From NCBI GenBank assembly GCA_000092065.1, contig CP000584.1: a stretch of 64,000 nucleotides of DNA. One strand, given 5' to 3'. The notes beneath the pieces were generated by a model. That model did not search any database. It worked only from the letters and a program-made list of their open reading frames with translations, and was not told the origin of the DNA. The position numbers were made by a program, and so were the translations under genes. This stretch comes from Ostreococcus lucimarinus. Lineage: Eukaryota. This document shows positions 1 through 64,000 of this stretch, piece after piece; the stretch's first letter is position 1, and the number at the start of each line of letters is the position of its first letter.

Positions 1-789
1 AACCAAATTTTCTCCTAAATCCATCGGCACCGTCGGTTGCTCGGCTTCTCGAGCCTTCTTCACCGCCTCCTCGCGAGACAGCGGCTTGAAGTGTTCGGGT
101 TTCTTCGCCGCGGCGGACGATTTGAGAATTTTTTGCGGCGCGAGCCCGAGCGCGCGCACCACCTCCAATCTCGATCGATACCTCTCCTTATCGGGCGACC
201 AGTACAGCGCATCGTACGTTCCCGCGCTCGCGCCTTGTGTCCGCATCGTCGCCGTGCACGTCCAATCATCCGAAAGCTGTCCTCCGCACTTGGCCACGTA
301 CTCTCGCAACGCCTCCAGCAACGCCGGCGTCGGATCATCCGCGCTCCGATCCGCCCGAATCGCCCCTCCTGTCGTCACCTTCACCCGTTTCGCCGCCTGT
401 TCATCCCCACCGCTCGCCTCCGCGTTCGCCCCAACCACTTTCCCATCGACGATTTTCGCCCCGGCGCCGACGCTCGCGCTTCGTCCTCGCGTCGACGCGT
501 GAAAGTCATCGTCATCGTCCTCCTCCTCGTCTTCGTCCTCCTCGTCGATCGAGCTCGCGTCGTAATCCGCATCCTCATCATCCTCGACCCCGTCGTCGCT
601 CGGTCTCACCGCGCGTCCGTTCGTCGTCGTCGCGTCTCTCGTCGTCTCGGTCTCGACAGGTGTCTTTTGATCATCATCGCCCGTTCGCGTCGCCGCCGTC
701 GCGTTTTCCCTCGTCTCTTCGCCCTCGCGCGCGTCTTCCCGCGACGCGATCGTCCTTTTGTGCATCTTGAACACTCCCGCGGCGTCCAT
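1..789 (-). CDS. Methyl-CpG-binding domain (MBD) protein, N-terminal part; the CDS runs off the window at position 1
   Basis: Hand translation of the minus strand from the ATG at 789..787 (a second ATG at 764..762) gives an open frame to position 1. The ORF track omits it because the frame has no stop codon inside the window. The N-terminus is rich in Asp/Glu. Then comes ...LSDDWTCTATMRTQGASAGTYDALYWSPDKERYRSRLEVVRALGL..., which fits the MBD consensus W.R..R.SG.SAG..D.Y..SP.G...RS..E...Y (compare MeCP2 [36 protein letters not shown]). Confidence 0.5.
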   Translation of the reverse strand, partial: MDAAGVFKMHKRTIASREDAREGEETRENATAATRTGDDDQKTPVETETTRDATTTNGRAVRPSDDGVEDDEDADYDASSIDEEDEDEEEDDDDDFHASTRGRSASVGAGAKIVDGKVVGANAEASGGDEQAAKRVKVTTGGAIRADRSADDPTPALLEALREYVAKCGGQLSDDWTCTATMRTQGASAGTYDALYWSPDKERYRSRLEVVRALGLAPQKILKSSAAAKKPEHFKPLSREEAVKKAREAEQPTVPMDLGENLV

Positions 790-1020
790 GGCGACCCGGG
801 GCGCGCGCCGGCGCGTCGTCAAGTCCGGCTGGTTTGAAATGCGAACCTCGAGCGGGGCGCGTGTCGACGGAATTCGCGCGCGCGCGGCGACACACTGGCG
901 CGCGCGCGCCCGATCGGCGCGGTCTCGCGAGACGACGAGGCGAGGAAACGGAACGACCGCGCGCGCGCGCGAAGCGGAGGGGCGAACGCGCGCGCATCGG
1001 CGCGCGAACGGGCGATTTCG

Positions 1021-4000
1021 ATGAGCGAAAAGATGAAATCGGCGTTTCAAGCGGCCAAGTCAAAGGTTTCGAGCGCGGTCGAGACGACCAAGGCGCGGTC
1101 GAAGGCGCGACAGACGTCCGCGGGGGGGAGCATGGATGTCGATGCGTCGTTAAGGGGGGTCGGGGACGACGGAGACGCGCGCGAGGCGCTGCGCGAGGCG
1201 AGGGAACACGCGAATTCGTTGGAGCGAGCGCAGGCGGCGCTGAACGGGGAGATGCGGCGGATGGCGAATGAATACGAAAGGGTGCGCGGTGAGCTCGATG
1301 CGGTGAGCCGGGAGAAAGAAGAGGTTCGACAACGAGCGTCGGCGGCGTGGACGGAGATGACGGCGGAGATCGAGGCGTTGAAGGCGGAGCTCGAGCGGGC
1401 TCGAGGCGGGAAAGCGGAGGGCGACGCGGGAGAAGACGCCATAGATGAACTCAAGCAAAAGGCGCACTTGGAGGCGCGAGCGATTAAAAAGGTTCTTATT
1501 GAAGACAGGGAAAAGTTTGCCGCGACGGAGGCTGAGTTGAGGGGGAGAATTAAAGAATTAGAGGACGCGCTCGCGAATGTCGAGGAAGGCGCCAAGTACA
1601 CAAGCGAGGCGAACGCGGAGCTATCGTCCAACGTGCAGACGTTGGAGTCGCAAGTTTCTTCGCTTCGGATAGAAGTGAACGAGAAAAACGCCACGGTAGA
1701 GCGTTTGGAGCGAGCGAGCGCGGCGCCGTCTGAAGAAGTTGCGGCGGCACGTGCGGAGACTCGACAGACGCAAGCCCAAGCCGAAAGACTCGAGTCTTTG
1801 CTCGAGGTCACGAAGTCGGAACTCGAAAAGACGACGTCTTCGCTCGAACAAGAAGAAGCGAACGGCGCTAAAACACGCGAAGCCGTGGTGTCGCTAGAGT
1901 CTCAGTTAGCGGCGGTAACAGCAGAGCTGCAAGCAAGTACAGACGCTCAAGCGTCCACAAGCTCTGCAACAGACGAACTCAAGGCAGAATTAGCCGCCGC
2001 ACGAGTCGAGTACGGCCAAGTACGGTCCGAGCTCGAGGCGAAATCGAAGGCGCTGGAGCAGGCGCAGGCTTCAAGCGTGGCGACAAGTGAGCTCGAGGCG
2101 GAGCTGGCTTCCACGCGCTCTGAGCTCGAGGCGAAATCGAAGGCGCTGGAGCAGGCGCAGGCTTCAAGCGTGGCGACAAGTGAGCTCGAGGCGGAGCTGG
2201 CTTCCACGCACTCTGAGCTCGAGGCGAAATCGAAGGCGCTGGAGCAGGCGCAGGCTTCAAGCGTGGCGACAAGTGAGCTCGAGGCGGAGCTGGCTTCCAC
2301 GCGCTCTGAGCTCGAGGCGAAATCGAAGGCGCTGGAGCAGGCGCAGGCTTCAAGCGTGGCGACAAGTGAGCTCGAGGCGGAGCTGGCTTCCACGCGCTCT
2401 GAGCTCGAGGCGAAATCGAAGGCGCTGGAGCAGGCGCAAGCTTCAAGCGTGGCGACAAGTGAGCTCGAGGCGGAGCTGGCTTCCACGCGCTCTGAGCTCG
2501 AGGCGAAATCGAAGGCGCTGGAGCAGGCGCAGGCTTCAAGCGTGGCGACAAGTGAGCTCGAGGTGGAGCTGGCTTCCACGCACTCTGAGCTCGAGGCGAA
2601 ATCGAAGGCGCTGGAGCAGGCGCAGGCTTCAAGCGTGGCGACAAGTGAGCTCGAGGCGGAGCTGGCTTCCACGCGCTCTGAACTCGAGGCGAAATCGAAG
2701 GCGCTGGAGCAGGCGCAGGCTTCAAGCGTGGCGACAAGTGAGCTCGAGGCGGAGCTGGCTTCCACGCGCTCTGAGCTCGAGGCGAAATCGAAGGCGCTGG
2801 AGCAGGCGCAGGCTTCAAGCGTGGCGACAAGTGAGCTCGAGGCGGAGCTGGCTTCCACGCACTCTGAGCTCGAGGCGAAATCGAAGGCGCTGGAGCAGGC
2901 GCAGGCTTCAAGCGTGGCGACAAGTGAGCTCGAGGCGGAGCTGGCTTCCACGCACTCTGAGCTCGAGGCGAAATCGAAGGCGCTGGAGCAGGCGCAGGCT
3001 TCAAGCGTGGCGACAAGTGAGCTCGAGGCGGAGCTGGCTTCCACGCGCTCTGAGCTCGAGGCGAAATCGAAGGCGCTGGAGCAGGCGCAGGCTTCAAGCG
3101 TGGCGACAAGCGAGCTCGAGGCGGAGCTGGCTTCCACGCACTCTGAGCTCGAGGCGAAATCGAAGGCGCTGGAGCAGGCGCAGGCTTCAAGCGTGGCGAC
3201 AAGCGAGCTCGAGGCGGAGCTGGCTTCCACGCGCTCTGAGCTCGAGGCGAAATCGAAGGCGCTGGAGCAGGCGCAGGCTTCAAGCGTGGCGACAAGCGAG
3301 CTCGAGGCGGAGCTGGCTTCCACGCGCTCTGAGCTCGAGGCGAAATCGAAGGCGCTGGAGCAGGCGCAGGCTTCAAGCGTGGCGACAAGTGAGCTCGAGG
3401 CGGAGCTGGCTTCCACGCGCTCTGAGCTCGAGGCGAAATCGAAGGCGCTGGAGCAGGCGCAGGCTTCAAGCGTGGCGACAAGCGAGCTCGAGGCGGAGCT
3501 GGCTTCCACGCGCTCTGAGCTCGAGGCGAAATCGAAGGCGCTGGAGCAGGCGCAGGCTTTGTCAAGTGAGACGCAGCAACGGTTGGAAACCGCTCGCAAC
3601 ACATCGCAGTCGGAAGTATCCGTGCTGAAGCAAGAGCTTGTAGAAAAGAATCATGCTCTTGCGGAAGCGCAAGCGTCGAGTGTGAACGTGGAAGAAATTC
3701 AAGCCACGACTCAGTTGTTGGAATCTCAGCTTGTTGCAGTGAAAGCAGAGCTTGAAGCAAAGAGCGCAGAGCTCGACGCACAGAAGGAGGCACTCATGCG
3801 CGCCGAAGCGACGAAGAGTTCAAGCGCAGAAGAAGTCGAAACAATGAAAACGACGTTAATGTCTCAACTTGCGATGGTGCAAGACGAACTCGCGTCAAAG
3901 ACCGAGGCGCTCAAGAAGGCAGAGTCTGCGTCGAACGCTGCAGCACAAGAAAAAGCAGCCGCGAAGGAATTGTTCGATTCACAATTGAGCTCTGCGCGAG

Positions 4001-5058
4001 CGGAAATTGAATCAAAGACGAGTGAGGCACAAAGTGCATCGGACGCAAGGGACGCCCTGCAGTCCAAGGTGAGCGCCCTTCAAGGCGAGCTTCAGGCGAA
4101 ACATGAAGCGCTCGAGCTTGCGCAAGCCTCAACGGGATCAGCGACGGACGAACTCCAATCGAGCCTCGATGCGGCTCGTCAACGAGCCCTTGGTTTTGAA
4201 ACCGATCTCGAAGCGCTTCGTGCAGAGCTCGCGGCTCTTCGTGCAGAGCTCGCGGATAAAACGCAAGCGCTCACCGCGTTTGAGCAGAATGCCTCCGCCG
4301 CGAGGACGGAGCTACAAGAGAAACTCGAGAAGAGTCTTGAGCACGCTCGAGCAGAGAATCAACAAGTAACGGAAAAACACGAGGAAGTGCAGGCGACGTT
4401 ATTGACGGATGTGGAATCGCTCAAGGCGAATCTAGAGTCGGCAGAGACTCGTAATGCCGTCATGGAAGAGGAGCTTCGCTTGACAAACGAAGCGCTGAAT
4501 CGTTCATCCGTCGAAGCCTCGGGCATTGAAAGTGTTCGCACACAGCTCGCTGAGGTCAGCGAGCGTTTCAAAGAGTCCGAAATGGAAAGATCCACTCTCG
4601 AGCAAAGTCTGCGCGTCGCGAACGAGCGCCTGACCTCGTTGGAAGAACGACTCAAAGTTGCTGAGGAGAACGATGCCTCCGCCGCCGAGGCGCTCCGTGA
4701 AGCCAATGAACAAGCCGCGAAGGCGAAGGATAACGTCGCGTCCATCGCCTCCGTGAGCGCCACCCAATTCGCTCAAGAGCGTCAAATGATGAAAAATGCC
4801 CTGAGCGAGCTCCAAACCGAGCGTGACATCCTCGTCAAGATGCTCAAAACTTTTCACGCGCACGGCGTCGTGCACTCGACGAGCGAGACAGCGTCTCATC
4901 GCGACGCCAGCGAGAGCGTCTTCGGGGACGGCCCTTCGGAGTTCGCCCGGCGTTTCACCGATTCCGCGTCATTAGCTGGCGTGTTCACCCCGAGAAAACG
5001 CGCCCCGTACGTTGACCTCGACCGGCAGTCCCCCAACTCACCGCGCTCGCCCAACTGA
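1021..5058 (+). CDS. Large coiled-coil protein rich in Ala/Glu/Leu (1345 aa) with an internal 31-aa tandem repeat array; tropomyosin/SMC-tail-like filament-forming protein
   Basis: One uninterrupted ORF from the ATG at 1021 to the TGA at 5056-5058. The composition gives a heptad-like E/A/L/K/Q pattern throughout. The central third is about 16.5 near-identical 31-aa units (SELEAKSKALEQAQASSVATSELEAELASTR). No enzymatic motif was recognised. Confidence 0.6.
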   Translation: MSEKMKSAFQAAKSKVSSAVETTKARSKARQTSAGGSMDVDASLRGVGDDGDAREALREAREHANSLERAQAALNGEMRRMANEYERVRGELDAVSREKEEVRQRASAAWTEMTAEIEALKAELERARGGKAEGDAGEDAIDELKQKAHLEARAIKKVLIEDREKFAATEAELRGRIKELEDALANVEEGAKYTSEANAELSSNVQTLESQVSSLRIEVNEKNATVERLERASAAPSEEVAAARAETRQTQAQAERLESLLEVTKSELEKTTSSLEQEEANGAKTREAVVSLESQLAAVTAELQASTDAQASTSSATDELKAELAAARVEYGQVRSELEAKSKALEQAQASSVATSELEAELASTRSELEAKSKALEQAQASSVATSELEAELASTHSELEAKSKALEQAQASSVATSELEAELASTRSELEAKSKALEQAQASSVATSELEAELASTRSELEAKSKALEQAQASSVATSELEAELASTRSELEAKSKALEQAQASSVATSELEVELASTHSELEAKSKALEQAQASSVATSELEAELASTRSELEAKSKALEQAQASSVATSELEAELASTRSELEAKSKALEQAQASSVATSELEAELASTHSELEAKSKALEQAQASSVATSELEAELASTHSELEAKSKALEQAQASSVATSELEAELASTRSELEAKSKALEQAQASSVATSELEAELASTHSELEAKSKALEQAQASSVATSELEAELASTRSELEAKSKALEQAQASSVATSELEAELASTRSELEAKSKALEQAQASSVATSELEAELASTRSELEAKSKALEQAQASSVATSELEAELASTRSELEAKSKALEQAQALSSETQQRLETARNTSQSEVSVLKQELVEKNHALAEAQASSVNVEEIQATTQLLESQLVAVKAELEAKSAELDAQKEALMRAEATKSSSAEEVETMKTTLMSQLAMVQDELASKTEALKKAESASNAAAQEKAAAKELFDSQLSSARAEIESKTSEAQSASDARDALQSKVSALQGELQAKHEALELAQASTGSATDELQSSLDAARQRALGFETDLEALRAELAALRAELADKTQALTAFEQNASAARTELQEKLEKSLEHARAENQQVTEKHEEVQATLLTDVESLKANLESAETRNAVMEEELRLTNEALNRSSVEASGIESVRTQLAEVSERFKESEMERSTLEQSLRVANERLTSLEERLKVAEENDASAAEALREANEQAAKAKDNVASIASVSATQFAQERQMMKNALSELQTERDILVKMLKTFHAHGVVHSTSETASHRDASESVFGDGPSEFARRFTDSASLAGVFTPRKRAPYVDLDRQSPNSPRSPN
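2029..3559. repeat. Tandem array of a 93-bp unit, about 16.5 copies, more than 97 percent identical, in frame within the coiled-coil CDS
   Basis: The unit gagctcgaggcgaaatcgaaggcgctggagcaggcgcaggcttcaagcgtggcgacaagtgagctcgaggcggagctggcttccacgcgctct is repeated head to tail. The only variants are cgc/cac (Arg/His), one gcg/gtg, one gag/gaa and agt/agc synonymous changes. The array generates long spurious ORFs in three other frames (1947..3602 -, 1979..3793 -, 2087..3628 +). Confidence 0.9.
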
Positions 5059-5064
5059 AATAAA
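5059..5064 (+). terminator. AATAAA hexamer immediately after the coiled-coil gene stop codon (candidate poly(A) signal)
   Basis: The sequence tgaAATAAAtagc begins at the TGA stop (5056-5058). Confidence 0.25.
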
Positions 5065-5121
5065 TAGCTCACGTTGCAACCATCGTATCTATGCCTCACC
5101 GCCGCCTCACACAGATGCACG

Positions 5122-6555
5122 ATGTCGCTCGACCGCGTGGACGCCGATGATGACCCATCATCGTCCACCGATGACGACGGTTTCCCTCCCGGCGTGTCCC
5201 TGGGCACGACGCACGGTGGCGTCCGAGTGTTGCAAATCGATGACCATCCAGAAGACAAACCAAAGTGCGCGAAAAAGCTTCAACATCCCGCGAGTGGAAG
5301 CGAAATCACGCTCATCGGAAGCGCGCACGTCTCAGAGGCGTCCGCACGCGAGGTATCGCGCGCGATTCTAGAGGGTAAACCAGATTTGGTGGTCATCGAA
5401 CTCGACGGGGACAGATTGAAGAGTTTGTTGCGGAGCGCGAGCGAAGACCGACCCGCGATGCACGCGGCGAGGCGAGTGGCGAGCGTGCGTGAGGCGTTCA
5501 ACACGCTGGTGAATGGACAATTGGCGATCGTGGCGGGGAGTTTGGGGTACTCGACGATCGGGGCGGTGTTGGACACGCGGCCCGGGGCAGAGTTCATAGC
5601 TGCGGTGGAAGCGGCGCGGGACGTCGGCGCGACTGTGGTTCTTGGAGATAGGAATCAGCGAGCAACGGTGGGGAGGTTGATGGCGCGTGTGCGACGTGGA
5701 TCAACGCTGTTCGATGAGCTGGCCAAAACTGGAGAGTTTTTGGGGGGGGAGACGGATTTGGCGCGCGCCGACGCGGCGACGAAGCGAAGCGGCGTGCAAA
5801 AGGCAAAGCATATATTGGAGAAGGCTGGATGTGAACATAGCGAGGCGGTCATTAAATCCGCGCTAGAAATTTTAGACAGCGGCATGAGAGGCATACCGGT
5901 ACGCGTGGATGATTTGATGCGCGTGCGAAAGTGTGCTCGTAGGGTTGTCGAGTACGTGCGAGTTGAGTCGTTCAATGGCAACCCGACGTTCAGTCCCGGA
6001 TTATCAAAGGTCGATAGCGCCAAAAAGATGAGCATCATGGATTGGGCGACGGCTGAAACGGTTATTCGAGAGCGTGATTTGATCTTGGCGACGGCACTAC
6101 AACGGGACCCCACGGCATCGAGTGTCGTCGGCGTTGTGGGAGCCGGTCACATCGCGGGCATCCAGCAACTCTGGGACGAAGTTGAAAGCTCGGAATCGCG
6201 CGCAAAGTTCAACGAATATCTGAACGAATGGCCGACAGACGCAAAACCAGTCGACTATACTAACAGAATTTTGTCCGGCGTGTTCGGTGCTGCCGCGTTC
6301 ACTACGATACTCCGTCGGGGATCTGCCGGGGCGGTGAAATTCGCCGGCGCGTTGGTTGGATCGATGTTGACGCTCGGCGCCGTCGGGACGTATATGGGTG
6401 CTTCTGGATTAGTCGCGCTTGGCCGTGTCGCCGTCGCGATAGAAGATGCATCAATTCGCGCGGCTGAGCTTGGAAATCGCGAAGACTCGGCTCGGGCGAA
6501 GGGAGCATTTTCAAACATGATTGTTCGAGACGCGGCTGTGCCATATAAGGAATAA
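5122..6555 (+). CDS. TraB/GumN-family (pheromone shutdown-like) protein with a C-terminal transmembrane region
   Basis: The first in-frame ATG is at 5122 (MSLDRVD); the listed ORF start at 5074 is a TTG. The motif GSEITLIGSAHVSEASAREVSRAILEGKPDLVVIELD matches the TraB-family N-terminal signature. The C-terminal 150 aa contain hydrophobic helices (ILSGVFGAAAFTTIL, GALVGSMLTLGAVGTYMGASGLVALG). Confidence 0.65.
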   Translation: MSLDRVDADDDPSSSTDDDGFPPGVSLGTTHGGVRVLQIDDHPEDKPKCAKKLQHPASGSEITLIGSAHVSEASAREVSRAILEGKPDLVVIELDGDRLKSLLRSASEDRPAMHAARRVASVREAFNTLVNGQLAIVAGSLGYSTIGAVLDTRPGAEFIAAVEAARDVGATVVLGDRNQRATVGRLMARVRRGSTLFDELAKTGEFLGGETDLARADAATKRSGVQKAKHILEKAGCEHSEAVIKSALEILDSGMRGIPVRVDDLMRVRKCARRVVEYVRVESFNGNPTFSPGLSKVDSAKKMSIMDWATAETVIRERDLILATALQRDPTASSVVGVVGAGHIAGIQQLWDEVESSESRAKFNEYLNEWPTDAKPVDYTNRILSGVFGAAAFTTILRRGSAGAVKFAGALVGSMLTLGAVGTYMGASGLVALGRVAVAIEDASIRAAELGNREDSARAKGAFSNMIVRDAAVPYKE

Positions 6556-6577
6556 CAGAGATTTTAATTTATGTACT

Positions 6578-6582
6578 TTACA
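6578..6582 (-). terminator. TGTAA poly(A)-signal candidate (minus strand) 6 nt downstream of the stop of the 6588..9353 gene
   Basis: Forward ttaca at 6578-6582 is TGTAA on the minus strand. TGTAA is the green-algal poly(A) signal. Confidence 0.35.
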
Positions 6583-6587
6583 TCGCT

Positions 6588-9353
6588 TTAACGCGGGGAA
6601 TATCCACCCGACGTTCTCACTTGCTCTGGTGAGGCGTTTGCCAAAATCGGACTCACTCCATACGGATCTCCATACGGATCAGCCATTTCTGGGGTGTCGT
6701 TGAAAGAGTTTTCTTTATCGACAAACAATGGTGACACCATGTCGACGTTTGGCGTGCAGCCACCGTCGTACTCTCCAGTCGTATTCAGTGCGGCGACGGC
6801 ATTGAGGGCTTGACGAGCTGCTTCTAAATCATCTTGACTTCCGGCAACATCCATATCACCTGAAGCAGTTCGATCCAACTCCATGGAATCACGCCATTGT
6901 ACGCTCGTACGCAACATGGACTCCTCACCGATTGCCTCCGTCACCATGGGGTTGATTTCATCATCCTCGTTCAAATCAGCTGAGTCATCACCCATGTCGA
7001 TGTACACTTCCACTGGCTTGGGACTTCCCTTGATCATCACCGGTGTCGTTCTCGGACCTAGCGACGAGGTATTGGATACGTTACTGTCCGTCTTTCGGTG
7101 CCCAAACTCAGGCGTGTCCACTGCTTCGGCGCCCGTGTTCAGGTCGACCGATAATTTATTTTCGTTCACCGGCTCCAAAGGTGAGCGGTAAAACGGCGCA
7201 GGAGATCGTGCGACGTTATTACTAGCGCCAGGACTTTTAATCGGCGTCTTCTTTAGCCCGCTGAACAGTTGCCTTCCACCAATCGCGTTGTTGATGGCGC
7301 TGACGCTGGGGTAGCCCAAGGGCGGACCCTCGGGAACAAAAGGATTCCACAACGCGGCGGCGCTCATCCAGTTCACGGCGCTGATCATCCACAAGAAGTT
7401 GACCGCCACAGCGATGCTCAAATAGCTGTAATAGTGCTCCTCGGCGACGAGCGAGACAACGATGAGCATGATACCGGCCTCTATGGCGAGAACGCCGATG
7501 ATGACAGCGAATGGAATCAAAGCGTCTTCTCGTGTGAGCCCCCAAAAGGATTTCCTCGGGCACGACGTGGAACGCCACCAAAACTTGCCCTTGCGGTCAG
7601 TAGAGTTAGAGACGTACGAGGACGGCGGCCAGATCAAGCAAGCAACCAATAGCTTGACGTCATCGAGGACGGGCAACTTCCAAGTCCGTCCCCAAATTTT
7701 AAACTCGCGCAATTCGCAAAACTTTTCCCAAACCTTTCGGTCGTGAGTGCCCGGGAGACGGATCTTCAACAAACCGAGGATAACGCACGCGTGGAAGAAA
7801 AATACAAGCATGACATACGGACCTGTGACCGCGGCAAAAAGGCCAATTGTGCAGATTCGTGCCGCGAGCTCAAAGAAGCGGTAGCACGCCTTGGCCATCA
7901 TTTCAGACAGGTGTGCCTTGTGCATCTTCCAGTACTCTCTCCACGAGTACGCGGGCGGTTTTTCGTGCAAGTCTAACGAAACAAAACACAAGGTACCAGA
8001 GGTGATCGAACCCGCGACGGCCAGGAACAGGAGCATGTCGAATCCCTCCCGACCCGGGCAGACGCTGGTGGGAGACGAGCACGAGATTCCAATGTACGCC
8101 TGGAGCGTCGCCATGGGGAGCGTTAAGAAGATGGTATCCACGAGTTGCATCCCACGAAGATCCATTTCAGCCTTTCTCGCTCGCACATCATTCGTTCGGA
8201 GCGCACGCCAAGCGGCAAAGGCGGTGCCGAGCTGCAACATCGCGCACGCGGCACCAAAGCGCCTGACGACGACTTTGAAATCGTACTTGCTGAATCCAAA
8301 GACTTTTTGGTCCTTGCCCACACTTCCTTTCGCCGGTTTCTTGGGCATGGGATAGTGAAGCACCCAGTATCCAGTAATACACGCCGCCGAGAAGACGAAA
8401 AACGTCAAAACCATGCTGAACCACAACCAAGATCCCGCTCGAGCGAAGCGATGAAGTTCGCGCACCAACTGCGTCTTGGAGTAAAAGTCGAGCAAGATTC
8501 CAACTACGAGCATCAAGCGCTGCACGATGTTCAACGACGGACCCAGGCACTCGATACGCTCAAGAACTTGACGAGAGATTGGAATCGGGGTCATGGGAAC
8601 GACGTTCGCCGGGAGAGACATGCGCATCGCTGCCCGCTTCTTTGCCGCCGCGCTCGGACGAGACGGCGTTGCGCCGGCATCAATGGAATTTCCGAGCACT
8701 TTATTCTCGAACGGTGCCGTCATGGGCGAACCAATGGACGCCCACATGCCACCAGGCTTCATATTACTTCTCGGCTCGACGTTACTCCGACGGAACCGAT
8801 CCACCGGTGACATGAGCGGCGTTTGACTTCCCGCCGCTTCCTGTTGACTGGCTTCCTCGTCCTCATCCGCGCCCTCGGGGGTGCCGCCGAGGTTGACCTC
8901 GTCCTCGCATTCGTCTCCATCATCTCGTGCCGACGTCATCTTACGCTCCGGGGTCTCAAGTCCGTCCATATCCTCCTCCGCGCCCTCCTCAAGCTTCGCC
9001 GCCGCCTCCTCGATGGCGGCGACGCGCGCGCACACTCGCACCGGCGGTGTCTGCGTAGCCGGTCGTCCCATCCCTGGACTCTCCGCCATCGACCCCCACG
9101 CATCATCACCATCCTCTGCATCCTCAAATCCATCATCGTTCGCCGTCACGGGCGATTCCTCACCTCCGCTCGTCCTCGGCGTCCCCTCCACGCGCACCTC
9201 GCAGTCCTCGTCGTCGTCCTCGCGCGCGTCCTCGCTCGCCATCGACGACGTCACCGCGCGTCGTCCGTCGCTCGGCGTCGTCACCGGCGACGATTCTGCG
9301 TCGCACGCGCGCTTCCGAGCGCTCGCGCGCGTCGCCCGTCGCGTCGTCGGCAT
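6588..9353 (-). CDS. Polytopic membrane protein (at least 8 predicted TM helices) with an acidic N-terminal domain and a Ser/Pro-rich C-terminal tail; family not recognised
   Basis: A 950-codon ORF. The ORF-track start at 9440 is GTG; the first ATG (MPTTRRATRAS) is at 9353..9351. The central part holds hydrophobic helices (LMLVVGILLDFY, WLWFSMVLTFFVFSAACITGYWVL, YVMLVFFFHACVILGLL, IPFAVIIGVLAIEAGIMLIVVSLV, VAVNFLWMISAVNWMSAAALW). Local AT content is higher there, as expected for real TM coding. Confidence 0.5.
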   Translation of the reverse strand: MPTTRRATRASARKRACDAESSPVTTPSDGRRAVTSSMASEDAREDDDEDCEVRVEGTPRTSGGEESPVTANDDGFEDAEDGDDAWGSMAESPGMGRPATQTPPVRVCARVAAIEEAAAKLEEGAEEDMDGLETPERKMTSARDDGDECEDEVNLGGTPEGADEDEEASQQEAAGSQTPLMSPVDRFRRSNVEPRSNMKPGGMWASIGSPMTAPFENKVLGNSIDAGATPSRPSAAAKKRAAMRMSLPANVVPMTPIPISRQVLERIECLGPSLNIVQRLMLVVGILLDFYSKTQLVRELHRFARAGSWLWFSMVLTFFVFSAACITGYWVLHYPMPKKPAKGSVGKDQKVFGFSKYDFKVVVRRFGAACAMLQLGTAFAAWRALRTNDVRARKAEMDLRGMQLVDTIFLTLPMATLQAYIGISCSSPTSVCPGREGFDMLLFLAVAGSITSGTLCFVSLDLHEKPPAYSWREYWKMHKAHLSEMMAKACYRFFELAARICTIGLFAAVTGPYVMLVFFFHACVILGLLKIRLPGTHDRKVWEKFCELREFKIWGRTWKLPVLDDVKLLVACLIWPPSSYVSNSTDRKGKFWWRSTSCPRKSFWGLTREDALIPFAVIIGVLAIEAGIMLIVVSLVAEEHYYSYLSIAVAVNFLWMISAVNWMSAAALWNPFVPEGPPLGYPSVSAINNAIGGRQLFSGLKKTPIKSPGASNNVARSPAPFYRSPLEPVNENKLSVDLNTGAEAVDTPEFGHRKTDSNVSNTSSLGPRTTPVMIKGSPKPVEVYIDMGDDSADLNEDDEINPMVTEAIGEESMLRTSVQWRDSMELDRTASGDMDVAGSQDDLEAARQALNAVAALNTTGEYDGGCTPNVDMVSPLFVDKENSFNDTPEMADPYGDPYGVSPILANASPEQVRTSGGYSPR

Positions 9354-9653
9354 CCGCGCGCGTCGATGTCCCGGCCTCGTGTCGTTCCCCCGTTTTTCGA
9401 CGCCGCGCGCGGTCGCGATGCGGTCGTCTTCGTCGCGCACGCTCGAGCGCGAGGATGAATAATATTAATCTCTGAGCGCTCGCGCGGCGTCTCGAGTCGA
9501 GGCGTCGCGCGCGGGGACGGTGAGCGTCGCGCAGTTGCGCGGCGTCGAGAGGACCGTTTGTATCCCGCTCGAAGAATTTGATGTGCTTTACAACGTGTAA
9601 CTGTTTACCTATATACGGCATTCGGACATACGGAGTATCATGCCACACGTGTA

Positions 9654-9663
9654 CATATAAAGG
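9654..9663 (+). promoter_or_regulatory. TATA-like element (catataaagg) in the divergent intergenic region, about 120 bp upstream of the RPL8 ATG
   Basis: This is the only AT-rich island in the 9440-9780 spacer (a second tatata sits at 9610-9615). Its position fits a core promoter for RPL8. Confidence 0.3.
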
Positions 9664-9779
9664 CTAACGAAATAACCTACCAACATACTCGAATGGAAAT
9701 AAACTGCCCGTTCTCGAAGAGCGCCCGACGCCGCGCCGCGCGCACGCATCCGCCTCTTCGCGACGCTCGTTCACTAGCC

Positions 9780-10997
9780 ATGGGTCGCGTCATCCGAGGT
9801 TGCCGTAAGGGTAAAGGGTCGGTGTTTACCTCCCACACCCACACCCGCAAGGGCGCGGCGAAGCATCGCCAACAGGTGCGTCGACGACGACCGGCGCGCG
9901 ACGCCACGGGACGCGCGATGGCACCGCGATCGCGACGCGCGCTCGAGGATTGGCGCGCCGTGCGCGCGCGATCGACCGCTCGAAGCGCGGTGATGGGTGA
10001 TGGAATATGCGTGTTATCGAATCGCGTCGACGCGCGCGATGGGGACGCGTCGGCGCGCGCGCGACGGGGTGAAACGTGGATGGAGTTGTGAAAGACCTAA
10101 GACGGACGACTGACGATGGGACTCGACGCCGCGACGCAGGATTACGCCGAAAGACACGGTTACGTCAAGGGCGTGGTGACGGATATCATTCACGACCCGG
10201 GTAGAGGCGCGCCGTTGGCCAAGGTGCGTGTTTGCGATGTGTTCGACGGCGCTGACGCTCGATCGTCCTCGACGGGAGTAGGGCTTTGGACGCGCGAGGC
10301 GCGCGCGCGCGGAGGGACGTGCGTTCGACGCGAGGGAAGATTCGAACGCCCCTGTGCGTGTTTGAATCAGTGACTGACGATGTTATAAACTTTTTCGTGC
10401 GATGTGTAGATGACGTTCCGTCACACCAAGCGTTACGGTCTCCAAAAGGAGCTCTTCATCGCGGCGGAAGGGACGTACACGGGTCAATTCGTGTACGCCG
10501 GTAAGAAGGCGCAGTTGGCTATTGGTAACATCTTGCCGATCAGCTCTATGCCGGAGGGTACGATCATTTGCAACGTTGAGTCCAAGCTCGGTGATCGTGG
10601 TACCTTGGCCAAGGCGTCTGGCGAATATTGCATCTTGATCTCGCACAACCTCGATACGGGTTTCTCCCGCATCAAGCTTCCGTCTGGGGCCAAGAAGACG
10701 ATTCCTTCCGGTTGCCGCGCGACGGTTGGTCAAGTTTCGGGTGGTGGTCGCTGCGATAAGCCCATGCTTAAGGCTGGTGCGAGCTACCACAAGTACAAGG
10801 TCAAGCGCAACAGCTGGCCGAAGGTTCGTGGTGTGGCTATGAACCCGGTTGAGCACCCTCACGGGGGTGGTAACCACCAGCACATCGGTCACGCGTCCAC
10901 CATTCGTCGCGACCGTTCGGCTGGTGCCAAGGTCGGTCTTATTGCCGCCCGACGCACTGGTCGTCTTCGTGGGGCGAAGCCTTCCGAGGCTGACTAG
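9780..10997 (+). CDS. RPL8: 60S ribosomal protein L8 (uL2); three exons: join(9780..9875, 10140..10223, 10410..10997)
   Basis: Exon 1 reads [32 protein letters not shown]. Exon 2 reads [28 protein letters not shown]. Exon 3 reads [35 protein letters not shown]...[48 protein letters not shown]. The spliced product is 255 aa and aligns with plant and human RPL8 with no gaps at the junctions. Both introns are GT...AG with an identical AG|GTGCGT donor. Confidence 0.85.
9876..10139 (+). other. RPL8 intron 1 (264 nt, GTGCGT...CGCAG)
   Basis: Removing it restores the conserved AKHRQQ|DYAERHGY junction, equivalent to AKFRSLDFGERNGY in plant RPL8. Confidence 0.75.
10224..10409 (+). other. RPL8 intron 2 (186 nt, GTGCGT...TGTAG)
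   Basis: Removing it restores GAPLAK|MTFRH, equivalent to GAPLARVTFRH. The exact acceptor could shift by a few nt. Confidence 0.6.
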
Positions 10998-11259
10998 ATT
11001 TCACCGTAATACGACTCTCTCGAGATTCCAAACCGTGCGCGCTCGTCTCGTCGCCTCGACCCGCGCGCTTCGTTCGACCAACGCAAAGATAATTACCACC
11101 CCTGAGCAGTCTATCTCACGCGTGGCAGTCTCTTTGCAACATCAACCGCTCGGCGCCTCGATCGGTCGCTCGCCCCACTCGTGGACGCGAGCGACTCGAG
11201 CGTCCCGAGCGCACATTCAACAAGCATTGCACTTTTTTCTTTTTGCACTTTTCCTTCAC

Positions 11260-12537
11260 ATGCCGGACGGCGTCACGCCCGCCGAGCGTCACGCCCGCGC
11301 GGGCGTGCGCGCGAGACGATGGTCCTCGCGAAAGCGAAAACGCGCCGCGGCGGCCGCGGTCGAGTTCCGGCTCGTGTCGTACAACCTCCTCGCGCGACAG
11401 TACACGACACAGCTCGGTCGAGCGCTGTATCGCGTCGGTCCGCATCGCCTGGAGTGGTCTAGCAGAGCGAAGACGCTGCGATGCGAGCTCGAGATGCTGA
11501 GCGGTGACGTCGTGTGCGCGCAAGAGTACGAGGAGAAGGCGTGGAGAGGGAACGAGGCGCTTTTGGGCGACGAGTACGCTCGAGCGGCGCTGTGCGAGCG
11601 TAGCGGAGAAGCGCGAGGGGAGAAGCGAGCGGAGAAGCGGGAGGGGTGCGCGATATTCATCCGTCGCGGTGCGTTCACGTGTGAAACGACAGAGAAGTTG
11701 AAGTTTGATGATTACGGGTTGGGCGATAACGCCGCATGCGTGGTGACGTTGCGACATCGCGCTCGAGACGGTTTTCGGTTGGTCGTCGCAAACGCCCACT
11801 TGCTGTTCAACCCAAAGCGCGGCGACGCGAAGGTTGGACAGGTGCGCGTGCTGCTCGCGACTGTGGCGAGGATACGCCAAGACATCGTCGATCGCGGGCT
11901 GATGGCGCATTGCGTGATATGCGGCGATTTTAATTTTTCTCCAAATTCTGCGCTCTACCATTTCTTCTCAAACGGAAGGCTTGATTTGAGCGAGGTGAAT
12001 AGGCGCGAGCTTTCGGGTACTCTCGTGGATGTTTTAGACGATAGAAACGTAGGTGATGACCAAGTCACTCGTATCGGGCGTTCGGAAACGGAAGACACGG
12101 CGATCAGAGCGTTCAATCAAGGTTGGGGCGCGTCACAGCTGGCTCTCGCGCTCGGCGACCGCAGCACGCCTTTTCCAAGCCGAACGGGCGTAGAATTAGA
12201 AAGTGCGTCTCAAAGTGCGACGCAAAAGCGGGGAACCGACGTAGAGCAAGTAAAAAATTTGATGCGCCTGACTCCGGGCGGATTTACGGTGCATCATGCG
12301 TTCGAAGCCGAACTTTCAAGCGCGTACGTCGCTGTCGCCGGCGGTGAGCCAGCGTTTACGACGTGCCACAACAAGTTTTGTGGAACGAATGATTACATCT
12401 GGTACACATCGAATCTCGAACCGACGCGTGTTCTACAGAGTCCGAGTTTAGATGACGTTCTGCGGTATGGAAAACTACCGAGCGTTCGATACGCGAGCGA
12501 TCACGTGAGCATCGGCGCCGACTTTCGAATCGGATAG
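11260..12537 (+). CDS. CCR4/nocturnin/Angel-type deadenylase (endonuclease-exonuclease-phosphatase, EEP, family)
   Basis: ATG at 11260 (MPDGVTPAERH...). EEP motifs are present: FRLVSYNLLARQY, LEMLSGDVVCAQEY, GCAIFIRR, FRLVVANAHLLFNP, VICGDFNFSPNSALY, TTCHNKFCGTNDYIWYT, SDHVSIGADFRI. Upstream of 11260 the listed ORF (10849...) overlaps RPL8 in another frame and is not coding. Confidence 0.75.
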   Translation: MPDGVTPAERHARAGVRARRWSSRKRKRAAAAAVEFRLVSYNLLARQYTTQLGRALYRVGPHRLEWSSRAKTLRCELEMLSGDVVCAQEYEEKAWRGNEALLGDEYARAALCERSGEARGEKRAEKREGCAIFIRRGAFTCETTEKLKFDDYGLGDNAACVVTLRHRARDGFRLVVANAHLLFNPKRGDAKVGQVRVLLATVARIRQDIVDRGLMAHCVICGDFNFSPNSALYHFFSNGRLDLSEVNRRELSGTLVDVLDDRNVGDDQVTRIGRSETEDTAIRAFNQGWGASQLALALGDRSTPFPSRTGVELESASQSATQKRGTDVEQVKNLMRLTPGGFTVHHAFEAELSSAYVAVAGGEPAFTTCHNKFCGTNDYIWYTSNLEPTRVLQSPSLDDVLRYGKLPSVRYASDHVSIGADFRIG

Positions 12538-12559
12538 TAACATGAGTAGCATGTTGAAA

Positions 12560-12564
12560 TTACA
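12560..12564 (-). terminator. TGTAA poly(A)-signal candidate about 40 nt downstream of the 12603 stop (minus strand)
   Basis: Forward ttaca at 12560-12564. Confidence 0.3.
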
Positions 12565-12602
12565 GTGCGTTCGTTTCTACAACCCACATGCGCGCGAAGA
12601 TT

Positions 12603-13880
12603 TCATTCCCCACGTAGTGCAAAGTTCCTCAAGAGACCCATATCTGCGGTCTCTAGGAGAACGTCGAGTTGTTCGAACACTTTTTCGGCCACCTCCGTGC
12701 CTCGGAGAATGTCGTGCAGTTCCGCTCGAAACTTTGAAAAAAGCATTCGCGTAGATTGGCGCCTATGTTCAAGTTCCGGATTCTGTTCGAATGAGGGAAA
12801 GACGTACGAATTCAAAACTTCATCGAAATCAACGAAATCCTCAACGCCCAACAGAGGATCATCGTTCGCCGCTCCGCACGTTGGAGCATCATCGCCAGAT
12901 GCTTCAGGAGCGAGAAAGAACTCGTTATCCTCGTGCAACTGAGCGATAGATTTCGGCTCGAGCTCAGGATCCCAGCCGTAATCAAGAAATGGAAGTGGTC
13001 TGTGCGATCCGTCGCGCGGAGCTAGGCACAAGCGCCGCGCTAGATTAGCTTCCAACGCCTTGCTGTGCGTGTCGTCGTCGTCAGGAATGGGTTTAGCGGC
13101 GACGGCGTCGTCAGGCTCGTCGTCGTCACCCAGGTCTAGCTCTTTGCCTTTGCTGTTCCTCGAAGGAGCGTTAGCCTTTCTTCTGTTTCGGCCGTTTGCT
13201 TCTGGTTTCGCCGTTATCGTTGCGGCTAAAGTATCTCGACTTGCGGATGTCGTCGCCGTCTCGGCGACTGATTTGGTCGTTGCTTCATCCGCCGTTTCCC
13301 TCAACGTGTCCGAACGGTTCTTTCTCTTCCCAGAGGCTCGTTTTTTGACTTTGATGGGGACTTTCGTGTTCCCATGCGTGACTAGTTTCGTGAATGTTTT
13401 CTGTTCCTCCATTTGCGAGCCCCCGAACAAGTCCACGAGCATGCGCGCCGCGTCCTCTTGCGTCTCAACTTCCGCGGGCGCATCGGGCGTCATCGACCGA
13501 TCTTCCGCCGCGTACGCCATCACCGCCTCCGGTAACGGCACCTCCAACGGCCCCACTGGTTCAATTTGGTGCTGTACATCCGCCGCCTCCGTCCTCGCGA
13601 ACAAGTCCCGCAGCGTCCTCTCCGACACCCCGAGCGCCCGCAGCTTCCCTCGATTCACCTCGTACGACGTCGTTCCCGGTTTGATCCGAAATATCTCGCT
13701 CCCATCGCTCGCACTCACCGCTTTGTTCGCCCCCGCCATGTTCAAAATCGTCGCGAAGAACGTGTCCGGATCCGGCGCCCCGTACCAGTACGAGTTTTTA
13801 TCAAACGTCGTCCCGAAGATTGTCACCAGCATGAATTCCACTCGTTTCCTGTACGGCAGCTCCGCCCCCATGTTCCGCAT
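12603..13880 (-). CDS. Hypothetical nuclear-type protein with a basic Lys-rich NLS-like stretch and an acidic tract; function unknown
   Basis: First ATG at 13880 (MRNMGAELPYRKRVEFMLVTIFGTTFDKNSYWYGAPDPD...). The middle contains KVPIKVKKRASGKRKNRSD. The C-terminus is acidic (DDDEPDDAV...LDYGWDPELEPK). Codon usage matches neighbouring genes. I could not place it in a family. Confidence 0.45.
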   Translation of the reverse strand: MRNMGAELPYRKRVEFMLVTIFGTTFDKNSYWYGAPDPDTFFATILNMAGANKAVSASDGSEIFRIKPGTTSYEVNRGKLRALGVSERTLRDLFARTEAADVQHQIEPVGPLEVPLPEAVMAYAAEDRSMTPDAPAEVETQEDAARMLVDLFGGSQMEEQKTFTKLVTHGNTKVPIKVKKRASGKRKNRSDTLRETADEATTKSVAETATTSASRDTLAATITAKPEANGRNRRKANAPSRNSKGKELDLGDDDEPDDAVAAKPIPDDDDTHSKALEANLARRLCLAPRDGSHRPLPFLDYGWDPELEPKSIAQLHEDNEFFLAPEASGDDAPTCGAANDDPLLGVEDFVDFDEVLNSYVFPSFEQNPELEHRRQSTRMLFSKFRAELHDILRGTEVAEKVFEQLDVLLETADMGLLRNFALRGE

Positions 13881-14282
13881 GTGTCCGAGACCGAGAAACC
13901 TGAGCAACGATTTCGTGCGTTGCAGGATTTTCCTGCGCGTTCGAGCGTCGCGCGACGCGCGGCGGGCGATCGATCGTCAGTCGCGATTCCGTCGGTCCCC
14001 CGATCGCGTCGCGCGCGCGTCTGCGCGCGCGCCGTCTCGCTCGCGCGCGTCGCTCGCACCTGCGCTGATCCACCACGCGCGGTTTCGCTCGGTGCGATAC
14101 CATGGCGTCGCGCGCGCGTCGCTCGAGGGCGAGCGCGAGGCGATCAGTGCGGCGAAACAGGGCACTGTCTCGTGCCCAGGTTCAGCGCGGATTCGGCGAC
14201 GCGCGCGGGGTCGACCGAGGCTCGGCGCGCGCGAGCGCGGGCGCGAAACGAACGGTGGAGCGCGGCGTGGAGTGATGCGTGA

Positions 14283-14696
14283 TTAAACGTTCGAACGCGC
14301 GCGACGCGCGCGATGGCGCTCGAGGAGGCGGCGCGGCGTCGACGACGCGTCGGACGCGAACGCGGACGACGCCGAGGCGTTCGCCGGCGCGAGCGCTCGA
14401 CCCTCGGCGAGGGCGCTCTCCAACGCCGCGCGCGAGAAACGACCGTCGCGGCCGTCGACGTCGCGCACGGTGCGCAGGGCGTTTCGCACCCCCGCGCGCG
14501 TGATCTCGGGTCGTCGCATGCGGGCGTGCTCGAACAGACCGATCCACGCCGCGGCGAGGAGCAAGAGCGTCAACGCGACGACGCGCTTTTGAGACCTTCG
14601 ACTCTGAAGCAGTAAAACCCCGAGCGGCATGACGACGCAGATCAGAAACACGACCACGAGATCGAACCAAAACGTCTCCGCGTACGTCGTCGGCAT
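14283..14696 (-). CDS. Candidate small membrane protein (about 137 aa) with two predicted TM helices and a soluble Arg/Ala-rich tail
   Basis: ATG at 14696..14694 (MPTTYAETFWFDLVVVFLICVVMPLGVLLLQSRRSQKRVVALTLLLLAAAWIGLFEH...). It lies in an AT-richer patch of the 13.9-15.0 kb intergenic region. It diverges from the helicase gene about 300 bp away. Confidence 0.25.
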   Translation of the reverse strand: MPTTYAETFWFDLVVVFLICVVMPLGVLLLQSRRSQKRVVALTLLLLAAAWIGLFEHARMRRPEITRAGVRNALRTVRDVDGRDGRFSRAALESALAEGRALAPANASASSAFASDASSTPRRLLERHRARRARSNV

Positions 14697-14991
14697 GGCG
14701 TCATGGTGTGTCCGGCGAACCGCGCGCGCCGCGTCACACAATAGTCGTCGCGTTCGGCTCAACAACGACCGCGCGCCGCGCGCGCGGTCGCGGCGCCACC
14801 GTCGCGCGCGTCGACCGAGACGCTCGCGCGCGCCGACGATAAAAATTTCCTTCGCGCGCGCGCGACGCGCTTTCGCGGCCGACGCGCGGCGCGCGCGTTT
14901 CAGACCATCCGCTCGCTCCGAACCAAACTTTGAAGTCGAAACGTCGACCAGCTGTCTGTCCGTCTGTCGCGTCAAATCGCGTCGCCGCGCG

Positions 14992-17900
14992 ATGTCCGCG
15001 CGATGGCGCGTGACGTGGACGAGGGAGCGACACAAAAAGAAACCTCGGAAGCGCGACGGTCGACTCGATGTCGACGCCGCGTCGCGCAGCGCGACGCTTT
15101 ATGACGAGAAAGAGAATGACGACGGGACGATTTCGTTTGAAGTCGTCGCGCGGGAGAAATTGCCGCCGAAGACGTGGGAAACGCTGGAGAGCGGCGTCGA
15201 GATCGCGCTGGGGGGGGTGGGGGTGTACCTGGACGATCTCGTCGACCGCGGGGGGGGCGGAGGGGCGGAGTCGGTGGAGGCGACGAAGGAGGCGACGAAG
15301 AAGGCGGGCGCGGAGCGAGCGAAGCGACATCGACACGTGAATCCGGCGTTTCAGAAGAAGTTCGTGCCGCCGATGTTGAAGCGAGCGAAAACGCGCGCGC
15401 CGATGGTGGTGAATGATGACGTGGACGATGATGCGCGCGATGGGGGGGAGAACGAACCGAAATCGGATTTGGCAAAGCTTTTGCAAATGTTCGACGGCGA
15501 CGTGGACGCGGCGATCGATATGGTCGATCGAAACGGTGGTGAGGCGAAAAAACCGATTGCGTTGAACGTGAAGGCAAAACCAGTGGTTCATGTGCCGTTT
15601 GCGACGAGACCGGCGCCACAGAGTGCGCCGGAGGCGACGACAAGTGCGCCGGCGCGGAGAGTCTCGGCGCTGGGCGCGGCGGCTGCGCCGGCGCAAATGT
15701 CGACGGATGTGTGCGTGACGTTTCCCTCGTATAATTACGCAGGCTCGGAGTTCCCCAGGGCACAGACTTTTGCGACGGTTCGTGAATATCAGGCGTATTT
15801 CGTGTCGGCCATATGTGAAAATCTGATGCTTCGCCTGCGCGACGTATCGTCGACTATGCACAAGCTGCGCACCGATGGCGCGCAGTCGGCACAGAAGCCA
15901 GATTTGCTCGCGAAAATTCTTTGGCATAGATACAAACTGCGCTATTTCACGCAGTGCGAGATTAGCTCGCGAAAATGGACAGACAAAGTAGACAACACGG
16001 AGAAGACGTGCGTGCGATTGATGGTGAAAGATTTCAAATCCATCAAGGGCCCGAAGCCGTACGCGAAGGGAGATTTCTGGATCGTGAGCACCGAGCCGTG
16101 GTTCGAAGTGAAGCCATTACAGGAGATCGGTGATCGTCATCGCGCGCCTTGGTTGGGCGTGGTCGAGTGTAAGTGGCATGGTATGGACAACGAGGGTAGG
16201 ATGGAGGTGCAATTGTTGGGACCACGACCTCCTCGGTTGCGCGACAATGCCACGATACACGTTTACGCCATGCACACGTCACTGAACGCTTTTTCGGAAA
16301 CGGATGAGCTCGAAAATATTTTGAGTCTTAGCGCTGGGCGCCCGTCACCGCTCATCGATAGCATACTAGGCAAACCACCGCCGAAGGAACTTGAAGAGGA
16401 AGCAGAGCTGTATTTGAAGGACGCAGACATTGGTGTCGCACCGTTACAAAGAAGCTTTAAACTCAACGACGACCAGGCTCGCGCGGTGTCAGGAGCGCTC
16501 GCAAGCGCGACTTCAGCTTCGCATCTACCCGTGCGTCTCATTCACGGGCCTTTTGGAAGCGGTAAGACGCACACGATTGCGGCGTTTGTCACCAAAGCCG
16601 CCGAGCTTTTGAAGTCTTCGAATGGGAGAATAATGATCGCTGCGCACACCAACGTCGCTGTCGATCGGGTGCTTCAGTCTCTTCTCGAAGCCGGTTTCAC
16701 TGATTTCATTCGTGTAGGAAGTGTTCGAAAGATTGATCCTGTGATTCTTCCGTATTCTCTTCACGTCAAGACTGGCAAAGGACCGTCGCAAGCGAAAGAG
16801 CTCGAAGCCATGCTCAAGGAAACGACTTCGGTGCGAAAAAGAGCCATTTTGCAGAAAGAAATCGAGACTCTGTCGTCAGGTAAAGTTGGGATGCGGAAAG
16901 CGTTGCTGAAAAAGTGTAGCGTCGTTGGCGTCACGTGTTACTCGTCATCTCACGAAGATCTCAAGAACATGGAGTTCTCGGTGGTCGTTCTTGATGAGTG
17001 CTCTCAGATGACAGAACCGAGCAGTTTGCTTCCGGTGGTACAGTCACGGTGCAAAACGCTCGTCGCTGTTGGCGACCCTTTGCAGTTGTCGCCAGTCGTC
17101 GCCGATGTTCCGGAAAGCAATCGATCGAAAGCAAACGTGACCCGCAACCCGCTCAAACGAACGCTCTTTTCTCGCCTGAGCGACGCTGGGCATTCCAAAG
17201 TGACGTTGCGCACGCAGTATCGATTGCATCCGGCACTTAGTGCCGTCCCAAACAAGTGTTTCTATGACGGTGTCTTAATCGACGGCATCGGTGCGAGCGA
17301 TCGGACGAGTTTGATTCGACTGACGACGGGCGGTGTTTTGTCGCCCATCGTCTGGTGGGACACGAGTGGATTTGACACAAAGGAGGGGCAATCGAAACTC
17401 AACGTTGAAGAAGCGACGCGCGTGAGTGGTGTCGTGCGATGTTTGCTCGATAACGACGTTCCGGCTGGTAGGATCGGCGTGATTGCGTTTTATGCAGCGC
17501 AGGCGTCGTGCGTGTCAAACAAGCTTGCGCACGCCCCTCACGACGTCGCTCGCGAGATGACCAACGTCAACGATGACGAGGATTTTGAATCCTTTCTCCC
17601 ATCCGACGTGCAAGTGAGTACGGTGGATGCGTTTCAAGGCCAAGAGAAAGATGTCATCATCATCACATTGTGTGGTGCACCGTTGAGTACCTTCACGAAT
17701 GCGGAGCGTCTGAATGTTGCGCTCACGCGTGCAAAGCGACATCTCATCGTCGTCGGAGCCGCAGCAGTGGCGCAAAAGTCCAACGTTTCGGCGTGGGTGG
17801 AAACTTTGAAACGTGCGAGATCCACACCAAATGGATACATTCCCTTGAGTTATGAAACCAACGCTGTGTTGCAGAAATGGAGTCCAGCCGTGAAGGAGAG

Positions 17901-18417
17901 CGTCGAACATGATGACGTTCTCCTATCCCCAAGTTCTGAAATCGCGCCTTCGCCGCGCTTTTTAAACGACCGCGAAACGCTCCTTGAACTTGGATTCGAT
18001 CAAAAGCGCTACTGGGACTTTTACTGCGCCGTCATGCGTGGTGTCAACTACGATCACAAACAAAGTCGCGCGACCGTTACCGAATCGCCGTTGCGGCCCT
18101 TCATTCAACGCGTGTTCCCGCGTGTCTTCGACGCAAACGGCGACATCGAATGGTCCAAGGCAAAGGTGAAACGCGCGCTCAGCATCGACGTCATTGGCCT
18201 ATTGCGTCGATTCATAGAATACGAACACGGCTCGGAATGGGGCACTCTGGACAAGCTCATAGACGCGTTTGAGGACCGCGAGGAATTCGAACGCGACCCC
18301 ACGGGCTTTGGTTGGATGTGCGTTCAAGAGGCGGAGGGCGCCGTCGCCGTGGGTGACTGCGGCACCGGACCCACGACCCGTTCCGACGACGCCGACGAAG
18401 ATTCCTGGAACACGTAG
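14992..18417 (+). CDS. Superfamily-1 Upf1-like helicase (AAA_11/AAA_12 type) with a long N-terminal region and a C-terminal extension
   Basis: First ATG at 14992 (MSARWRV...); the ORF-track start at 14629 is not supported. Helicase motifs: I LIHGPFGSGKTHTIAAF, Ia IMIAAHTNVAVDRVL, II VVVLDECSQMTEPS, III LVAVGDPLQLSPVV, IV TLRTQYRLHPALSAVPNKCFYDG, V VSTVDAFQGQEKDVIIITL, VI ERLNVALTRAKRHLIVVG. Confidence 0.8.
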   Translation: MSARWRVTWTRERHKKKPRKRDGRLDVDAASRSATLYDEKENDDGTISFEVVAREKLPPKTWETLESGVEIALGGVGVYLDDLVDRGGGGGAESVEATKEATKKAGAERAKRHRHVNPAFQKKFVPPMLKRAKTRAPMVVNDDVDDDARDGGENEPKSDLAKLLQMFDGDVDAAIDMVDRNGGEAKKPIALNVKAKPVVHVPFATRPAPQSAPEATTSAPARRVSALGAAAAPAQMSTDVCVTFPSYNYAGSEFPRAQTFATVREYQAYFVSAICENLMLRLRDVSSTMHKLRTDGAQSAQKPDLLAKILWHRYKLRYFTQCEISSRKWTDKVDNTEKTCVRLMVKDFKSIKGPKPYAKGDFWIVSTEPWFEVKPLQEIGDRHRAPWLGVVECKWHGMDNEGRMEVQLLGPRPPRLRDNATIHVYAMHTSLNAFSETDELENILSLSAGRPSPLIDSILGKPPPKELEEEAELYLKDADIGVAPLQRSFKLNDDQARAVSGALASATSASHLPVRLIHGPFGSGKTHTIAAFVTKAAELLKSSNGRIMIAAHTNVAVDRVLQSLLEAGFTDFIRVGSVRKIDPVILPYSLHVKTGKGPSQAKELEAMLKETTSVRKRAILQKEIETLSSGKVGMRKALLKKCSVVGVTCYSSSHEDLKNMEFSVVVLDECSQMTEPSSLLPVVQSRCKTLVAVGDPLQLSPVVADVPESNRSKANVTRNPLKRTLFSRLSDAGHSKVTLRTQYRLHPALSAVPNKCFYDGVLIDGIGASDRTSLIRLTTGGVLSPIVWWDTSGFDTKEGQSKLNVEEATRVSGVVRCLLDNDVPAGRIGVIAFYAAQASCVSNKLAHAPHDVAREMTNVNDDEDFESFLPSDVQVSTVDAFQGQEKDVIIITLCGAPLSTFTNAERLNVALTRAKRHLIVVGAAAVAQKSNVSAWVETLKRARSTPNGYIPLSYETNAVLQKWSPAVKESVEHDDVLLSPSSEIAPSPRFLNDRETLLELGFDQKRYWDFYCAVMRGVNYDHKQSRATVTESPLRPFIQRVFPRVFDANGDIEWSKAKVKRALSIDVIGLLRRFIEYEHGSEWGTLDKLIDAFEDREEFERDPTGFGWMCVQEAEGAVAVGDCGTGPTTRSDDADEDSWNT

Positions 18418-18621
18418 ACTGTCGGTCAACTAGACGACGCACGCATTGCATGAAACATTCTTTAATTTCCGCAGCGGAAATTCCGCTCGCAGTCGCCCCG
18501 ACGCCGAGAAACAAAACGACACTTCGTCACTCGGCGACGCATCGCGCCCGAACTCAACCACCCGCGCGCGTTCGGCGCCCGAAATCCGCGCACGCGCGCA
18601 TCGGATTACACTTCTTCTAGC

Positions 18622-19458
18622 ATGCTCGCGCTGTCTCCCACCGCCCTCGCCGTCGTCAGCGACACCGACGAACGTCGTCGTCGCGCATCGAGCGCGCGAA
18701 CCGCCGACGACGCCGCGTCGACGTCTGCGCTCGAGCGCGCGCTCGCGGACGCGCGAACGCGCGCGCGCGAGTCGAGCGTGAAAGTGTGTGAGCTGGAGGA
18801 ATCGTGTGCGGCGCTCGCCATCGCAGCGGGACGCGCGGAAACGCGCGCAAAGGCGCTGGGGGAACGATTAGCCGACGCGGAACGCGGCGCGTCGTCGACG
18901 TTGGAGCGAGACGCGCTGGAGACACGCGTCAAGGCGCTGGAGACGGCAAATGAACGCCTGAGAGTGGGGTTGCGAGAGAAGAGCGAGCGCGTGGACGCGC
19001 TGGAGGCAGAGGTGCGGGAGGGGAGACGCGCGGAGGATTCGGCGGGCGACGCGGCGACGACGACGGAGACGGAGACGGCGGCTCGGAGGGAACGAGAGAT
19101 CGTGCGCTTGCGTGGAGAGTTGAGTCGACAAGCACAGGTGATTGCAGATGCGTATAGGGATGAGGTACAGCGATTGCAGCGAGAGTTGGCGATGAGCCAA
19201 GGGCGATGTGAACGCGCGGAGAAGGAGAACGCGCAGTTGAAGAAGAAACTAGCCACCCGCGTGGGCGAACGTAGGACGTACGAGTCACCGTACGCGTACG
19301 CCAAGTACGAGGGAAAGATCGATACAATCAGGCATGCATCATCGCCATCGCGAAGTCCATTGGCTCGACGATGCGAAAACGTGTTCGAACGATTGGCGAC
19401 GCCGAAAAGAATCTCGGAACGGTCGTCTCCCGCAATTTCGCCGAAGAGTTTTCGATGA
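18622..19458 (+). CDS. Coiled-coil protein (278 aa), function unknown
   Basis: ATG at 18622. Heptad-like sequence (ALETRVKALETANERLRVGLREKSERVDALEAEVREG...LQRELAMSQGRCERAEKENAQLKKKLA) with a Ser/Pro-rich C-terminus. Its minus-strand overlap ORFs look like low-complexity artefacts. Confidence 0.4.
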   Translation: MLALSPTALAVVSDTDERRRRASSARTADDAASTSALERALADARTRARESSVKVCELEESCAALAIAAGRAETRAKALGERLADAERGASSTLERDALETRVKALETANERLRVGLREKSERVDALEAEVREGRRAEDSAGDAATTTETETAARREREIVRLRGELSRQAQVIADAYRDEVQRLQRELAMSQGRCERAEKENAQLKKKLATRVGERRTYESPYAYAKYEGKIDTIRHASSPSRSPLARRCENVFERLATPKRISERSSPAISPKSFR

Positions 19459-19523
19459 TCGGATTCTTAGATGACTACTAAAGGATTTTAATCTATGGAG
19501 CTATGCGTGTAAACACTCGTTAT

Positions 19524-22500
19524 TTATTTCCCTCGTCTCGCACGTTTCGTTTCCGCGAGGATGGAATCGACGCAAATCGCACATCGCACGTACTCGTAGA
19601 ATTTCGGGAGCTGAAAGCCAGACGGCGCCCACACTGGATGGTCGGCGATGGCGTCGAATGAGGCCCCGGAAGAACACGAATCGCAGAAAGCCCGCGAACA
19701 AGAGATGCATCGGAATGTGATGTGATTCGGTGACGCTTCTTTGAGGCACACCAAGCAACTATGTTGTGGACACTTCCAACCCTTTTGCGGAACGGTGCGA
19801 ATGTACGCGCACCCCATCGAAGTGATGCGCGGACACGAAATGCAGCGAATCTTCAAACCAGCCTTTTCCGGTGGAAGAAAGGCGGGCGGAATGTTTTTGC
19901 ACTGTCCAGGCACTCCACCACAGTACACGCAGTTGTGTTCGTGCAAAGTCCACCACGTGGGGTCTTCGACTTCTGCCCTCTTTTGCTTTCGTTCAGCGGC
20001 GGCGTCCCAGAGTTCGGCATCTTTTGAGGCGAATTCCGGAGGCACGTTCCCGTTCGCTGGAATTTTCTCGAGCGAAGACACGAGCGATTCCGGCGGGTTT
20101 GCAGATAACTTATTCAACGCAGCACCACGCTTCCACGCTATATCTTGCCCGTTGGTGCCGACGACTTTCATGAAGTACGTCGTGCGCTTCACCGGATCCA
20201 ATCCCCAAACTCTGTTCGCAATGCGCCACATGTTCATCAAATTCGGCGCACCAGAGGCGTCGATCTTACTCGAGAATTCGCCATCGAGTTGCAAAATAGA
20301 AGTAACGCCCGAAAGCAAACCTTGCTGACGTCCAAGATTGTGGAAGCTGCACAACAGAAAGGAGATGTTGTTCTCTGGCGCCATGGTGTTGAATCTCGCC
20401 GCAGAGTACAGCGCAACGCCCAAAGGCTGATCGGTTTCGTCCAAGCGAGCGTATTCTAACTTGGCCATACTCATCCCTTCCGCCGCGCTATTCAACGCAT
20501 TTTCATCCTCCGCGATGACTAGCACTTTCTGCGCCTGCTTGCGCATCGTCTGAAGGATATGCATGAGAGCGTCGACGGGATTCGTCTTCGCATCAATCTC
20601 AAACTGTAAAAACTTGGCCAGTGGCGCGGGAACGACGGGTGGTTCAACCACGCGCTCACTCGTGCTATGTACGATCAGATCTCTCCACTTTACCGGTAGA
20701 GACTTCGTACTTTGGCCCAGTCCTGGGAAAATGACGCGTCCCAAGGCGACGGCGTGAGGGCCGTCAAAGTCATCGGCTTTGCCCAACAAGAACGTGGATC
20801 CTGCTTGAAGAACTTTCTCTTGGACAGCGGAGGAAAGCGCGCCGACACTCGCCTCATTTCGCCAGTCGTCACAAATCACGCTCTTGAACATCGTAGTTTT
20901 CAACGCTTCGCATTGACTCATGCGCTCGTACGAAACGACGAGGTAATCATACGACAGTGCTTTTATCATTTGAACATTGTTCGCACTCTTTTCATCCTCT
21001 TCAGACATCAACGTGACACTACGCAGGGAAGTACACCAACGATGAAGATCAGCGATCCATAAGTGTGCTGTTTCCTTCGGGCAAAGAATCAAGTGCTGAC
21101 CCGGTTCGCGTAAGCCGTCTCGAACCCATTGAATAAAAGCGAGCGACGTGAGCCGCTTGCCCAGGCCCGTTTCAAAAGCAAGCAGCCCGTTCACGCCCAG
21201 CGAATGCAGGTTTCGCATCCAATGAATCGCGTCGATTTGATGTGACTTCAAATATTTCCAAGGCGCGAGATCCGCGTAAAGAGCTTTGCCTTGCGGAATC
21301 TTCGGCGCCAATCTGGTCAAATGATCCAACGCCGTTTTAATCTCTGCTTCCCCGAGTTCGTCACTGAGCGAATTCAAGCGACTCGCCTCTTCCGCTTCGA
21401 GATGTTTACAGGCGTCTTGCATATCCCGTAAGAGCTTGCTCGGGGCTCCTCCCTTGTGCGTCGAATCCAAGTAATGGCGCACGCATGTGATCGTCGCAAT
21501 TCGCTTTGCCTCAGCGCTCGTCGCCCGCGGGAAAACTTCCAGCGTCACATCTTTTTGCTTCTCTTCCTGCGCGCTCGGATGCGACTTTTGGGCGCTCGCA
21601 GTGCTTCTATTCGGATCCACAAATGCAGCGTCTTCCTCGTGCGATTGCGCCTTCACATCCCAAAACACATTCTTATTACGTAACATATCGCTCGTGCCAT
21701 CTTCGCGGTATCCACACGTGAGGAAACGCTGTTGCTCGAATTCGGGCGCGCTGTGCGCCTTGCAAAACACCATGGGCTGTCCTGATGCCGCTTGCCTCAA
21801 CATAATTTGTTTATCGGCACGCGCACATAGTGGATGAAACGCGGTATAACACTTGTGCATCGCGCACTGCGTGCACGCGCCTATTTCTTCACAAACCGAA
21901 CACTTCAATTTCATGCGTTTCGACTGAACGAGCAACATGTCGACAATGGGAGATTCCCCAGTCTTTTGATGACGCATGACTACTTCGGGTAAGTGCAAAG
22001 CGCACGCAAGATGCGCATGGTGACCCGGCGAAAGCCATGGTGTTTCGAATTTCGACGCTGGGACCACACGCACGAGTGCGCCACCCGGATGTGGGCACAA
22101 TGCACAGATACCCCTAGGAGTTCCACAGCTCACGAGCGGGCCTTTGGTGACGCCCTCTTTGCAACCAGTGCAGTACCAATCACCCTCAGGAAGGTTCTTG
22201 ATTCCGTAGCAAGACATGTGAACCTGAATTTCGCATCCGTCGCAGAAGACAATCTCATCCTTCGCATGCCACCAATCTGGCGCTTGATGGCCGCAGACGT
22301 GACACACATCGTAATCCTCGAGAGACGTCCTCCACAGCCTAGAAATATGCTCGGGAGGCGGCGGTGGCATCTTCCCACGTGGTCGAGTTTGATGCGGAGG
22401 GTTTTTAAGCTGACCCGGTTTCACGGGCTTTCCGTCCGGTGTCTTGCCGTATTGCAACACATGCAACTGACTCGCCAGTGCGTCAGCTTTTGCTTGCACC

Positions 22501-23117
22501 TTCGAGTGTTTCTTTCTCATCTCCTTGGCGTATGCCACGGCTCGATCAGCGGCGCGCTTTTTACTGACGGCAAACTGATACGCGCTCGCCGCCGCCGCCG
22601 CCGTCATCGTCCACTCTGGTAAAGATTCTGGCTTGCGTGCCTTGACTCGCTCGAGCACTTCGCCCATCGTTGGCGTCACGCGTCCACCATTCAAACTTTC
22701 CGGCCCGAGTGCGAACGTCTCCAAAAACGCCATTATCGACGTCGTCTTCATACTAGATTCATCCAAATCCACAATCGTCTCCGCGCGTTCGTCAAACAAA
22801 TCATCAAACTGCCCCGGCGCGTCAACTCTCGCTCCCTCCGCGTCGCTCTCGTCGTTCATCCCATACGTCCCATTCACCGTCTCTACCTCCATATCCTCCA
22901 CCGTCGCTATGCGTGCGTCTATATCCGCCATCCACGCCGGCTCTCCGTCTCCACCATCGTCTTCCTCGCCGTTCGCCGACGTCGTCTCGCCGTCGCCGTT
23001 GCCTCGCGAGCCGCCTCTTTCATTCCCGCTCCCCGCCGCCACGCGCGCCACGAGCGCCGCGATCGCGTCCTGTGCGCTCATATCCGCATCGCTCTCGACC
23101 GCGTTCGCGCCGTGCAT
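19524..23117 (-). CDS. PHD-finger chromatin protein with an SNF2-like helicase N-terminal region and extra Cys-rich zinc fingers
   Basis: First ATG at 23117 (MHGANAVESDADMSAQD); the track start at 23324 is GTG. PHD: YDVCHVCGHQAPDWWHAKDEIVFCDGCEIQVHMSCYGIKNLPEGDWYCTGC. Extended PHD: CALCPHPGG...LKCSVCEEIGACTQCAMHKCYTAFHPLCA. SNF2 motif I-like: LLAFETGLGKRLTSLAFIQW, followed by a degenerate helicase-C region. C-terminal Cys cluster: CVYCGGVPGQC...CISCPRITSMGC...CPQHSCLVC. Confidence 0.65.
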   Translation of the reverse strand: MHGANAVESDADMSAQDAIAALVARVAAGSGNERGGSRGNGDGETTSANGEEDDGGDGEPAWMADIDARIATVEDMEVETVNGTYGMNDESDAEGARVDAPGQFDDLFDERAETIVDLDESSMKTTSIMAFLETFALGPESLNGGRVTPTMGEVLERVKARKPESLPEWTMTAAAAASAYQFAVSKKRAADRAVAYAKEMRKKHSKVQAKADALASQLHVLQYGKTPDGKPVKPGQLKNPPHQTRPRGKMPPPPPEHISRLWRTSLEDYDVCHVCGHQAPDWWHAKDEIVFCDGCEIQVHMSCYGIKNLPEGDWYCTGCKEGVTKGPLVSCGTPRGICALCPHPGGALVRVVPASKFETPWLSPGHHAHLACALHLPEVVMRHQKTGESPIVDMLLVQSKRMKLKCSVCEEIGACTQCAMHKCYTAFHPLCARADKQIMLRQAASGQPMVFCKAHSAPEFEQQRFLTCGYREDGTSDMLRNKNVFWDVKAQSHEEDAAFVDPNRSTASAQKSHPSAQEEKQKDVTLEVFPRATSAEAKRIATITCVRHYLDSTHKGGAPSKLLRDMQDACKHLEAEEASRLNSLSDELGEAEIKTALDHLTRLAPKIPQGKALYADLAPWKYLKSHQIDAIHWMRNLHSLGVNGLLAFETGLGKRLTSLAFIQWVRDGLREPGQHLILCPKETAHLWIADLHRWCTSLRSVTLMSEEDEKSANNVQMIKALSYDYLVVSYERMSQCEALKTTMFKSVICDDWRNEASVGALSSAVQEKVLQAGSTFLLGKADDFDGPHAVALGRVIFPGLGQSTKSLPVKWRDLIVHSTSERVVEPPVVPAPLAKFLQFEIDAKTNPVDALMHILQTMRKQAQKVLVIAEDENALNSAAEGMSMAKLEYARLDETDQPLGVALYSAARFNTMAPENNISFLLCSFHNLGRQQGLLSGVTSILQLDGEFSSKIDASGAPNLMNMWRIANRVWGLDPVKRTTYFMKVVGTNGQDIAWKRGAALNKLSANPPESLVSSLEKIPANGNVPPEFASKDAELWDAAAERKQKRAEVEDPTWWTLHEHNCVYCGGVPGQCKNIPPAFLPPEKAGLKIRCISCPRITSMGCAYIRTVPQKGWKCPQHSCLVCLKEASPNHITFRCISCSRAFCDSCSSGASFDAIADHPVWAPSGFQLPKFYEYVRCAICVDSILAETKRARRGK

Positions 23118-23516
23118 ATCGCGCGTCGACGTCGCGCGCTTCCGACGAACGCAATCGAAGATTCCGCCGATTCCGAAAGATCGCGACGAATTCCCGTCGA
23201 TTCGCGCGCTCGCGGGCCGCCGCGGCGCGTCGACCGCGACCGTGACCGCGATTTCCGCGTGCGGTGCGCGCGCGGTCGCCGCGGATGTCGCGCGCGTCGC
23301 CGTGTGCGGAGCGGACGACTGCACGTCGACGCCGAATACTGTTTACCCATAGAAGACACGAAACGTCTCATTGGACGACCGAACGTTCGGTCGAACACAT
23401 CCGACACACCCGCGCGCGCGCCACGATCGCGTGGCCGCGACCGCGCGCCGATTCCAAACGCGATTATCGATCTTCCCGCCGGCGCGTCGCGGGTCGAGTC
23501 GCGCGTGGACGACGGC

Positions 23517-24445
23517 ATGCCGGCGCATCGTGAATTTGCGCTGACTGAATATTTCGTCTCAGTAGATGCGCGAAAGCGCGCGAACTGCGCGACGGACGCG
23601 GTGGACGGTTTCGTGAAGATCAACCACGGTCTATGCGTCGAGATTCCTCTCTTCGCGCGCGTGGGATTGGCGCTTACGAACGCGTTTTATTGGGTCCTGG
23701 CGTGGAAGTTGCTGCGTTCGACGGGTGAGGCGCGAGCGAAGCGAAGCGAAGCGAAGACGACGCGCCGTTGGAAATGTTGCGCGAAACGTGAGACTGACGG
23801 CGGTGCGTGGAACGTGCGTTATCAGGAATGTTTGATGATTCTCAGTGCGCGCGTGATTTGTGTCGTTCGCACGCGTTTCACGTTTTGCTTGTTTTTGGCA
23901 TCGCGTCCGCTTCGACGGCGTACCATTTCTACCAGCTCGGTCTGGATCGAGAGATTTCGAGGGCGTCGCGCTCAGCGTGCGATTGCTTCAAATTTCGTGG
24001 ATTTACGCTACCTGGAACTGGTACGACGTCAAAGAAGGTCAAGGCTTCGCCGCTCAAGGTGACGTCGCTGAGGCAGCTTTCAGACGAGCGCGTCGGTTTC
24101 GACCGTTTACGCTCGGACTCTGCGCGAGATCTCTCTGCGAGTGCGGCATGTTCGCCGTCGCCGACGAAACCTTCGGTGACGACCATGTCTTTATATAATT
24201 ATCCCGGTGAGTTGGTGAGATGGCTGTGCGCGATGGACATAGGATGCGCAATCATCTACGGCGTATTTTGCGCGACTTGCTTCGGCGCTGAGAAGATTCT
24301 CAGCGCCGGTCGTTTGCCGACCGTATTTCTTGTCACCGCCATGATATGCCAGCGCGCCGAAAAATACTGGGCCTACGTCGTGTTACACAGCATTTGGCAC
24401 GCCCTGAGCGCCGCGCTCATGCTCGATTTCTTGCTTGCGCAGTAG
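23517..24445 (+). CDS. Multi-exon gene for a membrane protein with a C-terminal HxxWH motif (CREST/alkaline-ceramidase/Per1-like hydrolase superfamily); exon structure unresolved
   Basis: Exon 1 from the ATG at 23517 (MPAHREFALTEYFVSVDARKRANCATDAVDGFVKINHGLCVEIPLFARVGLALTNAFYWVLAWKLLRSTG). It ends at a GTGAGG donor near 23726. An acceptor ttatcag near 23826 joins in phase to MFDDSQCARDLCRSHAFHVLLVFGIASASTAYHFYQ. A GTGAGT donor sits near 24207. The last exon encodes ...LVRWLCAMDIGCAIIYGVFCATCF...EKYWAYVVLHSIWHALSAALMLDFLLAQ and stops at 24445. Confidence 0.35.
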
Positions 24446-24540
24446 CGCGTCGAGCGAATATTGAATATTCTTTTTTTTTGATGCCCTCGTCGTCGCACCT
24501 TCTTCTGTACTCACTACCGTATTATTAATAAAATCAATCA

Positions 24541-25730
24541 CTAAAAGTGTAAAGACACGGGAGCACTCTCCTTCTCTTCCTTCTCCGCGGCCCTGCCACC
24601 TTCAGATCGGGCGTAGAACAAAATGTATCCGTGCTCGCTCCCCGCGGAGCCGCCATCCGTCGTCGAGCCAAAGACTTGTTGAAGCTGCTCTTCATCCACG
24701 ACTTCAACGCAATCGTCATCGTACAAGAACCAGCGATGATTATTCTTGGCGAAACACACGTAGTGTCCGTGATTAGGCCCGGAGCCGATGTGAACGACGA
24801 CGGCGAAAAGCTTATAACTCGCATCGGGATTCTCCGCTTCGTCTATCAAGTTGGGAATTTTCAATTCGGAAGGGAACACCACGCGATGATTCAGTTTCGC
24901 GTGCCTGCCGAGCGCCTCGATGTACTTGAACCGCTTCAAGTGTAACGACAATACTTTCGGCGCTTCATGAATCAGCATTCGCTTCTGCGCCTCGTGTAAC
25001 CCACCGCATCGATCGCACTGAAACTTGTCGTTTTTGTCCAACAACTCCTTGGCGCTGAAATTATTCAAGCACGCCGTGATGGAAGTGTTCTGCTCGACAT
25101 CAACCGACAGGTCCAAAAAGCACTCCTCTCTATTCGTCGTGTTCTCACACCATAAACACCGCGTCTGATTCGCCAGTTTCCCCTCGAACACATCGTGTAT
25201 CCACGTCTTCTTCCCCGGTTCCCACGCGCCGTCTCGCTTCAACTTCGTCTGTAAATTTTCGCAACACTCATTCAGCAAGAAGTTTAAAAACTCGTGCGCA
25301 TCCTGATGCATGTGTCCTCGAAACAACACGTTATCCTTCCTCAACCGTTCGATGAACGCCCTCGGGCTGACGTATCCCGTGCGTTTCGTTTGTCCCGAAA
25401 TCTCTCGAAACAGATCCCCGAGCGCCGCCAGCATGCTGTCGGGCGTCTCCTTTCCTCGTCCGCTCGTCGACGTCCCATCGTTCGCCGCCGCGTGATGTTC
25501 GATCAATCGTTCTCGAAACTCATCGCACGCGTACAGCGCCTGGAGCACCGAGTTACAGTAGCACGTGTTGCCAAAGTTTTCCAATCCAAAAAACTTTGCC
25601 GACGGTGGGAACGCGTCGCCGAGCGTCTTCGCGTTGACTTGCGCGCGCGCGCGTCGCCGATGACTCCCGCCCGCGCGTTCGCGTTCGGCGACGCCGCGGC
25701 GAGAGATTTGACAAAGTTTAGAAAGCCCAT
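24541..25730 (-). CDS. Ubiquitin carboxyl-terminal hydrolase of the USP12/USP46 family; 5' end unresolved
   Basis: Collinear with human USP12/46: Cys box GLENFGNTCYCNSVLQALYAC; QQDAHEFLNFLLN; FEGKLANQTRCLWCENTTNREECFLDLSVDVEQNTSITACL; KFQCDRCGGLHEAQKRMLIHEAPKVLSLHLKRFKY; His box KLFAVVVHIGSGPNHGHYVCFAKNNHRWFLYDDD; GYILFY. Stop at 24541. The only ATG in the 200-bp gap before the upstream lipase gene is at 25730..25728, and it is +1 out of frame with the body (see finding). Confidence 0.8.
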
Positions 25731-25790
25731 GACCGGCAATGGCGAGTCGACGCGTGCGAGAGGTGAGTGCGTGAAATACAGTTGGGGAAG

Positions 25791-27875
25791 CTACGCGCGG
25801 GCGCACTCGCGAACGAAGGAGTCGAGCACGTCCTCGTACTGGGAGAGAAAGTGGTCGGCGATCATGGTGCGAGATAGGATGATCTTGCGGTAGACGTCTA
25901 AATCGACGTCGAAGAAGAGGGCGTGGCGGGACTCGCGGCGGGCTTCGTCGACGGCTTCGTCGAGGCCGGATTTGTAGACAAAGTGAAGGATTCGGCCGGC
26001 GGGGTAGAGTAAGACGGTGCCTCGCTTGGCGATGTCTTGGTCGGCGCGGGCGTCGCTTGACGCGGATTTGACGCGTTTGACGACGGGCTCGCGCTCGGAG
26101 TCGTCGCACGACGCGGTGTCGTCCATGCGCGGCGGCGGTAAGTCTGCGCCGTAGTAATCCGCCGTCATGAGCGCCTCCTCGTCTCCCAACAATTCGGCTG
26201 CTTTCATGACGGAGATGTCTTCTTGCATTGCCAGCACCTCTTGCGCCGCGTTGGCCTCAGCGCGATAAATCTTTTTCATATCGTCAGCGGTGAGCGGTTT
26301 CTGGAAGTCTTCGTCGAGCGCGATTCGAGCGCTCTCGATGTACTCCTGGAAATCGCGCTCCTCCTGCGACTTGGGCGAGGCGGCGGCGGCGTGCGCGTGC
26401 GCGAGATGGGCGTCGTGACAAATATCGGTCGCGAGCACGGTGGCAGAGATGGTGTCGCCTACTTGCTGATTCGTCTTGCTGAACTCAGTCTTGCTCTCGC
26501 CCGTCGGCTCTGCTCGCTCGAGCGTTTTCTTCTTCCTCGGTCGCGGGGGGACGATGCCGGCGATGAACGCCCCCGAGAGACTGGCTAATTTTGAACTCGT
26601 GTTACTCACGCGTTTGCCGATCAGCAGGCTTTGTCTGTACAGCGAACTCGACTCGACTAACTTATCGTGCCTTGTCTTCAATCCTTTCAGCGCGCGCAAC
26701 CACTGTGGGTACTTTTGTGGGCCGTAGTTTTGTTTTCCCAGAGCCGCGGCGGCGGCGGCGAAACGCGACGGCGTCGGTCCTCGAGCGCATTCCATCGCCG
26801 CGGTACTCTCTCTCCATTTATCCAACAATCTTTGCTCGAGCGCCGTACTCACGACTTCGCGCTGTAACTCGCTCACTTTGCTAAAACTAACCATCGGGAC
26901 TAAATCGGCGTTGTTCACGCACGTCGTTACGAAAGATCGACACGACTCGGCGAGCTCGCGACTCAGCGTCGACGGGCACGCGAAGGTGAAACAGTGCAAG
27001 CCCACTCGCTTGAACCTCGGGTCTTGTCGTAACATTTCGGTGAGCAACACCGCGACACCACCACCCAAGGAGTGCCCGACGATCTTCAGCTCGTACCCGG
27101 GGTGCGCCGCGAGCGAAGACAGCAAGTCGTCTTTAATCTTTCGCTCGAGAAATCTCGCCGTGGTGAGGAATCCGCTGTGAGCGTACCCGACGCGCAACGT
27201 CGCCTCCTCGTCATCCGACGTCGACACCATCGTGTGATGCGCGCACACCGAGCCAGTTAAATTTGTTATCATATCCTTCGCGCTGTGCGTGCCTCGAATG
27301 ACAAAAACCAACCGCTTTTCATCCTCGTCCCGAAACAACACGTACGCCGGCCGCATCATTCGCGGCGCCAAATCGCTCAACAAAATCGCCTCCTGACCCA
27401 CCCCTCCCTGCGCCGCCACCGTCTTCAAATCCGGCGCCCTGCGCAACGATTTCGAATACGTCAGCGCCATCTTTATCTCCCTCAAACTCTTCTCCCACGC
27501 CTCTTTCGCGTTCGAATCGTCCGCCGTCCTCGCCGTCCTGTTCAAACGCGCGCGCGTCCCGCGTCTCGCCACCTCTCTCGCGATCGCCCCCCCCATGTCT
27601 CGCTGCGACAGCATCCGCAGCGCCAGCACGTGATCCAACCGCCATATGTTCAACCGCGCCAGCGCTTCGCTCCAGCTCAACCGCACGACGCGCGCGAGTC
27701 GCGTCGCGCTCTCGCCCCACGTCGTCGGCGGTGGTGGCGCCGCGTCGAAAAGCAGCGACGACGCGCGCGCCGCGTCGTCGTCGCGCGCGCCGCTCGCGCG
27801 CGCGCGCACGAACGCGCAGAGCGCGCGCTGCACGACCGCGCGGTCGACGCCGCGCGCGACCCGCGCGGGGGGCAT
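25791..27875 (-). CDS. Lipase class 3 (fungal-lipase-like/Sn1-DAG-lipase-like alpha/beta hydrolase) with long N- and C-terminal extensions
   Basis: ATG at 27875 (MPPARVA). Lipase_3 core: VFVIRGTHSAKDMITNLTGS, nucleophile elbow ELKIVGHSLGGGVAVLLTEML, then CFTFACPS...NNADLVPMVS. Stop at 25791. Confidence 0.8.
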   Translation of the reverse strand: MPPARVARGVDRAVVQRALCAFVRARASGARDDDAARASSLLFDAAPPPPTTWGESATRLARVVRLSWSEALARLNIWRLDHVLALRMLSQRDMGGAIAREVARRGTRARLNRTARTADDSNAKEAWEKSLREIKMALTYSKSLRRAPDLKTVAAQGGVGQEAILLSDLAPRMMRPAYVLFRDEDEKRLVFVIRGTHSAKDMITNLTGSVCAHHTMVSTSDDEEATLRVGYAHSGFLTTARFLERKIKDDLLSSLAAHPGYELKIVGHSLGGGVAVLLTEMLRQDPRFKRVGLHCFTFACPSTLSRELAESCRSFVTTCVNNADLVPMVSFSKVSELQREVVSTALEQRLLDKWRESTAAMECARGPTPSRFAAAAAALGKQNYGPQKYPQWLRALKGLKTRHDKLVESSSLYRQSLLIGKRVSNTSSKLASLSGAFIAGIVPPRPRKKKTLERAEPTGESKTEFSKTNQQVGDTISATVLATDICHDAHLAHAHAAAASPKSQEERDFQEYIESARIALDEDFQKPLTADDMKKIYRAEANAAQEVLAMQEDISVMKAAELLGDEEALMTADYYGADLPPPRMDDTASCDDSEREPVVKRVKSASSDARADQDIAKRGTVLLYPAGRILHFVYKSGLDEAVDEARRESRHALFFDVDLDVYRKIILSRTMIADHFLSQYEDVLDSFVRECARA

Positions 27876-28369
27876 CGCGCGCGCGTGTGCCGTCGCGGCG
27901 GTTCGCGGCGGTCGCGTTCGATCGGCATCCGCGTCGTCGTCGTCGTCGGACGCGGGAAAAAATAGGAGGCCCGTCAGTGGAGATGAACATCAAACGGTCT
28001 ACGCGACTGCGTGCGCAGAAAATCGATCCGGCGCGCGCGGGCGCGGTGGCGTCGGTGTCGTTACGGGCTTCGCCCGGGCGGGCTGGGCAGAGAAAGTCAA
28101 CAACGGCGACGGCGTCGGCGCGAGGCGCGCCCGTAATCGCGTCGAAGATCGAGAAACGAAATCGTCGACGACGAAATTTCTCGTCTCGTCATCAAGGATA
28201 AATGCACTCGTCGTCTGCAGGACGCCGACTACGTTTTTTTTTCCGCGGCGACCTCAACCGGCGTTTCGTGGCTGTCGTTTTCTCGCGTCGTCTCGACGCC
28301 TCGGACGCGCGTGACGTCACTTTACGACGCCGACGCGACGACGCACCGACGACGACGACAACGAAAACG

Positions 28370-28972
28370 ATGACGATGACGACGAAAACGATCACCGGGG
28401 CGCTCGTGTGCGCGCTGGCGCTCTCGGCGATGGTGCCAACCTGTTTTGCTAAAGACGTGACGTGGGACGCGATGGCGGACGCCGCCGCGGCGCCGGCGCC
28501 GGCGCCGGCCGACGACGCCGCGGCCCCGGCCCCGGCGCCGACGATGGACGGCGAGCGCACCGTCGTTGACGTCGCGATCGAAGATCCGAGATTCGCGACG
28601 CTCGTCACCGCGGTGGTGGCGGTGCCCGAAGTTCTGGATACGCTCGAGACGCCGGGGCCTTGGACCGTCTTCGCGCCGAGCAACGAGGCCATCGCGACGT
28701 TTTTGGCCGAAAACGGATTGACCGCCGAACAACTCTTGGCTTCGCCTGGTTTGGGTGATGTGTTGAAGAAGCACGTCGTCGCGAGCAAACTTCTCGCCGC
28801 GGACGCGGTGAACGCCGTGAGCGCTGGACCGATTACGCTGACGACGTTGAACGGCGACGTCGACGCGCGCATGGTCGACGGAACGCTGTACGTCGGTGGC
28901 GCGGCCGTCGTCCAGGTGGACATCATGGCGGACAACGGCGTCGTACACGTGATCGATCGCGTGATTCAATGA
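28370..28972 (+). CDS. Secreted fasciclin (FAS1) domain protein with an N-terminal signal peptide
   Basis: ATG at 28370 (MTMTTKTITGALVCALALSAMVPTCFA). FAS1 core: TVFAPSNEAIATFL...LKKHVV...TLNGDVDARMVDGTLYVGGAAVVQVDIMADNGVVHVIDRVI. Confidence 0.75.
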   Translation: MTMTTKTITGALVCALALSAMVPTCFAKDVTWDAMADAAAAPAPAPADDAAAPAPAPTMDGERTVVDVAIEDPRFATLVTAVVAVPEVLDTLETPGPWTVFAPSNEAIATFLAENGLTAEQLLASPGLGDVLKKHVVASKLLAADAVNAVSAGPITLTTLNGDVDARMVDGTLYVGGAAVVQVDIMADNGVVHVIDRVIQ

Positions 28973-29132
28973 TGATTTCACGATGATGCGCCGCGCGGCG
29001 CGATGCAAGACCCCCAACACACGACGAAACGATTTCCATGCAATACACTTTCGAAACTGACAATCGTTCGCGCGCTCCTAATTTTTGGCTACAATTCACT
29101 AAAATCTAAGGCGTCTAATGCGCCGCGAAAGC

Positions 29133-32100
29133 TCAGCTCGGAGTCGTCATGCACGTCGCGAGCTTCGTCGCGAGCGCGGCGACTTCGGGATCGACGGCGA
29201 TGCGCGCGGCGGTTTCGAGACCTTGACGCAAAGCCTCGAGGTGCGGCTCGATGGCTTTCAAAACGTCCTCGTCAGCCGCCAGCAAGGCGGTGGCGACTTT
29301 GGTGGCGCCCATTCGTGGGCCATCACCCGCGGCGTGGTCCCGAAGGATGTTTGTAACCGTTCGCACGAGCGTTACTGCGTGTGTTTCGTCCACGTCGCGC
29401 TCGGCGCCGTGGAAAATCATCATCAGCGCTTGGAGCGCCGCCGCGCGCACTTCTGGCTCGCCGCGGTGCTCGACGCAGGCGATGAGTGGAGGAAAACATT
29501 CGTCCATGAGCGAAGCCTTCTCGATCGACGGACGCCGCGCCGCAGCGATAATGACATTCATCATCGCGAGCCGCAACGACAAATCCTTCGTCAGCGCGTC
29601 GTCGACCCACTTTGGAACGCCTTCCTTTGTGTGGCACGCCAAATGCAACACGCCGCGAAGCGTCTCTCGCGCGCAATCAACGCGCTCGCGCGTGACGTCT
29701 TCATCACCATCCAACTCCACGATGAGCGCCCGACCTGAAGATGCTTTGCTTTCGTTCAGCGCGAGCAGAGGCGGTTTCGTATCGAGAAGCGCGCTCGACG
29801 TCTTCTTCTTCGCCGATTGATGAGGACTTTCCTTGCGTGCCTCGATCTCGGCGACGATGAGAGATGCCAGCGTTTCCATGGCGCCCATGTGTGCCTTGCT
29901 GAGCTCGACGTCGTCCTGTGCGTTATCGACCCACGTCAAAATGTCCATCGATAGACTCCTGACTTCGCGCCGCGAGCGTTCCGACAGTGCCGATTCTCCA
30001 CGAAGAGCGAGGGCGGAGTTGCACGAGAACATGCACGAGCGAACGCGGGCGAGATCATCGCTCACGCTTCGTGCTGTCTCTCTCAGGCGTCGCAAGTCCT
30101 CAAACAATTCTTCGTCCAAAATATTTTGCGGTAATCGTCCGAACATCTCCGAGCACACGCGGCGCACGTCTTCAAACTCACCGCGGATGTTCAACATTCG
30201 CCGTCGCATGCACTTTCGAATCGCGTCTTTGTTCTCGCTGGATTCATCCCACACCGCGACTGGAAGCACGCGCAAGAGTAAAAGTGGTGCTAAACGGTCG
30301 AAAACTTCACGCTCGTTTACGCCTTTATCGATGCTCTGCGTTGATAATTGTCGCGCGCACGCCTCGACAACGTAATCGCTCGCCGGCGGCTTTCCGATCC
30401 AGGGCGTCAGCGCCGCGACAGCCTGATGCAACGCGGACGAAGAGGGTGATCGAAAAATAGACGATGTCAACGTCTGAACGACACTTTTCCACTCATTCGC
30501 GCGCACGGTTTCAGCGAAACGTGATAGTAGCTTGACTGCGCGAGAGATTTTCTCCCCGAACGTCGCGACGTCGCTGGACATCGCCGGCGCGAGCAGAGTG
30601 GCAAAGTACGTATCAAGCGCCGCCGCGGGAGACGGTTGCTGTTGCAGCGTCGCCACGACGGCATCACCAGCTGCTGAACGCTCTTCCGAATCTTTTGACA
30701 GCAAAAGATCAACGAGCACTGGGAACACGTTCGACGGCGTCGCGTGCGCAAACACCTCGGCCGCCGCCTTGCGCGATTCCAAATCTCTGTCGCCCAACCT
30801 TGGAAGTATCGCGCGTGTCACCGTCGCGAGCGTCTCTGAGCTCAAATTCGACCCTTTCTGTCGCATGATTTCCATGAGCACGCGCAACGCGCTCACCTTC
30901 GCACTTCTCGAGCTCCCACCGCAAATCTGCAATATTCGCGTCAAGGATTCGTCGCGCGGATCTCTCGCGACTAAATCCGCGATGAGTCTCGCAAAGCCGG
31001 CGGAAATCACGTCGTCACCTTCTTCGACGAGTGGGAGCACTCCACCGAGAAGAGATTCGCTTTGTTCCGTCCATCCTAAGTGCTCGGGCGCGAGTACAAT
31101 GCGTATCAATACAGCCGCCACGCTTTGCGCGGTTTCGTTCGAGCAGCGAAGCGCCGGGAGCAGCGCAGATCCGGCGTACGTTTGCAACATCGAATCCAAT
31201 GTCGCAGCCGTCTCTTCGCTCACCATCGAAGATAAAACCTGACGATTTTCGTGATCGATGCCTATTCTCCCGAGGTGCAAACCCACCGTGATGAGTGCGT
31301 GCGCGACGCCGTCGCCCGCGCCCGCGTCGTCTGAATTCACCATCTCGCTCGCCGCGCCGAACGCCGATTCCAACGCCGTCACCATATCCCCATCCGAATT
31401 TTTAGACCTCACCGAGAGCGCAGGCACCCAATCACTCCACGCTCGATTAAACAAGCGCGATTTCACGCGCAACGCGCGCGCCGCCGCATCGTCGCCGCCC
31501 TCTACGTCGCGCGCGCTCGCCGCGAGCGACGCCAACCGCGCACGCGCCCTGTCGCAACACTCCCTAAACAATCCCGACGACCCGCGTTCGTCGACTCGCG
31601 CCCACGAGGACACGACACCGATTATTTCGTCGCACACCTCGAACGAATCCATCAACGTGCGCTCACCGCCGCTCGCACTTGCGTCCGAATCGTTCGCCGC
31701 CGCCGCTCGCGTACTCACCGCCGCGAACGCGTCCGCCGCGGCCGCGCTCAACCGCGTCGGTGACCCCGCCGCGCCCTCCCTCGCGATCGCCGCGAGCGAA
31801 ACTAAAACCCCTTTAACGTCAAACACGTCTTCCGCGCGCACGCCATCGCCGCGCGCGATCGCGCTCGTCCCCGCGCACGCCGCCAACGCCGCGCGCTTGT
31901 CCCGCGACGCGTCCAACTTCTTCATCACCGCCTCCCCCAGCGCGCGCGCGCTCGACCGCTCGCGCGCGAGCACGACCAAAACCGTTCGCGCGCCTCGCGA
32001 CGCGCTCGCGCGCTCGAGCGATGCGTCCACGACGGCGTCGACGTCGTCTCGAGCGTGCGCGCGCAGAAGATTCAATGCGCGCGCGACATCGCTCGTCGTC

Positions 32101-32270
32101 TCGTCGTCGAGAGACGACGACGCGCGCTTGAGCGACTTCGAATCGGCGTCGAAGACGACGCGAAGCGCGCTCGCGAGCGACGGCGTCGACGACGCCATCG
32201 CGCGCGCGTCTGACACCGCGGTTTGCGTCTGGTTCGACAGCGCGAAGCGACGCGCAAAGTTAACAATCAT
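29133..32270 (-). CDS. HEAT/ARM-repeat protein (about 1020-1045 aa), function unknown
   Basis: Long ORF of helical Leu/Ala-rich repeats (LLSKDSEERSAAGDAVVATLQQ, ILPRLGDRDLESRKAAAEVFAHA, etc.). Two candidate ATGs: 32270 (MIVNF...) and 32198 (MASSTPSLAS...). No catalytic motif was recognised. Confidence 0.55.
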   Translation of the reverse strand: MIVNFARRFALSNQTQTAVSDARAMASSTPSLASALRVVFDADSKSLKRASSSLDDETTSDVARALNLLRAHARDDVDAVVDASLERASASRGARTVLVVLARERSSARALGEAVMKKLDASRDKRAALAACAGTSAIARGDGVRAEDVFDVKGVLVSLAAIAREGAAGSPTRLSAAAADAFAAVSTRAAAANDSDASASGGERTLMDSFEVCDEIIGVVSSWARVDERGSSGLFRECCDRARARLASLAASARDVEGGDDAAARALRVKSRLFNRAWSDWVPALSVRSKNSDGDMVTALESAFGAASEMVNSDDAGAGDGVAHALITVGLHLGRIGIDHENRQVLSSMVSEETAATLDSMLQTYAGSALLPALRCSNETAQSVAAVLIRIVLAPEHLGWTEQSESLLGGVLPLVEEGDDVISAGFARLIADLVARDPRDESLTRILQICGGSSRSAKVSALRVLMEIMRQKGSNLSSETLATVTRAILPRLGDRDLESRKAAAEVFAHATPSNVFPVLVDLLLSKDSEERSAAGDAVVATLQQQPSPAAALDTYFATLLAPAMSSDVATFGEKISRAVKLLSRFAETVRANEWKSVVQTLTSSIFRSPSSSALHQAVAALTPWIGKPPASDYVVEACARQLSTQSIDKGVNEREVFDRLAPLLLLRVLPVAVWDESSENKDAIRKCMRRRMLNIRGEFEDVRRVCSEMFGRLPQNILDEELFEDLRRLRETARSVSDDLARVRSCMFSCNSALALRGESALSERSRREVRSLSMDILTWVDNAQDDVELSKAHMGAMETLASLIVAEIEARKESPHQSAKKKTSSALLDTKPPLLALNESKASSGRALIVELDGDEDVTRERVDCARETLRGVLHLACHTKEGVPKWVDDALTKDLSLRLAMMNVIIAAARRPSIEKASLMDECFPPLIACVEHRGEPEVRAAALQALMMIFHGAERDVDETHAVTLVRTVTNILRDHAAGDGPRMGATKVATALLAADEDVLKAIEPHLEALRQGLETAARIAVDPEVAALATKLATCMTTPS

Positions 32271-32373
32271 TTGGCTTCAATCAATCGGTCTAAGGCGCGG
32301 CGCTCGCCGCGCGCTCTATAATTTCGTGCTACTTATGCTACTGTGCTACGTCCCGCTCCTCCTCGTCGAGGTT

Positions 32374-33417
32374 CTACTGATTTGGTCGCCACTTGGGCGT
32401 CTGCGGCGATTTCTGCAACACGCCGGATTCGCGGAAAGTCACGCTCACGCGTCTGTTTCCGTGTAAATTCTCGTTTGCGATGGAGTGCATGTAATCATAT
32501 CGCGTGCTACCGCTCTGAATCTGTAAGCTTCGTCGCGGCAACCGCACGTCGACGCGCTTGCTCGCAAACTTTTCGTGAGAATACGTCATCGTACAATCGC
32601 TGCAAAGCGACAGGTTAACGAGGATGTCACTCGAGAGCTGACGATCGTCACAGTGCGGAGTCAGCACCGAACCCAAGTCCTTGCGATAGTTGATCGCGTT
32701 GCACTCGTTCGGAGTGAAATGCTTCAACGTCTCGTGCGCCGCGGCGAATTTTGCGACGACGAGGTCTCGTAAAATCTTCGGCATCGGCACTCGCGCGGGC
32801 TCGACGCAGCGTTTCAATAGATTCGGCTCGACGCCGTACTTCTTCCCCTGATGCGCACCATTAAAACTCGAATCTCTCCACGGACCCGCGGCGATGTCGT
32901 CGTCCAGCCAGTCCACTATCCGTCGCTCCTCGTCCTCCGTGATGAAATTTTCCAAGATATAGTGCCCGGGGAGTTTCACCTTTGCCTGCAATTTCGCCCC
33001 GCGCGCGAGCGCCGCGAACGCATCCGACCTCGCGCCGTCGCTCCTCGCGCCGCATTCGCCCGCGCGCGCGATCCATCCGCCCTCCAAGTCATCTTTCGCC
33101 ACGAACCCCGTCGTCGTTCGTCCCGTGTGCGCGCGCCGTCCTCTGTAATCCTCTCGCACGTCCCTCCGCTTCTCGCTCGACGGCATCTTCCCCGCCTCGT
33201 CGCGCAGGCGCGGACGCTTTCCGTCGCACGCGCTCGCGTGCGCCTCGATCACCGCGCTCGACACGTGCCGCGAGCACATCGGGCACGGCACGAGCGTCGA
33301 CGGTTTTCGCGCCGATGCCGACGGCTTTCGAACGCCACCGCGCGTCGTCGTCGTCGTCGTCGACTTGGCGCGTCGCATGAGCGCTTGAAACGCATCGCGC
33401 GCGTCGTCGCGCGTCAT
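32374..33417 (-). CDS. AlkB-family 2OG-Fe(II) dioxygenase with an N-terminal UBZ4-type (Rad18-like) zinc finger
   Basis: ATG at 33417 (MTRDDARDAFQALMRR). UBZ4 pattern C-x2-C-x11-H-x3-C in LVPCPMCSRHVSSAVIEAHASACDG. AlkB core: GHYILENFITEDEERRIVDWLDDD, HxD in VLTPHCDDRQLSSDILVNLSL, second His in TRYDYMHSI, and RVSVTFRE (R-x5-R-like). Confidence 0.7.
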   Translation of the reverse strand: MTRDDARDAFQALMRRAKSTTTTTTRGGVRKPSASARKPSTLVPCPMCSRHVSSAVIEAHASACDGKRPRLRDEAGKMPSSEKRRDVREDYRGRRAHTGRTTTGFVAKDDLEGGWIARAGECGARSDGARSDAFAALARGAKLQAKVKLPGHYILENFITEDEERRIVDWLDDDIAAGPWRDSSFNGAHQGKKYGVEPNLLKRCVEPARVPMPKILRDLVVAKFAAAHETLKHFTPNECNAINYRKDLGSVLTPHCDDRQLSSDILVNLSLCSDCTMTYSHEKFASKRVDVRLPRRSLQIQSGSTRYDYMHSIANENLHGNRRVSVTFRESGVLQKSPQTPKWRPNQ

Positions 33418-33720
33418 CGTCCCGCGCGCGTCGCGCGCTGCCGCGCGTCGTCCGTCGTCCGTCGTCGTTGAGGGGGTCGCGATGAGTCCTCACTCAAGAA
33501 TGGATCTTCGAAGGTCCGTGTGTTACGTTGAAATGTTGAACCGTTACCGCGGGGTCGCGCTCGATCGCGCGCGCGCGCACACGACGACGCGCGCGCACGC
33601 CCGCGCACGCCCGCGAACGCACGAAGCGATCGCGCGCGCGACGATACGCGCGATCGAACGCGAACCGCGCGCGAACGCGACGGAACCGCGCGACGAACGG
33701 GCGCATTCGCGTCGAGCATT

Positions 33721-36714
33721 ATGATGATCTCTGGCGCGTCGGCGACGCTGCGACGCGACGCGACGGCGCGATGCGCGGGCGGGAGGACGACGCGCGCGCG
33801 CGCGACGATGAAACGCGCGATGGTGCGTCGGCGCGCGGTGTCGTCGACGGGAAACGCGGAGAAGGATGCGCGATCGGCGGTGTCGATCGAGATCGATACG
33901 ACGACGGAGGCGGATTACACGGTGATCCACATTCGAGACGCGCCGAATAAGCCCGGGACGCTGCGAGTGATCACCACGGCGCTGGCGGACTTGGGGTTGA
34001 ATATCGATAAGGCGATCGTGGACGCGGCGAACGACGATCGGGTGAGCGATTGCTTTCACGTGACGGATACGAGCGGGGCGAAGGTGACGGACGCGGAGGA
34101 CGTGGAGAACATTCGGACGTGCTTGGCGATGATTTTGAAGACACACTTCCAGAGCGGGAGCGATGTGGCGCGACACGATGGGGATGAACGTCGGAGCTCG
34201 GCGCCGCAAGGTACGGATGAGCGAAGACAGCACGACTTGTTGTATTCGCTCATGGACAGGTATCTGCGAAACGACGTGATGAGCGTGCAGGAGTCAATCG
34301 TGAATCACGTCGAGTACACGATGGCGAGAAATAGGTACCAGTTTGATGACTTTGAGGCGTACAACGCGGCCGCATTTTCGGTTCGCGATCGTCTCATCGA
34401 AAGCTGGAACGACACGCAGCAATACTTTCGAGAAAAGAGCCCGAAGCGCGTGTACTACATGTCGATGGAGTTTTTGATGGGTCGCTCGTTGTTGAACTCG
34501 CTGTACAACTTGGACATCAAGCCGCAGTACACCGAAGCGTTGCGTCAGCTTGGATACGAGTTAGAAACGCTCGTAGATAAGGAACGCGACGCCGCGCTCG
34601 GGAACGGTGGTTTAGGTCGCTTGGCTTCTTGCTTTTTGGACTCGATGGCGACTCAGGATCTTCCGGCGTGGGGGTACGGCATTCGATACCAGTATGGTAT
34701 GTTCCGTCAAACCGTGAACGATGGCTTCCAGCACGAGCACCCCGATTACTGGCTGAACTTTGGTAATCCTTGGGAAATCGAGCGTCCATACATCAGCTAT
34801 CCCATCAAGTTTTACGGCGGCGTAGAGAAACAAATCATCGACGGCCACGAAGTCAACAAGTGGGTGGGTGGCGAAGATATCAGCGCCGTAGCGTACGACA
34901 ACCCGATTCCGGGCTGGAACACGCCAACGACGATCAACCTCCGATTGTGGAGCGCGAAACCATCGCGGGAGTTTGACTTGGAGTCGTTTAACACCGGGGA
35001 TTACGTGCAAGCGATTTTGGCAAAGCAGCGCGCTGAAACGATTTCATCCGTGCTCTACCCGGACGATCGTACGTACCAAGGCAAAGAGCTTCGCTTGAAA
35101 CAGCAATACTTCATGGTGTCTGCCACCATCCAGGACATTATTCGCCGCTACTTGGTGAATCACGACTCGTTTGACGAGTTCCCGAACCAAGTCGCGGTGC
35201 AGCTGAACGATACGCATCCTTCTCTCGCCATCCCGGAGTTGTTGCGCCTGCTCATCGATGAGCATGGGCTTTCGGACACGAAGGCTTGGGAAATCACTTC
35301 GAAGGTCTTCAGTTTCACCAACCACACCGTGCTCGTGGATGCGCTCGAGAAATGGCCGGTCGATTTGCTCGAAAAGGTGCTCCCGCGCCACATGCAAATC
35401 ATTTACGAAATCAACTGGAAATTCATCAGCGATCTCAGCCAGAAGCGCGGCGAAGACTTTGCGCTCTTTGGTCGTACGAGCATCATCGAAGAAACTACGG
35501 AAGGAAAACTCGTGCGCATGGCGCACCTCGCCATGGTCGGCTGTCACACCGTGAATGGCGTGGCCGAGGTCCACAGCGAACTTCTCAAGACGCGCATGTT
35601 TCCAGACTTTTACGAGTTGGCGCCGGAGAAGTTTCAAAATAAGACAAACGGCGTCACCCAACGCCGCTGGCTCGCCTTCAGTAATCCGGCCCTCCGTGAT
35701 TTGATCTCCAGCAAACTTGGCGGCGACTCTTGGATTCGCGAATTGGACATGCTCCATGATTTGGACAAGTACGCTGAAGACCCCGAGTTCCAAGCGCAGT
35801 GGCGCGCCATCAAGCTCGAGAATAAGAAGAAGTTAACGAAATTGATCGAGGAAAAGACGGGGACAGTGGTGAGCCCAAACGCTTTGTTTGACATTCAAGT
35901 CAAGCGCATCCATGAGTACAAGCGTCAGTTGCTCAACGTATTCTCTGTGATTCACCGGTACAATAAGATCAAGGCGGCGACGCCGGAGGAGCGCAAAGAA
36001 ATGGTACCGCGCGTCGTCGTCATCGGCGGCAAGGCTGCGCCGGGTTACGACATGGCCAAGCGCATCATCAAGCTCGTCTGCGCGGTGGGGGAGAAGGTGA
36101 ACAACGACCCTGACGTGGGTGACTTGCTTAAGCTCGTTTTCATCCCCGACTACAACGTCAGTAGCGCCGAAGTCATCGTACCCGCTGCGGAGCTGTCCCA
36201 GCACATCTCCACCGCCGGCACGGAGGCGTCGGGAACGTCCAACATGAAGTTTGCCATGAACGGTTGCTTGATCATCGGCACCATGGACGGTTCCAACGTC
36301 GAAATCGCAGAAGAGATCGGCAAACGTAACATGTTCATCTTCGGTGCGAACTCGGCAGATGTCCCAATCTTGCGCTCGGAGCGCGCGCGCTTCAAGCCGC
36401 CGCCCGAATTCGACGGCATAGTCGAACAGATTCGCGGCGGCGCCTTTGATTGGGCAGACTTCCTCAATCCGGTGTGCGACGCCGTGCACGGTGGTGCCGA
36501 TTACTACTTGCTCGCAAACGACTTCGAGGATTACATCCGCGCCCAAGACCTCGTCGATGAAACATACAAGGATCAGGCCAAGTGGACCACGATGAGCATC
36601 AAATCCACCGCCGGTTCCGGCAAGTTTAGCAGCGACAGAACGATTCGCGAGTACGCTAAGGATATCTGGGGCATCGAACCGTGCCGCCGTCCGGAACCTG
36701 GAAATCCGCGATAA
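33721..36714 (+). CDS. Alpha-1,4-glucan (glycogen/starch) phosphorylase, GT35, with an N-terminal ACT domain
   Basis: ATG at 33721. Residues about 66-135 (YTVIHIRDAPNKPGTLRVITTALADLGLNIDKAIVDAANDDRVSDCFHVTDTSGAKVTD) fit the ACT fold. The canonical phosphorylase follows: FSVRDRLIESWNDTQQYF, YYMSMEFLMGR, EAALGNGGLGRLASCFLDS, TNHTVLVDALEKWP, PLP site region GTEASGTSNMKFAMNGCLIIGTMDGSNVEI. Confidence 0.9.
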   Translation: MMISGASATLRRDATARCAGGRTTRARATMKRAMVRRRAVSSTGNAEKDARSAVSIEIDTTTEADYTVIHIRDAPNKPGTLRVITTALADLGLNIDKAIVDAANDDRVSDCFHVTDTSGAKVTDAEDVENIRTCLAMILKTHFQSGSDVARHDGDERRSSAPQGTDERRQHDLLYSLMDRYLRNDVMSVQESIVNHVEYTMARNRYQFDDFEAYNAAAFSVRDRLIESWNDTQQYFREKSPKRVYYMSMEFLMGRSLLNSLYNLDIKPQYTEALRQLGYELETLVDKERDAALGNGGLGRLASCFLDSMATQDLPAWGYGIRYQYGMFRQTVNDGFQHEHPDYWLNFGNPWEIERPYISYPIKFYGGVEKQIIDGHEVNKWVGGEDISAVAYDNPIPGWNTPTTINLRLWSAKPSREFDLESFNTGDYVQAILAKQRAETISSVLYPDDRTYQGKELRLKQQYFMVSATIQDIIRRYLVNHDSFDEFPNQVAVQLNDTHPSLAIPELLRLLIDEHGLSDTKAWEITSKVFSFTNHTVLVDALEKWPVDLLEKVLPRHMQIIYEINWKFISDLSQKRGEDFALFGRTSIIEETTEGKLVRMAHLAMVGCHTVNGVAEVHSELLKTRMFPDFYELAPEKFQNKTNGVTQRRWLAFSNPALRDLISSKLGGDSWIRELDMLHDLDKYAEDPEFQAQWRAIKLENKKKLTKLIEEKTGTVVSPNALFDIQVKRIHEYKRQLLNVFSVIHRYNKIKAATPEERKEMVPRVVVIGGKAAPGYDMAKRIIKLVCAVGEKVNNDPDVGDLLKLVFIPDYNVSSAEVIVPAAELSQHISTAGTEASGTSNMKFAMNGCLIIGTMDGSNVEIAEEIGKRNMFIFGANSADVPILRSERARFKPPPEFDGIVEQIRGGAFDWADFLNPVCDAVHGGADYYLLANDFEDYIRAQDLVDETYKDQAKWTTMSIKSTAGSGKFSSDRTIREYAKDIWGIEPCRRPEPGNPR

Positions 36715-36757
36715 CCTTCTTCCCACGTTTTCACTATTGCTGTATCAGTAACTACCG

Positions 36758-36762
36758 CTGTA
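36758..36762 (+). terminator. TGTAA poly(A)-signal candidate about 44 nt after the phosphorylase stop codon
   Basis: ccgcTGTAAttcc. Confidence 0.35.
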
Positions 36763-36893
36763 ATTCCATCTACACGCATCGTCCGTGCGCGCCGACCCCT
36801 CGCGTCCCGGTCAACTGTTTACTTTCAAAACGTCATCGTCGTCATCACCGGTCACCCTCAAACCTCGGCGTCGCGCGCTCGCGCGCCCCGGTC

Positions 36894-38846
36894 ATGATTC
36901 CAGACCTCTTACTCGCCCTCATGGGCGTCCCCGGCGACGTGTTCGAGCTCGATCCGACGTCGAACGACGCCGTCGTCGACCGACTCAGAGTCGCCGATGG
37001 CTTGCACTTTATAAAACGACACGAAGTCGAACGACTGAACGCCCTCGTGCGCGTCGGCGGCGCGTACCGAACGCTCGAACGCGTGACGACGATCGAAAGC
37101 ACGAAAGCGTCGTTCGCGACGACGCCGCAGTCGCTGTACCGACGAGCGCTCGCGATCGGAATTCAAGAAAGATTGCGCGAGTACGAGGAGGAAATTTTAA
37201 AACTGGAACAAGAGACGCTGCGACGAGGAACGACGAGCGGAGCGGTGAATGCGATCGAAAGCGCGCTGAGCGATGATGGTGCGGTGTTGACGATGATGTG
37301 CGAACGCTTTGTCTCGGTGTTTGAAGGGGAGAATGCGCTGAGGGGGGGAGATGTGATTCGACAAACGCGCGACGCGTGGCTTCGAGCGGGACATCCCGCG
37401 GCGCGCGAGGCGTGCGGGAGATTGTATTGGAAGGTGATGCAGGTGATGATGCAGCAATTGTTAGGGTGGTGTGCGCACGGGACGATCGTGGATCCGTACG
37501 ATGAGTTTTTCGTGCGGACGATCGCGCGGAAAGAGGGGTACGAGGTGAAGGATGACGCGAAGGATGACGGGAGCGTGATTTGGCACGAGAGCCATCGCGT
37601 GGCATTGGAACGTTTGCCGCCGGGGGTGGAGCTGTCCACGGCAGAGTCGGTGTCGTTCATCGGACGTGGCGTGCGTATACTGACACATCCGACGAGAGGT
37701 GGGAATATGCGTGGTCATTTCGATGCGGATGGGTACGCCATGCGCGCGACGTCGCGCATTCGGCGTCTCGCCGCGGCGGAGTCATTCGATCCTCGCGACT
37801 TTGAAGCGGAGGTGGAGGCTATGCGCTCGGAGATCGCGGCATCGTTGGGTGAGGTGTTGTTGAACGATTCTGGCTTGATATCGCACTTGAACGCGATGTG
37901 TGGGTTCTACTTTCTCGGAAAGGGTGACTTTTATACCACGTTTTTGGACGAGGCGCGCGAGCTCTTCTCGTTGCCACCCAAACCGGGAAGCGCGACGCGC
38001 GAGCTGTCCACGCCGTTCGCGCAAGCCGCCGTGAGTACGATCGTCGACGAAGCATTAGCATCAAGGTTTAGATTAGCGTACACGTCTGCGTTGACGCAGC
38101 AGTCTGAAGATGAAAAATCTTCGACAACCGCGACGCCGTCTAGCGCGTTTGTGCCTCGCGTGCGTATTCCCGAGTATGACGCTTGGGACGGCGTTAGCCT
38201 CGAGTGTGAGGTTCACTGGCCCATGGGTATTTTTCTCACAAACGACACCCTGGATAGATACAAGACGATATTTAAGTACCTCTTCCGGCTCAGGCGCGTG
38301 CACTTTGATCTTCAAGATGCGTGGATTCATTTACGTCGAAGCGGTTTGACGCGGACGCTTCGACTTCGTCACGTGATGGATCAGTTGATTGAAAACTGGC
38401 GCACGTATATTCAAGTCGATGTCATCGAAACGGAGTTCAAGAAAATGCTCGATAAGATTGCTGAAACGACGGATTTTAACAAGTGTGCGCTCGCACACCG
38501 GCAATATCTCGCCGCCATCATGGCGCACTCATTTCTCGACGTCGGTTCAATCATGACAATTTTCGAAGACATTTTCGGGCTCGCGCGAGAGCTGTGCGAG
38601 ACGAGCGCGCGATACGCCAACGGACAACCGCTACCTGCAGATTGGGACGAGCGCATCGCGTATCTGACTCGGCAGTTTGAAAAGAACTCTGTTGAACTTT
38701 ACGACAACTTGCGCGGCGGTTACGTCGTAGAACTGCCCGAATTGCGAGCGTTGTTGATGCGATTCAATTTCAACGAATTCTTCGAGAACACGACGTCGAT
38801 GGGGGTGAACTTGACCGCGATGAAGTTCGATAACCTAGATATGTAA
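36894..38846 (+). CDS. GCP4: Gamma-tubulin complex component 4 (GCP4/Spc97-Spc98 family)
   Basis: ATG at 36894. MIPDLLLALMGVPGDVFELD matches human GCP4 MIHELLLALSGYPGSIF. Family core: LISHLNAMCGFYFLGKGDFYTTFLDEA and KTIFKYLFRLRRVHFDLQDAWIHL. The 650-aa length fits GCP4. The TAA stop is embedded in a TGTAA signal at 38842-38846. Confidence 0.85.
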   Translation: MIPDLLLALMGVPGDVFELDPTSNDAVVDRLRVADGLHFIKRHEVERLNALVRVGGAYRTLERVTTIESTKASFATTPQSLYRRALAIGIQERLREYEEEILKLEQETLRRGTTSGAVNAIESALSDDGAVLTMMCERFVSVFEGENALRGGDVIRQTRDAWLRAGHPAAREACGRLYWKVMQVMMQQLLGWCAHGTIVDPYDEFFVRTIARKEGYEVKDDAKDDGSVIWHESHRVALERLPPGVELSTAESVSFIGRGVRILTHPTRGGNMRGHFDADGYAMRATSRIRRLAAAESFDPRDFEAEVEAMRSEIAASLGEVLLNDSGLISHLNAMCGFYFLGKGDFYTTFLDEARELFSLPPKPGSATRELSTPFAQAAVSTIVDEALASRFRLAYTSALTQQSEDEKSSTTATPSSAFVPRVRIPEYDAWDGVSLECEVHWPMGIFLTNDTLDRYKTIFKYLFRLRRVHFDLQDAWIHLRRSGLTRTLRLRHVMDQLIENWRTYIQVDVIETEFKKMLDKIAETTDFNKCALAHRQYLAAIMAHSFLDVGSIMTIFEDIFGLARELCETSARYANGQPLPADWDERIAYLTRQFEKNSVELYDNLRGGYVVELPELRALLMRFNFNEFFENTTSMGVNLTAMKFDNLDM

Positions 38847-38850
38847 AATA

Positions 38851-38922
38851 GAATGAGTGTTCATTACAACCCACTATGAAGAAATTGAATGAGTGTTCGT
38901 TACAACCCACTATGAAGAAATT
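38851..38922. repeat. Perfect-but-one 36-bp tandem duplication (2 copies) covering the last 7 codons, the stop and the TGTAA signal of the minus-strand M20 peptidase gene
   Basis: gaatgagtgttcattacaacccactatgaagaaatt / gaatgagtgttcgttacaacccactatgaagaaatt. Copy 2 (38887-38922) contains the real stop at 38900-38902. Copy 1 lies downstream in the 3' UTR between the convergent GCP4 and M20 genes. Confidence 0.8.
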
Positions 38923-40231
38923 CGAGCGCGTACATCGCGTGCAAAGCGACGCCAGACGTCAAGACGCTTTCATCCAGAATGTACTTCGTGCTATGCAAAG
39001 GATGCGTCGCACCGGCGGTTTCGTTGTACGCTCCGAGCCACATCATGGCAGATGGGTAAGTTTCCCCGAAAAACGAGAAATCTTCCGCGGGCATGACTGG
39101 CACGACGTCGCGCGTGCTCTCGCTTCCGAACAGTTGCGCGGCGACGTTCATCGCCAACCCTGCGGCTCGCGGGTCGTTCACCGTCGGTGGATACGGAATT
39201 CGCTTCACGCCATTGTGCTCAGGTTCAAAAGATGTCGCTGCCGTGCAACCGTGCGCGCTGGCGATGGCAGAAGCCATGTCGGCAATTTTCTGTTGAAATT
39301 TCGCAAAAGTCTTCGGATTGAGCGCTCGCAACGTGCCTTGCAAACTCGCCGTGTCTGGCATGATGTTGCTCGCCGTTCCCGAGTTGAACACGGTGACGCT
39401 GATCACCACGCTATCTAACGGATCCGTCAATCGACTCACGAGCGTCTGCAACGCGGTGACGATCGCGCTACCCGCGACGATGACGTCCACGTTGTTGTGC
39501 GGCACCGCCGCGTGTCCGCCGCGTCCGACGACGACGACGTCGAAGCTCCCCGCTCCAGCCATGATCGTTCCACCGCGCGTGCCCATCGTCCCACTCGGCA
39601 TTTCAGGATACGGCCAATTATGTAATCCAAACACGCTTTCAATCGGCGGTTTCAAATCCAGCATTCCCGTCGTCCCGTCGCTCGGCCGCAACATTTCCTT
39701 CGCCCCCGCCCCGCCTTCCTCCGCCGGTTGAAATATGAACCGCACCACTCCCGGCACGGACGTCTCATCCGCGTCGTACCTCGCCTTTATCACCTTCGCC
39801 GCGCCGAGTAACATCGCCACGTGTCCATCGTGTCCACACGCGTGCATTTTTCCATCGTTCTCGCTCGCGTACGCCAACCCGGTGTCCTCGCGCAGCGGCA
39901 GCGCGTCCATATCCGCTCTCAACCCCACGCTTCGTTCGCCTCGTCCGACGCGCGCGACGATCCCCGTGGACGTCACTCGGTCGTATTCGATCCCGTGCGC
40001 GTCGAGCTCGCGCGCGATGACGTCCGCGGTGGCGCGTTCGGTCCACATGAGTTCGGGATTTTTGTGGATTTCTCGTCGCAGGTCGACGACGTAATCGTGC
40101 GTCGCGCGCGATTGCGACAGGATTTCGCGCGCATCGACGTTTGATGACGACGCGGCGATATCGCGCAGCGTCGTCGCGTCCAGGGCGAGCGCCGCGGGGA
40201 CGTGGGCGAGGAAGAACAGCGCTCTGAGCAT
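38900..40231 (-). CDS. Peptidase M20D-family amidohydrolase (ILR1/IAA-amino-acid hydrolase-like) with a signal peptide
   Basis: ATG at 40231 (MLRALFFLAHVPAALALD). Motifs: MHACGHDGHVAMLLGAAKVIKAR, VRFIFQPAEEGGAGAKEM, LHNWPYPEMPSGTMGTRGGTIMAGAGSFDVVVVGRGGHAAVPHNNVD. The stop TAA at 38900-38902 lies inside a minus-strand TGTAA. Confidence 0.85.
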   Translation of the reverse strand: MLRALFFLAHVPAALALDATTLRDIAASSSNVDAREILSQSRATHDYVVDLRREIHKNPELMWTERATADVIARELDAHGIEYDRVTSTGIVARVGRGERSVGLRADMDALPLREDTGLAYASENDGKMHACGHDGHVAMLLGAAKVIKARYDADETSVPGVVRFIFQPAEEGGAGAKEMLRPSDGTTGMLDLKPPIESVFGLHNWPYPEMPSGTMGTRGGTIMAGAGSFDVVVVGRGGHAAVPHNNVDVIVAGSAIVTALQTLVSRLTDPLDSVVISVTVFNSGTASNIMPDTASLQGTLRALNPKTFAKFQQKIADMASAIASAHGCTAATSFEPEHNGVKRIPYPPTVNDPRAAGLAMNVAAQLFGSESTRDVVPVMPAEDFSFFGETYPSAMMWLGAYNETAGATHPLHSTKYILDESVLTSGVALHAMYALEFLHSGL

Positions 40232-40311
40232 GGCTCGAGCGTCGCGGTGTGGCGCGACGCCGCGCGCGGGACGGGACGGCTGTTCGCTACGCTACATTTT
40301 TGATGTACACG

Positions 40312-42219
40312 CTAGTCTACGATGCGTATGCTCGGCGGGTGATGCGCCACTGCGGGCGGTGCGGCGACGCGCGCGCGAGCGGTGCGCTCGGCGACGACGG
40401 CGACGGCGGGCGAGGCGACGACGGCGCCGTCAAAGGCGCCGATTTTCCAGTAAAACGCCGCCAAGAGGAGGACGACGGGCCAGATGAGCTCGAAGTTCGG
40501 ACTGCTGGCGCAGTAGACGCACAACGCGTGGATGTGTTGTGCGATGCGATAGATGACGACGGCAGCGCGCGTCACACACGGGACGAGGACGTTTCGCGCG
40601 GCGGCTCGGAGGGCGAAGTAGACGCTGCCTCCGGGCGTGGCTTCTATGGCGAGATCGACGATTGGATCGTCTTCCTCTTCTTTAAACGTCTCCAGACGCC
40701 CGTGCGGTCCTATCGAGACGTCATGAAGATTGACGTGCTCGTGTGTTTCCGATTTCGTCGCGCGTCGGCGCGCATCCGATCGCATGGGCGCTTCGCCGAC
40801 GACGGACATCGCGCGGCGATTCGCCGCCGGCCTTCGCCGCCGCGGACTTCCTAAATCTCCCGGTTCAAGGCTGTACACGGACGTCCCGTCGTCGGACATG
40901 TCGTCGACTCGACTGAGAATTTCGCCCAGATCGCTTTCGTCGTCAAACGCGCTGCCGTCTATTTGGTTCATGGCTTGCAGCCAGCGCTGCGTGGCGATTT
41001 GCCGCGACGCCTCTGAACGCGCGAGCTCGTCTTGAACGTTGGTGAGTTGTTCTTCAAGCTGCGCTCGACGCATGTTCTCATCGGCGAGCCAGACGATGAA
41101 TCGTTTACGTCCACCGACGGATCCCATTTCCTCCTCGTCCTCGTCTTCTTGACCGAACTGAAATCGCATCTCGTCGACTATGCCCGACATCGCGTTTTCC
41201 ACGATGGCGCTCAGTTCGTGATTGATGGCATCCGTGACGCTCGACACGACTTGCTCGCCCTCGCGCTTATTCGTCTGCAGCGCGGGCGAATCCATCGCGC
41301 GCTCTAACGCCGATTTCACCGTCTCCAGGACGAGCTTCTCGACTTTACCTTCCCATACCTTCACCGCCGCCGTCGTTCGCTCCAACGGCGTCCCGCCGTC
41401 TCTCCGCTCTTCGCCATCCACCTGCGAATTCGTCGTCACCGATTCCGGGGCGCCACCGCGATTCTCCGTTTCCATCACTTGCAACAACGTCGTGCGAAGC
41501 TCACCGATGATGTCCGCCGCCTGCGAAAGCTTCTTCTCTTGTTCGCGAACCGTCTCCTCGGCTTCTTCGGCGCGTCGCGTCGCGTCCTCGTCCCGCTCCT
41601 CCCCCGCCCCTCGTTCGTACTCGCTCAATTTCTCCTCCAACGCCCGTCGCGCTCGCCTTTCGCTCTCCACGAGATCGAACAGCTCCTTCACCGTCTCATC
41701 CAGCGCCTCCTCCTCCTCCTCCTCCTCGTCCCGCGTCGCCGGCGTCTCCGTCCCCCTCGCGCGCAATTCCTCCCCCAATCGCGCGTTCTCCTCGCTCAAC
41801 CGCGCGTTCTCCCCCCGCTCTCGCGCCAACATCCGCACCGCCCCCCCCGCACCGTCCCTCGCGCCCTCCCATCCCGCCCGTTCCCTCGTCCCGTCTCGCC
41901 CGTCTCGCGCGTCCCGCGCGTCCCGCTTCAGCGCCTCTTCCGCCGCCCGCGTGCTCTCCAGCACGTCCTCCACGCGCACGCGCGCCCCGACCGTTCGTTC
42001 GCCCGCGTTCGCGCTTCCCTCGCGCGTCGTCGCGCGCTTCCCTCGCGTCGTCGCGCCGTCCCGTCGCTTCGCGCGCGTCGTCGCGCCGCGCGTCTCGCGA
42101 TGGCGCGTCTTCCCCTCGTCGTCGCGGCCGACGAACGGGTACCGCGCCGACGTCGTCGGCATCGCGCGACGCGCGCGATCGATCGACGCGTCGTCGTCGA
42201 ACACGCGCGTCGTCCGCAT
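40312..42219 (-). CDS. Acidic coiled-coil protein with a C-terminal hydrophobic segment (tail-anchored-like); function unknown
   Basis: Candidate ATG at 42219 (MRTTRVFDDD); other candidates at 42528 (ORF-track start, codon not checked) and 42162. Long Glu/Arg/Leu heptad-like middle (ENARLSEENARLGEELRARG...ERRARRALEEKLSEYERG...). Near the C-terminus: AAVVIYRIAQHIHALCVYCASSPNFELIWPVVLLLAAFYWKIGAF. The exact ends are uncertain. The plus-strand ORFs at 41222..42315 are antisense artefacts. Confidence 0.4.
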   Translation of the reverse strand: MRTTRVFDDDASIDRARRAMPTTSARYPFVGRDDEGKTRHRETRGATTRAKRRDGATTRGKRATTREGSANAGERTVGARVRVEDVLESTRAAEEALKRDARDARDGRDGTRERAGWEGARDGAGGAVRMLARERGENARLSEENARLGEELRARGTETPATRDEEEEEEEALDETVKELFDLVESERRARRALEEKLSEYERGAGEERDEDATRRAEEAEETVREQEKKLSQAADIIGELRTTLLQVMETENRGGAPESVTTNSQVDGEERRDGGTPLERTTAAVKVWEGKVEKLVLETVKSALERAMDSPALQTNKREGEQVVSSVTDAINHELSAIVENAMSGIVDEMRFQFGQEDEDEEEMGSVGGRKRFIVWLADENMRRAQLEEQLTNVQDELARSEASRQIATQRWLQAMNQIDGSAFDDESDLGEILSRVDDMSDDGTSVYSLEPGDLGSPRRRRPAANRRAMSVVGEAPMRSDARRRATKSETHEHVNLHDVSIGPHGRLETFKEEEDDPIVDLAIEATPGGSVYFALRAAARNVLVPCVTRAAVVIYRIAQHIHALCVYCASSPNFELIWPVVLLLAAFYWKIGAFDGAVVASPAVAVVAERTARARVAAPPAVAHHPPSIRIVD

Positions 42220-42605
42220 CGCGCGCCCGCGAGTGCGCGTCGCGCGCGAATGAATGGAATGAACGAATGCGCGTCGCGAATGCGCCGAAGTGGTAAGTCC
42301 GTGTGTGAGACTTAGTCTCGAATCGTCGCGCGACCGGTCCGTGTGTGCGACTCGACGCGCGTGAGACGCGCGCGACGGCGGCGGCGCCGGCGTCGAGGCG
42401 CGCGACGACGCGACGCGGTGAACGAGTGTGCGCGCGGCGACGCGCGTTCTGAGAATACATCGTCCGAACTTGATCACGGTAATACGTGCGAGAAGGATCA
42501 CCGAACGTCGAGCGCGACGCGAGCGCATCGCGCGCGCATCGGGGCGCGGGGCGCAGAAGGAGGGATCGACGGCGACGAGAGCGACGCGCGAACGATACGG
42601 CGAGG

Positions 42606-44339
42606 ATGGCGTACCCGACGCTGACGAGCGGGGCGGCGATCGCGACGGTGGAGGCGACGACGCTGTTTTTTTTCGTCGTCGCGATGGCGTTCGCGGTGCG
42701 GAGGGAGGATGGGACGCGGATGACGGCGACTGAGTTCGCGAGGGCGGCGAAGAAGCCGAACGTGCGATGGATGTCGGCGAAGAACTCGCTGCCGTGGCAA
42801 CAGGTGGGGCTGTCGTACTTCGCGGGAGGTATGGGGGCGTGGGTGTACTACGGCACGACCGAGATGGGCGCGAACACGCGGTTGTCGTGGTGGGGGGTGT
42901 TCGGGTACTCGTTCGCGAGCGCGTCGCCGGCGATTTTGATGATCTTCATCGCGCCGACGATCAAGGCGTTCGTGGGCGACAAGAATGGGTTCTCGGTGAC
43001 TGATTTCGCGCTCACGCGATTCGGTCGTTGCATGCAACTCGTCGCCGCGTTCATGAGCACGATGTATCTGTTCATCTTCTTGTGCGCGGAAATTTCCACC
43101 ATCGCCAACGTCGCCGCGCTCTTCTCCGACGTGCAGGGTGCGGAATCCAAGTACTCTCGCGACGTCATTCTCGGCACGGTCTGCGTCATCACGCTTTCGT
43201 ACACCATGATTGCGGGTTTACCCGCGTCCGTGATCACCGATCGCGTGCAAGGCGTGATGATTACCGGTTTCATGTTGCTCTTCAGCTGCGTCGTGCTCGC
43301 GAAGAACGAAGTCACCGCGACGCAGATGCGCGCGGTGTCCAAGTCCACCACGAACGGGTTTGTCGTCATGATCACTCTGATCATCGCTACCCTCGGCGCA
43401 GAATTATTCAACGCCGGTCAGTGGCAGCGCGTGTACGCCGCCCGTTCCACGCAAGATCTTCGCAAAGGTCTCGCGTTGGGCGCCGGTATGATTTTTGTCG
43501 TCATGTGGTTCTTCGGTATTCTCGGTGTCACCGCCGTGGCCAAGTACCGCGCCGATTTCGACGACTTCTCCAGGCTCCATTACCTTGCGTTCTTCGAACT
43601 CGCCGAAGGTCTCGCAAAGGGTTGGCACGTAATCATTCTGATTTTTGCAACCTCGCTTTGCGTGAGTTCGGTGGATTCCATCCAAAACGGCTTAACTTCT
43701 GTGTTATACCGTGACATCTTGAACTACGATCTTCCAGCAAACTCGGTGCGAGTAATTTGCGCTGCGTTGAATGTCGGTGCCATTTTCGTCGCCGTCGATA
43801 AGATTGACGTCTTGTCTCTCTTTTTGATGGTTGACTTGGTGTGCGCGCTCGCCGCGCCGGCGCTCTACCTCGGTCTCATCCGCAAAGACATCAACTCCTT
43901 CATCATCGCACCGACCGAGCTCGGTGCAATCATGGGCGTTGTGTGTGGCTGCATCGCCGTCATCGTTCAAGGCGCCGTCCTCGATTTGGACGGCGCGTGG
44001 ACCGATAAGTACGGCGCGGTGCACTCCACCAGGGCCGCGGCCATGGTTAACCCGCCGATTGTTCACCGCGCGTGGGGTCCGTTTGGAAACTTTTGGCTTC
44101 CGGACGGCACAACCATCGAAGGCGGTGGCTTGCAAGCCTTTGGCGGCAAGCGCACTCTCCTCACGTTCATCCTCGCCGTCGTCTTCTCTGCTTTCGGTAC
44201 CATGTTCTTCTCTTGGCTCGACGTGTACTTTCGCGGCGAATCCGCCCGTAAACCGTTGATTAAAGTCAAGTTGCTCAAGAAGGGCAGGACAGGCATCGAG
44301 GAGAAACCTCTCGAGGCAGTCGAGACGACGACGGTGTAA
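42606..44339 (+). CDS. Sodium:solute symporter (SSS) family transporter, possibly DUR3-like (urea/polyamine)
   Basis: ATG at 42606 (MAYPTLTSGAAIATVEATTLFFFVVAMAF). About 13-15 hydrophobic segments across 577 aa. An SSS-type loop (WQQVGLSYFAGGMGAWVYYGTTEMG) is followed by ...TDFALTRFGR... with the same architecture as plant DUR3. Family call from pattern memory only. Confidence 0.6.
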   Translation: MAYPTLTSGAAIATVEATTLFFFVVAMAFAVRREDGTRMTATEFARAAKKPNVRWMSAKNSLPWQQVGLSYFAGGMGAWVYYGTTEMGANTRLSWWGVFGYSFASASPAILMIFIAPTIKAFVGDKNGFSVTDFALTRFGRCMQLVAAFMSTMYLFIFLCAEISTIANVAALFSDVQGAESKYSRDVILGTVCVITLSYTMIAGLPASVITDRVQGVMITGFMLLFSCVVLAKNEVTATQMRAVSKSTTNGFVVMITLIIATLGAELFNAGQWQRVYAARSTQDLRKGLALGAGMIFVVMWFFGILGVTAVAKYRADFDDFSRLHYLAFFELAEGLAKGWHVIILIFATSLCVSSVDSIQNGLTSVLYRDILNYDLPANSVRVICAALNVGAIFVAVDKIDVLSLFLMVDLVCALAAPALYLGLIRKDINSFIIAPTELGAIMGVVCGCIAVIVQGAVLDLDGAWTDKYGAVHSTRAAAMVNPPIVHRAWGPFGNFWLPDGTTIEGGGLQAFGGKRTLLTFILAVVFSAFGTMFFSWLDVYFRGESARKPLIKVKLLKKGRTGIEEKPLEAVETTTV

Positions 44340-44558
44340 ACGACAAGATTCGTACATTTCAAGATTCGGAGACAATCCTTTGGATTTTTTCCACCTTTTC
44401 TCACAAGCGGAAGACTCAACTCAGACTCACTTAGACGTAGCTCTTTTTTAGTTGCTCAGTCGTACGGTAGGTACTGTAGCCTCACTTCCAATAATATTTA
44501 TATTTTCTACAAAACAAAGAATGTCGCTACTGCCGCGCTACTGCTACTATGCATGCTA

Positions 44559-45887
44559 CTATGTGTACTGATTTCGCTTCGAGAACGCGTCGACGAGGAC
44601 GTTTTGAGGCGTCTGCCATTCGGCGCGCACGAGCGTCTCGACGGTGCGCAACACGTCCTCTGCGCTCGTTTTCGTTGGATCGAGCTGCATCACAGACTTC
44701 ATGTGAGGCAATAAATTGGGATTCCCAGCAAACAAATATTTCACGATGGATTTAATCTTCCCCACCTTGAAGGTCTCGAGCTCTTGCGCCTGGACGCCGC
44801 TCCCGCGCTTGCCGTTTGGTTTATTTTCCGTCTTGAACACCTCCGCCGCGAAAGTTCTTAAAAAGTCAATCACGAGCTCGACTTCGAACTCGCGCTCGAA
44901 GACATCATCGCTCACTCGCACAACTCCTTGAGCGTCCCGCGAGACTGTTGCAGCGATGCGTCGAAAGATTAATGGATCTTGCACCGCCCCGCGACCGAGC
45001 ATGATGCCGTCCGCGTCGCTCACCCTGAGCAATTCAGCGGCGCGTTGCGGACTCGTGACGTCCCCATTCCCGAGCACCGGAATGTCCAAAACATCTTTCG
45101 CGAACGCGATTTCTTCCCAATTCGCTCGACCTGAGTACCCTTGCGCGCGCGTTCTCGCGTGTAGCGACACGAATCTCGCCCCCGCCTCGCGAGCCGCCAG
45201 CAAATTCTCCCGCAACAACGACGAATCGTCGTATCCGCTCCGAAGCTTCATCGTCACGTGCGCGCCGCTTCCTCTCGCCCCATCCGCCACCGCCTTCACG
45301 CACGCGTACACGTACTCGGGATCTCTCAACAGCGACGATCCCGCGCCTTTCCCCGTGACCACGTTCGCCGGGCATCCGCAATTCAAGTCGATTCGCGGCG
45401 CCGATTTCTCCGTCGCCAAATGTCTCGCCGCGAGCTCCAGCAACCACGGTTCGCTCCCCATGATCTGCGCCCCCAGCGGCACGCGCGCCGTCGCGTTGAA
45501 TCTCAACTCATCCGCGTCGTAATTTGCGCACAGATTCTTCACCAATTTCGTCGGATCCGCGCCGTTCGGCAGCGCGCCCGGAATTCTGATAAACTCTCGA
45601 CACGCCTCGTCGAAACCACCGGCGCCGTTCGCCGCGAGCGCGACGCGGAACCGCGCGTCGCCGAGCCCTTCCATCGGCGCCGCGAACGTCGGCACCGCGC
45701 CTCCGCGTCGACCGCGCGCGAACAGCGCGTCGTAGTCGAAGCGCGGCGGCGTCGACGCGCCGTCGGTGGACGCGGCGGCGGCGGCGGCGGCGCGCGTTCG
45801 AGCGTCGCGCGCGCGTCGCGCGCGCGCGCGAGGACGACCGCGCGAGGGCGACGATCGCGGCGCGCGCGAGGACGGCAGGGCGCGCAT
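44559..45887 (-). CDS. tRNA-dihydrouridine synthase (DUS family) with an Arg/Ser-rich N-terminal presequence
   Basis: In-frame ATG near 45887 (MRALPSSRAPRSS...); the ORF-track start at 46031 is part of the divergent neighbour's start region. DUS motifs: VPTFAAPMEGLGD, IDLNCGCPANVVTGKGAGSSLLRDPEYVYACVKAV, VTMKLRSGYDD, RFVSLHARTRAQGYSGRANWEEIAFAKDVLDIPVLGNGDV. Confidence 0.75.
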   Translation of the reverse strand: MRALPSSRAPRSSPSRGRPRARARRARDARTRAAAAAAASTDGASTPPRFDYDALFARGRRGGAVPTFAAPMEGLGDARFRVALAANGAGGFDEACREFIRIPGALPNGADPTKLVKNLCANYDADELRFNATARVPLGAQIMGSEPWLLELAARHLATEKSAPRIDLNCGCPANVVTGKGAGSSLLRDPEYVYACVKAVADGARGSGAHVTMKLRSGYDDSSLLRENLLAAREAGARFVSLHARTRAQGYSGRANWEEIAFAKDVLDIPVLGNGDVTSPQRAAELLRVSDADGIMLGRGAVQDPLIFRRIAATVSRDAQGVVRVSDDVFEREFEVELVIDFLRTFAAEVFKTENKPNGKRGSGVQAQELETFKVGKIKSIVKYLFAGNPNLLPHMKSVMQLDPTKTSAEDVLRTVETLVRAEWQTPQNVLVDAFSKRNQYT

Positions 45888-46029
45888 GCGGGCGCGTCGC
45901 GACGCCGCGCGCGTCGGAGTGTCGATTCGTCTGCCGAGTGTGCTATTTTGGGACGCGCGCGCGCGCGTCACTGCGCGGCGCGCGCGGCGCGTCGACGATC
46001 GAGGGCGGCGACGAGGCTTTAAAATTACC

Positions 46030-49000
46030 ATGAACGTCGCGCGCGACCGGCCGACGGTGGCGGAGGCGTACGCGCGCGCGCAGGCGCGCGTGTGCGCGAG
46101 GCTGCAGAGAGAGCAGGAAGTCGCGCGGGCGTCGAGCGCGGTGCGCGCGGTCGACGACGACGCGCGCGCGCGCGACCGCGCGACGGTGGACGTCGTTCGA
46201 GTCGTTGAACGGGGCGAGGGATCGTCGAGGCATCCGCGACGGGTGGCTCGAGAGGAGATCGGCGCGTGGCGGGTGCGCAGACTGGCGACGCGGGACGAGC
46301 GCGCGGCGGCGTACGCGGCGGCGTGCGTCGAACACGGTGCGCGCGTCAGTTCGAGAGTGCTGCGACAGTTGGAGAAAAAGTACGCCGATGTGGCGTCTTC
46401 GGGTCTGGGGTCGAGCGGCGCGAAGGCGATCGCGGCGGGCGTGGCGGAGAACGCGACGATGGAGAGCCTAAACGTGAGTCGGAATCAAATCGACGACGAC
46501 GGAGTCTCTGCGTTGTGCGCCGCGGCCGCGCGCGCGAAGGTTCTGCGGGCGCTGAATTTTAGTGAAAACAAAGTTTCGAGCGCGATCGCGCCCACGTGCG
46601 CGGAAGCGGTGAAAAAAATCAAGGTTTTGAATTTTTCGGCGTGCGGCGTCGACGACGCGTGCGCGACGGCGTTGTTCGCCGCTCTTCGGAGCAACACGTG
46701 CGGACTCGAAAGTTTGAATTTATCAAGGAATAAGTTGACCGATGCGAGTGGTCGATGCATCGGCGACGCCTTGGGCGCGGACATTTCGTTACGAGTTCTC
46801 AACGTGTCCTGGAACGCCATCGGCTCGGAGTGGTGCGCGCACGTGTCGCGCGGTCTGAAGCTGAACACGCGATTAGAATTCTTATCCTTGGCGTGGAACG
46901 GCATCGGTGACGAAGGTGGTAAACACATAGGTGACTCACTGAGCGTCAATCGATCGCTACTGGAGCTCGATTTATCGCGATGTCGATTGGGATGCGACGC
47001 GTCGATGGTCATAAGCGAAGGCTTGCGAACGAACGACGTGTTGACGACACTTCGACTAGATCACAACGCCATGGGCGAAGACGGCGGGCGGCACTTGATG
47101 TCCATGTTACTGGAAAACGATTGTCTCACAGTGCTGACGTGCTCGGGATCTTCTTTCGTGGACGTGCCGAAGAAGAAGAGGAAATCCACCACGAAACACG
47201 GCGTCGCGGCGTTCAATTCGCACAATCCAGACGGCCGATACACGCTAAATCTCGACGACACGGGTGAGCGCGCCATCGCATCAAAGTTGTGGCACTTAGA
47301 AAGCGAGAATCCTGGAAGCATGACGAGCGCTAAAAAGGTTCCTTCGGGTGTGGATGTGCTGGATGATTTCAAGCGCGAAGGCTTGAGCGGCGTCTCGCGC
47401 GGCGTGATCGAGATTCAATTCGTCACGAGCGCAGCGCGTTTGGCGAGACGGCCTGTGGTCATCGAAGACGAAGACTTTGAAAATATCTTGAGGCAACTTC
47501 GAAGCAATCGGCTTTCAGACTTCGAGCGGCTCAGTCGACTCATGCTGTTTTGCCGCAGCTACTACTTTGAAACCTCGCACGCCGCGAAACTTCTAGATAC
47601 CTTTATTCTCGAAGGCACCGATCGCTTACAAGCCGCCTCAGCTATTTACGCGCGCTTACTTGATGCTGAAAACGCTGAGAAGATGTTCACATCGAAGTTT
47701 GAGTTCGAAAAGCTTCGGAACATACTTGGTTCTTACGCACATTTTCGCGCGGCGAATCCCACAGGGCGGTACGATTTAAACTTAGCTGTCGACATAGACA
47801 GAACGATCGCTTCGACGATGATGGACAGCGCAACGTTCGAAGGGCGACGCCGAACGTGGCGAAACGTGCGATTGAATCGGACGCGAATCACGGATGTGAT
47901 GCCGTCAGGTGTTCCCGAGTCGCTCATGCGATGCATGCCAAACGTCGGCACGCTCGAATTCGATTACACGAGCAACATTCGCGCGTCAGAAAGCGCGATG
48001 GCGGAAACCGATGAGAAACTTCACACGTTTCTGCATTCAGTCGCAGTCTTGACCAACTCAACGAGCGAATGGGCGGCCGTGAGATCAGTGAGGGCGCTTT
48101 ACGCTCTTCGCGAGGCTTCGGTGCGCGTGCACGTGAACGCACGTCAATACCAGAGAGTATGCGACGCTTTTCCACCCGGTCCCGATCGCGTAGAGGCGGC
48201 CGTGATCTTATTCAATCGCGTGATCGACCACGCCAACGTACCCGCCGTCGTCGGTCGGTATTCAAGTTTCGAGCAAAGTATTTTTGGCGCTCGCATGGGA
48301 TGGAGAAACGTCCTCGGCGATTCGCCGCAGGCGTTCACGATGCACTACAGACTCGATCTGAACTGCGACGAGCAAGCGAGCGTGGCGAAGCACTTAGTCA
48401 GCGCCGCGGTGCGTGATTACAAAGACGTTCAAGTCATACGTAACGTCACCATCAACGGTCGAAGACTTCCTCGCGATCCCGTCGAGGACGACACCCTTTG
48501 GAGCGTGCTCACCGCCGAATCCTTCACCCCCGTGCTCGAATTCGACTACTTCGGCGCCGACGTCTGGGACGTCGTCCGTCGAGAGTTAAACATCACCGAA
48601 ATCCCCGACGAAAAGCCCGAGCGCGAGGCCGCGCTCAAGCGTCTCGCCTCCCGGCTCGCCTTCCTCCGAGCGTCCACCCTCCAGTGCGCCTGGATCGAGC
48701 TCGCCGCCGCCGACGCCGCCCTCCCTCATCCAACCGGCGACGCCTCGTGGCGCAAATCCTGGCACGAAACCCTCCGAATGATTTGTCGCACCGAGCACTC
48801 CCACAGCTCTAAATCTCCGCTCCGTCTCATCTTCGACTTCCTCGACGCCGACGGTTCCGCCTCCCTCTCCATCGACGAATTCGTCGCCGGCGCCTCGAGC
48901 GCCCTCGGCCGTCCGATCCCTCGCGCTTTGCTCGCGCCGTACTTCGACCCGCGCCACTTCACCGACGACAGGCACTTGGGCGTCGTTTCTTTCGACGTTT

Positions 49001-49032
49001 TCGAGGCGATTTGCGTGGAGAATTTCGCGTGA
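46030..49032 (+). CDS. Ribonuclease-inhibitor-type leucine-rich-repeat (LRR_RI) protein with a C-terminal EF-hand-like loop
   Basis: ATG at 46030 (MNVARDRPTVAEAY). At least 8 RI-type LRRs (LNVSRNQIDDDGVSALCAAAARAKVLRALNFSENKV..., LESLNLSRNKLTDASGRCIGDAL, LRVLNVSWNAIGSEWCAHVSRGL, LEFLSLAWNGIGDEGGKHIGDSL, LLELDLSRCRLGCDASMVISEGL, LTTLRLDHNAMGEDGGRHLMSML). Near the C-terminus: FDFLDADGSASLSIDEFVAG fits an EF-hand loop. Confidence 0.6.
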   Translation: MNVARDRPTVAEAYARAQARVCARLQREQEVARASSAVRAVDDDARARDRATVDVVRVVERGEGSSRHPRRVAREEIGAWRVRRLATRDERAAAYAAACVEHGARVSSRVLRQLEKKYADVASSGLGSSGAKAIAAGVAENATMESLNVSRNQIDDDGVSALCAAAARAKVLRALNFSENKVSSAIAPTCAEAVKKIKVLNFSACGVDDACATALFAALRSNTCGLESLNLSRNKLTDASGRCIGDALGADISLRVLNVSWNAIGSEWCAHVSRGLKLNTRLEFLSLAWNGIGDEGGKHIGDSLSVNRSLLELDLSRCRLGCDASMVISEGLRTNDVLTTLRLDHNAMGEDGGRHLMSMLLENDCLTVLTCSGSSFVDVPKKKRKSTTKHGVAAFNSHNPDGRYTLNLDDTGERAIASKLWHLESENPGSMTSAKKVPSGVDVLDDFKREGLSGVSRGVIEIQFVTSAARLARRPVVIEDEDFENILRQLRSNRLSDFERLSRLMLFCRSYYFETSHAAKLLDTFILEGTDRLQAASAIYARLLDAENAEKMFTSKFEFEKLRNILGSYAHFRAANPTGRYDLNLAVDIDRTIASTMMDSATFEGRRRTWRNVRLNRTRITDVMPSGVPESLMRCMPNVGTLEFDYTSNIRASESAMAETDEKLHTFLHSVAVLTNSTSEWAAVRSVRALYALREASVRVHVNARQYQRVCDAFPPGPDRVEAAVILFNRVIDHANVPAVVGRYSSFEQSIFGARMGWRNVLGDSPQAFTMHYRLDLNCDEQASVAKHLVSAAVRDYKDVQVIRNVTINGRRLPRDPVEDDTLWSVLTAESFTPVLEFDYFGADVWDVVRRELNITEIPDEKPEREAALKRLASRLAFLRASTLQCAWIELAAADAALPHPTGDASWRKSWHETLRMICRTEHSHSSKSPLRLIFDFLDADGSASLSIDEFVAGASSALGRPIPRALLAPYFDPRHFTDDRHLGVVSFDVFEAICVENFA

Positions 49033-49175
49033 TCGCGCGTCGAGATTTCATCAACCAGACGTTAAGCGCGGGCGCGGCGAAGAGCGACGCGCCGCGCGCG
49101 TTTCGAGAGCATCGCTTCGCCGCGCCGCGTCTCGCTCGAGCCACCCTGGATGTGGCGACGCACTCCTCGCCTCGG

Positions 49176-49215
49176 CATCAATCAATCAATCGATCGATCG
49201 CTCGCTCGCTCGTCG
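49176..49215. repeat. Compound stepwise tetranucleotide microsatellite (ATCA)3-(ATCG)3-(CTCG)3
   Basis: catcaatcaatcaatcgatcgatcgctcgctcgctcg in the 220-bp spacer between the LRR gene stop and the ABC1K start. Confidence 0.8.
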
Positions 49216-49251
49216 ACCGCGTCGGCCCTGCGCGCGTCGCGGACGCGCCCG

Positions 49252-51759
49252 ATGTCGCGCGCGCATCAACGCGCGTCCGCGGTGCCCGCGCGCGCGCGCG
49301 CGCGCGCGTCCGCGACGCGGCGCGCGCGCGAGCGACCGGGACGCATCCGACCGGGACGCGGTGACGTCGCGGTCGCCGGCGCGCGAAACGTCGCGCTCGA
49401 CGCGTTCGGACGCGCGCGCGCGCTCGAAAACCGCGCGCGCGAACGATGGACGGCGACGAGCGACGCGCGCGCGCGCGCGCGAGGGCGCGGACGGGCGAAC
49501 GCGACGGGGGACGAGGACGTGGACGCGGCGCTGGCGCTGCTGGCGACGACGTCGTCGGTGGATGAGGCGATCGAGGACGACGCGATGACGACCACGGGGA
49601 CGAGGATCGTGCGCGTGAGCGATTCGGTCGAGCGCGGGGGGCGGAGATTGAAGAGACGGCGAAGGAGACGGCGGGACGCGTACGACGCGCTGCGCGGGGA
49701 GTTTGATAAACCAAAGTTGCTGCGATTCTTTCGACGACGACCGTTGCAAGTCGCGGGACGGTTGGCGACGATCATTCGAGTCGGACGACGGGTGATAAAA
49801 AGCTGGAAGAAGCAGGAGGATTGGGCGCCGGAGAAGCGCACGCGGGGGGCGGAGTTGAGAGCGGCGATGACGCGCTTGGGGCCGGTGTTTGTGAAAATCG
49901 GGCAGACGCTGTCGCAGCGTCCGGATTTGATCGGGGAAGAGGCGGCGGATGAATTGAAGTTGCTGCAACAAAGTAATGAGCCGTTTCCGGATCGGTTGGC
50001 GTGGAGAACGATCGTGGAAGATTTGGAATGGGATGGGCCCATCGCGCCGAATCACGCATACGTCGGCGTGAACCCAGACGCAAAGCCTTTGTTCGCAGAA
50101 TTTAGCGCGAAACCCATCGCCGCGGCGTCATTAGGACAAGTTTACAAGGCAAAGACGTGGGAAGGTGAAGACGTGGCGGTGAAGGTGCAAAGACCGAAGG
50201 TGATGCGACAAGTTGCCCTCGACTGGACGTGCTGGTCGCTCTCCCTTTCGACGCTCAAGCGCTTGTGGGGGACCACGACGGAGCTCGACGTCATCGCCGA
50301 TGAGGTCGGGCAAGGCGTTTGGCAAGAACTGGACTACACGCAAGAGGCGGCGCACATGGACGAGTTCAACGAGCGGCATAAGTGGTTGGGTTTCGTTCGC
50401 GCGCCAGAGTGGCTGCCGCAGTACACGGGACCAGAGGGTCGAGCGAGAATACTCACCACAGAGTGGATCGATGGCAATCACATCGCGGATTTAACTCAAG
50501 AGAAAAAGCTCATCATGGCGCAAATGGCGGTCGAAGCGTGCGTGGCGCAGCTGATTTACACTGGTTTTGTCCACGCGGATCCGCACGAAGGGAACATGAT
50601 GCTCGACAAAAACGACATGCTCGTATTTTTGGATTTCGGGCTCATGAGCGAAGTGGAGCCTTTCATCATGGAAGGCTTCGCAAAGGGCATTCAGCACATG
50701 ATTTCCGGGAACTGGGAGGGTTTAGTGTTGGTTTTCCAAGAGGTTGGCTTCACGCCAAAGGAAGGTTTCTTGAAGCGCGACGACCGCAGCGACACGTACA
50801 AACCGGCGACGTTGGAAGAGATGACGGCGGCGGTGGCGAAGACTTTGTCCTCGGAAGAAGGTGGTCAAAGTCGTTTTGGTGCGCTCGCGACCGGATTGGC
50901 CAAGCTCAGCGCGAACTTCAAGTTCCTGACGCCGCCTTACATCATCCTTCTCATCAGAACGTTTTTGACGCTCGAAGGCATCGCGGAGAAGGCGGATCCG
51001 AATTTTAACATTTACACCGCAGCGTTACCGTACGCTATTCGACGTGCCATGGCGCCTTCAACGCCGGAAGGTCAAAGAGCGATGCGCGAGACGTTTTTGA
51101 ACGAGTCCAACGAGTTGCGATGGGATCGCATGGAAGAGCTCGTGTTGAACGACACGGTGGACGAAGACGAGACACCCGCCACTGAAGTATCGACGACGGA
51201 TACCGAGAGCGACGTGTTCGGCGATAGCCAAGCGCTCATGGCGCAGCGCAGCAAAGAGGTTGTCGGTAGACTCTTGGGCTCGACCGAAGGTACCGCGTTG
51301 CGTCGCGTCGCGTTCGCGGCTAACACGGAACAAATCGTCGAGTACTTATCCGGTCCTCAAGGCACGGCGCTGCGCGCGAAGAGCATCAGAATGCTCAGCC
51401 GTACGCTCCAAGATCTTTGGACCGCTCGGCGTTTTGTGCGCCGAAATCCAGTCAAAGTCGCCGCTTTGCCGGTGTGGCCCGAATCCGACGAAGCGCGTCG
51501 CATTCGCGAACGCCAGGATCGCGCCCAAAAGCGCGCTCTTTCTTTTCTCTTCGGCACGCACATGTCGCGATTGATTCGCAAGCCCATCTTACTATTACGC
51601 GCCCTCGCGTTGAGCGCGCACATCGTGGCCTCCGCCTTCGTCTACGCCCTCGCGGTCACGGTTTGGGACACCATCAAATGGGTCAACGGTTTCACGCCTT
51701 GGGGATTCGTTTGGGCGCGTTTCGTCGCCTCGCGCTTGGACACATCCAAGCCCGCGTAG
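49252..51759 (+). CDS. ABC1/ADCK/UbiB-family atypical protein kinase (plastid ABC1K-like); N-terminus uncertain
   Basis: Candidate ATG at 49252 ([19 protein letters not shown]..., a presequence-like region); the upstream ATG at 49150 would read through the microsatellite. Motifs: [103 protein letters not shown]-terminal hydrophobic helix is present. Confidence 0.8.
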
Positions 51760-51962
51760 CGACACCGCGATCGAACCCGCGATCACCACATCGATATTAC
51801 ATACCATAGATTTAATACGCAATAGACGCGACGCTCAATCCTTCCTCCCTCGCGCGTCTCGCGCGTCTCGCCTCGCGTCTCTTCGTCTCGCGCGTCGCGA
51901 CAGCCGCGCGTCGGTTTCAAACGCATCCGCACGTCTCGGCGCGCGCCGTCTCGACGCGCGTC

Positions 51963-54900
51963 ATGCGCGCGCCGCCCGAAATCCCGCCCAAGGGACAAAA
52001 AACAATCAGCAGTTTCTTCGCGCCGAATCCGCGGCCGTGCGCGGCGTCGTCGCGACGCGCGTCGAGCGAAACCGCGACGCGCGATGCGGCATCGCGAACG
52101 AACGATGACGACGAAAACGCGCCGCCGGCGGCGAAGCGCGCGAAGACTCGCGACGCGGACGATCGCGAGGATGACGTTGAGCTCACCGACGACGCGCGCG
52201 CGGACGAGGGACGACGGCGCGAGGACGCGGACGCGGACGAGGACGACGCGCGGGCGACGCTCGAGCGACTGAAACCGTCGTCGCCGACGACGCGCGCGAA
52301 GTTTATTCAAAAGCTCTCGCTCGATCGACGACGACGAGATTTAGAGGTCGATGCGGATGGAAAGACGAAGGATGGCGCGGGCGCGTCGGAGACGGGGACG
52401 AAGATGACGCCGTTGGAACAGAGCGTGAAGACGTTCAAGGCGAAATATCCGGGGACGATGCTGATGATCGAAGTCGGGTACAAGTATCACTTTTACGGCG
52501 ATGACGCGCGGGATGCGAGCAAGGTTTTGGGAATATTCGCGTATCAGTCGAGGAACTATCTCACGGCGAGCGTGCCCGTGGTGCGGTTGAACGTGTACGT
52601 GCGACGGTTGGTCAAGGCGGGGTATCGAGTGGGGGTGGTGAAACAGACGGAGACGGCGGCGTTGAAGGCGAGCGGGGAGACGGGGAATAAATCGGGGCTG
52701 TTTGAACGGAAATTGGTTGGATTGTACACGAAAGCGACGTTAGACGCGGGAGCGGCGTTGTCGGACGCGGGCGACGACGGGGAAAAGTCGAGCATGGCGT
52801 CGGGGGTGTTGTCGAATCATTTGTTGTGCGTCGCCGAGGATCGCGTCGCGGGCGGGGCGTCGACGTCGGCGTCGACGCGCGTGGGATTGGCGGCGATTGA
52901 AACAAGCACCGGGGACGTACTGAGTGGAGAGTTCATGGACACCATGCAACGACCTGGGTTGGAGTCGCGGTTGTTGTGCATTTCACCCGCGGAGATCGTT
53001 CTCGTGGAACCAATTAGCGAACCGACGGCGCGTTTAATCAAGGCGATGTACGGTTCAGGCGCGAACGCGGCGCGCGTGGAGCGCGTGACGCGAGACGAAC
53101 TCACTGGCGTCACGCTTACCGGTACCAAGGCGGAGGAGGCGACACCCTTGGTGCACACCGCACTCTGCGCGGGCGCCAAGTATCTGAGAGAATTCGGACA
53201 AGCTGATATTCTTCATCTCGACGCCGCGTTTCGCCCGCTCGAGGGCGCGGACGAAATGAAACTCTCGCCGAATGTTTTGCGTCAACTCGAGGTTTTGACG
53301 TCTTCCGCGGGAACGTACAAGGGAAGCTTACTTTGGTTGATGAATCACACCGTCACACCCATGGGTGGTCGCTTGCTGCGTCACTGGGTGAGTCATCCAC
53401 TGCGTTCAAAGTCCGCCATCGAAGGCCGACTGGACGCCGTCGACGCGCTGCGCGAGTTGACGTCGTTTGAGGAAGGATCGATGATGGACCACGACAAAGT
53501 GAGTCACAACACGTTCAACGGATTGAAGATTCAACTAAAACAGCTCCCAGATCTCGAACGAAGTCTCGCGCGCGTGTTTCACGGCACGGCAACGCCCGGT
53601 GAGTTCGTCGGGGCTTTGACGTCGCTCGCAAAATTCAGCGAGTCGTGCGCAGCGATGCGCGCGAGCGTCTCTGGGGAGATCAAGTCGACGTTGCTGGAAG
53701 CGCAAATCGAAGCCGTCACCGATCCTCTTCTTCACGCGTTAGCAGACCAGTTTTTGAACGCGCTGAATCTGGAGATTGCGTGCGTGGACAAGCCTTCGAA
53801 GACGAAGATTGGACTCTTCAAGGACGACGCGGAAAGCTTTCCGGATTTGCACGCCGCCACTGCGGCGGTGGAGGAGGCGAAGCGCGCGATGGACGATTTA
53901 CTCCCGGAACTGCGCCGTAAGCTCGGCATGCCGCGTCTTGGTTACACCACCGTAGGCGGTGTTGGCGGCGGCGAGTGGCTCATCGAAGTCCCCATGGATC
54001 GCTCGTGTCCGACGACGTGGATCAAGGTGAGTTCGAACAAGAGCAAAAAGGTTGTACGCTACCACCCGCCGGAAGTCACGGAAGCGGCGGCGGCGTTAGA
54101 ATGCGCGAATGAACGACACATGTTTGCCGCCGATGCGGCATGGAAAGAATTTCTGTCGTCGTTTCGAGACAACTACGCCGCTTTTCGATCGGCGACGTCG
54201 GCTGTGGCGACGTTGGACGCGTTGCACGCGTTGGCGATTCTGTCAAGAAACGAAGGATACGTCCGACCAGAATTGCTCGACGATTCCGCGCCACCATCTC
54301 TGCACGTTGTCGATGGTAGGCATCCAGTGCTCGACGCGCACCTTTTGGATGACTTTGTGCCAAACAGTATCGACCTCCACGGCGACCGTACGCGCGCTCT
54401 CGTGATCACCGGACCAAACATGGGTGGGAAGAGTTGCTACATTCGTCAAGTGGCGTTGTTGAGCGTGATGGCGCAGGTCGGGAGTTTTGTTCCAGCAAAA
54501 CAGGCCCGCCTCACAGTGCTCGATGCAATCTACACGCGCATGGGAGCGAGCGACAATCTCGCCATGGGTTCATCGACTTTCCTCGAGGAAATGTCCGAGG
54601 CGTCAAACATTTTAGAAATGTGCACGCCGAGATCGCTCGTCATCATGGACGAACTCGGTCGAGGGACGTCGACGCACGACGGCGTCGCCATCGCGGCCGC
54701 CACGCTCGAACACCTCGTTCGAGATGCAAAGTGTTTCACGCTATTCGTGACGCACTACCCATCGGTCGCGCGCGACGTGCAAGCCAAGTACCCGACGCAC
54801 TGCGCGTCGTGCTTCACGTCGTACGTCGAACTTGAAGGTTCGTCGGAGGAAATGCCGCGAATTCAATTCCTGTACAAGCTCACCCCGGGCGTCGCCCATC

Positions 54901-55154
54901 GCTCGTTCGGTTTAAACGTGGCTCGCATGGCGTGCTTACCGCCCGCGGTGATTCAATCCGCCGGCGTCAAGGCTTCCGAATTAGAAATCACCACCGCTCG
55001 TCGAGCGCTCGCTCGTCGAGCGTTCAACCGCGAAACCGCCGACGCGTGCGCCTCGGCGACGTCCTCCGTCCTCGCCGCCATCGCCTCGGGCGATCACGCC
55101 ACCATGATCGCCGCGCGTGCGGCCGCCACCGCCGTCCCCGACGCTCGCGTCTGA
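51963..55154 (+). CDS. MutS homolog (MSH3/MSH6-type mismatch-repair ATPase) with an N-terminal PIP box
   Basis: ATG at 51963. PIP box QKTISSFF at aa 12-19. MutS domain I: TPLEQSVKTFKAKYPGTMLMIEVGYKYHFYGDDARDASKVLGI...VKAGYRVGVVKQTETAALKA. ABC ATPase domain V: ITGPNMGGKSCYIRQVALLSVMAQVGSFVPA...STFLEEMSEASNIL...VIMDELGRGTSTHDGVAIAAATLEHL...TLFVTHY. Confidence 0.9.
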   Translation: MRAPPEIPPKGQKTISSFFAPNPRPCAASSRRASSETATRDAASRTNDDDENAPPAAKRAKTRDADDREDDVELTDDARADEGRRREDADADEDDARATLERLKPSSPTTRAKFIQKLSLDRRRRDLEVDADGKTKDGAGASETGTKMTPLEQSVKTFKAKYPGTMLMIEVGYKYHFYGDDARDASKVLGIFAYQSRNYLTASVPVVRLNVYVRRLVKAGYRVGVVKQTETAALKASGETGNKSGLFERKLVGLYTKATLDAGAALSDAGDDGEKSSMASGVLSNHLLCVAEDRVAGGASTSASTRVGLAAIETSTGDVLSGEFMDTMQRPGLESRLLCISPAEIVLVEPISEPTARLIKAMYGSGANAARVERVTRDELTGVTLTGTKAEEATPLVHTALCAGAKYLREFGQADILHLDAAFRPLEGADEMKLSPNVLRQLEVLTSSAGTYKGSLLWLMNHTVTPMGGRLLRHWVSHPLRSKSAIEGRLDAVDALRELTSFEEGSMMDHDKVSHNTFNGLKIQLKQLPDLERSLARVFHGTATPGEFVGALTSLAKFSESCAAMRASVSGEIKSTLLEAQIEAVTDPLLHALADQFLNALNLEIACVDKPSKTKIGLFKDDAESFPDLHAATAAVEEAKRAMDDLLPELRRKLGMPRLGYTTVGGVGGGEWLIEVPMDRSCPTTWIKVSSNKSKKVVRYHPPEVTEAAAALECANERHMFAADAAWKEFLSSFRDNYAAFRSATSAVATLDALHALAILSRNEGYVRPELLDDSAPPSLHVVDGRHPVLDAHLLDDFVPNSIDLHGDRTRALVITGPNMGGKSCYIRQVALLSVMAQVGSFVPAKQARLTVLDAIYTRMGASDNLAMGSSTFLEEMSEASNILEMCTPRSLVIMDELGRGTSTHDGVAIAAATLEHLVRDAKCFTLFVTHYPSVARDVQAKYPTHCASCFTSYVELEGSSEEMPRIQFLYKLTPGVAHRSFGLNVARMACLPPAVIQSAGVKASELEITTARRALARRAFNRETADACASATSSVLAAIASGDHATMIAARAAATAVPDARV

Positions 55155-55292
55155 GCGCTCGCGTCTCCTTTCCTCTTCGCGCGTTCGTCGTCTTCGTCCC
55201 GTCGTCGTTGTCAGTGTCAACGAAAAGCGCGCGAACCGCCGCCGCGCGCGCGTCGTCCACACTCGCGCGCGCTCGCCCCCGCGCTTCCCGCG

Positions 55293-56297
55293 ATGGGCGC
55301 CGACGACGACGCGCGCGCCGCCGCCGTCGCCGGCGACGTCCGCGCGTTCCTCGCGCTCGTCGAGCGCGGCGCCGACCCGACGACTCGGGACGAAAACGGC
55401 GCGCACTGCCTGCACCACGCGGCGGCGGCGAACTGCGCGGCGATCGTCGATCATCTGCTCAGCGCGGGCGTGCGATGGAACGACGTCGATGACGACGGTG
55501 ACTGCGCGGGACAGTACGCGAGCGGACACGGACACGCGGAACTGGCGCGAGCGATGATGGACCACGCGACGGCGAGCGAGGTGCGGGACGGCGAGGCGTC
55601 GATGTCGGCGACGAAGGGCGCGAGCCGAAGGAACGAAGAGAGCGAGAAATATTTAGCGACAAAGGTGAGGTATAGCGGTGATGATAAATTGTTGGACGAG
55701 CGCGGAGACGCGGTGATGATGAGCTGGGAGGCGCCGTTGATGGAGGCGCACGCGGACGCGCTGTGCGAGACGAACGGCGACGTTATGAACGTCGGTTTCG
55801 GCTTAGGGATCATCGATGGATGCATTCAGGCTCGAGAGCCGAGGAGTCACACGATCGTGGAGGCGCATCCGGACGTGCGGGCGCACATGACGCGCGCGGG
55901 ATGGGATTCGAAGGCGGGCGTGCGCGTGGAGTTTGGACGGTGGCAAGACGTGCTGCCGAGACTCGTGGAGGAAGGTCGAAAGTTTGACGCGATTTATTTC
56001 GACACGTACGGGGAAGAGTACGACGACATGCGTCGGTTTCACGCCTTTTTGCCCAAACTTTTGCGCGAGGGCGGGCTGTACAGCTACTTCAACGGCATGT
56101 GTCCCGACAACATTTTCTTTCACATGGTGTACAATCGCGTCGCCGAGGTCGAGCTCGGAGCTTTGGGTCTCAAGGTGACGTTTGAGATGAAATCCATCGA
56201 CACCGCGGATGCGAAGATTTGGGAGGGCGTCACCCGTCGATATTGGTGGGGCGACAAGTACTTCTTACCCAAGTGCGTGTTCCGAGGCAAAGTTTAG
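55293..56297 (+). CDS. RMT2-type protein arginine N-methyltransferase (ankyrin repeats plus a guanidinoacetate-N-methyltransferase-like domain)
   Basis: ATG at 55293. Ankyrin-like: DENGAHCLHHAAAANCAAIVDHLLSAGVRWNDVDDDGDCAGQYASGHGHAELARAM. GAMT/RMT2-like: MMSWEAPLMEAHADALCETNGDVMNVGFGLGIIDG...AIYFDTYGEEYDDMRRFHAFLPKLLREGGLYSYFNG. Confidence 0.7.
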   Translation: MGADDDARAAAVAGDVRAFLALVERGADPTTRDENGAHCLHHAAAANCAAIVDHLLSAGVRWNDVDDDGDCAGQYASGHGHAELARAMMDHATASEVRDGEASMSATKGASRRNEESEKYLATKVRYSGDDKLLDERGDAVMMSWEAPLMEAHADALCETNGDVMNVGFGLGIIDGCIQAREPRSHTIVEAHPDVRAHMTRAGWDSKAGVRVEFGRWQDVLPRLVEEGRKFDAIYFDTYGEEYDDMRRFHAFLPKLLREGGLYSYFNGMCPDNIFFHMVYNRVAEVELGALGLKVTFEMKSIDTADAKIWEGVTRRYWWGDKYFLPKCVFRGKV

Positions 56298-56869
56298 AGC
56301 GACGTCGACGCGCGCGTCTCCGCGTAGACGGTATAAAGTTACAATCAGCTTACAAGCTCACAAGCGCGGATGCATTCTCTGACTCGCGACTCGCGACGTC
56401 TTCGTCCTCGGCGAGCTCAAAAACTCGACCGCTTCCTTGACGCTCTTCAAATCGAACGCGTCGCGCGCGTTCGTCTCGTCGCGCGCTCTCGCCTTGGCCG
56501 CGACTCGCAACAGTTTTTCGAGCGTCGTCTCGTCGATCCGCGCGCGCGTCTCGCGTCGAAACGCGCGCGCCTCGCGCGGTCGCGCCGCGCTCGCTCGATC
56601 GTTTTCGTTCGTCCTCGTCTTCCCGCTCGCGAACGCGCCGTCTCGCGTCGTCGTCCTCCGCGCGTCGCGCGTCGCCACGCTCCTCGCGCTGTCCACCACG
56701 TCCCTCGCCGCCGCGCGCGACGCCCGCGGAATCTCCAGCGCCGTCGGCGCGTCGCGCGTCGCCGCGACCCGTCTCGGCGGTCCGAGCGGCGATCCGCGCG
56801 CGCGTCCGCGCGTCGTCGTCGTCGCCGTCGCCGTCGCGTCGCGTCGCGCGTTCCGCGGGGTCGTCGACA

Positions 56870-56877
<8 letters not shown>

Positions 56878-56906
<29 letters not shown>

Positions 56907-56912
56907 GCGCGC
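56878..56912. repeat. (GCC)n trinucleotide microsatellite, about 11 units, inside a 750-bp extremely GC-rich low-complexity spacer
   Basis: gccgccgccgccgccgccgccgccgccgcc at about 56878-56912. The surrounding sequence is Arg/Ala-codon low complexity that yields long spurious ORFs on both strands. Confidence 0.8.
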
Positions 56913-57051
56913 GCGCGCGATCGCCGCCGTCGCCTCCGCGCGAAGCGCGTCGCCGTCCATCGCGCGTCGCGGCGTCGCGGCGTCGACGAGTGCGGCGTCC
57001 GTCGATGCGATGCGACGCGTCACTTCGACGCGCCGTCGACGCTCGCCGCGA

Positions 57052-57977
57052 TGCCGCCGACGCTCGCGCGGTCGACCGCGGCGCCGACGCGCGTCGTCGC
57101 GTCGTCGCGCGCCTCCGCGCGCGTCCGAGCGCGTCGCGTCGTCGCGTCGTCGCGCGCGCGGGACGACGGCGCGAGGTTCGCGACGACGCCGACGACGGCG
57201 TCGCGGCGCGCGTGGACGCGCGCGATCGAGACGCGCGCGCGAGGAGACGCGCGGGCGGCGCACGTCGCGCGCGCGCAGACGCCGAGCGCGGAGACGAAGA
57301 CGGAGGGACGCGGGCCGGGGGGCGCGGGACGCGGCGGCGGCGGGTCGAGCGACGGCGACGGCGACGACGAGTACGTCGTCGACGTCGACTACCCGGAGTG
57401 GGTGCCGGAGTTTTTGAGGTTTAATCGAGAGGATATAGCGACGGTGTTGATCACGTTCGCGGTGTCGCTGGGATTCAGACACTTTGTGGCGGAGCCGAGG
57501 TACATTCCGTCGCTGTCGATGTATCCGGTGTTCGACGTCGGCGATAGGTTGATCGCGGAGAAGCTGACGTATCGGTTCAATCGCGAGCCCATGGCGGGAG
57601 ACGTGGTGATCTTTAATCCACCGAAGACGCCGAAAACGATGAAGGTGAGCAATGAGGTGTTTATTAAGCGCGTCGTGGCGGTGGCGGGCGATACGGTGCA
57701 GGTCAAGCGCGGCGAGCTCTTCGTCAACGGCGTCTCGAGAGGGAAAGAGTTAAAGCTCGAGCCGATCAAGTATCAGTACGGCCCGTTCACCGTGCCCGAG
57801 GGCGACGTGTTCGTGATGGGCGATAACAGAAACAATTCTTTCGACTCCCACGTCTGGGGACCGCTGCCGAAAAATCGCATCATCGGCCGCGCCACGGCCA
57901 AGTATTGGCCGCCGAACAAAATCGGCGGATTACCGTCCTACGCCGCCGCCTCCGTGGGCGCTCCCGAACTGAAATAA
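57052..57977 (+). CDS. Signal peptidase I (S26) of the thylakoidal processing peptidase / Plsp1 type, with a transit-peptide-like N-terminus
   Basis: Candidate ATG near 57052 (MPPTLARSTAAPTRVVASSRASARV...). Catalytic Ser box: IPSLSMYPVFDVGDRLIAEK. Then GDVVIFNPP, Lys box FIKRVVAVAGDTVQVKRGELFVNG, and GDNRNNSFDSHVWGPLPKNRIIGRATAKYWP. Confidence 0.75.
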
Positions 57978-58095
57978 CCAACCGCACCGTTGAGCCACCG
58001 CGATTCGCGCGCTCGAGCGCGGACCCGCGCGTCGTCCGCGCGTCCCGCGAGCGCGTCGCTCGTCGCGTCGCACTCGTCGCCTCGCGTCGACGACG

Positions 58096-58587
58096 ATGAC
58101 CGCCATCGCTCGCGTCCACGCCCGCGCCGTCGCGCCCGCGCGCCGCGCGCGCGCGAGACCGCACCGCGCGTCGATCGCGCGCGTCGCGTCCGCGCGTCAG
58201 TGCGCCCGCGTCGCGACGCGCGCGAACGCATCGACCGATGACGTCGAGACGACGTCGACGAGCGCGGCGACGACGCCGGACGACGACGTGCCGATCTGGG
58301 AGCGCCGCGAGCTCGAGCGCAAGGCGGCGGACGCGAAGGGCGGACTTCCGTGGCCGGCGTACCTGCTGCTGAGCGTGATCGTGCTGATCGCGGCGACGGG
58401 GTCGATGTTCGAGTACGCGTATAAAAATCCAATCTTCGGCGTCGTCGGCGCGGATTCGGGGCTGTACGCGCCGATTTTGGGATGGTTCGTGTTCACGGGG
58501 TTCCCGCTGGCGGGATTCTTTTGGAAGAAAGGGATCGATGGGGCGAACGAGGCGAGCGAGGCGCAGGATAAGATGGATGGGTACTGA
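58096..58587 (+). CDS. Small protein (163 aa) with an organelle-type presequence and two TM helices; possible thylakoid/organellar membrane protein
   Basis: ATG at 58096 (MTAIARVHARAVAPARRARARP..., Arg/Ala/Ser-rich). Then WPAYLLLSVIVLIAATGSMFEY, a loop AYKNPIFGVVGADSG, and LYAPILGWFVFTGFPLAGFFW. No family assigned. Confidence 0.45.
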   Translation: MTAIARVHARAVAPARRARARPHRASIARVASARQCARVATRANASTDDVETTSTSAATTPDDDVPIWERRELERKAADAKGGLPWPAYLLLSVIVLIAATGSMFEYAYKNPIFGVVGADSGLYAPILGWFVFTGFPLAGFFWKKGIDGANEASEAQDKMDGY

Positions 58588-58719
58588 GCGCGCGCGTCGC
58601 GACGCGCGCGGTTTGGGTTTGGATAACGTCGAACAGAGACGCGTCGTTTTAATCCTAGTCACGAAAGCCTTAGAATTATTAAAATCTCTACCCGTTCGCT
58701 CGCGCGCCGCGAACCGAAA

Positions 58720-60090
58720 TCATCTCTTTTTACCCGCCATCACGAGCGCGGTCGTGGAGATGATGCAAATCGTCGCCAAGACTTTTTGGGCGTCGTCGAC
58801 GAGAGGATCGCCGGCGTGTCTGTTGACGCCGAGCGACTCGCGAACGTTTTCGAGATTCCAGGCGTACAAAAAGTAGCCGAAACACAACAACCACAGGACG
58901 ATTCTGGTCGCCATGGGAATGGAGTCGTCCTCTATTTGCTCCTTGCGCATGCGTTCGGTTTCCTTGGCGATGATTTCGTCGCACGCCTCCTCGAGAGCCT
59001 CGATGCGCGCCATGGTCTCCTCGCCGTTCGGATCGCTCTTCGGGTCCACCTTGTGCACGAGTTCGTTGGCGAAGTGCTTGAAGCCGCTCGCTAACTCGAG
59101 CATGTTGTTGCACTTGAGCATGATGCGCGCGCTCAGGCCTCGGCGAATCTTGACCACGCCCTTGAAGACGTTTTCGTTGCCGTAGCACTCGGCCAACGTC
59201 GCGATGGCCATCACCTGAGGAATGGCGCAGAACCGGAAGATGGAGATCTCCTTGACTCGGCTCATGTACTTTAAGCAATCCAACGAGTGCGACAGGGCGT
59301 TGGTGATCAATTCGTTCATGCACTGCACCGCCTTTTCGCGGTTTTCCTCGTGTTGCAAATCGTCGAGCTCTTCGGCGTACTTGCTCCACACGCTCCTAGG
59401 CCAGAACATTCGCGGCGCGGGAAGCTCCTGAATGTCTTCCAAGTAATCGCGAATGATGTTCGTCTTCTGTAAAAACAATCCCATGGCGTTCGAGAGCTTT
59501 TCCTCGCCCACAAACTCCGCGCTCTCCATCTTCGACACCCCCCACAAGTTGGACAGACCGATGCCGACCAAGCCCGCGACGTAGTGGCAATACTCGTCGA
59601 AATCCGCCATGTCCATCACCTCCTTCTCGATAAACTTCGCCATCCCGTGCCCCATTCGCTTGGTGATGTCCGCGATCACCGTTCGATACTCCTTCTTCAA
59701 TCCCAAGAACACCGACGTCACGCGCGGATAATTCTTCATCAAATCCTTGTAGTGCTTCTCCCCGCAATCCGCGCTATAATTCGCGTCGTAAATGTACTCG
59801 TGAAACGCGAGCAGATCCGGCACCTTCCTCTCGATCGGTATGCTCATGTCGTCCTCCACCGTGTCCAGCGCTCGAAGCACGAGATAAAACACGCACACCG
59901 CGTCTCGCAGCTCCGCGTCCAGCCGCTGAATCACGATCGCGAACGATCTCGACACCTTATTCAGCACGTCGTAGCAGTACGCCAGATCCGGATCCTTCGG
60001 CAATCTCTTCGCCGCGTTCGCCATCATCTTCACCCGCACCAGCGGCGCGACGTCCCCCGGGTGCGACAGCACCGCCCGAAGCGCCCCCAT
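58720..60090 (-). CDS. SQS: Squalene synthase (farnesyl-diphosphate farnesyltransferase)
   Basis: ATG at 60090 ([11 protein letters not shown]). [62 protein letters not shown] is near-identical to the human FDFT1 block [44 protein letters not shown]. A C-terminal TM anchor is present. Confidence 0.9.
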   Translation of the reverse strand: [456 protein letters not shown]

Positions 60091-60402
60091 CCGTCGCGTC
60101 GCGCGTCTCGCGACCGAATCCGCGACCGGGTCGTCGGACGATCGATCCGCGTTCGAATCGTTCGTCGCGACGCGCGCGATCGATCGCGTCGACTCGACGC
60201 CGGACGACCCGTCGACGTCTGCCGCGCGTCCCGCCGGCGCCGGATCGACGACGCGCGACCGCGCGTGCGCGTTCGCGGGCTTCTATGTAGACACTTACCT
60301 CGCGATACTACGTCATACTGCATCGTACTGCGCACCCTGAAATATCTATGAAACCCGAAAGTTGCGACCACGCGCCTTATCCGCCGCCCGGATCGCGCGG
60401 CA

Positions 60403-60426
60403 TTTTTATCCGGCGCGCGCGATAAA
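60403..60426. promoter_or_regulatory. Inverted repeat TTTTATC-N10-GATAAAA (GATA/I-box-like), with a third TTATC at 60377-60381, in the SQS/ChlH divergent intergenic region
   Basis: ttttatccggcgcgcgcgataaaa has perfectly complementary 7-nt arms around a GC spacer. It lies about 315 bp upstream of the SQS ATG and about 630 bp upstream of the ChlH ATG. GATA/I-box motifs are light-response elements in plant and algal promoters. Confidence 0.25.
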
Positions 60427-61054
60427 AATGACGTCGACGCCATCTCATGGGCTTAATCGCACGCTGAATGCGAACGCGCGACGCGCGCGACGCGCGCTCG
60501 TCGTCGATCGCGCGAACGGGACGATCGCGTCGACGAACGGCGCGGCACACACGCGCGCGAGCACGCGCGATCGACGACGAGCGCTCGCGCACGGATCGTC
60601 GAGTCGAGTCCGAGCGCGCGCGCGATCTCGCGAGTCGCGGGCGCGCGAACCGGGACGATGGCGATGCGCGCCAGCGTCAGCGCGCGCGCGGCGATCGCGA
60701 CGACGACGGTGCGCGCGCGACGCGACGCGCGATGGACGCGCGAGAAAACGCGCGGGGACGCGGAAAGCGCGCGCGAGGGTTCGGATGGGATCGGCGCGCG
60801 CGATCGGGCGCGCGCGACGCGGGCGAAGAGGGACGGGGGGGGGTCGGGATCGCGGCGCGCGCGCTCTTATCTACAACCCCGCGCGGAGGCGCGCGAACCG
60901 GGACGGGCGAGGGACGCGCGAGGGATGATGGCGAGGGATGATGGCGAGGAGCGATGGCGAGGGAGACGAACGCGCGAGCGATGGGCGCGGCGAGCGACGA
61001 GGAGGCGCGAGGCGGGACGACTGACGACGCGGGGGTTTTCGAAACGCGCAGGCG

Positions 61055-64000
61055 ATGAGGGGGAAAACGACGCGCGCGGCGCGCGCGACGCGCGCGGCTC
61101 CGGTGACGCGCGCCGTCGCCACTGGACCGCGAGGACCGCTGAAGAAGAAGGGTGAGAGCGAAGAGGACAAGATCGAGGACATGTCTTCGGGATCTCGTGG
61201 GTTGTTCACGACGGTTGATCCGGAGGTGCGACGCATCGTGCCCGAGGCGAAGGGTCGCGTCGTGGTCAAGGTGACGTACGTCGTTTTGGAGGCGCAGTAC
61301 CAGTCCGCGCTGTCCGCGGCGGTGAAACAGATTAATGAAACCAACGACAAGGTGTGCGTCGAGGTTACCGGCTACTTGCTCGAGGAATTGCGCAACGCCG
61401 ATAACTTGGCGGCGCTCAAGAAGGATGTCGAGTCTTCAAACATCTTCATCGGTTCTCTCATCTTTATCGAAGAGCTCGCCGAGAAGATTGTCGAAATCGT
61501 GACGCCGTGCCGCGAAAACTTGGACGCGTGCTTGATCTTCCCGTCCATGCCGCAAGTCATGCGCTTGAACAAGCTCGGCACGTTCTCCATGGCGCAGCTC
61601 GGTCAGTCCAAGTCCGCCATCGCCTCGTTCATGCGCAAGAAGAAGGAATCCGGCGGCTTTGAGGAGGGCATGTTGAAGCTCGTCCGCACGTTGCCGAAGG
61701 TGTTGAAGTACTTGCCCTCGGACAAGGCTGCGGATGCGCGCAACTTCATGAACTCTTTGCAGTACTGGCTCGGCGGTTCCACGGACAACTTGGAGAACTT
61801 CTTGTTGATGATCTCCAAGGCGTACGTCCCCGAGCTCAAGGGCGTCGAGCTCACGGTGGCTGAGCCGGAAGTGTTCCCGGATGTTGGCATCTGGCACCCG
61901 TCCGCGCCGATGTACTACGAGGACTTGAAGGAGTACCTCAACTGGTACGACACGCGCAAGGACATCAAGTTCAAGGCGGACGCCCCGGTCATCGGTCTCG
62001 TGCTCCAGCGCTCGCACTTGGTCACGGGCGACTCTGGTCACTACGACGGTATGGTCATGGAGCTCGAAGCCAAGGGTGCGAAGGTCGTCCCGATCTTTGC
62101 CGGTGGCCTCGATTTCTCCGGCCCGATCGAGCAGTTCTTCTTTGACCCGATCACCAAGGGTGCGTACGTCGACACCGTCTTGTCGTTGACTGGTTTCGCC
62201 CTCGTCGGCGGCCCGGCGCGTCAAGATCACCCGAAGGCGATTGAATCCTTGAAGAAGCTCAACGTGCCGTACATGGTCACCGTCCCGCTCTCTTTCCAAA
62301 CCACCGAAGAGTGGAAGGATTCCACGCTCGGTTTGCACCCGGTGCAAGTCGCGCTCCAAGTCGCGCTTCCGGAACTCGACGGCGGCCTCGAGCCGATGAT
62401 CTTCTCCGGTCGCGATTCCAAGTCTGGTAAGTCTCACACTCTCGAAGATCGCGCGGCGCAAATCGCGAACCGCGCCATCAAGTGGGCTGGCCTTCGCAAG
62501 AAGACCGCCGCGGCCAAGAAGCTCGCGATCACCGTCTTCTCTTTCCCGCCGGATAAGGGCAACGTCGGTACCGCCGCGTACTTGAACGTCTTCGGTTCCA
62601 TCTACCGCGTGCTTCAAGGCTTGCGCCGCGAGGGCTACAACGTTGGTGTGCTCCCGTCCAGCGAGGAAGAGCTCATCAACTCCGTTCTCAACGACAAGGA
62701 GGCGCAATACGCGTCCCCGGACATGAACGTCGCCTACCGCATGCCGGTTGCCGAGTACCAAAAGCTCTGCCTCTACTCTGAGGACTTGCACGAGAACTGG
62801 GGCCCGCCGCCGGGCAACTTGAACACCGACGGCCAAAACTTGCTCGTGTACGGTAAGCAGTTCGGCAACGTTTTCATCGGTGTCCAGCCGACGTTCGGCT
62901 ACGAAGGTGATCCCATGCGATTGTTGTTCTCCAAGTCTGCGTCGCCGCACCACGGCTTCGCGGCGTACTACACGTTCCTCGAGCACGTGTTCCAAGCCGA
63001 CGCTGTCCTTCACTTCGGTACGCACGGTTCTCTCGAGTTCATGCCGGGTAAGCAAGTCGGTATGGCTGGTGTGTGCTACCCGGATCGCTTGATCGGTAAC
63101 ATTCCGAACATCTACTACTACGCGGCGAACAACCCCTCGGAGGCGACGATTGCCAAGCGTCGCTCTTACGCGAACACCATCTCGTACTTGACCCCGCCGG
63201 CTGAGAACGCTGGCTTGTACAAGGGCTTGAAGGAACTCAAGGAGTTGATCTCTTCTTACCAAACGTTGAAGGATTCCGGCCGTGGTCCGTCCATCGTCAA
63301 CACCATCATCTCCACCGCGATCACGTGCAACTTGGACAAGGATGTCGAGGAAATCCCGACTGATCCGGAGGCTGACGCCGCGAACTTTGATGCCGACACC
63401 CGCGATTTGATCGTCGGTAAGGTGTACCAAAAGCTCATGGAAATCGAGTCTCGTCTTTTGCCGTGCGGTCTCCACGTCGTCGGATGCCCGCCGTCCGCGG
63501 AGGAAGCCGTCGCCACGCTCGTGAACATTGCGTCCATCGACCGTGAAGACGAAAACATCACCGCGCTCCCGGGTCTCCTCGCGATGGCTGTCGGTCGCGA
63601 TATCGAGAGCATCTACAGATCCAACGATGCCGGTAACCTCGAGGACGTTCAGCTCTTGCAAGACATCACCGAGGCGTGCCGCTCGTGCGTCCGCACGTTT
63701 GTCACGGCTGCCGCCGACCCGTCTGGTCGCGTCGCCGCGGGCGCGCTCGCGAGCGTCGGCAAGCTCTTCGGTAGCGCTGCCGTCGCGGTTCCGTGGGGTG
63801 ATGCCTTGAAGGGCACCAAGTTTGAATCTGCTGATGTCGAAAAGATGCGCACTTTGTTCGATTACTTGCGCTTCTGCCTCGAGCAAGTTGTCAAGGACAA
63901 CGAGCTCGGCGCGCTCACCGAAGCCCTCGAAGGTCAATACGTGCTTCCGGGTCCGGGTGGTGACCCGATCCGTAACCCGAAGGTGTTGCCGACCGGTAAG
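61055..64000 (+). CDS. CHLH: Magnesium chelatase subunit H (ChlH / CobN family), 5' portion; the CDS continues past the window end
   Basis: Not in the ORF track because there is no stop before the window end. First in-frame ATG at 61055 ([25 protein letters not shown]..., transit-peptide-like), following an in-frame TGA at 61022. A second ATG at 61181 ([22 protein letters not shown]). Then a collinear CobN/ChlH match: [23 protein letters not shown]...[120 protein letters not shown]... Confidence 0.9.

Follow-up and report, generated by a model that had tools for sequence, protein, structure and literature searches.

A predicted algal counterpart of plant MBD9 at the edge of a 64,000-nucleotide Ostreococcus lucimarinus sequence

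Positions 1..789 on the minus strand of the window, that is, of the whole 64,000-nucleotide stretch of Ostreococcus lucimarinus DNA that was analysed, very probably form the 5' end of a single-exon gene of ~4.4 kb for an MBD9-type chromatin protein, to which the Arabidopsis protein would suggest an adaptor function. The predicted product would contain, in this order, an acidic N-terminus, a helix with the MBD, FYRN/FYRC, a K/E-rich coiled coil, a DDT-like and a bromodomain-like region, a PHD finger, a WHIM1-like region, a WSD domain and a conserved C-terminal motif. Judged from its sequence, the gene corresponds in this alga to plant MBD9 and is a newly described member of a known family; a literature search found no description of an algal MBD9. 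The host, which the first-pass annotation had only supposed to belong to the Mamiellophyceae, is indeed a member of this group, O. lucimarinus CCE9901, with exact protein matches to XP_001417485.1, XP_001417226.1 and XP_001417488.1.

The part of the gene inside the window covers the MBD and only the first ten residues of FYRN. The main features of this region are the following.

1..789, minus strand: 5' part of the MBD9-type coding sequence, codons 1-263 of ~1,474, which exits the window at position 1
787..789, minus strand: most likely start codon, Met1 (motif kept in several orthologues; upstream ATG absent to 1020)
361..789, minus strand: poorly conserved N-terminal region, aa 1-143 (translation and orthologue identity)
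286..330, minus strand: conserved helix directly before the MBD, aa 154-168, PALLEALREYVAKCG (AlphaFold and orthologues)
133..279, minus strand: MBD core, aa 171-219 (Pfam PF01429, PDB profile, fold search and conservation)
46..75, minus strand: predicted MBD-FYR linker helix, aa 239-248, SREEAVKKAR (AlphaFold model residues 95-104, low confidence)
1..30, minus strand: first ten FYRN residues, aa 254-263, the remainder lying beyond the window
790..1020, no strand: divergent intergenic region of 231 bp between the MBD9-type gene and a coiled-coil gene at 1021-5058 (plus strand)

Reading frame, start codon and opposite strand

Reverse-complement translation of 1..789 gives a stop-free frame of 263 codons, from the ATG at 787-789 to the window edge, in agreement with the earlier description of a minus-strand frame open from an ATG at 789 or 764 down to position 1. 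The frame is absent from the ORF list because it runs off the end of the window, and ORFs leaving the end of the source are unlisted, which bears out the reason that had been given for its omission. The 263-residue peptide begins MDAAGVFKMHKRT, has an acidic tract, DDGVEDDEDADYDASSIDEEDEDEEEDDDDDF, at aa 64-97 (window 499-600, minus strand) and includes DWTCTATMRTQGASAGTYDALYWSPDKERYRSRLEVVRAL exactly; both the acidic N-terminus and the peptide quoted after it in the first-pass annotation are thus present in the translation.

The second in-frame ATG corresponds to Met9 (762-764, minus strand), while no further in-frame ATG is found upstream of 789, where the frame is open to at least position 1020. 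Both starts are used by gene callers, yielding a protein of 1,474 aa in the case of P0123 and of 1,466 aa in P0099/P0126. The ATG at 789 is favoured because several orthologues share the motif M-[DNE]-A-[SA]-G-[VI]-F-[RK]-M at the N-terminus, P0100, P0102 and P0103 closely and P0106 more loosely.

The local DNA is 63% GC and the antisense (plus) strand also carries long ORFs, of 266, 177 and 138 aa, so that the openness of the minus frame alone is not significant. On the sequence evidence, the signal beyond chance for the minus frame is its homology and conservation. Compared with a 91%-identical relative, this frame shows 12, 9 and 31 mismatches at codon positions 1, 2 and 3, respectively. 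A count of synonymous to non-synonymous codon changes gives 17:10 for it, with no stops. The same count gives 3:24 for the plus-strand ORF 37..837 and 4:25 for 237..770, and these two frames are rejected by the test. The frame of the third ORF, 86..502 (plus strand), has a ratio of 19:10, resembling that of the minus frame, with which it has its wobble positions in common, and the test cannot separate the minus frame (17:10) from this wobble-aligned antisense frame (19:10). The 86..502 frame is excluded since it is interrupted by stops and shows no homology.

A gene on the plus strand over 37-837, with the minus frame open merely through the GC-rich composition, would account for the three open plus-strand ORFs and for the 19:10 ratio of one of them. 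None of these ORFs (0/3) matched Pfam, however, and their translations are of low complexity and rich in Arg, Ser and Pro, whereas the minus frame shows homology to a known domain and, in relatives, extends into an ORF of 1,474 aa; a plus-strand gene can be practically dismissed. The earlier view of the plus-strand ORFs over 37..837 as artefacts is in line with the missing Pfam matches and with the mostly non-synonymous codon changes in 37..837 and 237..770.

The intergenic region 790..1020 is presumed, from the arrangement of the genes, to be a shared promoter region. The genes are likewise arranged head to head in the relative L001.

The full-length protein and its kinship with plant MBD9

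The full-length gene is known from near-identical metagenomic sequences, the CCE9901 window itself giving 263 codons. The protein P0123 (1,474 aa) is identical to the window peptide in 261 of the 263 residues, the contig L002, with 99.4% nucleotide identity to the window, continues in frame, and uninterrupted orthologous ORFs of 1,466-1,496 aa are present on many contigs. Word-indexed searches with the 263 aa or with an MBD-FYR profile yielded no more than a few fragments and none of the full-length orthologues, which were recovered with the full-length protein rebuilt from L001 as the query. One consensus frame spans L001 and L003, and it is uninterrupted in P0002, P0099 and P0123; because the two contigs are frameshifted at differing sites, the shifts are attributed to assembly errors. 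Introns were considered as the source of these frame changes and rejected, the identity between the two contigs being 84% throughout, with single-base indels 35 nt apart.

P0123 contains, in order, the MBD, FYRN, FYRC, a coiled coil, the DDT-like and bromodomain-like regions, PHD, a WHIM1-like region and WSD. Pfam places the MBD at aa 171-219, FYRN at aa 254-290 (27.3 bits, cutoff 24), FYRC at aa 312-381 (22.1 bits, cutoff 21), PHD (PF00628) at aa 928-972 (41.1 bits, above cutoff) and WSD at aa 1202-1274 (32.3 bits, above cutoff). A single PHD stretch is found, and Pfam detected neither a second PHD in P0123 nor one before the MBD. An MBD4-like glycosylase was rejected as a candidate, P0123 being without an HhH-GPD domain in Pfam. 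Such a domain is found in P0008, a separate homologue.

An exhaustive HMM search with a C-terminal profile matched the Aristolochia MBD9 XP_068636750.1 (P0202) with E=4.9e-40 and a cluster containing Dioscorea MBD9 with E=1.6e-43; these are the two named matches that were checked among the best non-algal ones, and both are plant MBD9. The domain order of P0202 is that of P0123, and the BLASTP segments between the two proteins are collinear from the MBD to the C-terminus. The likeness to land-plant MBD9 (At3g01460; P0202) extends over the MBD, FYRN, FYRC, PHD, WHIM1-like region, WSD and C-terminal motif, with DDT-like and bromodomain-like regions at the places of the plant DDT and bromodomain (PMC10451976). 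The algal protein is about 700 aa shorter, has one PHD finger, with none before the MBD, as opposed to two in P0202, and, unlike plant MBD9, has FYRC separated from the DDT-like region by a long coiled coil rich in K and E. The two also differ in the MBD itself: both arginine fingers, the Asp and the full length of the L1 loop, kept by the algal protein, were lost in plant MBD9 (PMC6659704), and the MBD of P0202 reads YKSCTNG...KFES.

The DDT-like and bromodomain-like regions of the algal protein appear too diverged to reach the Pfam thresholds. The O. lucimarinus-type DDT segment scores 15.1 bits against a cutoff of 22, while DDT is matched in 11 of the 12 aligned family segments, with a best E=2.4e-6, and the O. 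lucimarinus-type segment can be aligned to the P0202 DDT. The AlphaFold model of the DDT region is of low confidence (pLDDT 61.9) and gave no Foldseek match in the PDB, and a profile of the region returned nothing relevant among PDB sequences. Pfam found no bromodomain in P0123, residues 842-889 of which align in BLASTP with a region of P0202 that scores 18.2 bits for Bromodomain (cutoff 21.7).

A second comparison is offered by BAZ2A (TIP5) and BAZ2B, accessory subunits of ISWI in NoRC-type complexes, in which an MBD-like module is fused to DDT, WHIM/WSD, PHD and bromodomain, an ISWI ATPase being the expected partner (PMC8600091). This shared logic would fit a BAZ2A/B (TIP5)-type, NoRC-like subunit in place of an MBD9 homologue, as would the PDB matches of the C-terminal profile, which are swamped by PHD fingers and include those of BAZ2A/B. 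Several features make such a subunit very improbable. The algal protein has FYRN and FYRC, which are a feature of MBD9 (PMC10451976), and its bromodomain-like region comes before the PHD, as in P0202, whereas BAZ2 has no FYR domains and has the PHD before a C-terminal bromodomain. In the TAM domain of BAZ2 both arginine fingers are replaced by Lys, and there is an extra moiety specific to BAZ proteins (PMC8600091), while the algal MBD has the arginines, and the TAM of BAZ2A is a weak fold match to it, at ranks 44-49. The two named best non-algal matches that were checked are, moreover, plant MBD9.

The MBD domain and the reading of methyl-CpG

The Pfam MBD model (PF01429) scores 20.9 bits on the whole 263 aa, just below the cutoff of 21 (E=2.8e-4; aa 171-219), and 23.1 bits on the isolated aa 145-263; all 13 of the 13 family MBD modules match it. 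The family profile finds only MBD chains in the PDB, with E-values from 2.8e-13 to 2e-6. The AlphaFold model of the MBD core, with pLDDT of about 80, contains strands 33-38, 48-53 and 59-61 and a helix 64-69 (model numbering), and the top 35 Foldseek matches in the PDB are all MBDs (probability 0.85-1.0), with modest TM-scores of 0.24-0.63. The best sequence and fold matches are MBD2, MBD1, MeCP2 and AtMBD6. The MBD domain is genuine and well conserved; the MBD fold claimed in the first-pass annotation is supported by the PDB profile, the fold search and the Pfam score of the isolated segment, and the PF01429 search of the minus-strand translation that had been proposed as its check gave the scores above.

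Among eight Ostreococcus-clade orthologues the MBD core has a mean identity of 85%, with 32 of 49 residues invariant, which compares with 86% for the PHD finger and 37% for the N-terminus (aa 1-143, 14 of 143 residues invariant). The MBD is evidently under strong purifying selection. Residues 144-170 have a mean identity of 76% in the Ostreococcus-clade orthologues. The helix preceding the MBD, residues 10-24 of the AlphaFold model with pLDDT of about 80, recurs in the homologues from Myrmecia and Nannochloris and in plant MBD9, and the predicted linker helix is kept in the alignment out to the Myrmecia homologue.

The positions known to recognize methylated DNA in other MBDs correspond to the following residues.

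241..243, minus strand: Arg183, arginine finger 1 position, codon CGG (aligned to MBD2 R166 and AtMBD6 R92)
211..213, minus strand: Asp193, codon GAT (aligned to the finger-1-bracing Asp, MBD2 D176, MeCP2 D121 and AtMBD6 D102)
205..207, minus strand: Leu195, at the position of the methyl-contacting Tyr, codon CTG (alignments to MeCP2 Y123, MBD2 Y178 and AtMBD6 Y104)
175..177, minus strand: Arg205, arginine finger 2 position, codon CGA (aligned to MBD2 R188 and AtMBD6 R115)
163-165, minus strand: Glu209, position of the finger-2-stabilising Glu (aligned to AtMBD6 E119)

In the HMM alignments R183, D193, R205 and E209 align without gaps to their MBD2/AtMBD6 counterparts, and Arg183 is invariant in 13 of 13 aligned MBD modules. 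The R183-D193 spacing is 10 residues, as between R166 and D176 of MBD2, and the L1 loop is therefore full-length. Of the four canonical recognition residues only the Tyr is missing, its place being taken by Leu. The roles of the arginine fingers in MBDs have been described (PMC8600091, PMC8811898), as have the bracing Asp, the finger-2 Glu and the criterion of a full-length L1 loop (PMC8811898). Since both arginine fingers, the Asp, the Glu and the full L1 loop are retained, CpG-directed DNA binding by the algal MBD is likely.

The algal MBD resembles MBD2, MBD1, MeCP2 and AtMBD6 in having the fingers, Asp and Glu at identical spacing and a full L1 loop (PMC8811898). It differs from these canonical readers in Leu195, which replaces the Tyr (MeCP2 Y123), in the extra conserved helix that precedes the domain, and in being placed in a 1,474-aa protein of the remodeller-adaptor type, as opposed to a small repressor. 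Orthologues of the Ostreococcus clade and their closest relatives have L, I or T at the Leu195 position; P0182, judged by eye, has T, the homologues P0108, P0008, P0180, P0177 and P0194 have Tyr, and MBD3 and AtMBD5 have Phe. The lack of the Tyr hydroxyl is a likeness to the latter two (PMC7055227, PMC8811898), although they carry Phe and the algal MBD Leu, and MBD3 also has K30H. Thr191 occupies the position of the Lys at MBD2/MBD3 position 30.

In MBD3 the K30H and Y34F substitutions jointly reduce methyl-CpG binding (PMC7055227). For AtMBD5 a lower affinity is predicted from its Phe, and the protein is still found at methylated chromocentres (PMC8811898), so that the loss of the Tyr alone does not rule out binding of methylated DNA. 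From its residues, methyl-CpG reading by the algal MBD is plausible, while selective binding of 5mCpG is rated as rather unlikely.

A strong contender, if somewhat short of probable, is an MBD9-type gene with a degenerate MBD that would be blind to methylation and would serve in general DNA, RNA or protein binding, like those of plant MBD9 and MBD3 or the TAM of BAZ2A. The Leu for Tyr and the Thr for Lys at the MBD2/MBD3 position 30 (PMC7055227) are consistent with it. Plant MBD9 occupies hypomethylated sites and key residues are missing from its MBD (PMC6659704), which is seen as incapable of binding methylated DNA (PMC6659704, PMC10451976); the BAZ2A TAM binds DNA irrespective of methylation (PMC8600091). 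The algal domain, unlike those of plant MBD9 (P0202) and BAZ2A, has the arginine fingers, Asp and Glu intact at canonical spacing, and the BAZ2A TAM reaches only ranks 44-49 in Foldseek, with a probability of 0.44 or less. Within the Ostreococcus clade the conservation of the MBD matches that of the PHD finger, and the hydrophobic Leu could still pack on the methyl group.

The reading of the gene as one for a dedicated, stand-alone MBD protein that recognizes the dense DNMT5-dependent CpG methylation of nucleosome linkers is, on the other hand, highly unlikely. It agrees with the genuine MBD, with its purifying selection, with the retained R183, R205, D193, E209 and full L1 loop, with a CpG methylation of about 22% in O. 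lucimarinus (10.1101/2025.04.21.649811) and with algal methylation of the DNMT5 kind being confined to linkers, as relayed from Huff and Zilberman 2014 in PMC5728721. The ORF, however, extends ~1,200 codons past the MBD into the FYR, PHD and WSD domains, and the methyl-sensing Tyr is Leu. The change of this Tyr to Phe is associated with weaker methyl-CpG binding in MBD3 (together with K30H; PMC7055227) and, by prediction only, in AtMBD5 (PMC8811898), and methylated DNA is not taken to be a target of the plant MBD9 domain (PMC6659704). The earlier term "MBD gene" is not supported if it is to mean a small dedicated reader, the 263 codons being the N-terminal 18% of an MBD9-type protein of ~1,470 aa.

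Possible role of the algal MBD9-type protein

AtMBD9 associates with SWR1 and ISWI (PMC6659704, PMC6695207, PMC10451976). By analogy with it, the algal MBD9-type protein may be a multivalent adaptor, in which the MBD would contact DNA, the PHD and bromodomain-like modules would contact histone tails and the DDT/WHIM/WSD modules would engage an ISWI-type remodeller, while the whole protein might help to position remodelling and/or SWR1-dependent deposition of H2A.Z. Arabidopsis, from which the putative association with ISWI or SWR1 is extrapolated, is separated from the alga by a very deep divergence.

In the Mamiellophyceae, methylation is confined to linkers and nucleosomes are very well positioned, according to the account of Huff and Zilberman 2014 given in PMC5728721. 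A limited literature search found no reader linking the linker methylation to nucleosome positioning, and an MBD with intact arginine fingers, combined in one polypeptide with modules of the type to which ISWI remodellers dock in plants and animals, is a concrete candidate for such a reader. It is hypothesized that the MBD of the mamiellophycean MBD9-type proteins is functional, CpG-directed and methylation-sensitive and physically couples the DNMT5-methylated linkers to ISWI-type spacing and/or H2A.Z deposition by SWR1, which is a speculative and, on balance, improbable proposal. If true, a protein would directly connect the linker-restricted methylation with the remarkably regular nucleosome arrays seen in the Mamiellophyceae, and the ancestral MBD9 would have been a genuine methyl-DNA reader with the function lost in land plants. 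If the MBD is methylation-blind, the finding reduces to the routine assignment of an orthologue, with a fuller account of the gene at the window edge. O. tauri is genetically tractable. For the evolution of MBD9, the chlorophyte homologues keep canonical MBD residues that are lost in angiosperm MBD9.

Reading frame and coding strand

The reverse complement of window positions 1-789 is open, as the first-pass annotation had stated, and translates as 263 codons without a stop; the peptide quoted there, DWTCTATMRTQGASAGTYDALYWSPDKERYRSRLEVVRAL, is present in it without a mismatch. The frame is missing from the ORF list because ORFs touching either end of the window go unlisted. The N-terminus reads MDAAGVFKMHKRT.

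1-789, minus strand: open frame, codons 1-263
787-789, minus strand: first ATG
762-764, minus strand: second ATG
Amino acids 64-97 of the window protein: acidic tract

There is no in-frame ATG upstream of 789 before position 1020, though the frame stays open further upstream. Several orthologues conserve the peptide surrounding Met1, which makes the ATG at 789 the probable start codon.

In DNA of 63% GC an open frame alone is weak evidence for coding, and the antisense (plus) strand is also open here for 266, 177 and 138 codons. Compared with L001, a 91%-identical long-read metagenome contig, the minus frame has 12, 9 and 31 mismatches at codon positions 1, 2 and 3, and in a stretch of 586 nt free of gaps its codon changes number 17 synonymous to 10 non-synonymous, without a stop. 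Read as genes, the plus-strand ORFs 37..837 and 237..770 give synonymous to non-synonymous counts of 3:24 and 4:25. The frame of ORF 86..502 gives 19:10, owing to the wobble positions it has in common with the true minus frame, and is interrupted by stops. A Pfam scan of these three ORFs returned no matches. The codon-change ratios, the stops and the Pfam result bear out the earlier view that they are antisense artefacts.

The earlier proposal was made on the supposition of a Mamiellophyceae host, and the host is indeed one, Ostreococcus lucimarinus CCE9901: six complete window ORFs match protein-collection sequences exactly, and three of these have accessions of this strain, XP_001417485.1, XP_001417226.1 and XP_001417488.1. 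For the gene described here, unlike these neighbours, none of the Mamiellales orthologue clusters (P0099, P0100, P0104, P0105, P0180, P0182) carries an NCBI, UniRef or EukProt accession. The gene may be absent from public annotations, or the protein collection may be incomplete.

The MBD and its recognition residues

The Pfam MBD model scores 20.9 bits (E=2.8e-4) on the 263 residues, just below the gathering score of 21, and 23.1 bits on isolated residues 145-263; it matches 13/13 of the homologous modules from which alignment A2 was built. PDB sequence matches of the 263 residues are nearly all MBDs (E ~3e-3), and the A2 profile retrieved only MBD chains from the PDB, from AtMBD6 (E=2.8e-13) down to MBD4 (E=2e-6). 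In the AlphaFold model (core pLDDT ~80) three strands lie between two helices along the chain, and a Foldseek comparison with the PDB places only MBDs in its top 35, with modest TM-scores. The domain belongs to the MBD family, in agreement with the first-pass call. Among eight Ostreococcus-clade orthologues, the MBD core shows 85% identity with 32/49 positions invariant, the PHD finger 86% and the N-terminus 37%; judging from this conservation, the MBD is under functional constraint.

Four residues are key to methyl-CpG recognition: two arginine fingers, an Asp bracing the first finger and a Tyr of the methyl-sensing network. The second finger is stabilised by a Glu, and a full-length L1 loop is required too (PMC8811898, PMC8600091). 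The alignment to MBD2 and AtMBD6 is gapless across these residues, and their spacing is thus canonical.

Recognition positions in the window protein
Arginine finger 1: R183; aligned with MBD2 R166, AtMBD6 R92
Bracing Asp: D193; aligned with MBD2 D176, AtMBD6 D102
Arginine finger 2: R205; aligned with MBD2 R188, AtMBD6 R115
Stabilising Glu: E209; aligned with AtMBD6 E119
Methyl-sensing Tyr: L195, not conserved; MeCP2 Y123, MBD2 Y178
Lys at MBD2/MBD3 position 30 (K30): T191, not conserved

Ostreococcus-clade orthologues and the sequences nearest to them have Leu, Ile or Thr at the Tyr position; in the Bathycoccus-like P0182 the residue is Thr, judged by eye. The Tyr is kept in more distant green-lineage homologues, namely P0108 (Myrmecia), P0008, P0194, P0180 and P0177, the last two Micromonas-like in appearance on composition only. 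In MBD3, K30H and Y34F jointly lower methyl-CpG binding (PMC7055227). AtMBD5 has a Phe at the Tyr position, which is expected to weaken affinity, and still localises to methylated chromocentres (PMC8811898).

A conserved helix preceding the MBD is common to the window protein and two other green-lineage MBD proteins: P0008 (NCBI, 311 aa), in which a canonical MBD is joined with an HhH-GPD glycosylase as in MBD4, and P0109 (Nannochloris, 1,536 aa), which has two MBDs and a PHD finger.

Full-length protein and the MBD9 family

Past codon 263, the gene is read from near-identical sequences of metagenomic origin that lie outside the window. Relatives P0001 and P0002 run past the window edge into FYRN/FYRC, and contig L002, with 99.4% DNA identity to the window over 469 nt, then continues in frame. 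When the complete protein was reconstructed from L001 and used as the query, many contigs proved to carry ORFs of 1,466-1,496 aa without interruption. P0123, a 1,474-residue metagenomic protein used as the full-length product, is identical to the window protein at 261/263 positions. In L001 (~7200, ~8357) and L003, another long-read contig (~8256-8292 and elsewhere), single-base frameshifts cause this one gene to be called as 3-5 separate proteins. Introns were rejected as their source, since the indels sit at different positions in each contig, which marks them as assembly errors.

Segments of P0123: Pfam score (cutoff), and BLASTP with Aristolochia XP_068636750.1
171-219, MBD: 18.1 bits in full-length context (21); E=8e-5
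254-290, FYRN: 27.3 bits (24); E=2e-7
312-381, FYRC: 22.1 bits (21)
~585-650, DDT-like (SELGDIMEIWMFLDRFKRELFG...): only 15.1 bits in the O. lucimarinus-type protein; E=0.11 (weak)
~840-900, bromodomain-like: aligned with a plant homologue's bromodomain, itself below threshold
928-972, PHD: 41.1 bits (24)
Bromodomain-PHD-WHIM1 stretch: E=9e-25
1202-1274, WSD: 32.3 bits (25.4); E=0.012
C-terminal motif: E=1e-9

Pfam DDT is matched by 11/12 of the aligned family segments. A DDT-to-C-terminus profile, searched exhaustively by HMM against 1.84 billion representatives, returned 89 proteins at E <= 1e-30. Two looked-up hits among the best non-algal ones are annotated MBD9, the Aristolochia protein and a cluster containing Dioscorea MBD9. 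In the Aristolochia protein the domains run PHD, MBD, FYRN, FYRC, DDT, bromodomain, PHD, WHIM1, WSD, exactly the set listed for AtMBD9 in a review (PMC10451976), and the segments of this plant protein are collinear with those of P0123. The domain set and collinearity identify the algal gene, at the level of sequence, as encoding an MBD9-type protein. The first-pass label of an MBD reader gene was right in domain, strand and host, but understates and partly mislabels this 1,474-residue MBD9-type product.

The algal protein is smaller than plant MBD9, has one PHD finger instead of two, and contains a long K/E-rich coiled coil. Both arginine fingers, kept in the algal MBD, are lost in plant MBD9 (P0202, the Aristolochia protein; YKSCTNG...KFES). 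P0180 (1,598 aa, metagenomic, Ala/Gly-rich), of the same family, keeps the canonical MBD Tyr and apparently has no FYRN/FYRC, and the N-terminal module therefore varies within Mamiellophyceae.

On purification, Arabidopsis MBD9 is found together with SWR1 subunits, and its association with ISWI is strong. By homology, the Ostreococcus protein would be a multivalent adaptor, in which the MBD would contact DNA, the PHD and bromodomain-like modules would engage histone tails, and the DDT/WHIM/WSD modules would dock an ISWI-type remodeller. CpG methylation in O. lucimarinus is ~22% (10.1101/2025.04.21.649811), and such methylation in algae is restricted to linkers according to Huff and Zilberman (2014), as cited in PMC5728721. 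Given also the kept arginine fingers, it is an attractive, if rather doubtful, possibility that the MBD of this putative remodeller adaptor is sensitive to methylation. While the family assignment itself is ordinary, it yields a specific candidate link from linker methylation to nucleosome spacing.

Neighbouring genes and a tandem repeat

Head-to-head with the MBD9-type gene lies a coiled-coil repeat gene, and L001 shares the synteny of this neighbour.

1021-5058, plus strand: gene for a 1,345-aa coiled-coil protein
2029-3559, within this gene: 93-bp tandem array, 16.5 copies, 98% matches, encoding 31-aa repeats (SELEAKSKALEQAQASSVATSELEAELASTR)

The L001 counterpart has only 4.4 copies (L001 4454-4866), and thus repeat number differs strongly between close lineages. 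Very long ORFs of 551, 604 and 513 aa at 1947-3793, which overlap the array in other frames or on the opposite strand, were rejected as genes, since they are artefacts that the periodicity of the 93-bp unit creates. In the 64-kb window no tRNA gene turned up. Five other loci are ordinary, tightly packed nuclear genes.

18622-19455: RNase H-like YqgF-family nuclease
38903-40231: M20 peptidase / IAA-amino acid hydrolase
51963-55151: MSH3
55293-56294: arginine methyltransferase RMT2
58723-60090: squalene synthase

Follow-up and report, generated by a model that had tools for sequence, protein, structure and literature searches.

The central rod of a 1345-aa, all-helical protein of Ostreococcus lucimarinus is encoded in part by an in-frame tandem array of 93-bp units, located in a 64,000-nt stretch of contig CP000584.1 (this stretch is called here the window). 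The repeat is real, although it is a fairly ordinary, fast-evolving coding repeat, in which specialists in repeat evolution will find nothing surprising. Taken as a whole, it is probably best explained as a coding minisatellite in a lineage-restricted helical rod, subject to persistent turnover and with a tether or spacer role. The evolutionary and structural part of this explanation is held with considerable confidence; the function as a tether or spacer is put forward tentatively. One module of about 31 aa in the central rod would have been amplified to about 16.5 copies, and unequal exchange, replication slippage or gene conversion among the units would keep the copies nearly identical. In sister species, a homologous module at the same position would have given rise to separate homogeneous arrays with a 117-bp unit. 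Because species-specific arrays occupy the same position in syntenic orthologues, the central rod appears to be a long-standing site of repeat turnover rather than the scene of a one-off accident.

Structure of the repeat array

Tandem Repeats Finder reports for window positions 2029-3559 a period of 93, 16.5 copies, 98% matches, 0% indels and a score of 2978. Together with the unit-by-unit table and the translation, this bears out the coordinates, the 93-bp unit, the copy number and the 1345-aa open reading frame (ORF) given in a first-pass annotation of this DNA. The array lies in phase 0 of the ORF 1021..5058 (plus strand, ATG start, 1345 aa; Table 1), and the peptides encoded within it include ELEAK and SKALEQAQASSVATSELEAELASTR, as well as an Arg>His read-through variant of the latter. 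The full units contain 12 substitutions in 1488 nt, all of them transitions and confined to five sites. They share 99.2% identity with the consensus, and their pairwise difference averages 1.33% per site. Seven unit haplotypes are present in the aperiodic order ABAACDAEBBAFGGAG. The boundaries of the array are abrupt: in the 93-nt blocks flanking it on either side, no more than 21-32 of the 93 positions agree with the consensus of the units. The Arg/His and Ala/Val variants had been listed correctly in the first-pass annotation, but the three synonymous variable sites had been overlooked. Its proposal that the variants could give the order of the duplications is doubtful, since there are only five variable sites and the commonest change is a CpG transition dispersed along the array, so that homoplasy or gene conversion is likely.

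Table 1. Features of the rod gene and variable sites of the repeat unit (positions in the window, or units of the array)
Feature	Position	Strand	Evidence
Gene for the 1345-aa all-helical rod protein, start to stop	1021..5058	+	ORF list, translation, full-length orthologue alignment
Conserved N-terminal third, aa 1-336	1021..2028	+	alignment, periodicity
Full repeat units, n=16, 93 bp (31 aa) each, ELEAKSKALEQAQASSVATSELEAELASTRS	2029..3516	+	unit-by-unit table
Terminal partial unit of 43 nt, without any difference from the consensus	3517..3559	+	unit-by-unit table
Degenerate old copies of the array-type module, e.g. ELVEKNHALAEAQASS, GELQAKHEALELAQASTGSATDEL; heptad-periodic	3560..4443	+	translation, module HMM scan (partly circular), periodicity 3.53
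Conserved C-terminal region: one long helix, then disordered tail	4444..5055	+	alignment, AlphaFold2
Unit position 89 G>A, CGC>CAC, Arg>His	units 2, 6, 9, 10, 12		
Unit position 60 T>C, synonymous	units 12, 13, 14, 16		
Unit position 71 C>T, Ala>Val	unit 6		
Unit position 39 G>A, synonymous	unit 5		
Unit position 3 G>A, synonymous	unit 8		

The rod protein and its predicted structure

The gene is the syntenic orthologue of P0003, P0004 and P0095, and orthologue alignments show that the termini of the protein are far better conserved than its middle. In the N-terminal third, the first ~40 aa are basic and rich in Ser and Ala, with the conserved motif MK-A-(N/Q)AAK-K---AV, and are followed by a heptad-periodic helix. 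At the other end, the C-terminal helix carries the near-invariant KDNVASIAS-SATQFAQERQMMKNAL-ELQTERDILVKMLKTF and the disordered tail the motif S(L/I)A(G/S)VFTP(R/Q)K(R/K); the alignment of this region (A2) contains 67 invariant columns. AlphaFold2, run on monomers, predicted for the C-terminal region a helix at residues 2-89 with pLDDT above 90 and a disordered tail. For aa 300-470, which cover more than four units, the best of five models (single-sequence input) is a single helix at residues 2-170 with a mean pLDDT of 91, and the other four models reach mean pLDDT values of 63-73.

The first-pass annotation had described the protein as a coiled coil, and this claim stands in part. The unit is predicted to be a continuous helix, and both flanks show hydrophobic periodicity of the coiled-coil type (a period of 3.52-3.53 with a power of 4.0-4.2, where shuffled sequences reach at most 1.2-1.4; in the N-terminal flank, period 3.52 and power 4.19 against 1.16). 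On the other hand, inside the array the hydrophobic power is divided between periods of 3.88 and 3.44, and the 31-aa unit, which has only five strongly hydrophobic residues, is not an integral number of heptads. Owing to this split and to the non-integral unit length, a canonical coiled coil is not established within the array itself, where it may not form.

Family range

As far as sequence searches reach, the rod protein belongs to a small, lineage-restricted family represented only by marine picoalga-like sequences. A profile search with the C-terminal region among 1.84 billion representatives returned only six family matches and nothing related beyond the family; the one additional match, P0036 (3280 aa, nine stretches), looks like a generic coiled coil. 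The 1345-aa protein and two neighbours were absent, by exact look-up, from a collection of 15 billion proteins. With the N-terminal query a single match was obtained amid low-complexity candidates, and this match led to the L015 locus described below. Pfam searches at permissive thresholds gave only sub-threshold coiled-coil noise, apart from one match above its cut-off, TBCA_PH (2e-12), which is taken as compositional because it contains no individually significant domain and is positioned on the repeats. In a profile search of the PDB no relative of the conserved C-terminal domain was found (best E = 0.13), and a scan of viral contigs for this domain was also negative, giving no sign of a virus-borne copy. 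For the neighbouring starch phosphorylase, every named relative comes from a green alga or a plant and shares at most 65% identity, and nearer matches are marine metagenome or MMETSP sequences. A G+C content of about 60%, dense genes with few introns and the marine sources point to a Mamiellales/Ostreococcus-like alga. Finally, no account of the 1345-aa rod gene was found in the literature on Ostreococcus repeats and coiled coils.

Orthologues and arrays in sister species

The order rod gene, TraB-like gene and XK-related gene (the last on the minus strand) is common to the window, L002/L003, L015 and L016, and the orthologues align across both flanks with a variable stretch in between. In the sister species represented by L015 (a 926,890-nt contig labelled 'pilon'), the same site holds about 12.6 copies of a 117-bp unit with 99-100% identity; in that of L016, a short-read contig, it holds at least 2.1 copies of a 117-bp unit with 98% identity. 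Homology of the units among the three species is borne out by alignment scores of 23-58, where shuffled sequences score 7 or less. Unit identity is 98-100% within species (98.7-100% within the arrays in the test of this point) as against 68-73% DNA identity when the consensus units of these species are compared with one another. Such a pattern is characteristic of concerted evolution or of recurrent amplification of one rod module, and it agrees with the recent expansion or concerted evolution proposed in the first-pass annotation. The view that the expansion is unique to the window's species, with orthologues of half the length, was dropped, as L015 shows that it is assembly collapse that makes those orthologues short.

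Copy number and assembly behaviour

The species of the window occurs in the environment: nine JGI metagenome contigs are 99.3-99.9% identical to the window, and L001 differs from it at 2 of 1643 nt. Six same-species contigs cross the array, with 1.46, 2.46, 3.46, 3.46, 5.46 and 6.46 units versus 16.46 in the window, and three more begin or end within it. In addition, two Logan contigs (L013 and L014) start in the terminal partial unit of the array, at window positions 3530 and 3533; the flanks in SRR23274481 and SRR1179203 are identical to those of the window. Mis-assembly of the array is thus demonstrated, by nine contigs that hold 1.46-6.46 units or stop within it and by two that start inside it. 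The warning in the first-pass annotation that the array would be easy to mis-assemble was well founded, given that same-species contigs collapse or break there, as do the short-read copies of the sister species. Short-read collapse is the most likely reason for the lower counts, and the assemblies concerned do look short-read. The shortness of these counts is an artefact to judge from the sister species, in which a polished contig has about 12.6 units and short-read assemblies one to three. Since the collapsed versions all hold n+0.46 units, they keep the reading frame. Copy number may vary between strains, a point that the first-pass annotation had considered probable.

Alternative explanations

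A non-coding satellite DNA or a decaying pseudogene is scarcely credible. The unit is free of stops in four of its six frames, so an open frame is by itself weak evidence, and for this reason, and because plus frame 0 alone reaches the conserved flanks, the overlapping ORFs 1979..3793 (-), 1947..3602 (-) and 2087..3628 (+, frame +1), which end just beyond the array, are considered artefacts and not genes. Moreover, the orthologue in L015 is broken in frame by a 16-nt deletion around position 7238; if it is a true frameshift and not a polishing artefact, the strain concerned can do without a long array that is intact. Against such a reading, the unit-by-unit check of all units of the window found no stop codon and no frame-breaking variant, the 16 full units being exactly 93 nt long without indels, as expected under the coding status that the first-pass annotation had claimed. 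This status is further upheld by orthology across both flanks in the frame of the array, by the conservation of the flanks at the protein level between species, by an ORF that spans from the conserved start to the conserved C-terminus, and by the in-frame collapse of the metagenome versions. A weightier objection, although still an unlikely one, is that the repeat is real but its copy number or unit order in the window is a product of assembly (over-expanded, under-expanded or mis-ordered). All other assemblies of the species disagree with the window, none of those compared reproducing 16.5 copies (6.46 units at most in the spanning contigs); contigs break in the array, as the two Logan starts illustrate; the P0001 protein cluster consists of C-terminal fragments in 14 of 14 members; and a unit haplotype of L010-L012 (position 3 A plus position 89 A) is missing from the window, which hints at real differences between arrays. 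However, seven haplotypes in aperiodic order are typical of a real array that has been resolved and not of a padded one, and the 927-kb polished contig of the sister species holds an array of comparable size.

Two further readings accept the array as it stands. Each species could have amplified a single ancestral module in an independent recent burst, in which case neither an ancestral array nor concerted evolution over the long term would be involved. The different unit lengths (93 and 117 bp) would fit, as would the different array boundaries: in P0004/L015 the array adjoins the segment IRAEVATLQGEL, whereas that of the window is trailed by ~215 aa of degenerate modules. The same can be said of the P0003 clade, which has only a diverged, older 70-aa pair and gives no Tandem Repeats Finder signal, and of the distant orthologues P0032 and P0034 (degenerate modules only) and P0079 (a 52-aa duplication elsewhere). 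Yet near-identical arrays of a homologous module at the same site in three species would require three coincident events, and the apparent absence of arrays from other orthologues is unreliable because of short-read collapse; separate bursts are accordingly regarded as somewhat doubtful. Less plausible again is a multivalent docking platform, in which the unit would be a partner-binding site and copy number would set valency, not length. Four clades preserve the core motif ELE-(A/S)(K/Q)S-AL-QAQ-(A/S)SS in their species-specific units, whereas the remainder and the unit length (31, 39 or 70 aa) vary, and this hints at a role of the module beyond that of a passive spacer. The unit lengths modulo 7 are 3, 4 and 0, so that heptad phase is not the conserved property. 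All orthologues also show repeated degenerate copies of the motif along their rods, although the module HMM scan that detects them is partly circular, its seeds coming from the family proteins themselves and one of them from 3560..4443. For docking, moreover, no partner is known, and the motif is of low complexity (A/E/S/Q/L), as is typical of generic coiled coils.

Comparison with known systems

Coding minisatellites are also known in the FLO adhesins of yeast, the M and alpha-C proteins of streptococci and the CSP repeats of Plasmodium. Filaggrin repeats (PMC5225520) and the staphylococcal SD-repeat proteins (PMC3324548) are coding minisatellites that undergo concerted or birth-and-death evolution. 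The array of the window resembles such systems in its in-frame head-to-tail units, which are nearly perfect in identity per genome, diverged between species and collapsed by short-read assembly. A labile unit number is likewise typical of them, and the counts of the present array differ between assemblies. Most classic cases concern proteins that are secreted or exposed at the surface and experience immune or adhesion selection. The present protein, by contrast, looks like an intracellular helical rod of a free-living picoalga, with no signal peptide or transmembrane segment discernible by eye.

Among long coiled-coil tethers, golgins and EEA1 offer a comparable plan, and some orthologues bear the automatic JGI name 'early endosome antigen 1'. 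The rod protein shares with them a conserved motif of short length at the N-terminus, a weakly conserved, long helical rod, a conserved C-terminal stretch of ~100 aa and a disordered tail, but it has no GRIP, GRAB or FYVE domain (no Pfam match at E <= 1) and no C-terminal transmembrane anchor. Homology with golgins was not detectable (Golgin_A5, E = 0.0036, 17 bits versus a cut-off of 31.7). Another automatic JGI name, given to P0001 and others, is 'chromosome segregation ATPase'. The likeness to SMC proteins is limited to long coiled-coil segments: Pfam gave no match to SMC_N, ATPase heads or hinge, and the only AAA_13 match, in the orthologue P0032, falls on coiled coil (E = 0.0012, 18 bits versus a cut-off of 36). 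In view of the missing heads and hinge, the SMC identity was rejected as a coiled-coil false positive; the whole protein is helix with disordered tails. Lamins and NMCP/CRWN are rod proteins of the nucleus, and they have in common with the present protein the long rod and the short basic head. The tail of the latter contains a basic PRKR-type patch overlapping TP-x-K, plus SP motifs, which by eye resemble a nuclear localisation signal and CDK sites. No intermediate-filament rod was recognised (PF00038, E = 0.062, 13.4 bits versus a cut-off of 40), nor was there a match to the lamin-tail domain (LTD).

Possible function and significance

In coiled-coil geometry the rise is about 0.148 nm per residue. 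Each unit would then add about 4.6 nm of helix, and the array would contribute about 76 nm to a rod of about 185-200 nm. The N-terminal motif and the C-terminal helix with its tail, which are conserved, may be partner-binding ends, in which case the protein could act as a tether or spacer whose span shifts in quantised steps; it is on this per-unit length and on these putative binding ends that the proposed role is based. The suggestion of the first-pass annotation that copy number would set how long such a filament or spacer is may be regarded as reasonable. A more specific and quite improbable version is a picoalga-specific molecular ruler or tether, such as an organelle-spacing or nuclear-envelope-associated filament, with a span set by the array and with selection for a long rod rather than neutral slippage. 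If this were true, the span of ~0.2 micrometre would be a sizeable fraction of a cell of ~1 micrometre, the large parallel arrays (93 bp x 16.5 and 117 bp x 12.6) would be products of such selection, and differences in copy number between species and strains would be adaptive, changing the scale of cell architecture or the susceptibility to an external agent.

The practical consequences are more immediate. For this family, the sequences in public protein sets are incorrect, as short-read assemblies give proteins of 596-674 aa and the long polished contig carries ~12.6 units; in the window's species, the rod protein is on record solely as C-terminal fragments. Comparative or proteomic work on this gene consequently requires long reads. 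A lineage-restricted rod with strongly conserved ends and a repeatedly inflating middle would be a tractable candidate for asking whether rod length matters in a cell type that is among the smallest of eukaryotes. If copy number is polymorphic, the locus would also allow strains of an abundant marine picoalga to be typed with high sensitivity.

Structure of the array

The rod gene, an ORF of 1345 aa that begins with ATG, carries a tandem array for which Tandem Repeats Finder gives a period of 93 bp, 16.5 copies, 98% matches, no indels and a score of 2978. Cut unit by unit, the array resolves into 16 complete units, each precisely 93 nt long, plus a partial unit of 43 nt, all in phase 0 of the ORF. 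The 1488 nt of full units hold 12 substitutions, transitions only, at five variable positions; seven unit haplotypes (lettered A-G) follow one another in the order ABAACDAEBBAFGGAG, with a mean pairwise difference of 1.33% per site. The array edges are sharp, the flanking 93-nt blocks sharing only 21-32 of their bases with the unit consensus. The first-pass annotation had described a near-identical, in-frame array of this period and copy number, and the repeat finder, the unit table and the ORF translation prove it right in every particular. It had also proposed the few variants as a record of duplication order. The variants at positions 71 and 89 destroy a CpG and that at position 60 creates one; since the change at position 89 is a CpG-destroying transition, the scattered Arg>His variant may represent recurrent mutation rather than a duplication-order marker. 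The unit is free of stops in four of six frames, which explains three further long ORFs across the array; these end just beyond it and have been rejected as by-products of the repeat. The 12-mer GAGCTCGAGGCG, built of overlapping GAGCTC and CTCGAG palindromes, occurs twice per unit, at positions 1 and 61.

Coordinates and composition of the features described (window positions unless another contig or the unit is named)
Feature	Position	Character	Occurrence or size
Rod gene	1021..5058 (+)	ORF with 93-bp array	1345 aa
Array	2029-3559	93-bp units	
By-product ORFs	1979..3793 (-), 1947..3602 (-), 2087..3628 (+)		
G>A variant	unit position 89	CGC>CAC, Arg>His	units 2, 6, 9, 10, 12
T>C variant	unit position 60	synonymous	units 12-14 and 16
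C>T variant	unit position 71	Ala>Val	unit 6
G>A variant	unit position 39	synonymous	unit 5
G>A variant	unit position 3	synonymous	unit 8
P0004 clade (syntenic orthologues)		39-aa unit, 1, 2 or 3 copies	599, 638, 674 aa
P0003 clade (syntenic orthologues)		70-aa unit, 1 or 2 copies	
P0079 against P0032 (distant orthologues)	near C-terminal end of variable rod; site differs from other species' arrays	exact duplication (ALESQVATLQAELAEKSQELEGAVASTSSIHEIEAKLVQALDAVQASDAAKQT)	52 aa
Sister-species array	L015 6896-8374	117-bp (39-aa) units	~12.6 copies
Shortened unit	within L015 7130-7347	16 nt missing	101 bp
Unit with insertion	L015 7582	extra Leu	3 nt
XK-related gene	6588-9440 (-)		950 aa
XK-related gene	L014 3056-5710		884 aa
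uL2 pieces	~10116-10373, ~10410-10997	placed from L013 6587-6844, 6881-7468	85 and 195 aa
Starch phosphorylase	33721-36714	ACT domain at aa 73-121	
AT-rich repeat	38846-38922	36-bp unit, 95% identity	2.1 copies

Protein family and orthology

A search with aa 850-1345 of the rod protein matched 34 proteins, all of them metagenomic. Their alignment shows a conserved N-terminal region of ~300 aa, a variable middle and a conserved C-terminal region of ~200 aa. The first opens with the basic Ser/Ala-rich motif MK-A-(N/Q)AAK-K---AV; the last contains the near-invariant KDNVASIAS-SATQFAQERQMMKNAL-ELQTERDILVKMLKTF, followed by a polar tail with S(L/I)A(G/S)VFTP(R/Q)K(R/K) and Ser-Pro motifs. The rod gene, a TraB-like gene and an XK-related gene on the opposite strand have the same order in the window, in contigs L002/L003 and in the sister-species loci L015 and L016; therefore, the rod genes of these loci are orthologues. 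Against 1.84 billion representatives, the C-terminal profile retrieved only six family members and one generic coiled-coil protein; no relative of it was found in the PDB, and no counterpart in viral contigs. In Pfam, the rod protein gives only sub-threshold coiled-coil models, apart from a TBCA_PH match that was rejected because it sits on the repeats without any individually significant domain. The JGI names "chromosome segregation ATPase," "early endosome antigen 1," "SbcCD ATPase subunit," and "DUF3084" have likewise been discarded as automatic coiled-coil false positives. The family is lineage-restricted and uncharacterised.

Parallel arrays in sister species

At first sight, the orthologue models (596-730 aa) are far shorter than the window protein and show small differences in repeat number. 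L015, a 926,890-nt contig of the P0004 species with the same synteny as the window, bears "pilon" in its name and is thus polished and presumably a long-read assembly. It includes P0247, a 432-aa fragment found by N-terminal search, and its array of ~12.6 copies has 99-100% identity between units; therefore, the one- to three-copy versions of this species are regarded as collapsed assemblies and rejected as true lengths. One unit of L015 lacks 16 nt, and the resulting frameshift divides the gene into ORFs of 432 and 645 aa; this loss could be a polishing artefact in the repeat or a real disruption. In the third species, L016 carries a 117-bp unit of 98% identity at the same site as in L015, in at least 2.1 copies, a lower bound from a contig with a MEGAHIT-style name.

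The unit consensuses of the three species are homologous: at the DNA level they are 68-73% identical and align with scores of 23-58, versus at most 7 for shuffles; the protein core common to them is ELE-(A/S)(K/Q)S-AL-QAQ-(A/S)SS. Units from one species have 98-100% identity to each other, and degenerate copies of the module lie downstream of the window array and in distant orthologues. Judged from these identities, within versus between species, the pattern is the hallmark of a single rod module undergoing concerted evolution or recurrent amplification. Unequal exchange between sister chromatids or homologues, slippage and gene conversion among the 93-bp units would produce expansion, contraction and homogenisation. 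These data support the earlier proposal of recent expansion or concerted evolution, and the parallel arrays broaden it.

Copy number and assembly

The window's species is common in environmental data. All nine JGI metagenome contigs that matched a 40-nt unit pattern belong to it and have 99.3-99.9% identity with the window across as much as 12 kb; L001, also of this species, differs at 2 of 1643 nt, and the first 3 kb of two Logan contigs, L013 and L014, show no difference from the window. Divergence inside the array (1.3%) is not lower than that between strains outside it (0.1-0.7%), so the expansion, called very recent in the first-pass annotation, is so relative to the species splits and not necessarily relative to the strain splits.

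Six of the nine contigs reach both flanks, with 1.46, 2.46, 3.46, 3.46, 5.46, and 6.46 units; of the other three, one stops and two start within the array. The two Logan contigs, which encode a TraB-like protein identical to that of the window, start at window 3530 and 3533, 27-30 nt within the last partial unit. The cluster around the near-identical protein P0001 has 14 members, every one a C-terminal fragment. A count of 16.46 units was not reproduced in any independent assembly of this species examined. Because of the precedent of L015, the short counts are read as collapse and not as polymorphism. Genuine resolution of the window array is favoured, given the aperiodic order of its seven haplotypes and the similar-sized array of the sister species, with the exact copy number provisional. 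Real differences in array composition between strains are hinted at by a haplotype with A at both positions 3 and 89 (86 nt apart in one unit), present in L010, L011, and L012 and missing from the 16 window units. The collapsed or broken arrays of the metagenome and Logan contigs fully bear out the warning that this locus is easily mis-assembled.

Predicted structure and possible function

AlphaFold2 predicts aa 300-470 (more than four units) as a single unbroken helix, with a mean pLDDT of 91 in the best model and 63-73 in the other four. For the conserved C-terminal part it gives an extended helix at residues 2-89 (pLDDT >90), after which the tail is disordered. Both flanks have a hydrophobic period of 3.52-3.53 (power 4.0-4.2 versus a shuffle maximum of 1.2-1.4); inside the array, where periodicity is limited to harmonics of 31, the power is split between periods 3.88 and 3.44. 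The array is helical by prediction but may not pack as a canonical coiled coil. The unit lengths, 31, 39, and 70 aa, are 3, 4, and 0 modulo 7, so heptad phase is not the conserved feature of the units. The picture that emerges is of an in-frame array, encoding predicted helix, at a site of repeated turnover between two conserved ends.

With the 0.148 nm rise per residue of coiled-coil geometry, each unit would add 31 residues and ~4.6 nm of helix, so that the array would contribute ~76 nm of a rod some 185-200 nm long. In its layout the protein recalls long coiled-coil tethers: at the N-terminus a brief conserved motif, then an extended rod of low conservation, and at the C-terminus a conserved helix followed by a disordered tail. 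On this resemblance a tether or spacer is tentatively preferred, with rather low confidence; its span would change in discrete steps. The rod protein differs from golgins and EEA1 in the absence of their defining anchoring domains, and SMC heads and an intermediate-filament rod are also absent. Another reading, to which the conserved motif core lends some support, makes each unit a putative docking site, with copy number setting valency. The array belongs to a well-known kind, the coding minisatellites of repetitive structural proteins, and its practical value lies mainly in caution about public gene models and in a possible strain marker.

Genomic context

The window averages ~60% G+C, with long uninterrupted and closely packed ORFs, and the neighbouring ORFs are eukaryotic (XK-related, PHD/SNF2, SF1 helicase, and a starch phosphorylase with an ACT domain). 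Named relatives of the phosphorylase are found only in green algae and plants, at up to 65% identity, and its matches of 66-100% come from marine metagenomes or MMETSP. Taken together, these features suggest a prasinophyte-type picoalga, Mamiellales/Ostreococcus-like. Its ACT domain is N-terminal, and the same architecture is recorded in many green-algal and plant homologues. The XK-related protein is as long in L013 as in the window and shorter in L014, with the first 3 kb identical; the samples may differ here in the start site or by an indel. Ribosomal protein uL2 is called as two pieces 36 nt apart (Ribosomal_L2_N and Ribosomal_L2_C), probably because a short intron lies there, in a stretch otherwise poor in introns. 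Finally, an AT-rich repeat amid GC-rich surroundings lies in the narrow interval that separates the converging ORFs 36681..38846 (+) and 38900..40231 (-), and may represent a common 3' end or terminator region.

Follow-up and report, generated by a model that had tools for sequence, protein, structure and literature searches.

A GlnD/ACR-class ACT domain at the N-terminus of a PHO3/PhoB-type alpha-glucan phosphorylase in Ostreococcus lucimarinus

The locus encodes a full-length GT35 phosphorylase

The window analysed here, a 64,000-nucleotide stretch of Ostreococcus lucimarinus contig CP000584.1 (assembly GCA_000092065.1), carries a complete single-exon phosphorylase gene whose features are listed in Table 1. 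The stretch that had drawn attention in the original prediction (33721-34200) corresponds to amino acids (aa) 1-160 of an uninterrupted 997-aa ORF. The product is laid out as a disordered basic presequence, an ACT domain, a flexible linker and a full catalytic body, and Pfam, NCBIfam and structural modelling all bore out the earlier proposal of a GT35 alpha-glucan phosphorylase with an ACT domain between a transit-peptide-like start and the body. The whole protein matched TIGR02093 with 1117.7 bits (cutoff 552.9) and Pfam family PF00343 with 1033 bits (E=0), covering profile positions 1-713. A 99.9 % identical product, named 'starch phosphorylase', is encoded on many marine contigs, numbering in the hundreds. 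The O. tauri protein Q01B38 was 80.6 % identical, and three phosphorylase loci have been listed for that species (PMC3056741).

Table 1. Features of the phosphorylase gene and its product, with positions in the window
Feature	Position	Strand	Residues (aa)	Basis
Complete single-exon CDS, PHO3/PhoB-type alpha-1,4-glucan phosphorylase	33721..36714	+	997 aa + stop	ORF list
Presumed plastid transit peptide, basic, Ala/Arg/Thr/Ser-rich	33721..33873	+	1-51	Composition, disorder, low conservation
ACT domain	33883..34161	+	55-147	Pfam ACT, AlphaFold2 fold
Strand-to-helix-1 glycine loop, N-K-P-G-T-L	33946..33963	+	76-81	Corresponds to DRPGLL of ACR/GlnD
Strand-4 motif, D-C-F-H-V-T-D-T-S-G-A-K	34048..34083	+	110-121	D.FyV...G.K common to ACR/GlnD ACT domains
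Flexible linker, little conserved, includes R151	34162..34215	+	148-165	pLDDT, identity
GT35 phosphorylase body	34216..36711	+	166-997	Catalytic and PLP motifs intact, without L78/L80 insertion
Lys843, expected pyridoxal-phosphate Schiff-base lysine in EASGTSNMK	36247..36249	+	843	Invariant in 64 orthologues

The body contained the motifs GNGGLGRLA (residue 294), NDTHP (496), TNHT (533), KRIHEYKRQ (728) and EASGTSNMK (835), of which GNGGLGRLA, TNHT, KRIHEYKRQ and EASGTSNMK were invariant across 64 orthologues. The role of Lys843 is assigned from other GT35 enzymes, where its counterpart is Lys680 of rabbit muscle phosphorylase. From residue 185 onward the protein aligned to residues 23-835 of rabbit muscle glycogen phosphorylase (GP). 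Judged by these matches, the product is predicted to be a full-length GT35 alpha-glucan phosphorylase with an intact catalytic body. The L78 insertion was absent, as the original prediction had implied: the 713 Pfam profile positions mapped onto 712 residues, leaving no insertion relative to PF00343, and the sequence RRYLVNHDSFDEFPNQVAVQLNDTHP was uninterrupted. Against Pho1 chains the alignment broke into two stretches; Pho2 and GP chains gave a single one. Plant PHO1/PHS1 enzymes, of which those of barley, potato and rice have been solved, are plastidial GT35 proteins that share the catalytic core (the solved chains scored approximately 917-929 bits), but they carry a mid-sequence L80 insertion of 50-82 aa and lack an ACT domain, the reverse of the arrangement seen in Ostreococcus. 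A PHO1-type enzyme was rejected on the missing insertion.

Residues 1-50 included 10 Arg, 2 Lys, 11 Ala, 6 Thr and 4 Ser as opposed to three acidic residues. The presequence was modelled by AlphaFold2 without secondary structure (pLDDT of approximately 30), and across 63 orthologues its mean identity was 13.8 %, compared with 67 % for the body. The orthologues Chlamydomonas PhoB (CrPhoB) and Lotus PHO3 (LjPHO3) are plastidial (PMC5005325), and the Ostreococcus enzyme is presumed to be so on the strength of its sequence. The linker between the ACT domain and the N-terminal helix of the body was similarly disordered (pLDDT <50 at residues 146-159) and variable (mean identity 15 %), with the exception of the nearly invariant R151.

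The N-terminal extension is an ACT domain of the GlnD/ACR class

Within the whole protein, the Pfam ACT model PF01842 matched aa 73-121 with 28.9 bits, above its gathering cutoff of 27. The N-terminus alone scored 32.4-34.5 bits (E down to 1.7e-8), and 34 of 43 orthologous N-termini matched the same model individually. The AlphaFold2 model placed strands at residues 55-59, 67-75, 94-103 and 107-115 and helices at 80-90 and 125-147, with pLDDT of approximately 80-89. The four strands formed an antiparallel sheet and both helices lay on the same side of it, the ferredoxin-like fold of ACT domains, so that both the family match and the fold that had been anticipated for this segment were recovered. 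At approximately 93 aa the domain is larger than the segment of roughly 70 aa first proposed, because it begins with an additional strand and its second helix is long. The motif pattern described at that time is literally present within aa 66-121, as YTVIHIR, NKPGTL, DLGLNI and DCFHVTDTSGAK, except that the part given as A-I-T reads KAIVDAA.

The strand-to-helix-1 glycine loop is the usual ligand or interface loop of ACT domains. Across 64 orthologues sharing the extension, T67, the loop residues G79 and L81, L91, A98, G119 and the linker residue R151 were conserved in at least 90 %, and F112 of the strand-4 motif was invariant. The nearest ACR and GlnD relatives likewise displayed the strand-4 consensus D.FyV...G.K. 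Among Ostreococcus-like orthologues, identity across the ACT domain was 66-81 %, compared with 25-32 % for the presequence.

Searched on their own against PDB sequences, the N-terminal 180 aa gave no significant match, and the best PDB profile match was a weak one to the ACT domain of Rel (E 0.011). In a fold search, the best structural matches were plant bHLH ACT-like domains; the corresponding Pfam model, PF22754, was also matched by 27 of 43 clade members. A word-indexed search with an ACT-only profile returned 21 short fragments, which were uninformative on other fusion partners.

Several lines of evidence spoke to the subclass of the domain. The only NCBIfam models that matched the N-terminus were GlnD equivalogs (E 1.3e-12). 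The 150 nearest ACT domains were also drawn from 1.84 billion representatives, and we inspected the 86 largest: 67 matched the ACR9-type ACT model, 30 matched ACR10_N and 13 were GlnD, whilst nine also matched the AHAS-small-subunit-type model. Domains of aspartokinase, PGDH or other amino-acid-biosynthesis enzymes were not found among these 86. A profile of the PHO3 ACT domain scored 46.4 bits against Escherichia coli GlnD, covering both of its ACT domains, compared with 13.1 for SerA, 11.5 for RelA, 10.2 for IlvH and 0.9 for PheA, where the best of 2000 shuffles reached 6.6 bits. Taken on sequence, the Ostreococcus domain is assigned to the GlnD/ACR class, which is linked to glutamine sensing, and it is this assignment that our analysis adds to the published architecture. 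ACT domains of the aspartokinase, SerA and AHAS types were rejected on the NCBIfam matches, nearest relatives and profile scores. GlnD (PII uridylyltransferase), which bears its ACT domains at the C-terminus, and plant ACR proteins have nearly identical consensus motifs, but carry two to four tandem ACT domains per chain and other output domains. The Ostreococcus protein has a single ACT domain; for pairing, the second subunit of the enzyme dimer would need to supply the other.

The architecture is conserved across the green lineage and previously described

Dozens of green-lineage orthologues were found to combine an ACT domain with a phosphorylase, spanning chlorophytes, prasinophytes, streptophyte algae, bryophytes, a fern and a gymnosperm. 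Members included Chlamydomonas PhoB, Volvox, Chlorella, Ulva, Bryopsis, Cymbomonas, Klebsormidium, Chara, Mesostigma, Chlorokybus, Marchantia, Adiantum and Araucaria. The best named homologues were CrPhoB-type proteins, all with the ACT extension. The closest known systems are Chlamydomonas reinhardtii PhoB/STA4 (Q2VA41, Cre12.g552200) and Lotus japonicus PHO3, which share the presequence, the single N-terminal ACT domain and a GT35 body without L78. CrPhoB was 62 % identical to the Ostreococcus protein over 974 aa and its ACT motifs aligned column for column. Relative to these two proteins, Ostreococcus displays a 1-aa insertion in the PG(L)L loop, where Thr also takes the place of Leu, as well as RH in place of the conserved RP following the ACT domain. 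Sequence comparison places the protein within the PHO3/PhoB type, and we consider it very probable that it is orthologous to the PHO3/PhoB(STA4) enzymes with their N-terminal ACT domain.

In reviews of plastidial phosphorylase the focus is on L80, and an ACT domain goes unmentioned (PMC12267944), so a reader could reasonably find the fusion unusual, and the original prediction had presented it as an unusual regulatory solution. That view falls, because the combination recurs across the green lineage and is already in print: the PHO3/PHOB clade was published with an O. lucimarinus sequence explicitly included (PMC5005325), and the ACT domain was noted again for STA4/PhoB (PMC11190351). The silence of the reviews could be taken to favour a lineage-specific novelty, an annotation artefact or a chance resemblance to ACT domains, an explanation we hold to be extremely improbable. 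A gene-fusion or annotation artefact was rejected on the uninterrupted ORF, the recurrence of the same protein on hundreds of contigs and its conservation in more than 60 orthologues; a chance motif was rejected since HMM, fold and profile evidence were all significant; and retention of the architecture from prasinophytes to a gymnosperm, together with its prior publication, argues against novelty. The ACT-bearing phosphorylase is thus real, conserved and already known, and its detection here is recognition of a published architecture rather than discovery. The literature on PHO3/PHOB(STA4) includes Wu 2015, Qin et al. 2016 and Scholtysek et al. 2024.

Possible functions of the ACT domain

Because GT35 phosphorylases form homodimers, their ACT domains, each tethered through a flexible linker, would probably pair across the phosphorylase dimer. 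At the NKPG(T/L)L loop or close to it, the pair may bind a small metabolite that reports nitrogen status, with glutamine or another amino acid as the likeliest candidate, and ligand binding would alter enzyme activity or partner binding, coupling starch metabolism to nitrogen status. On balance we lean slightly towards a PHO3/PhoB orthologue with an amino-acid-sensing ACT pair as the best overall explanation. Whether the domain acts as a small-molecule sensor at all appears to be an even call, and glutamine as its specific ligand is a tentative suggestion.

The closest functional precedent is the Chlamydomonas alpha-amylase AMA2, which has an N-terminal ACT domain and is activated by glutamine, although its catalytic domain is a GH13 amylase and differs from GT35. 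AMA2 and CrPhoB share D/N-R/K-P-G-L...F motifs at an equal spacing of 31 residues, and the matching of the phosphorylase to AMA2 residues D106, L110 and F141 is by motif and spacing only. AMA2 lost almost all of its glutamine response when Leu110 was mutated, and the Ostreococcus residue so matched to it is Thr80; this and the 1-aa loop insertion count against glutamine sensing in Ostreococcus. Glutamine responsiveness is known for GlnD and AMA2 only, and the ACT domain of STA4 may have a different role from that of AMA2 (PMC11190351). Recombinant LjPHO3 showed no activity after purification, whether or not it carried the presequence (PMC5005325), and an effect of the ACT domain was consequently not measurable in that protein.

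A serious rival, if on the whole an unlikely one, is that the domain serves as a ligand-independent module for dimerisation or protein interaction, which would strengthen or reshape the dimer or recruit branching enzyme, DPE1, starch synthases or free ACR-type proteins. The PF22754 matches are in keeping with such a role, and the bHLH ACT-like domains recovered by the fold search are dimerisation modules without a known ligand, which counts against a sensor. PhoB has been proposed to reside within a multienzyme complex, and the inactivity of LjPHO3 alone led its authors to infer that additional factors are required (PMC5005325). Against this, the domain is closest in sequence to those of GlnD and ACR proteins, its most conserved positions fall in two elements common to that class, namely the glycine loop and strand-4 motif, and GT35 enzymes already dimerise without an ACT domain, as their solved dimers attest.

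Capture of STA4/PhoB by cGMP-affinity chromatography bears on this rival and on another, in which the domain senses a carbon or signalling metabolite other than an amino acid, such as ADP-glucose, another nucleotide or a sugar phosphate. Retention on the resin would suit a nucleotide ligand, but the captured starch enzymes that were tested all failed to respond to cGMP and to other nucleotides, and their binding was judged to be indirect, via complexes (PMC11190351), as an interaction module would predict. ADP-glucose inhibits the Chlamydomonas phosphorylases, yet rice Pho1, for which no ACT domain is described, is reported to be inhibited by it as well (PMC11190351). The ACT fold does occur in some domains of nucleotide-signalling enzymes, among them the C-terminal domain of Rel/RelA, which provided the best, if weak, PDB match; with the PHO3-ACT profile, however, RelA scored far below GlnD. 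We therefore regard a non-amino-acid ligand as improbable.

Returning to amino-acid sensing, nitrogen starvation is the condition in which the phenotype of the Chlamydomonas sta4 (PhoB) mutant becomes apparent (PMC5005325, citing Dauvillee 2006). A speculative extension is that the PHO3/PhoB ACT domain is a glutamine sensor switching activity or complex formation and that, with AMA2, it would constitute a conserved enzyme-level nitrogen-to-starch control layer of the green lineage; if true, this would account for a sta4 phenotype seen only in nitrogen-starved cells. Whether plastidial phosphorylase acts in starch synthesis or degradation is still debated (PMC12267944), and ACT-bearing PHO3/PhoB enzymes are mostly ignored in that debate. 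The GlnD/ACR class offers a concrete and cheap biochemical hypothesis, namely that glutamine or another amino acid modulates PhoB/PHO3.

The extension shares its attachment point, the N-terminal end of a common fold, with the regulatory tails of animal and yeast glycogen phosphorylases, which are phosphorylated at Ser14 and Thr-10, respectively; residue 185 of the Ostreococcus protein corresponds to rabbit residue 23 and approximately to yeast residue 41. Those tails are short phosphorylatable peptides with no folded ligand-binding domain, and the analogy is in position only. The LjPHO genes contain 14-19 introns, whilst the Ostreococcus gene has none and provides a compact, intron-free gene for testing amino-acid modulation.

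ACT domain of the phosphorylase

The segment at 33721-34200 corresponded to codons 1-160 of a single, uninterrupted ORF encoding a PHO3/PhoB-type starch phosphorylase, in a window of ~60 % GC with tightly packed long ORFs. Hundreds of contigs from marine metagenomes and genomes encoded 'starch phosphorylase' proteins 99.9 % identical to it, and Ostreococcus tauri Q01B38 ('starch phosphorylase 3') displayed 80.6 % identity. Pfam placed the carbohydrate phosphorylase domain (PF00343) at aa 274-985 (E=0). The complete set of GT35 hallmark motifs, including the PLP lysine (K843 in EASGTSNMK), was present and invariant in 64 orthologues; from its sequence, the phosphorylase, presumably plastidial, is apparently active. 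The L78/L80 insertion of plant PHO1 was not found, with Pfam profile positions 1-713 matched by 712 residues. Solved plant Pho1 chains aligned to the protein in two split stretches, and Pho2, animal and yeast enzymes in one.

Pfam ACT (PF01842) matched aa 73-121, scoring 28.9 bits when the whole protein was searched and 32.4-34.5 bits with the N-terminus alone, above the gathering cutoff of 27 bits. AlphaFold2 models were built for the first 151 aa, from a 43-sequence alignment, and for the full protein, from a 64-sequence alignment. The two agreed in the order of elements, with strands at 55-59, 67-75, 94-103 and 107-115, helices at 80-90 and 125-147, and pLDDT of ~80-89 across the ACT domain. 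Both the HMM search and the modelled fold therefore uphold the original prediction of an ACT domain between a transit-peptide-like start and the GT35 body; a chance match was excluded by the Pfam, fold and profile evidence, and an artefact by the unbroken ORF, its recurrence on hundreds of contigs and its conservation in over 60 orthologues. The first 50 aa contained 12 basic and 3 acidic residues and abundant Ala, Thr and Ser. Mean identity to 63 orthologues rose from 13.8 % in the presequence, the least conserved part, through 35.5 % in the ACT domain to 67.2 % in the body, and this composition and low conservation fit the pattern of a transit peptide. None of the solved phosphorylases reaches N-terminal of residue ~184. 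Residue 185 aligned with residue 23 of rabbit muscle phosphorylase, so the ACT domain is attached where animal and yeast phosphorylases carry phosphorylatable N-terminal regulatory tails.

Features of the phosphorylase and its neighbours
Feature	Position	Strand	Details
Class-3 lipase	25791..27875	-	
Fasciclin-domain protein	28202..28972	+	
HEAT-repeat protein	29133..32270	-	1045 aa
AlkB-like 2OG-Fe(II) oxygenase	32374..33417	-	divergent neighbour; PF13532, aa 154-329
Phosphorylase ORF	33721..36714	+	997 aa
Presequence	aa 1-51	+	disordered in AlphaFold2 models
Linker between ACT and body	aa 146-165	+	low confidence in AlphaFold2
Phosphorylase body	from ~aa 166	+	AlphaFold2 model
Gamma-tubulin complex component	36891..38846	+	GCP_N + GCP_C
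M20 peptidase (ILR1-like amidohydrolase)	38900..40231	-	
Dihydrouridine synthase	44559..46031	-	

Distribution in the green lineage

The full-length protein search returned many green-lineage proteins with precomputed ACT-type Pfam families alongside PF00343, from chlorophytes (Chlamydomonas reinhardtii Q2VA41, Volvox, Gonium, Chlorella, Micractinium, Auxenochlorella, Ulva, Bryopsis), prasinophytes (Cymbomonas), streptophyte algae (Klebsormidium, Chara, Closterium, Mesostigma, Chlorokybus) and a gymnosperm (Araucaria). Nearly all of the best 120 matches had 160-200 aa before the GNGGLGRL motif, and these extensions, including those of Marchantia, Sphagnum and the fern Adiantum, were alignable across the entire ACT domain. 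Pfam ACT independently matched 34 of 43 N-termini. The clade consensus was V..DN..D...TVI...A.NRPGLL...T..F.DLGLDV.KA.V....G...D.FYV....G.K, with F112 invariant and T67, G79, L81, L91, A98, G119 and R151 at least 90 % conserved. In the precomputed annotations, most PHO3-type proteins carried a newer Pfam accession, PF26956, over their ACT region, as did small ACT fragments.

The O. lucimarinus protein departed from this consensus by two Ostreococcus-specific changes in the putative ligand loop (aa 73-81, 33937..33963), namely a 1-aa insertion (IRDAPNKPG versus I.-A.NRPG) and Thr80 in place of Leu, and by R-H in place of the near-invariant R-P just past ACT helix 2 (aa 151-152, 34171..34176). 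Six homologues (P0040, P0051, P0054, P0075, P0084 and P0102; ~790 aa, 73-75 % identical) lacked the ACT domain and started only ~70 residues before GNGGLGRL; these may be truncated calls (e.g. an intron-separated ACT exon in other Mamiellales) or true ACT-less paralogues. Many metagenome calls of the O. tauri-type orthologue (P0004) were 1340 aa rather than the curated 992 aa, and the ~350 extra N-terminal aa probably arose when prokaryote-style ORF calling, applied to GC-rich DNA, extended the frame upstream.

The architecture is thus commonplace among green-lineage phosphorylases and has been described in the literature, and the suggestion of an unusual regulatory solution does not hold. Qin et al. 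(PMC5005325), citing Wu et al. 2015, placed Lotus japonicus LjPHO3 in a subclade with PHOB of O. lucimarinus and C. reinhardtii; LjPHO3 lacks L78, is chloroplast-located and was inactive as purified recombinant protein, and its overexpression reduced leaf starch. A 2025 review of plastidial phosphorylases cites Qin et al. and leaves the ACT domain unmentioned (PMC12267944). Scholtysek et al. 2024 (PMC11190351) pointed out the N-terminal ACT of STA4/PhoB, the effect of which 'has ... not been analyzed', and showed that glutamine activates the Chlamydomonas alpha-amylase AMA2 through its N-terminal ACT. The remaining interest lies in the putative ACT ligand, and the class assignment made here points to a direct experiment.

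Class and possible role of the ACT domain

Of 18,950 NCBIfam models, the only ones to match the N-terminus were equivalogs of GlnD (PII uridylyltransferase; E 1.3e-12), through their C-terminal ACT region. When the ACT segment was compared exhaustively by phmmer with 1.84 billion representatives, 598 proteins were retrieved at E<=1e-3. Among the matches listed of at least 250 aa (n=86), 67 carried an ACR9-type ACT model, 30 ACR10_N and nine additionally an AHAS-small-subunit-type ACT model; 13 were GlnD (GlnD_UR_UTase and HD domains), three were phosphorylases, and none carried domains of aspartokinase, PGDH or other amino-acid-biosynthesis enzymes. The consensus of these nearest relatives was nearly that of the PHO3 ACT domains. 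As a specificity control, a profile built from PHO3 ACT domains only was scored against E. coli ACT proteins, giving 46.4 bits for GlnD (ACT2 28.7, ACT1 15.0, near full length), 13.1 for SerA, 11.5 for RelA, 10.2 for IlvH, 0.9 for PheA and -1.5 for TyrA, with nothing reported for ThrA or LysC and a best score of 6.6 among 2000 shuffled GlnD C-termini. By these sequence comparisons, the PHO3/PhoB ACT domain is assigned to the GlnD/ACR class, which is linked to glutamine sensing.

The models and sequence comparisons show a conserved, folded GlnD/ACR-type ACT domain, which a predicted flexible linker ties to the body's N-terminal helix. GT35 enzymes are homodimers, and the two single ACT domains would therefore probably pair; such pairing was predicted by AlphaFold for AMA2 dimers (PMC11190351). 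Near the conserved N-(K/R)-P-G-(L/T)-L loop, the pair may accommodate an amino acid as ligand, with Gln the most plausible, and binding could alter phosphorylase activity or partner binding, tying starch turnover to nitrogen status. The sta4 phenotype is specific to nitrogen starvation (PMC5005325), consistent with a nitrogen-linked sensor.

Several observations count against this mechanism. AMA2 Leu110, required for the Gln response, corresponds by motif and spacing to Thr80, beside the loop insertion, and the authors of the AMA2 study suspect that the ACT domain of STA4 serves another purpose (PMC11190351). In fold comparison, the closest structural matches of the O. lucimarinus ACT domain were dimerisation modules not known to bind a ligand. 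The main rival is a ligand-independent dimerisation or recruitment module; we consider this a possible explanation, albeit the less probable one. Sensing of a non-amino-acid ligand ranks lower still and appears unlikely; a cGMP resin captured STA4, and the starch enzymes tested in that study were unaffected by nucleotides (PMC11190351).

Neighbouring genes

The lipase, fasciclin, HEAT-repeat, M20 peptidase and dihydrouridine synthase neighbours had no obvious link to starch metabolism, and ORFs of 738 aa (40312..42528, -) and 617 aa (42486..44339, +) had no Pfam match at E<=1e-3. The AlkB-like gene shares a CG-rich spacer of ~300 bp (33418..33720) with the phosphorylase gene; its product has an N-terminal zinc-finger-like C-x2-C...H-x3-C motif (VPCPMCSRHVSSAVIEAHASAC) and a poly-Thr run from a (GTC)n tract (~33347-33365). 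The gamma-tubulin complex gene starts <200 bp past the phosphorylase stop codon, and the mechanical ORF that contains it opens at 36681, within the last part of the phosphorylase CDS, reflecting very tight gene packing.
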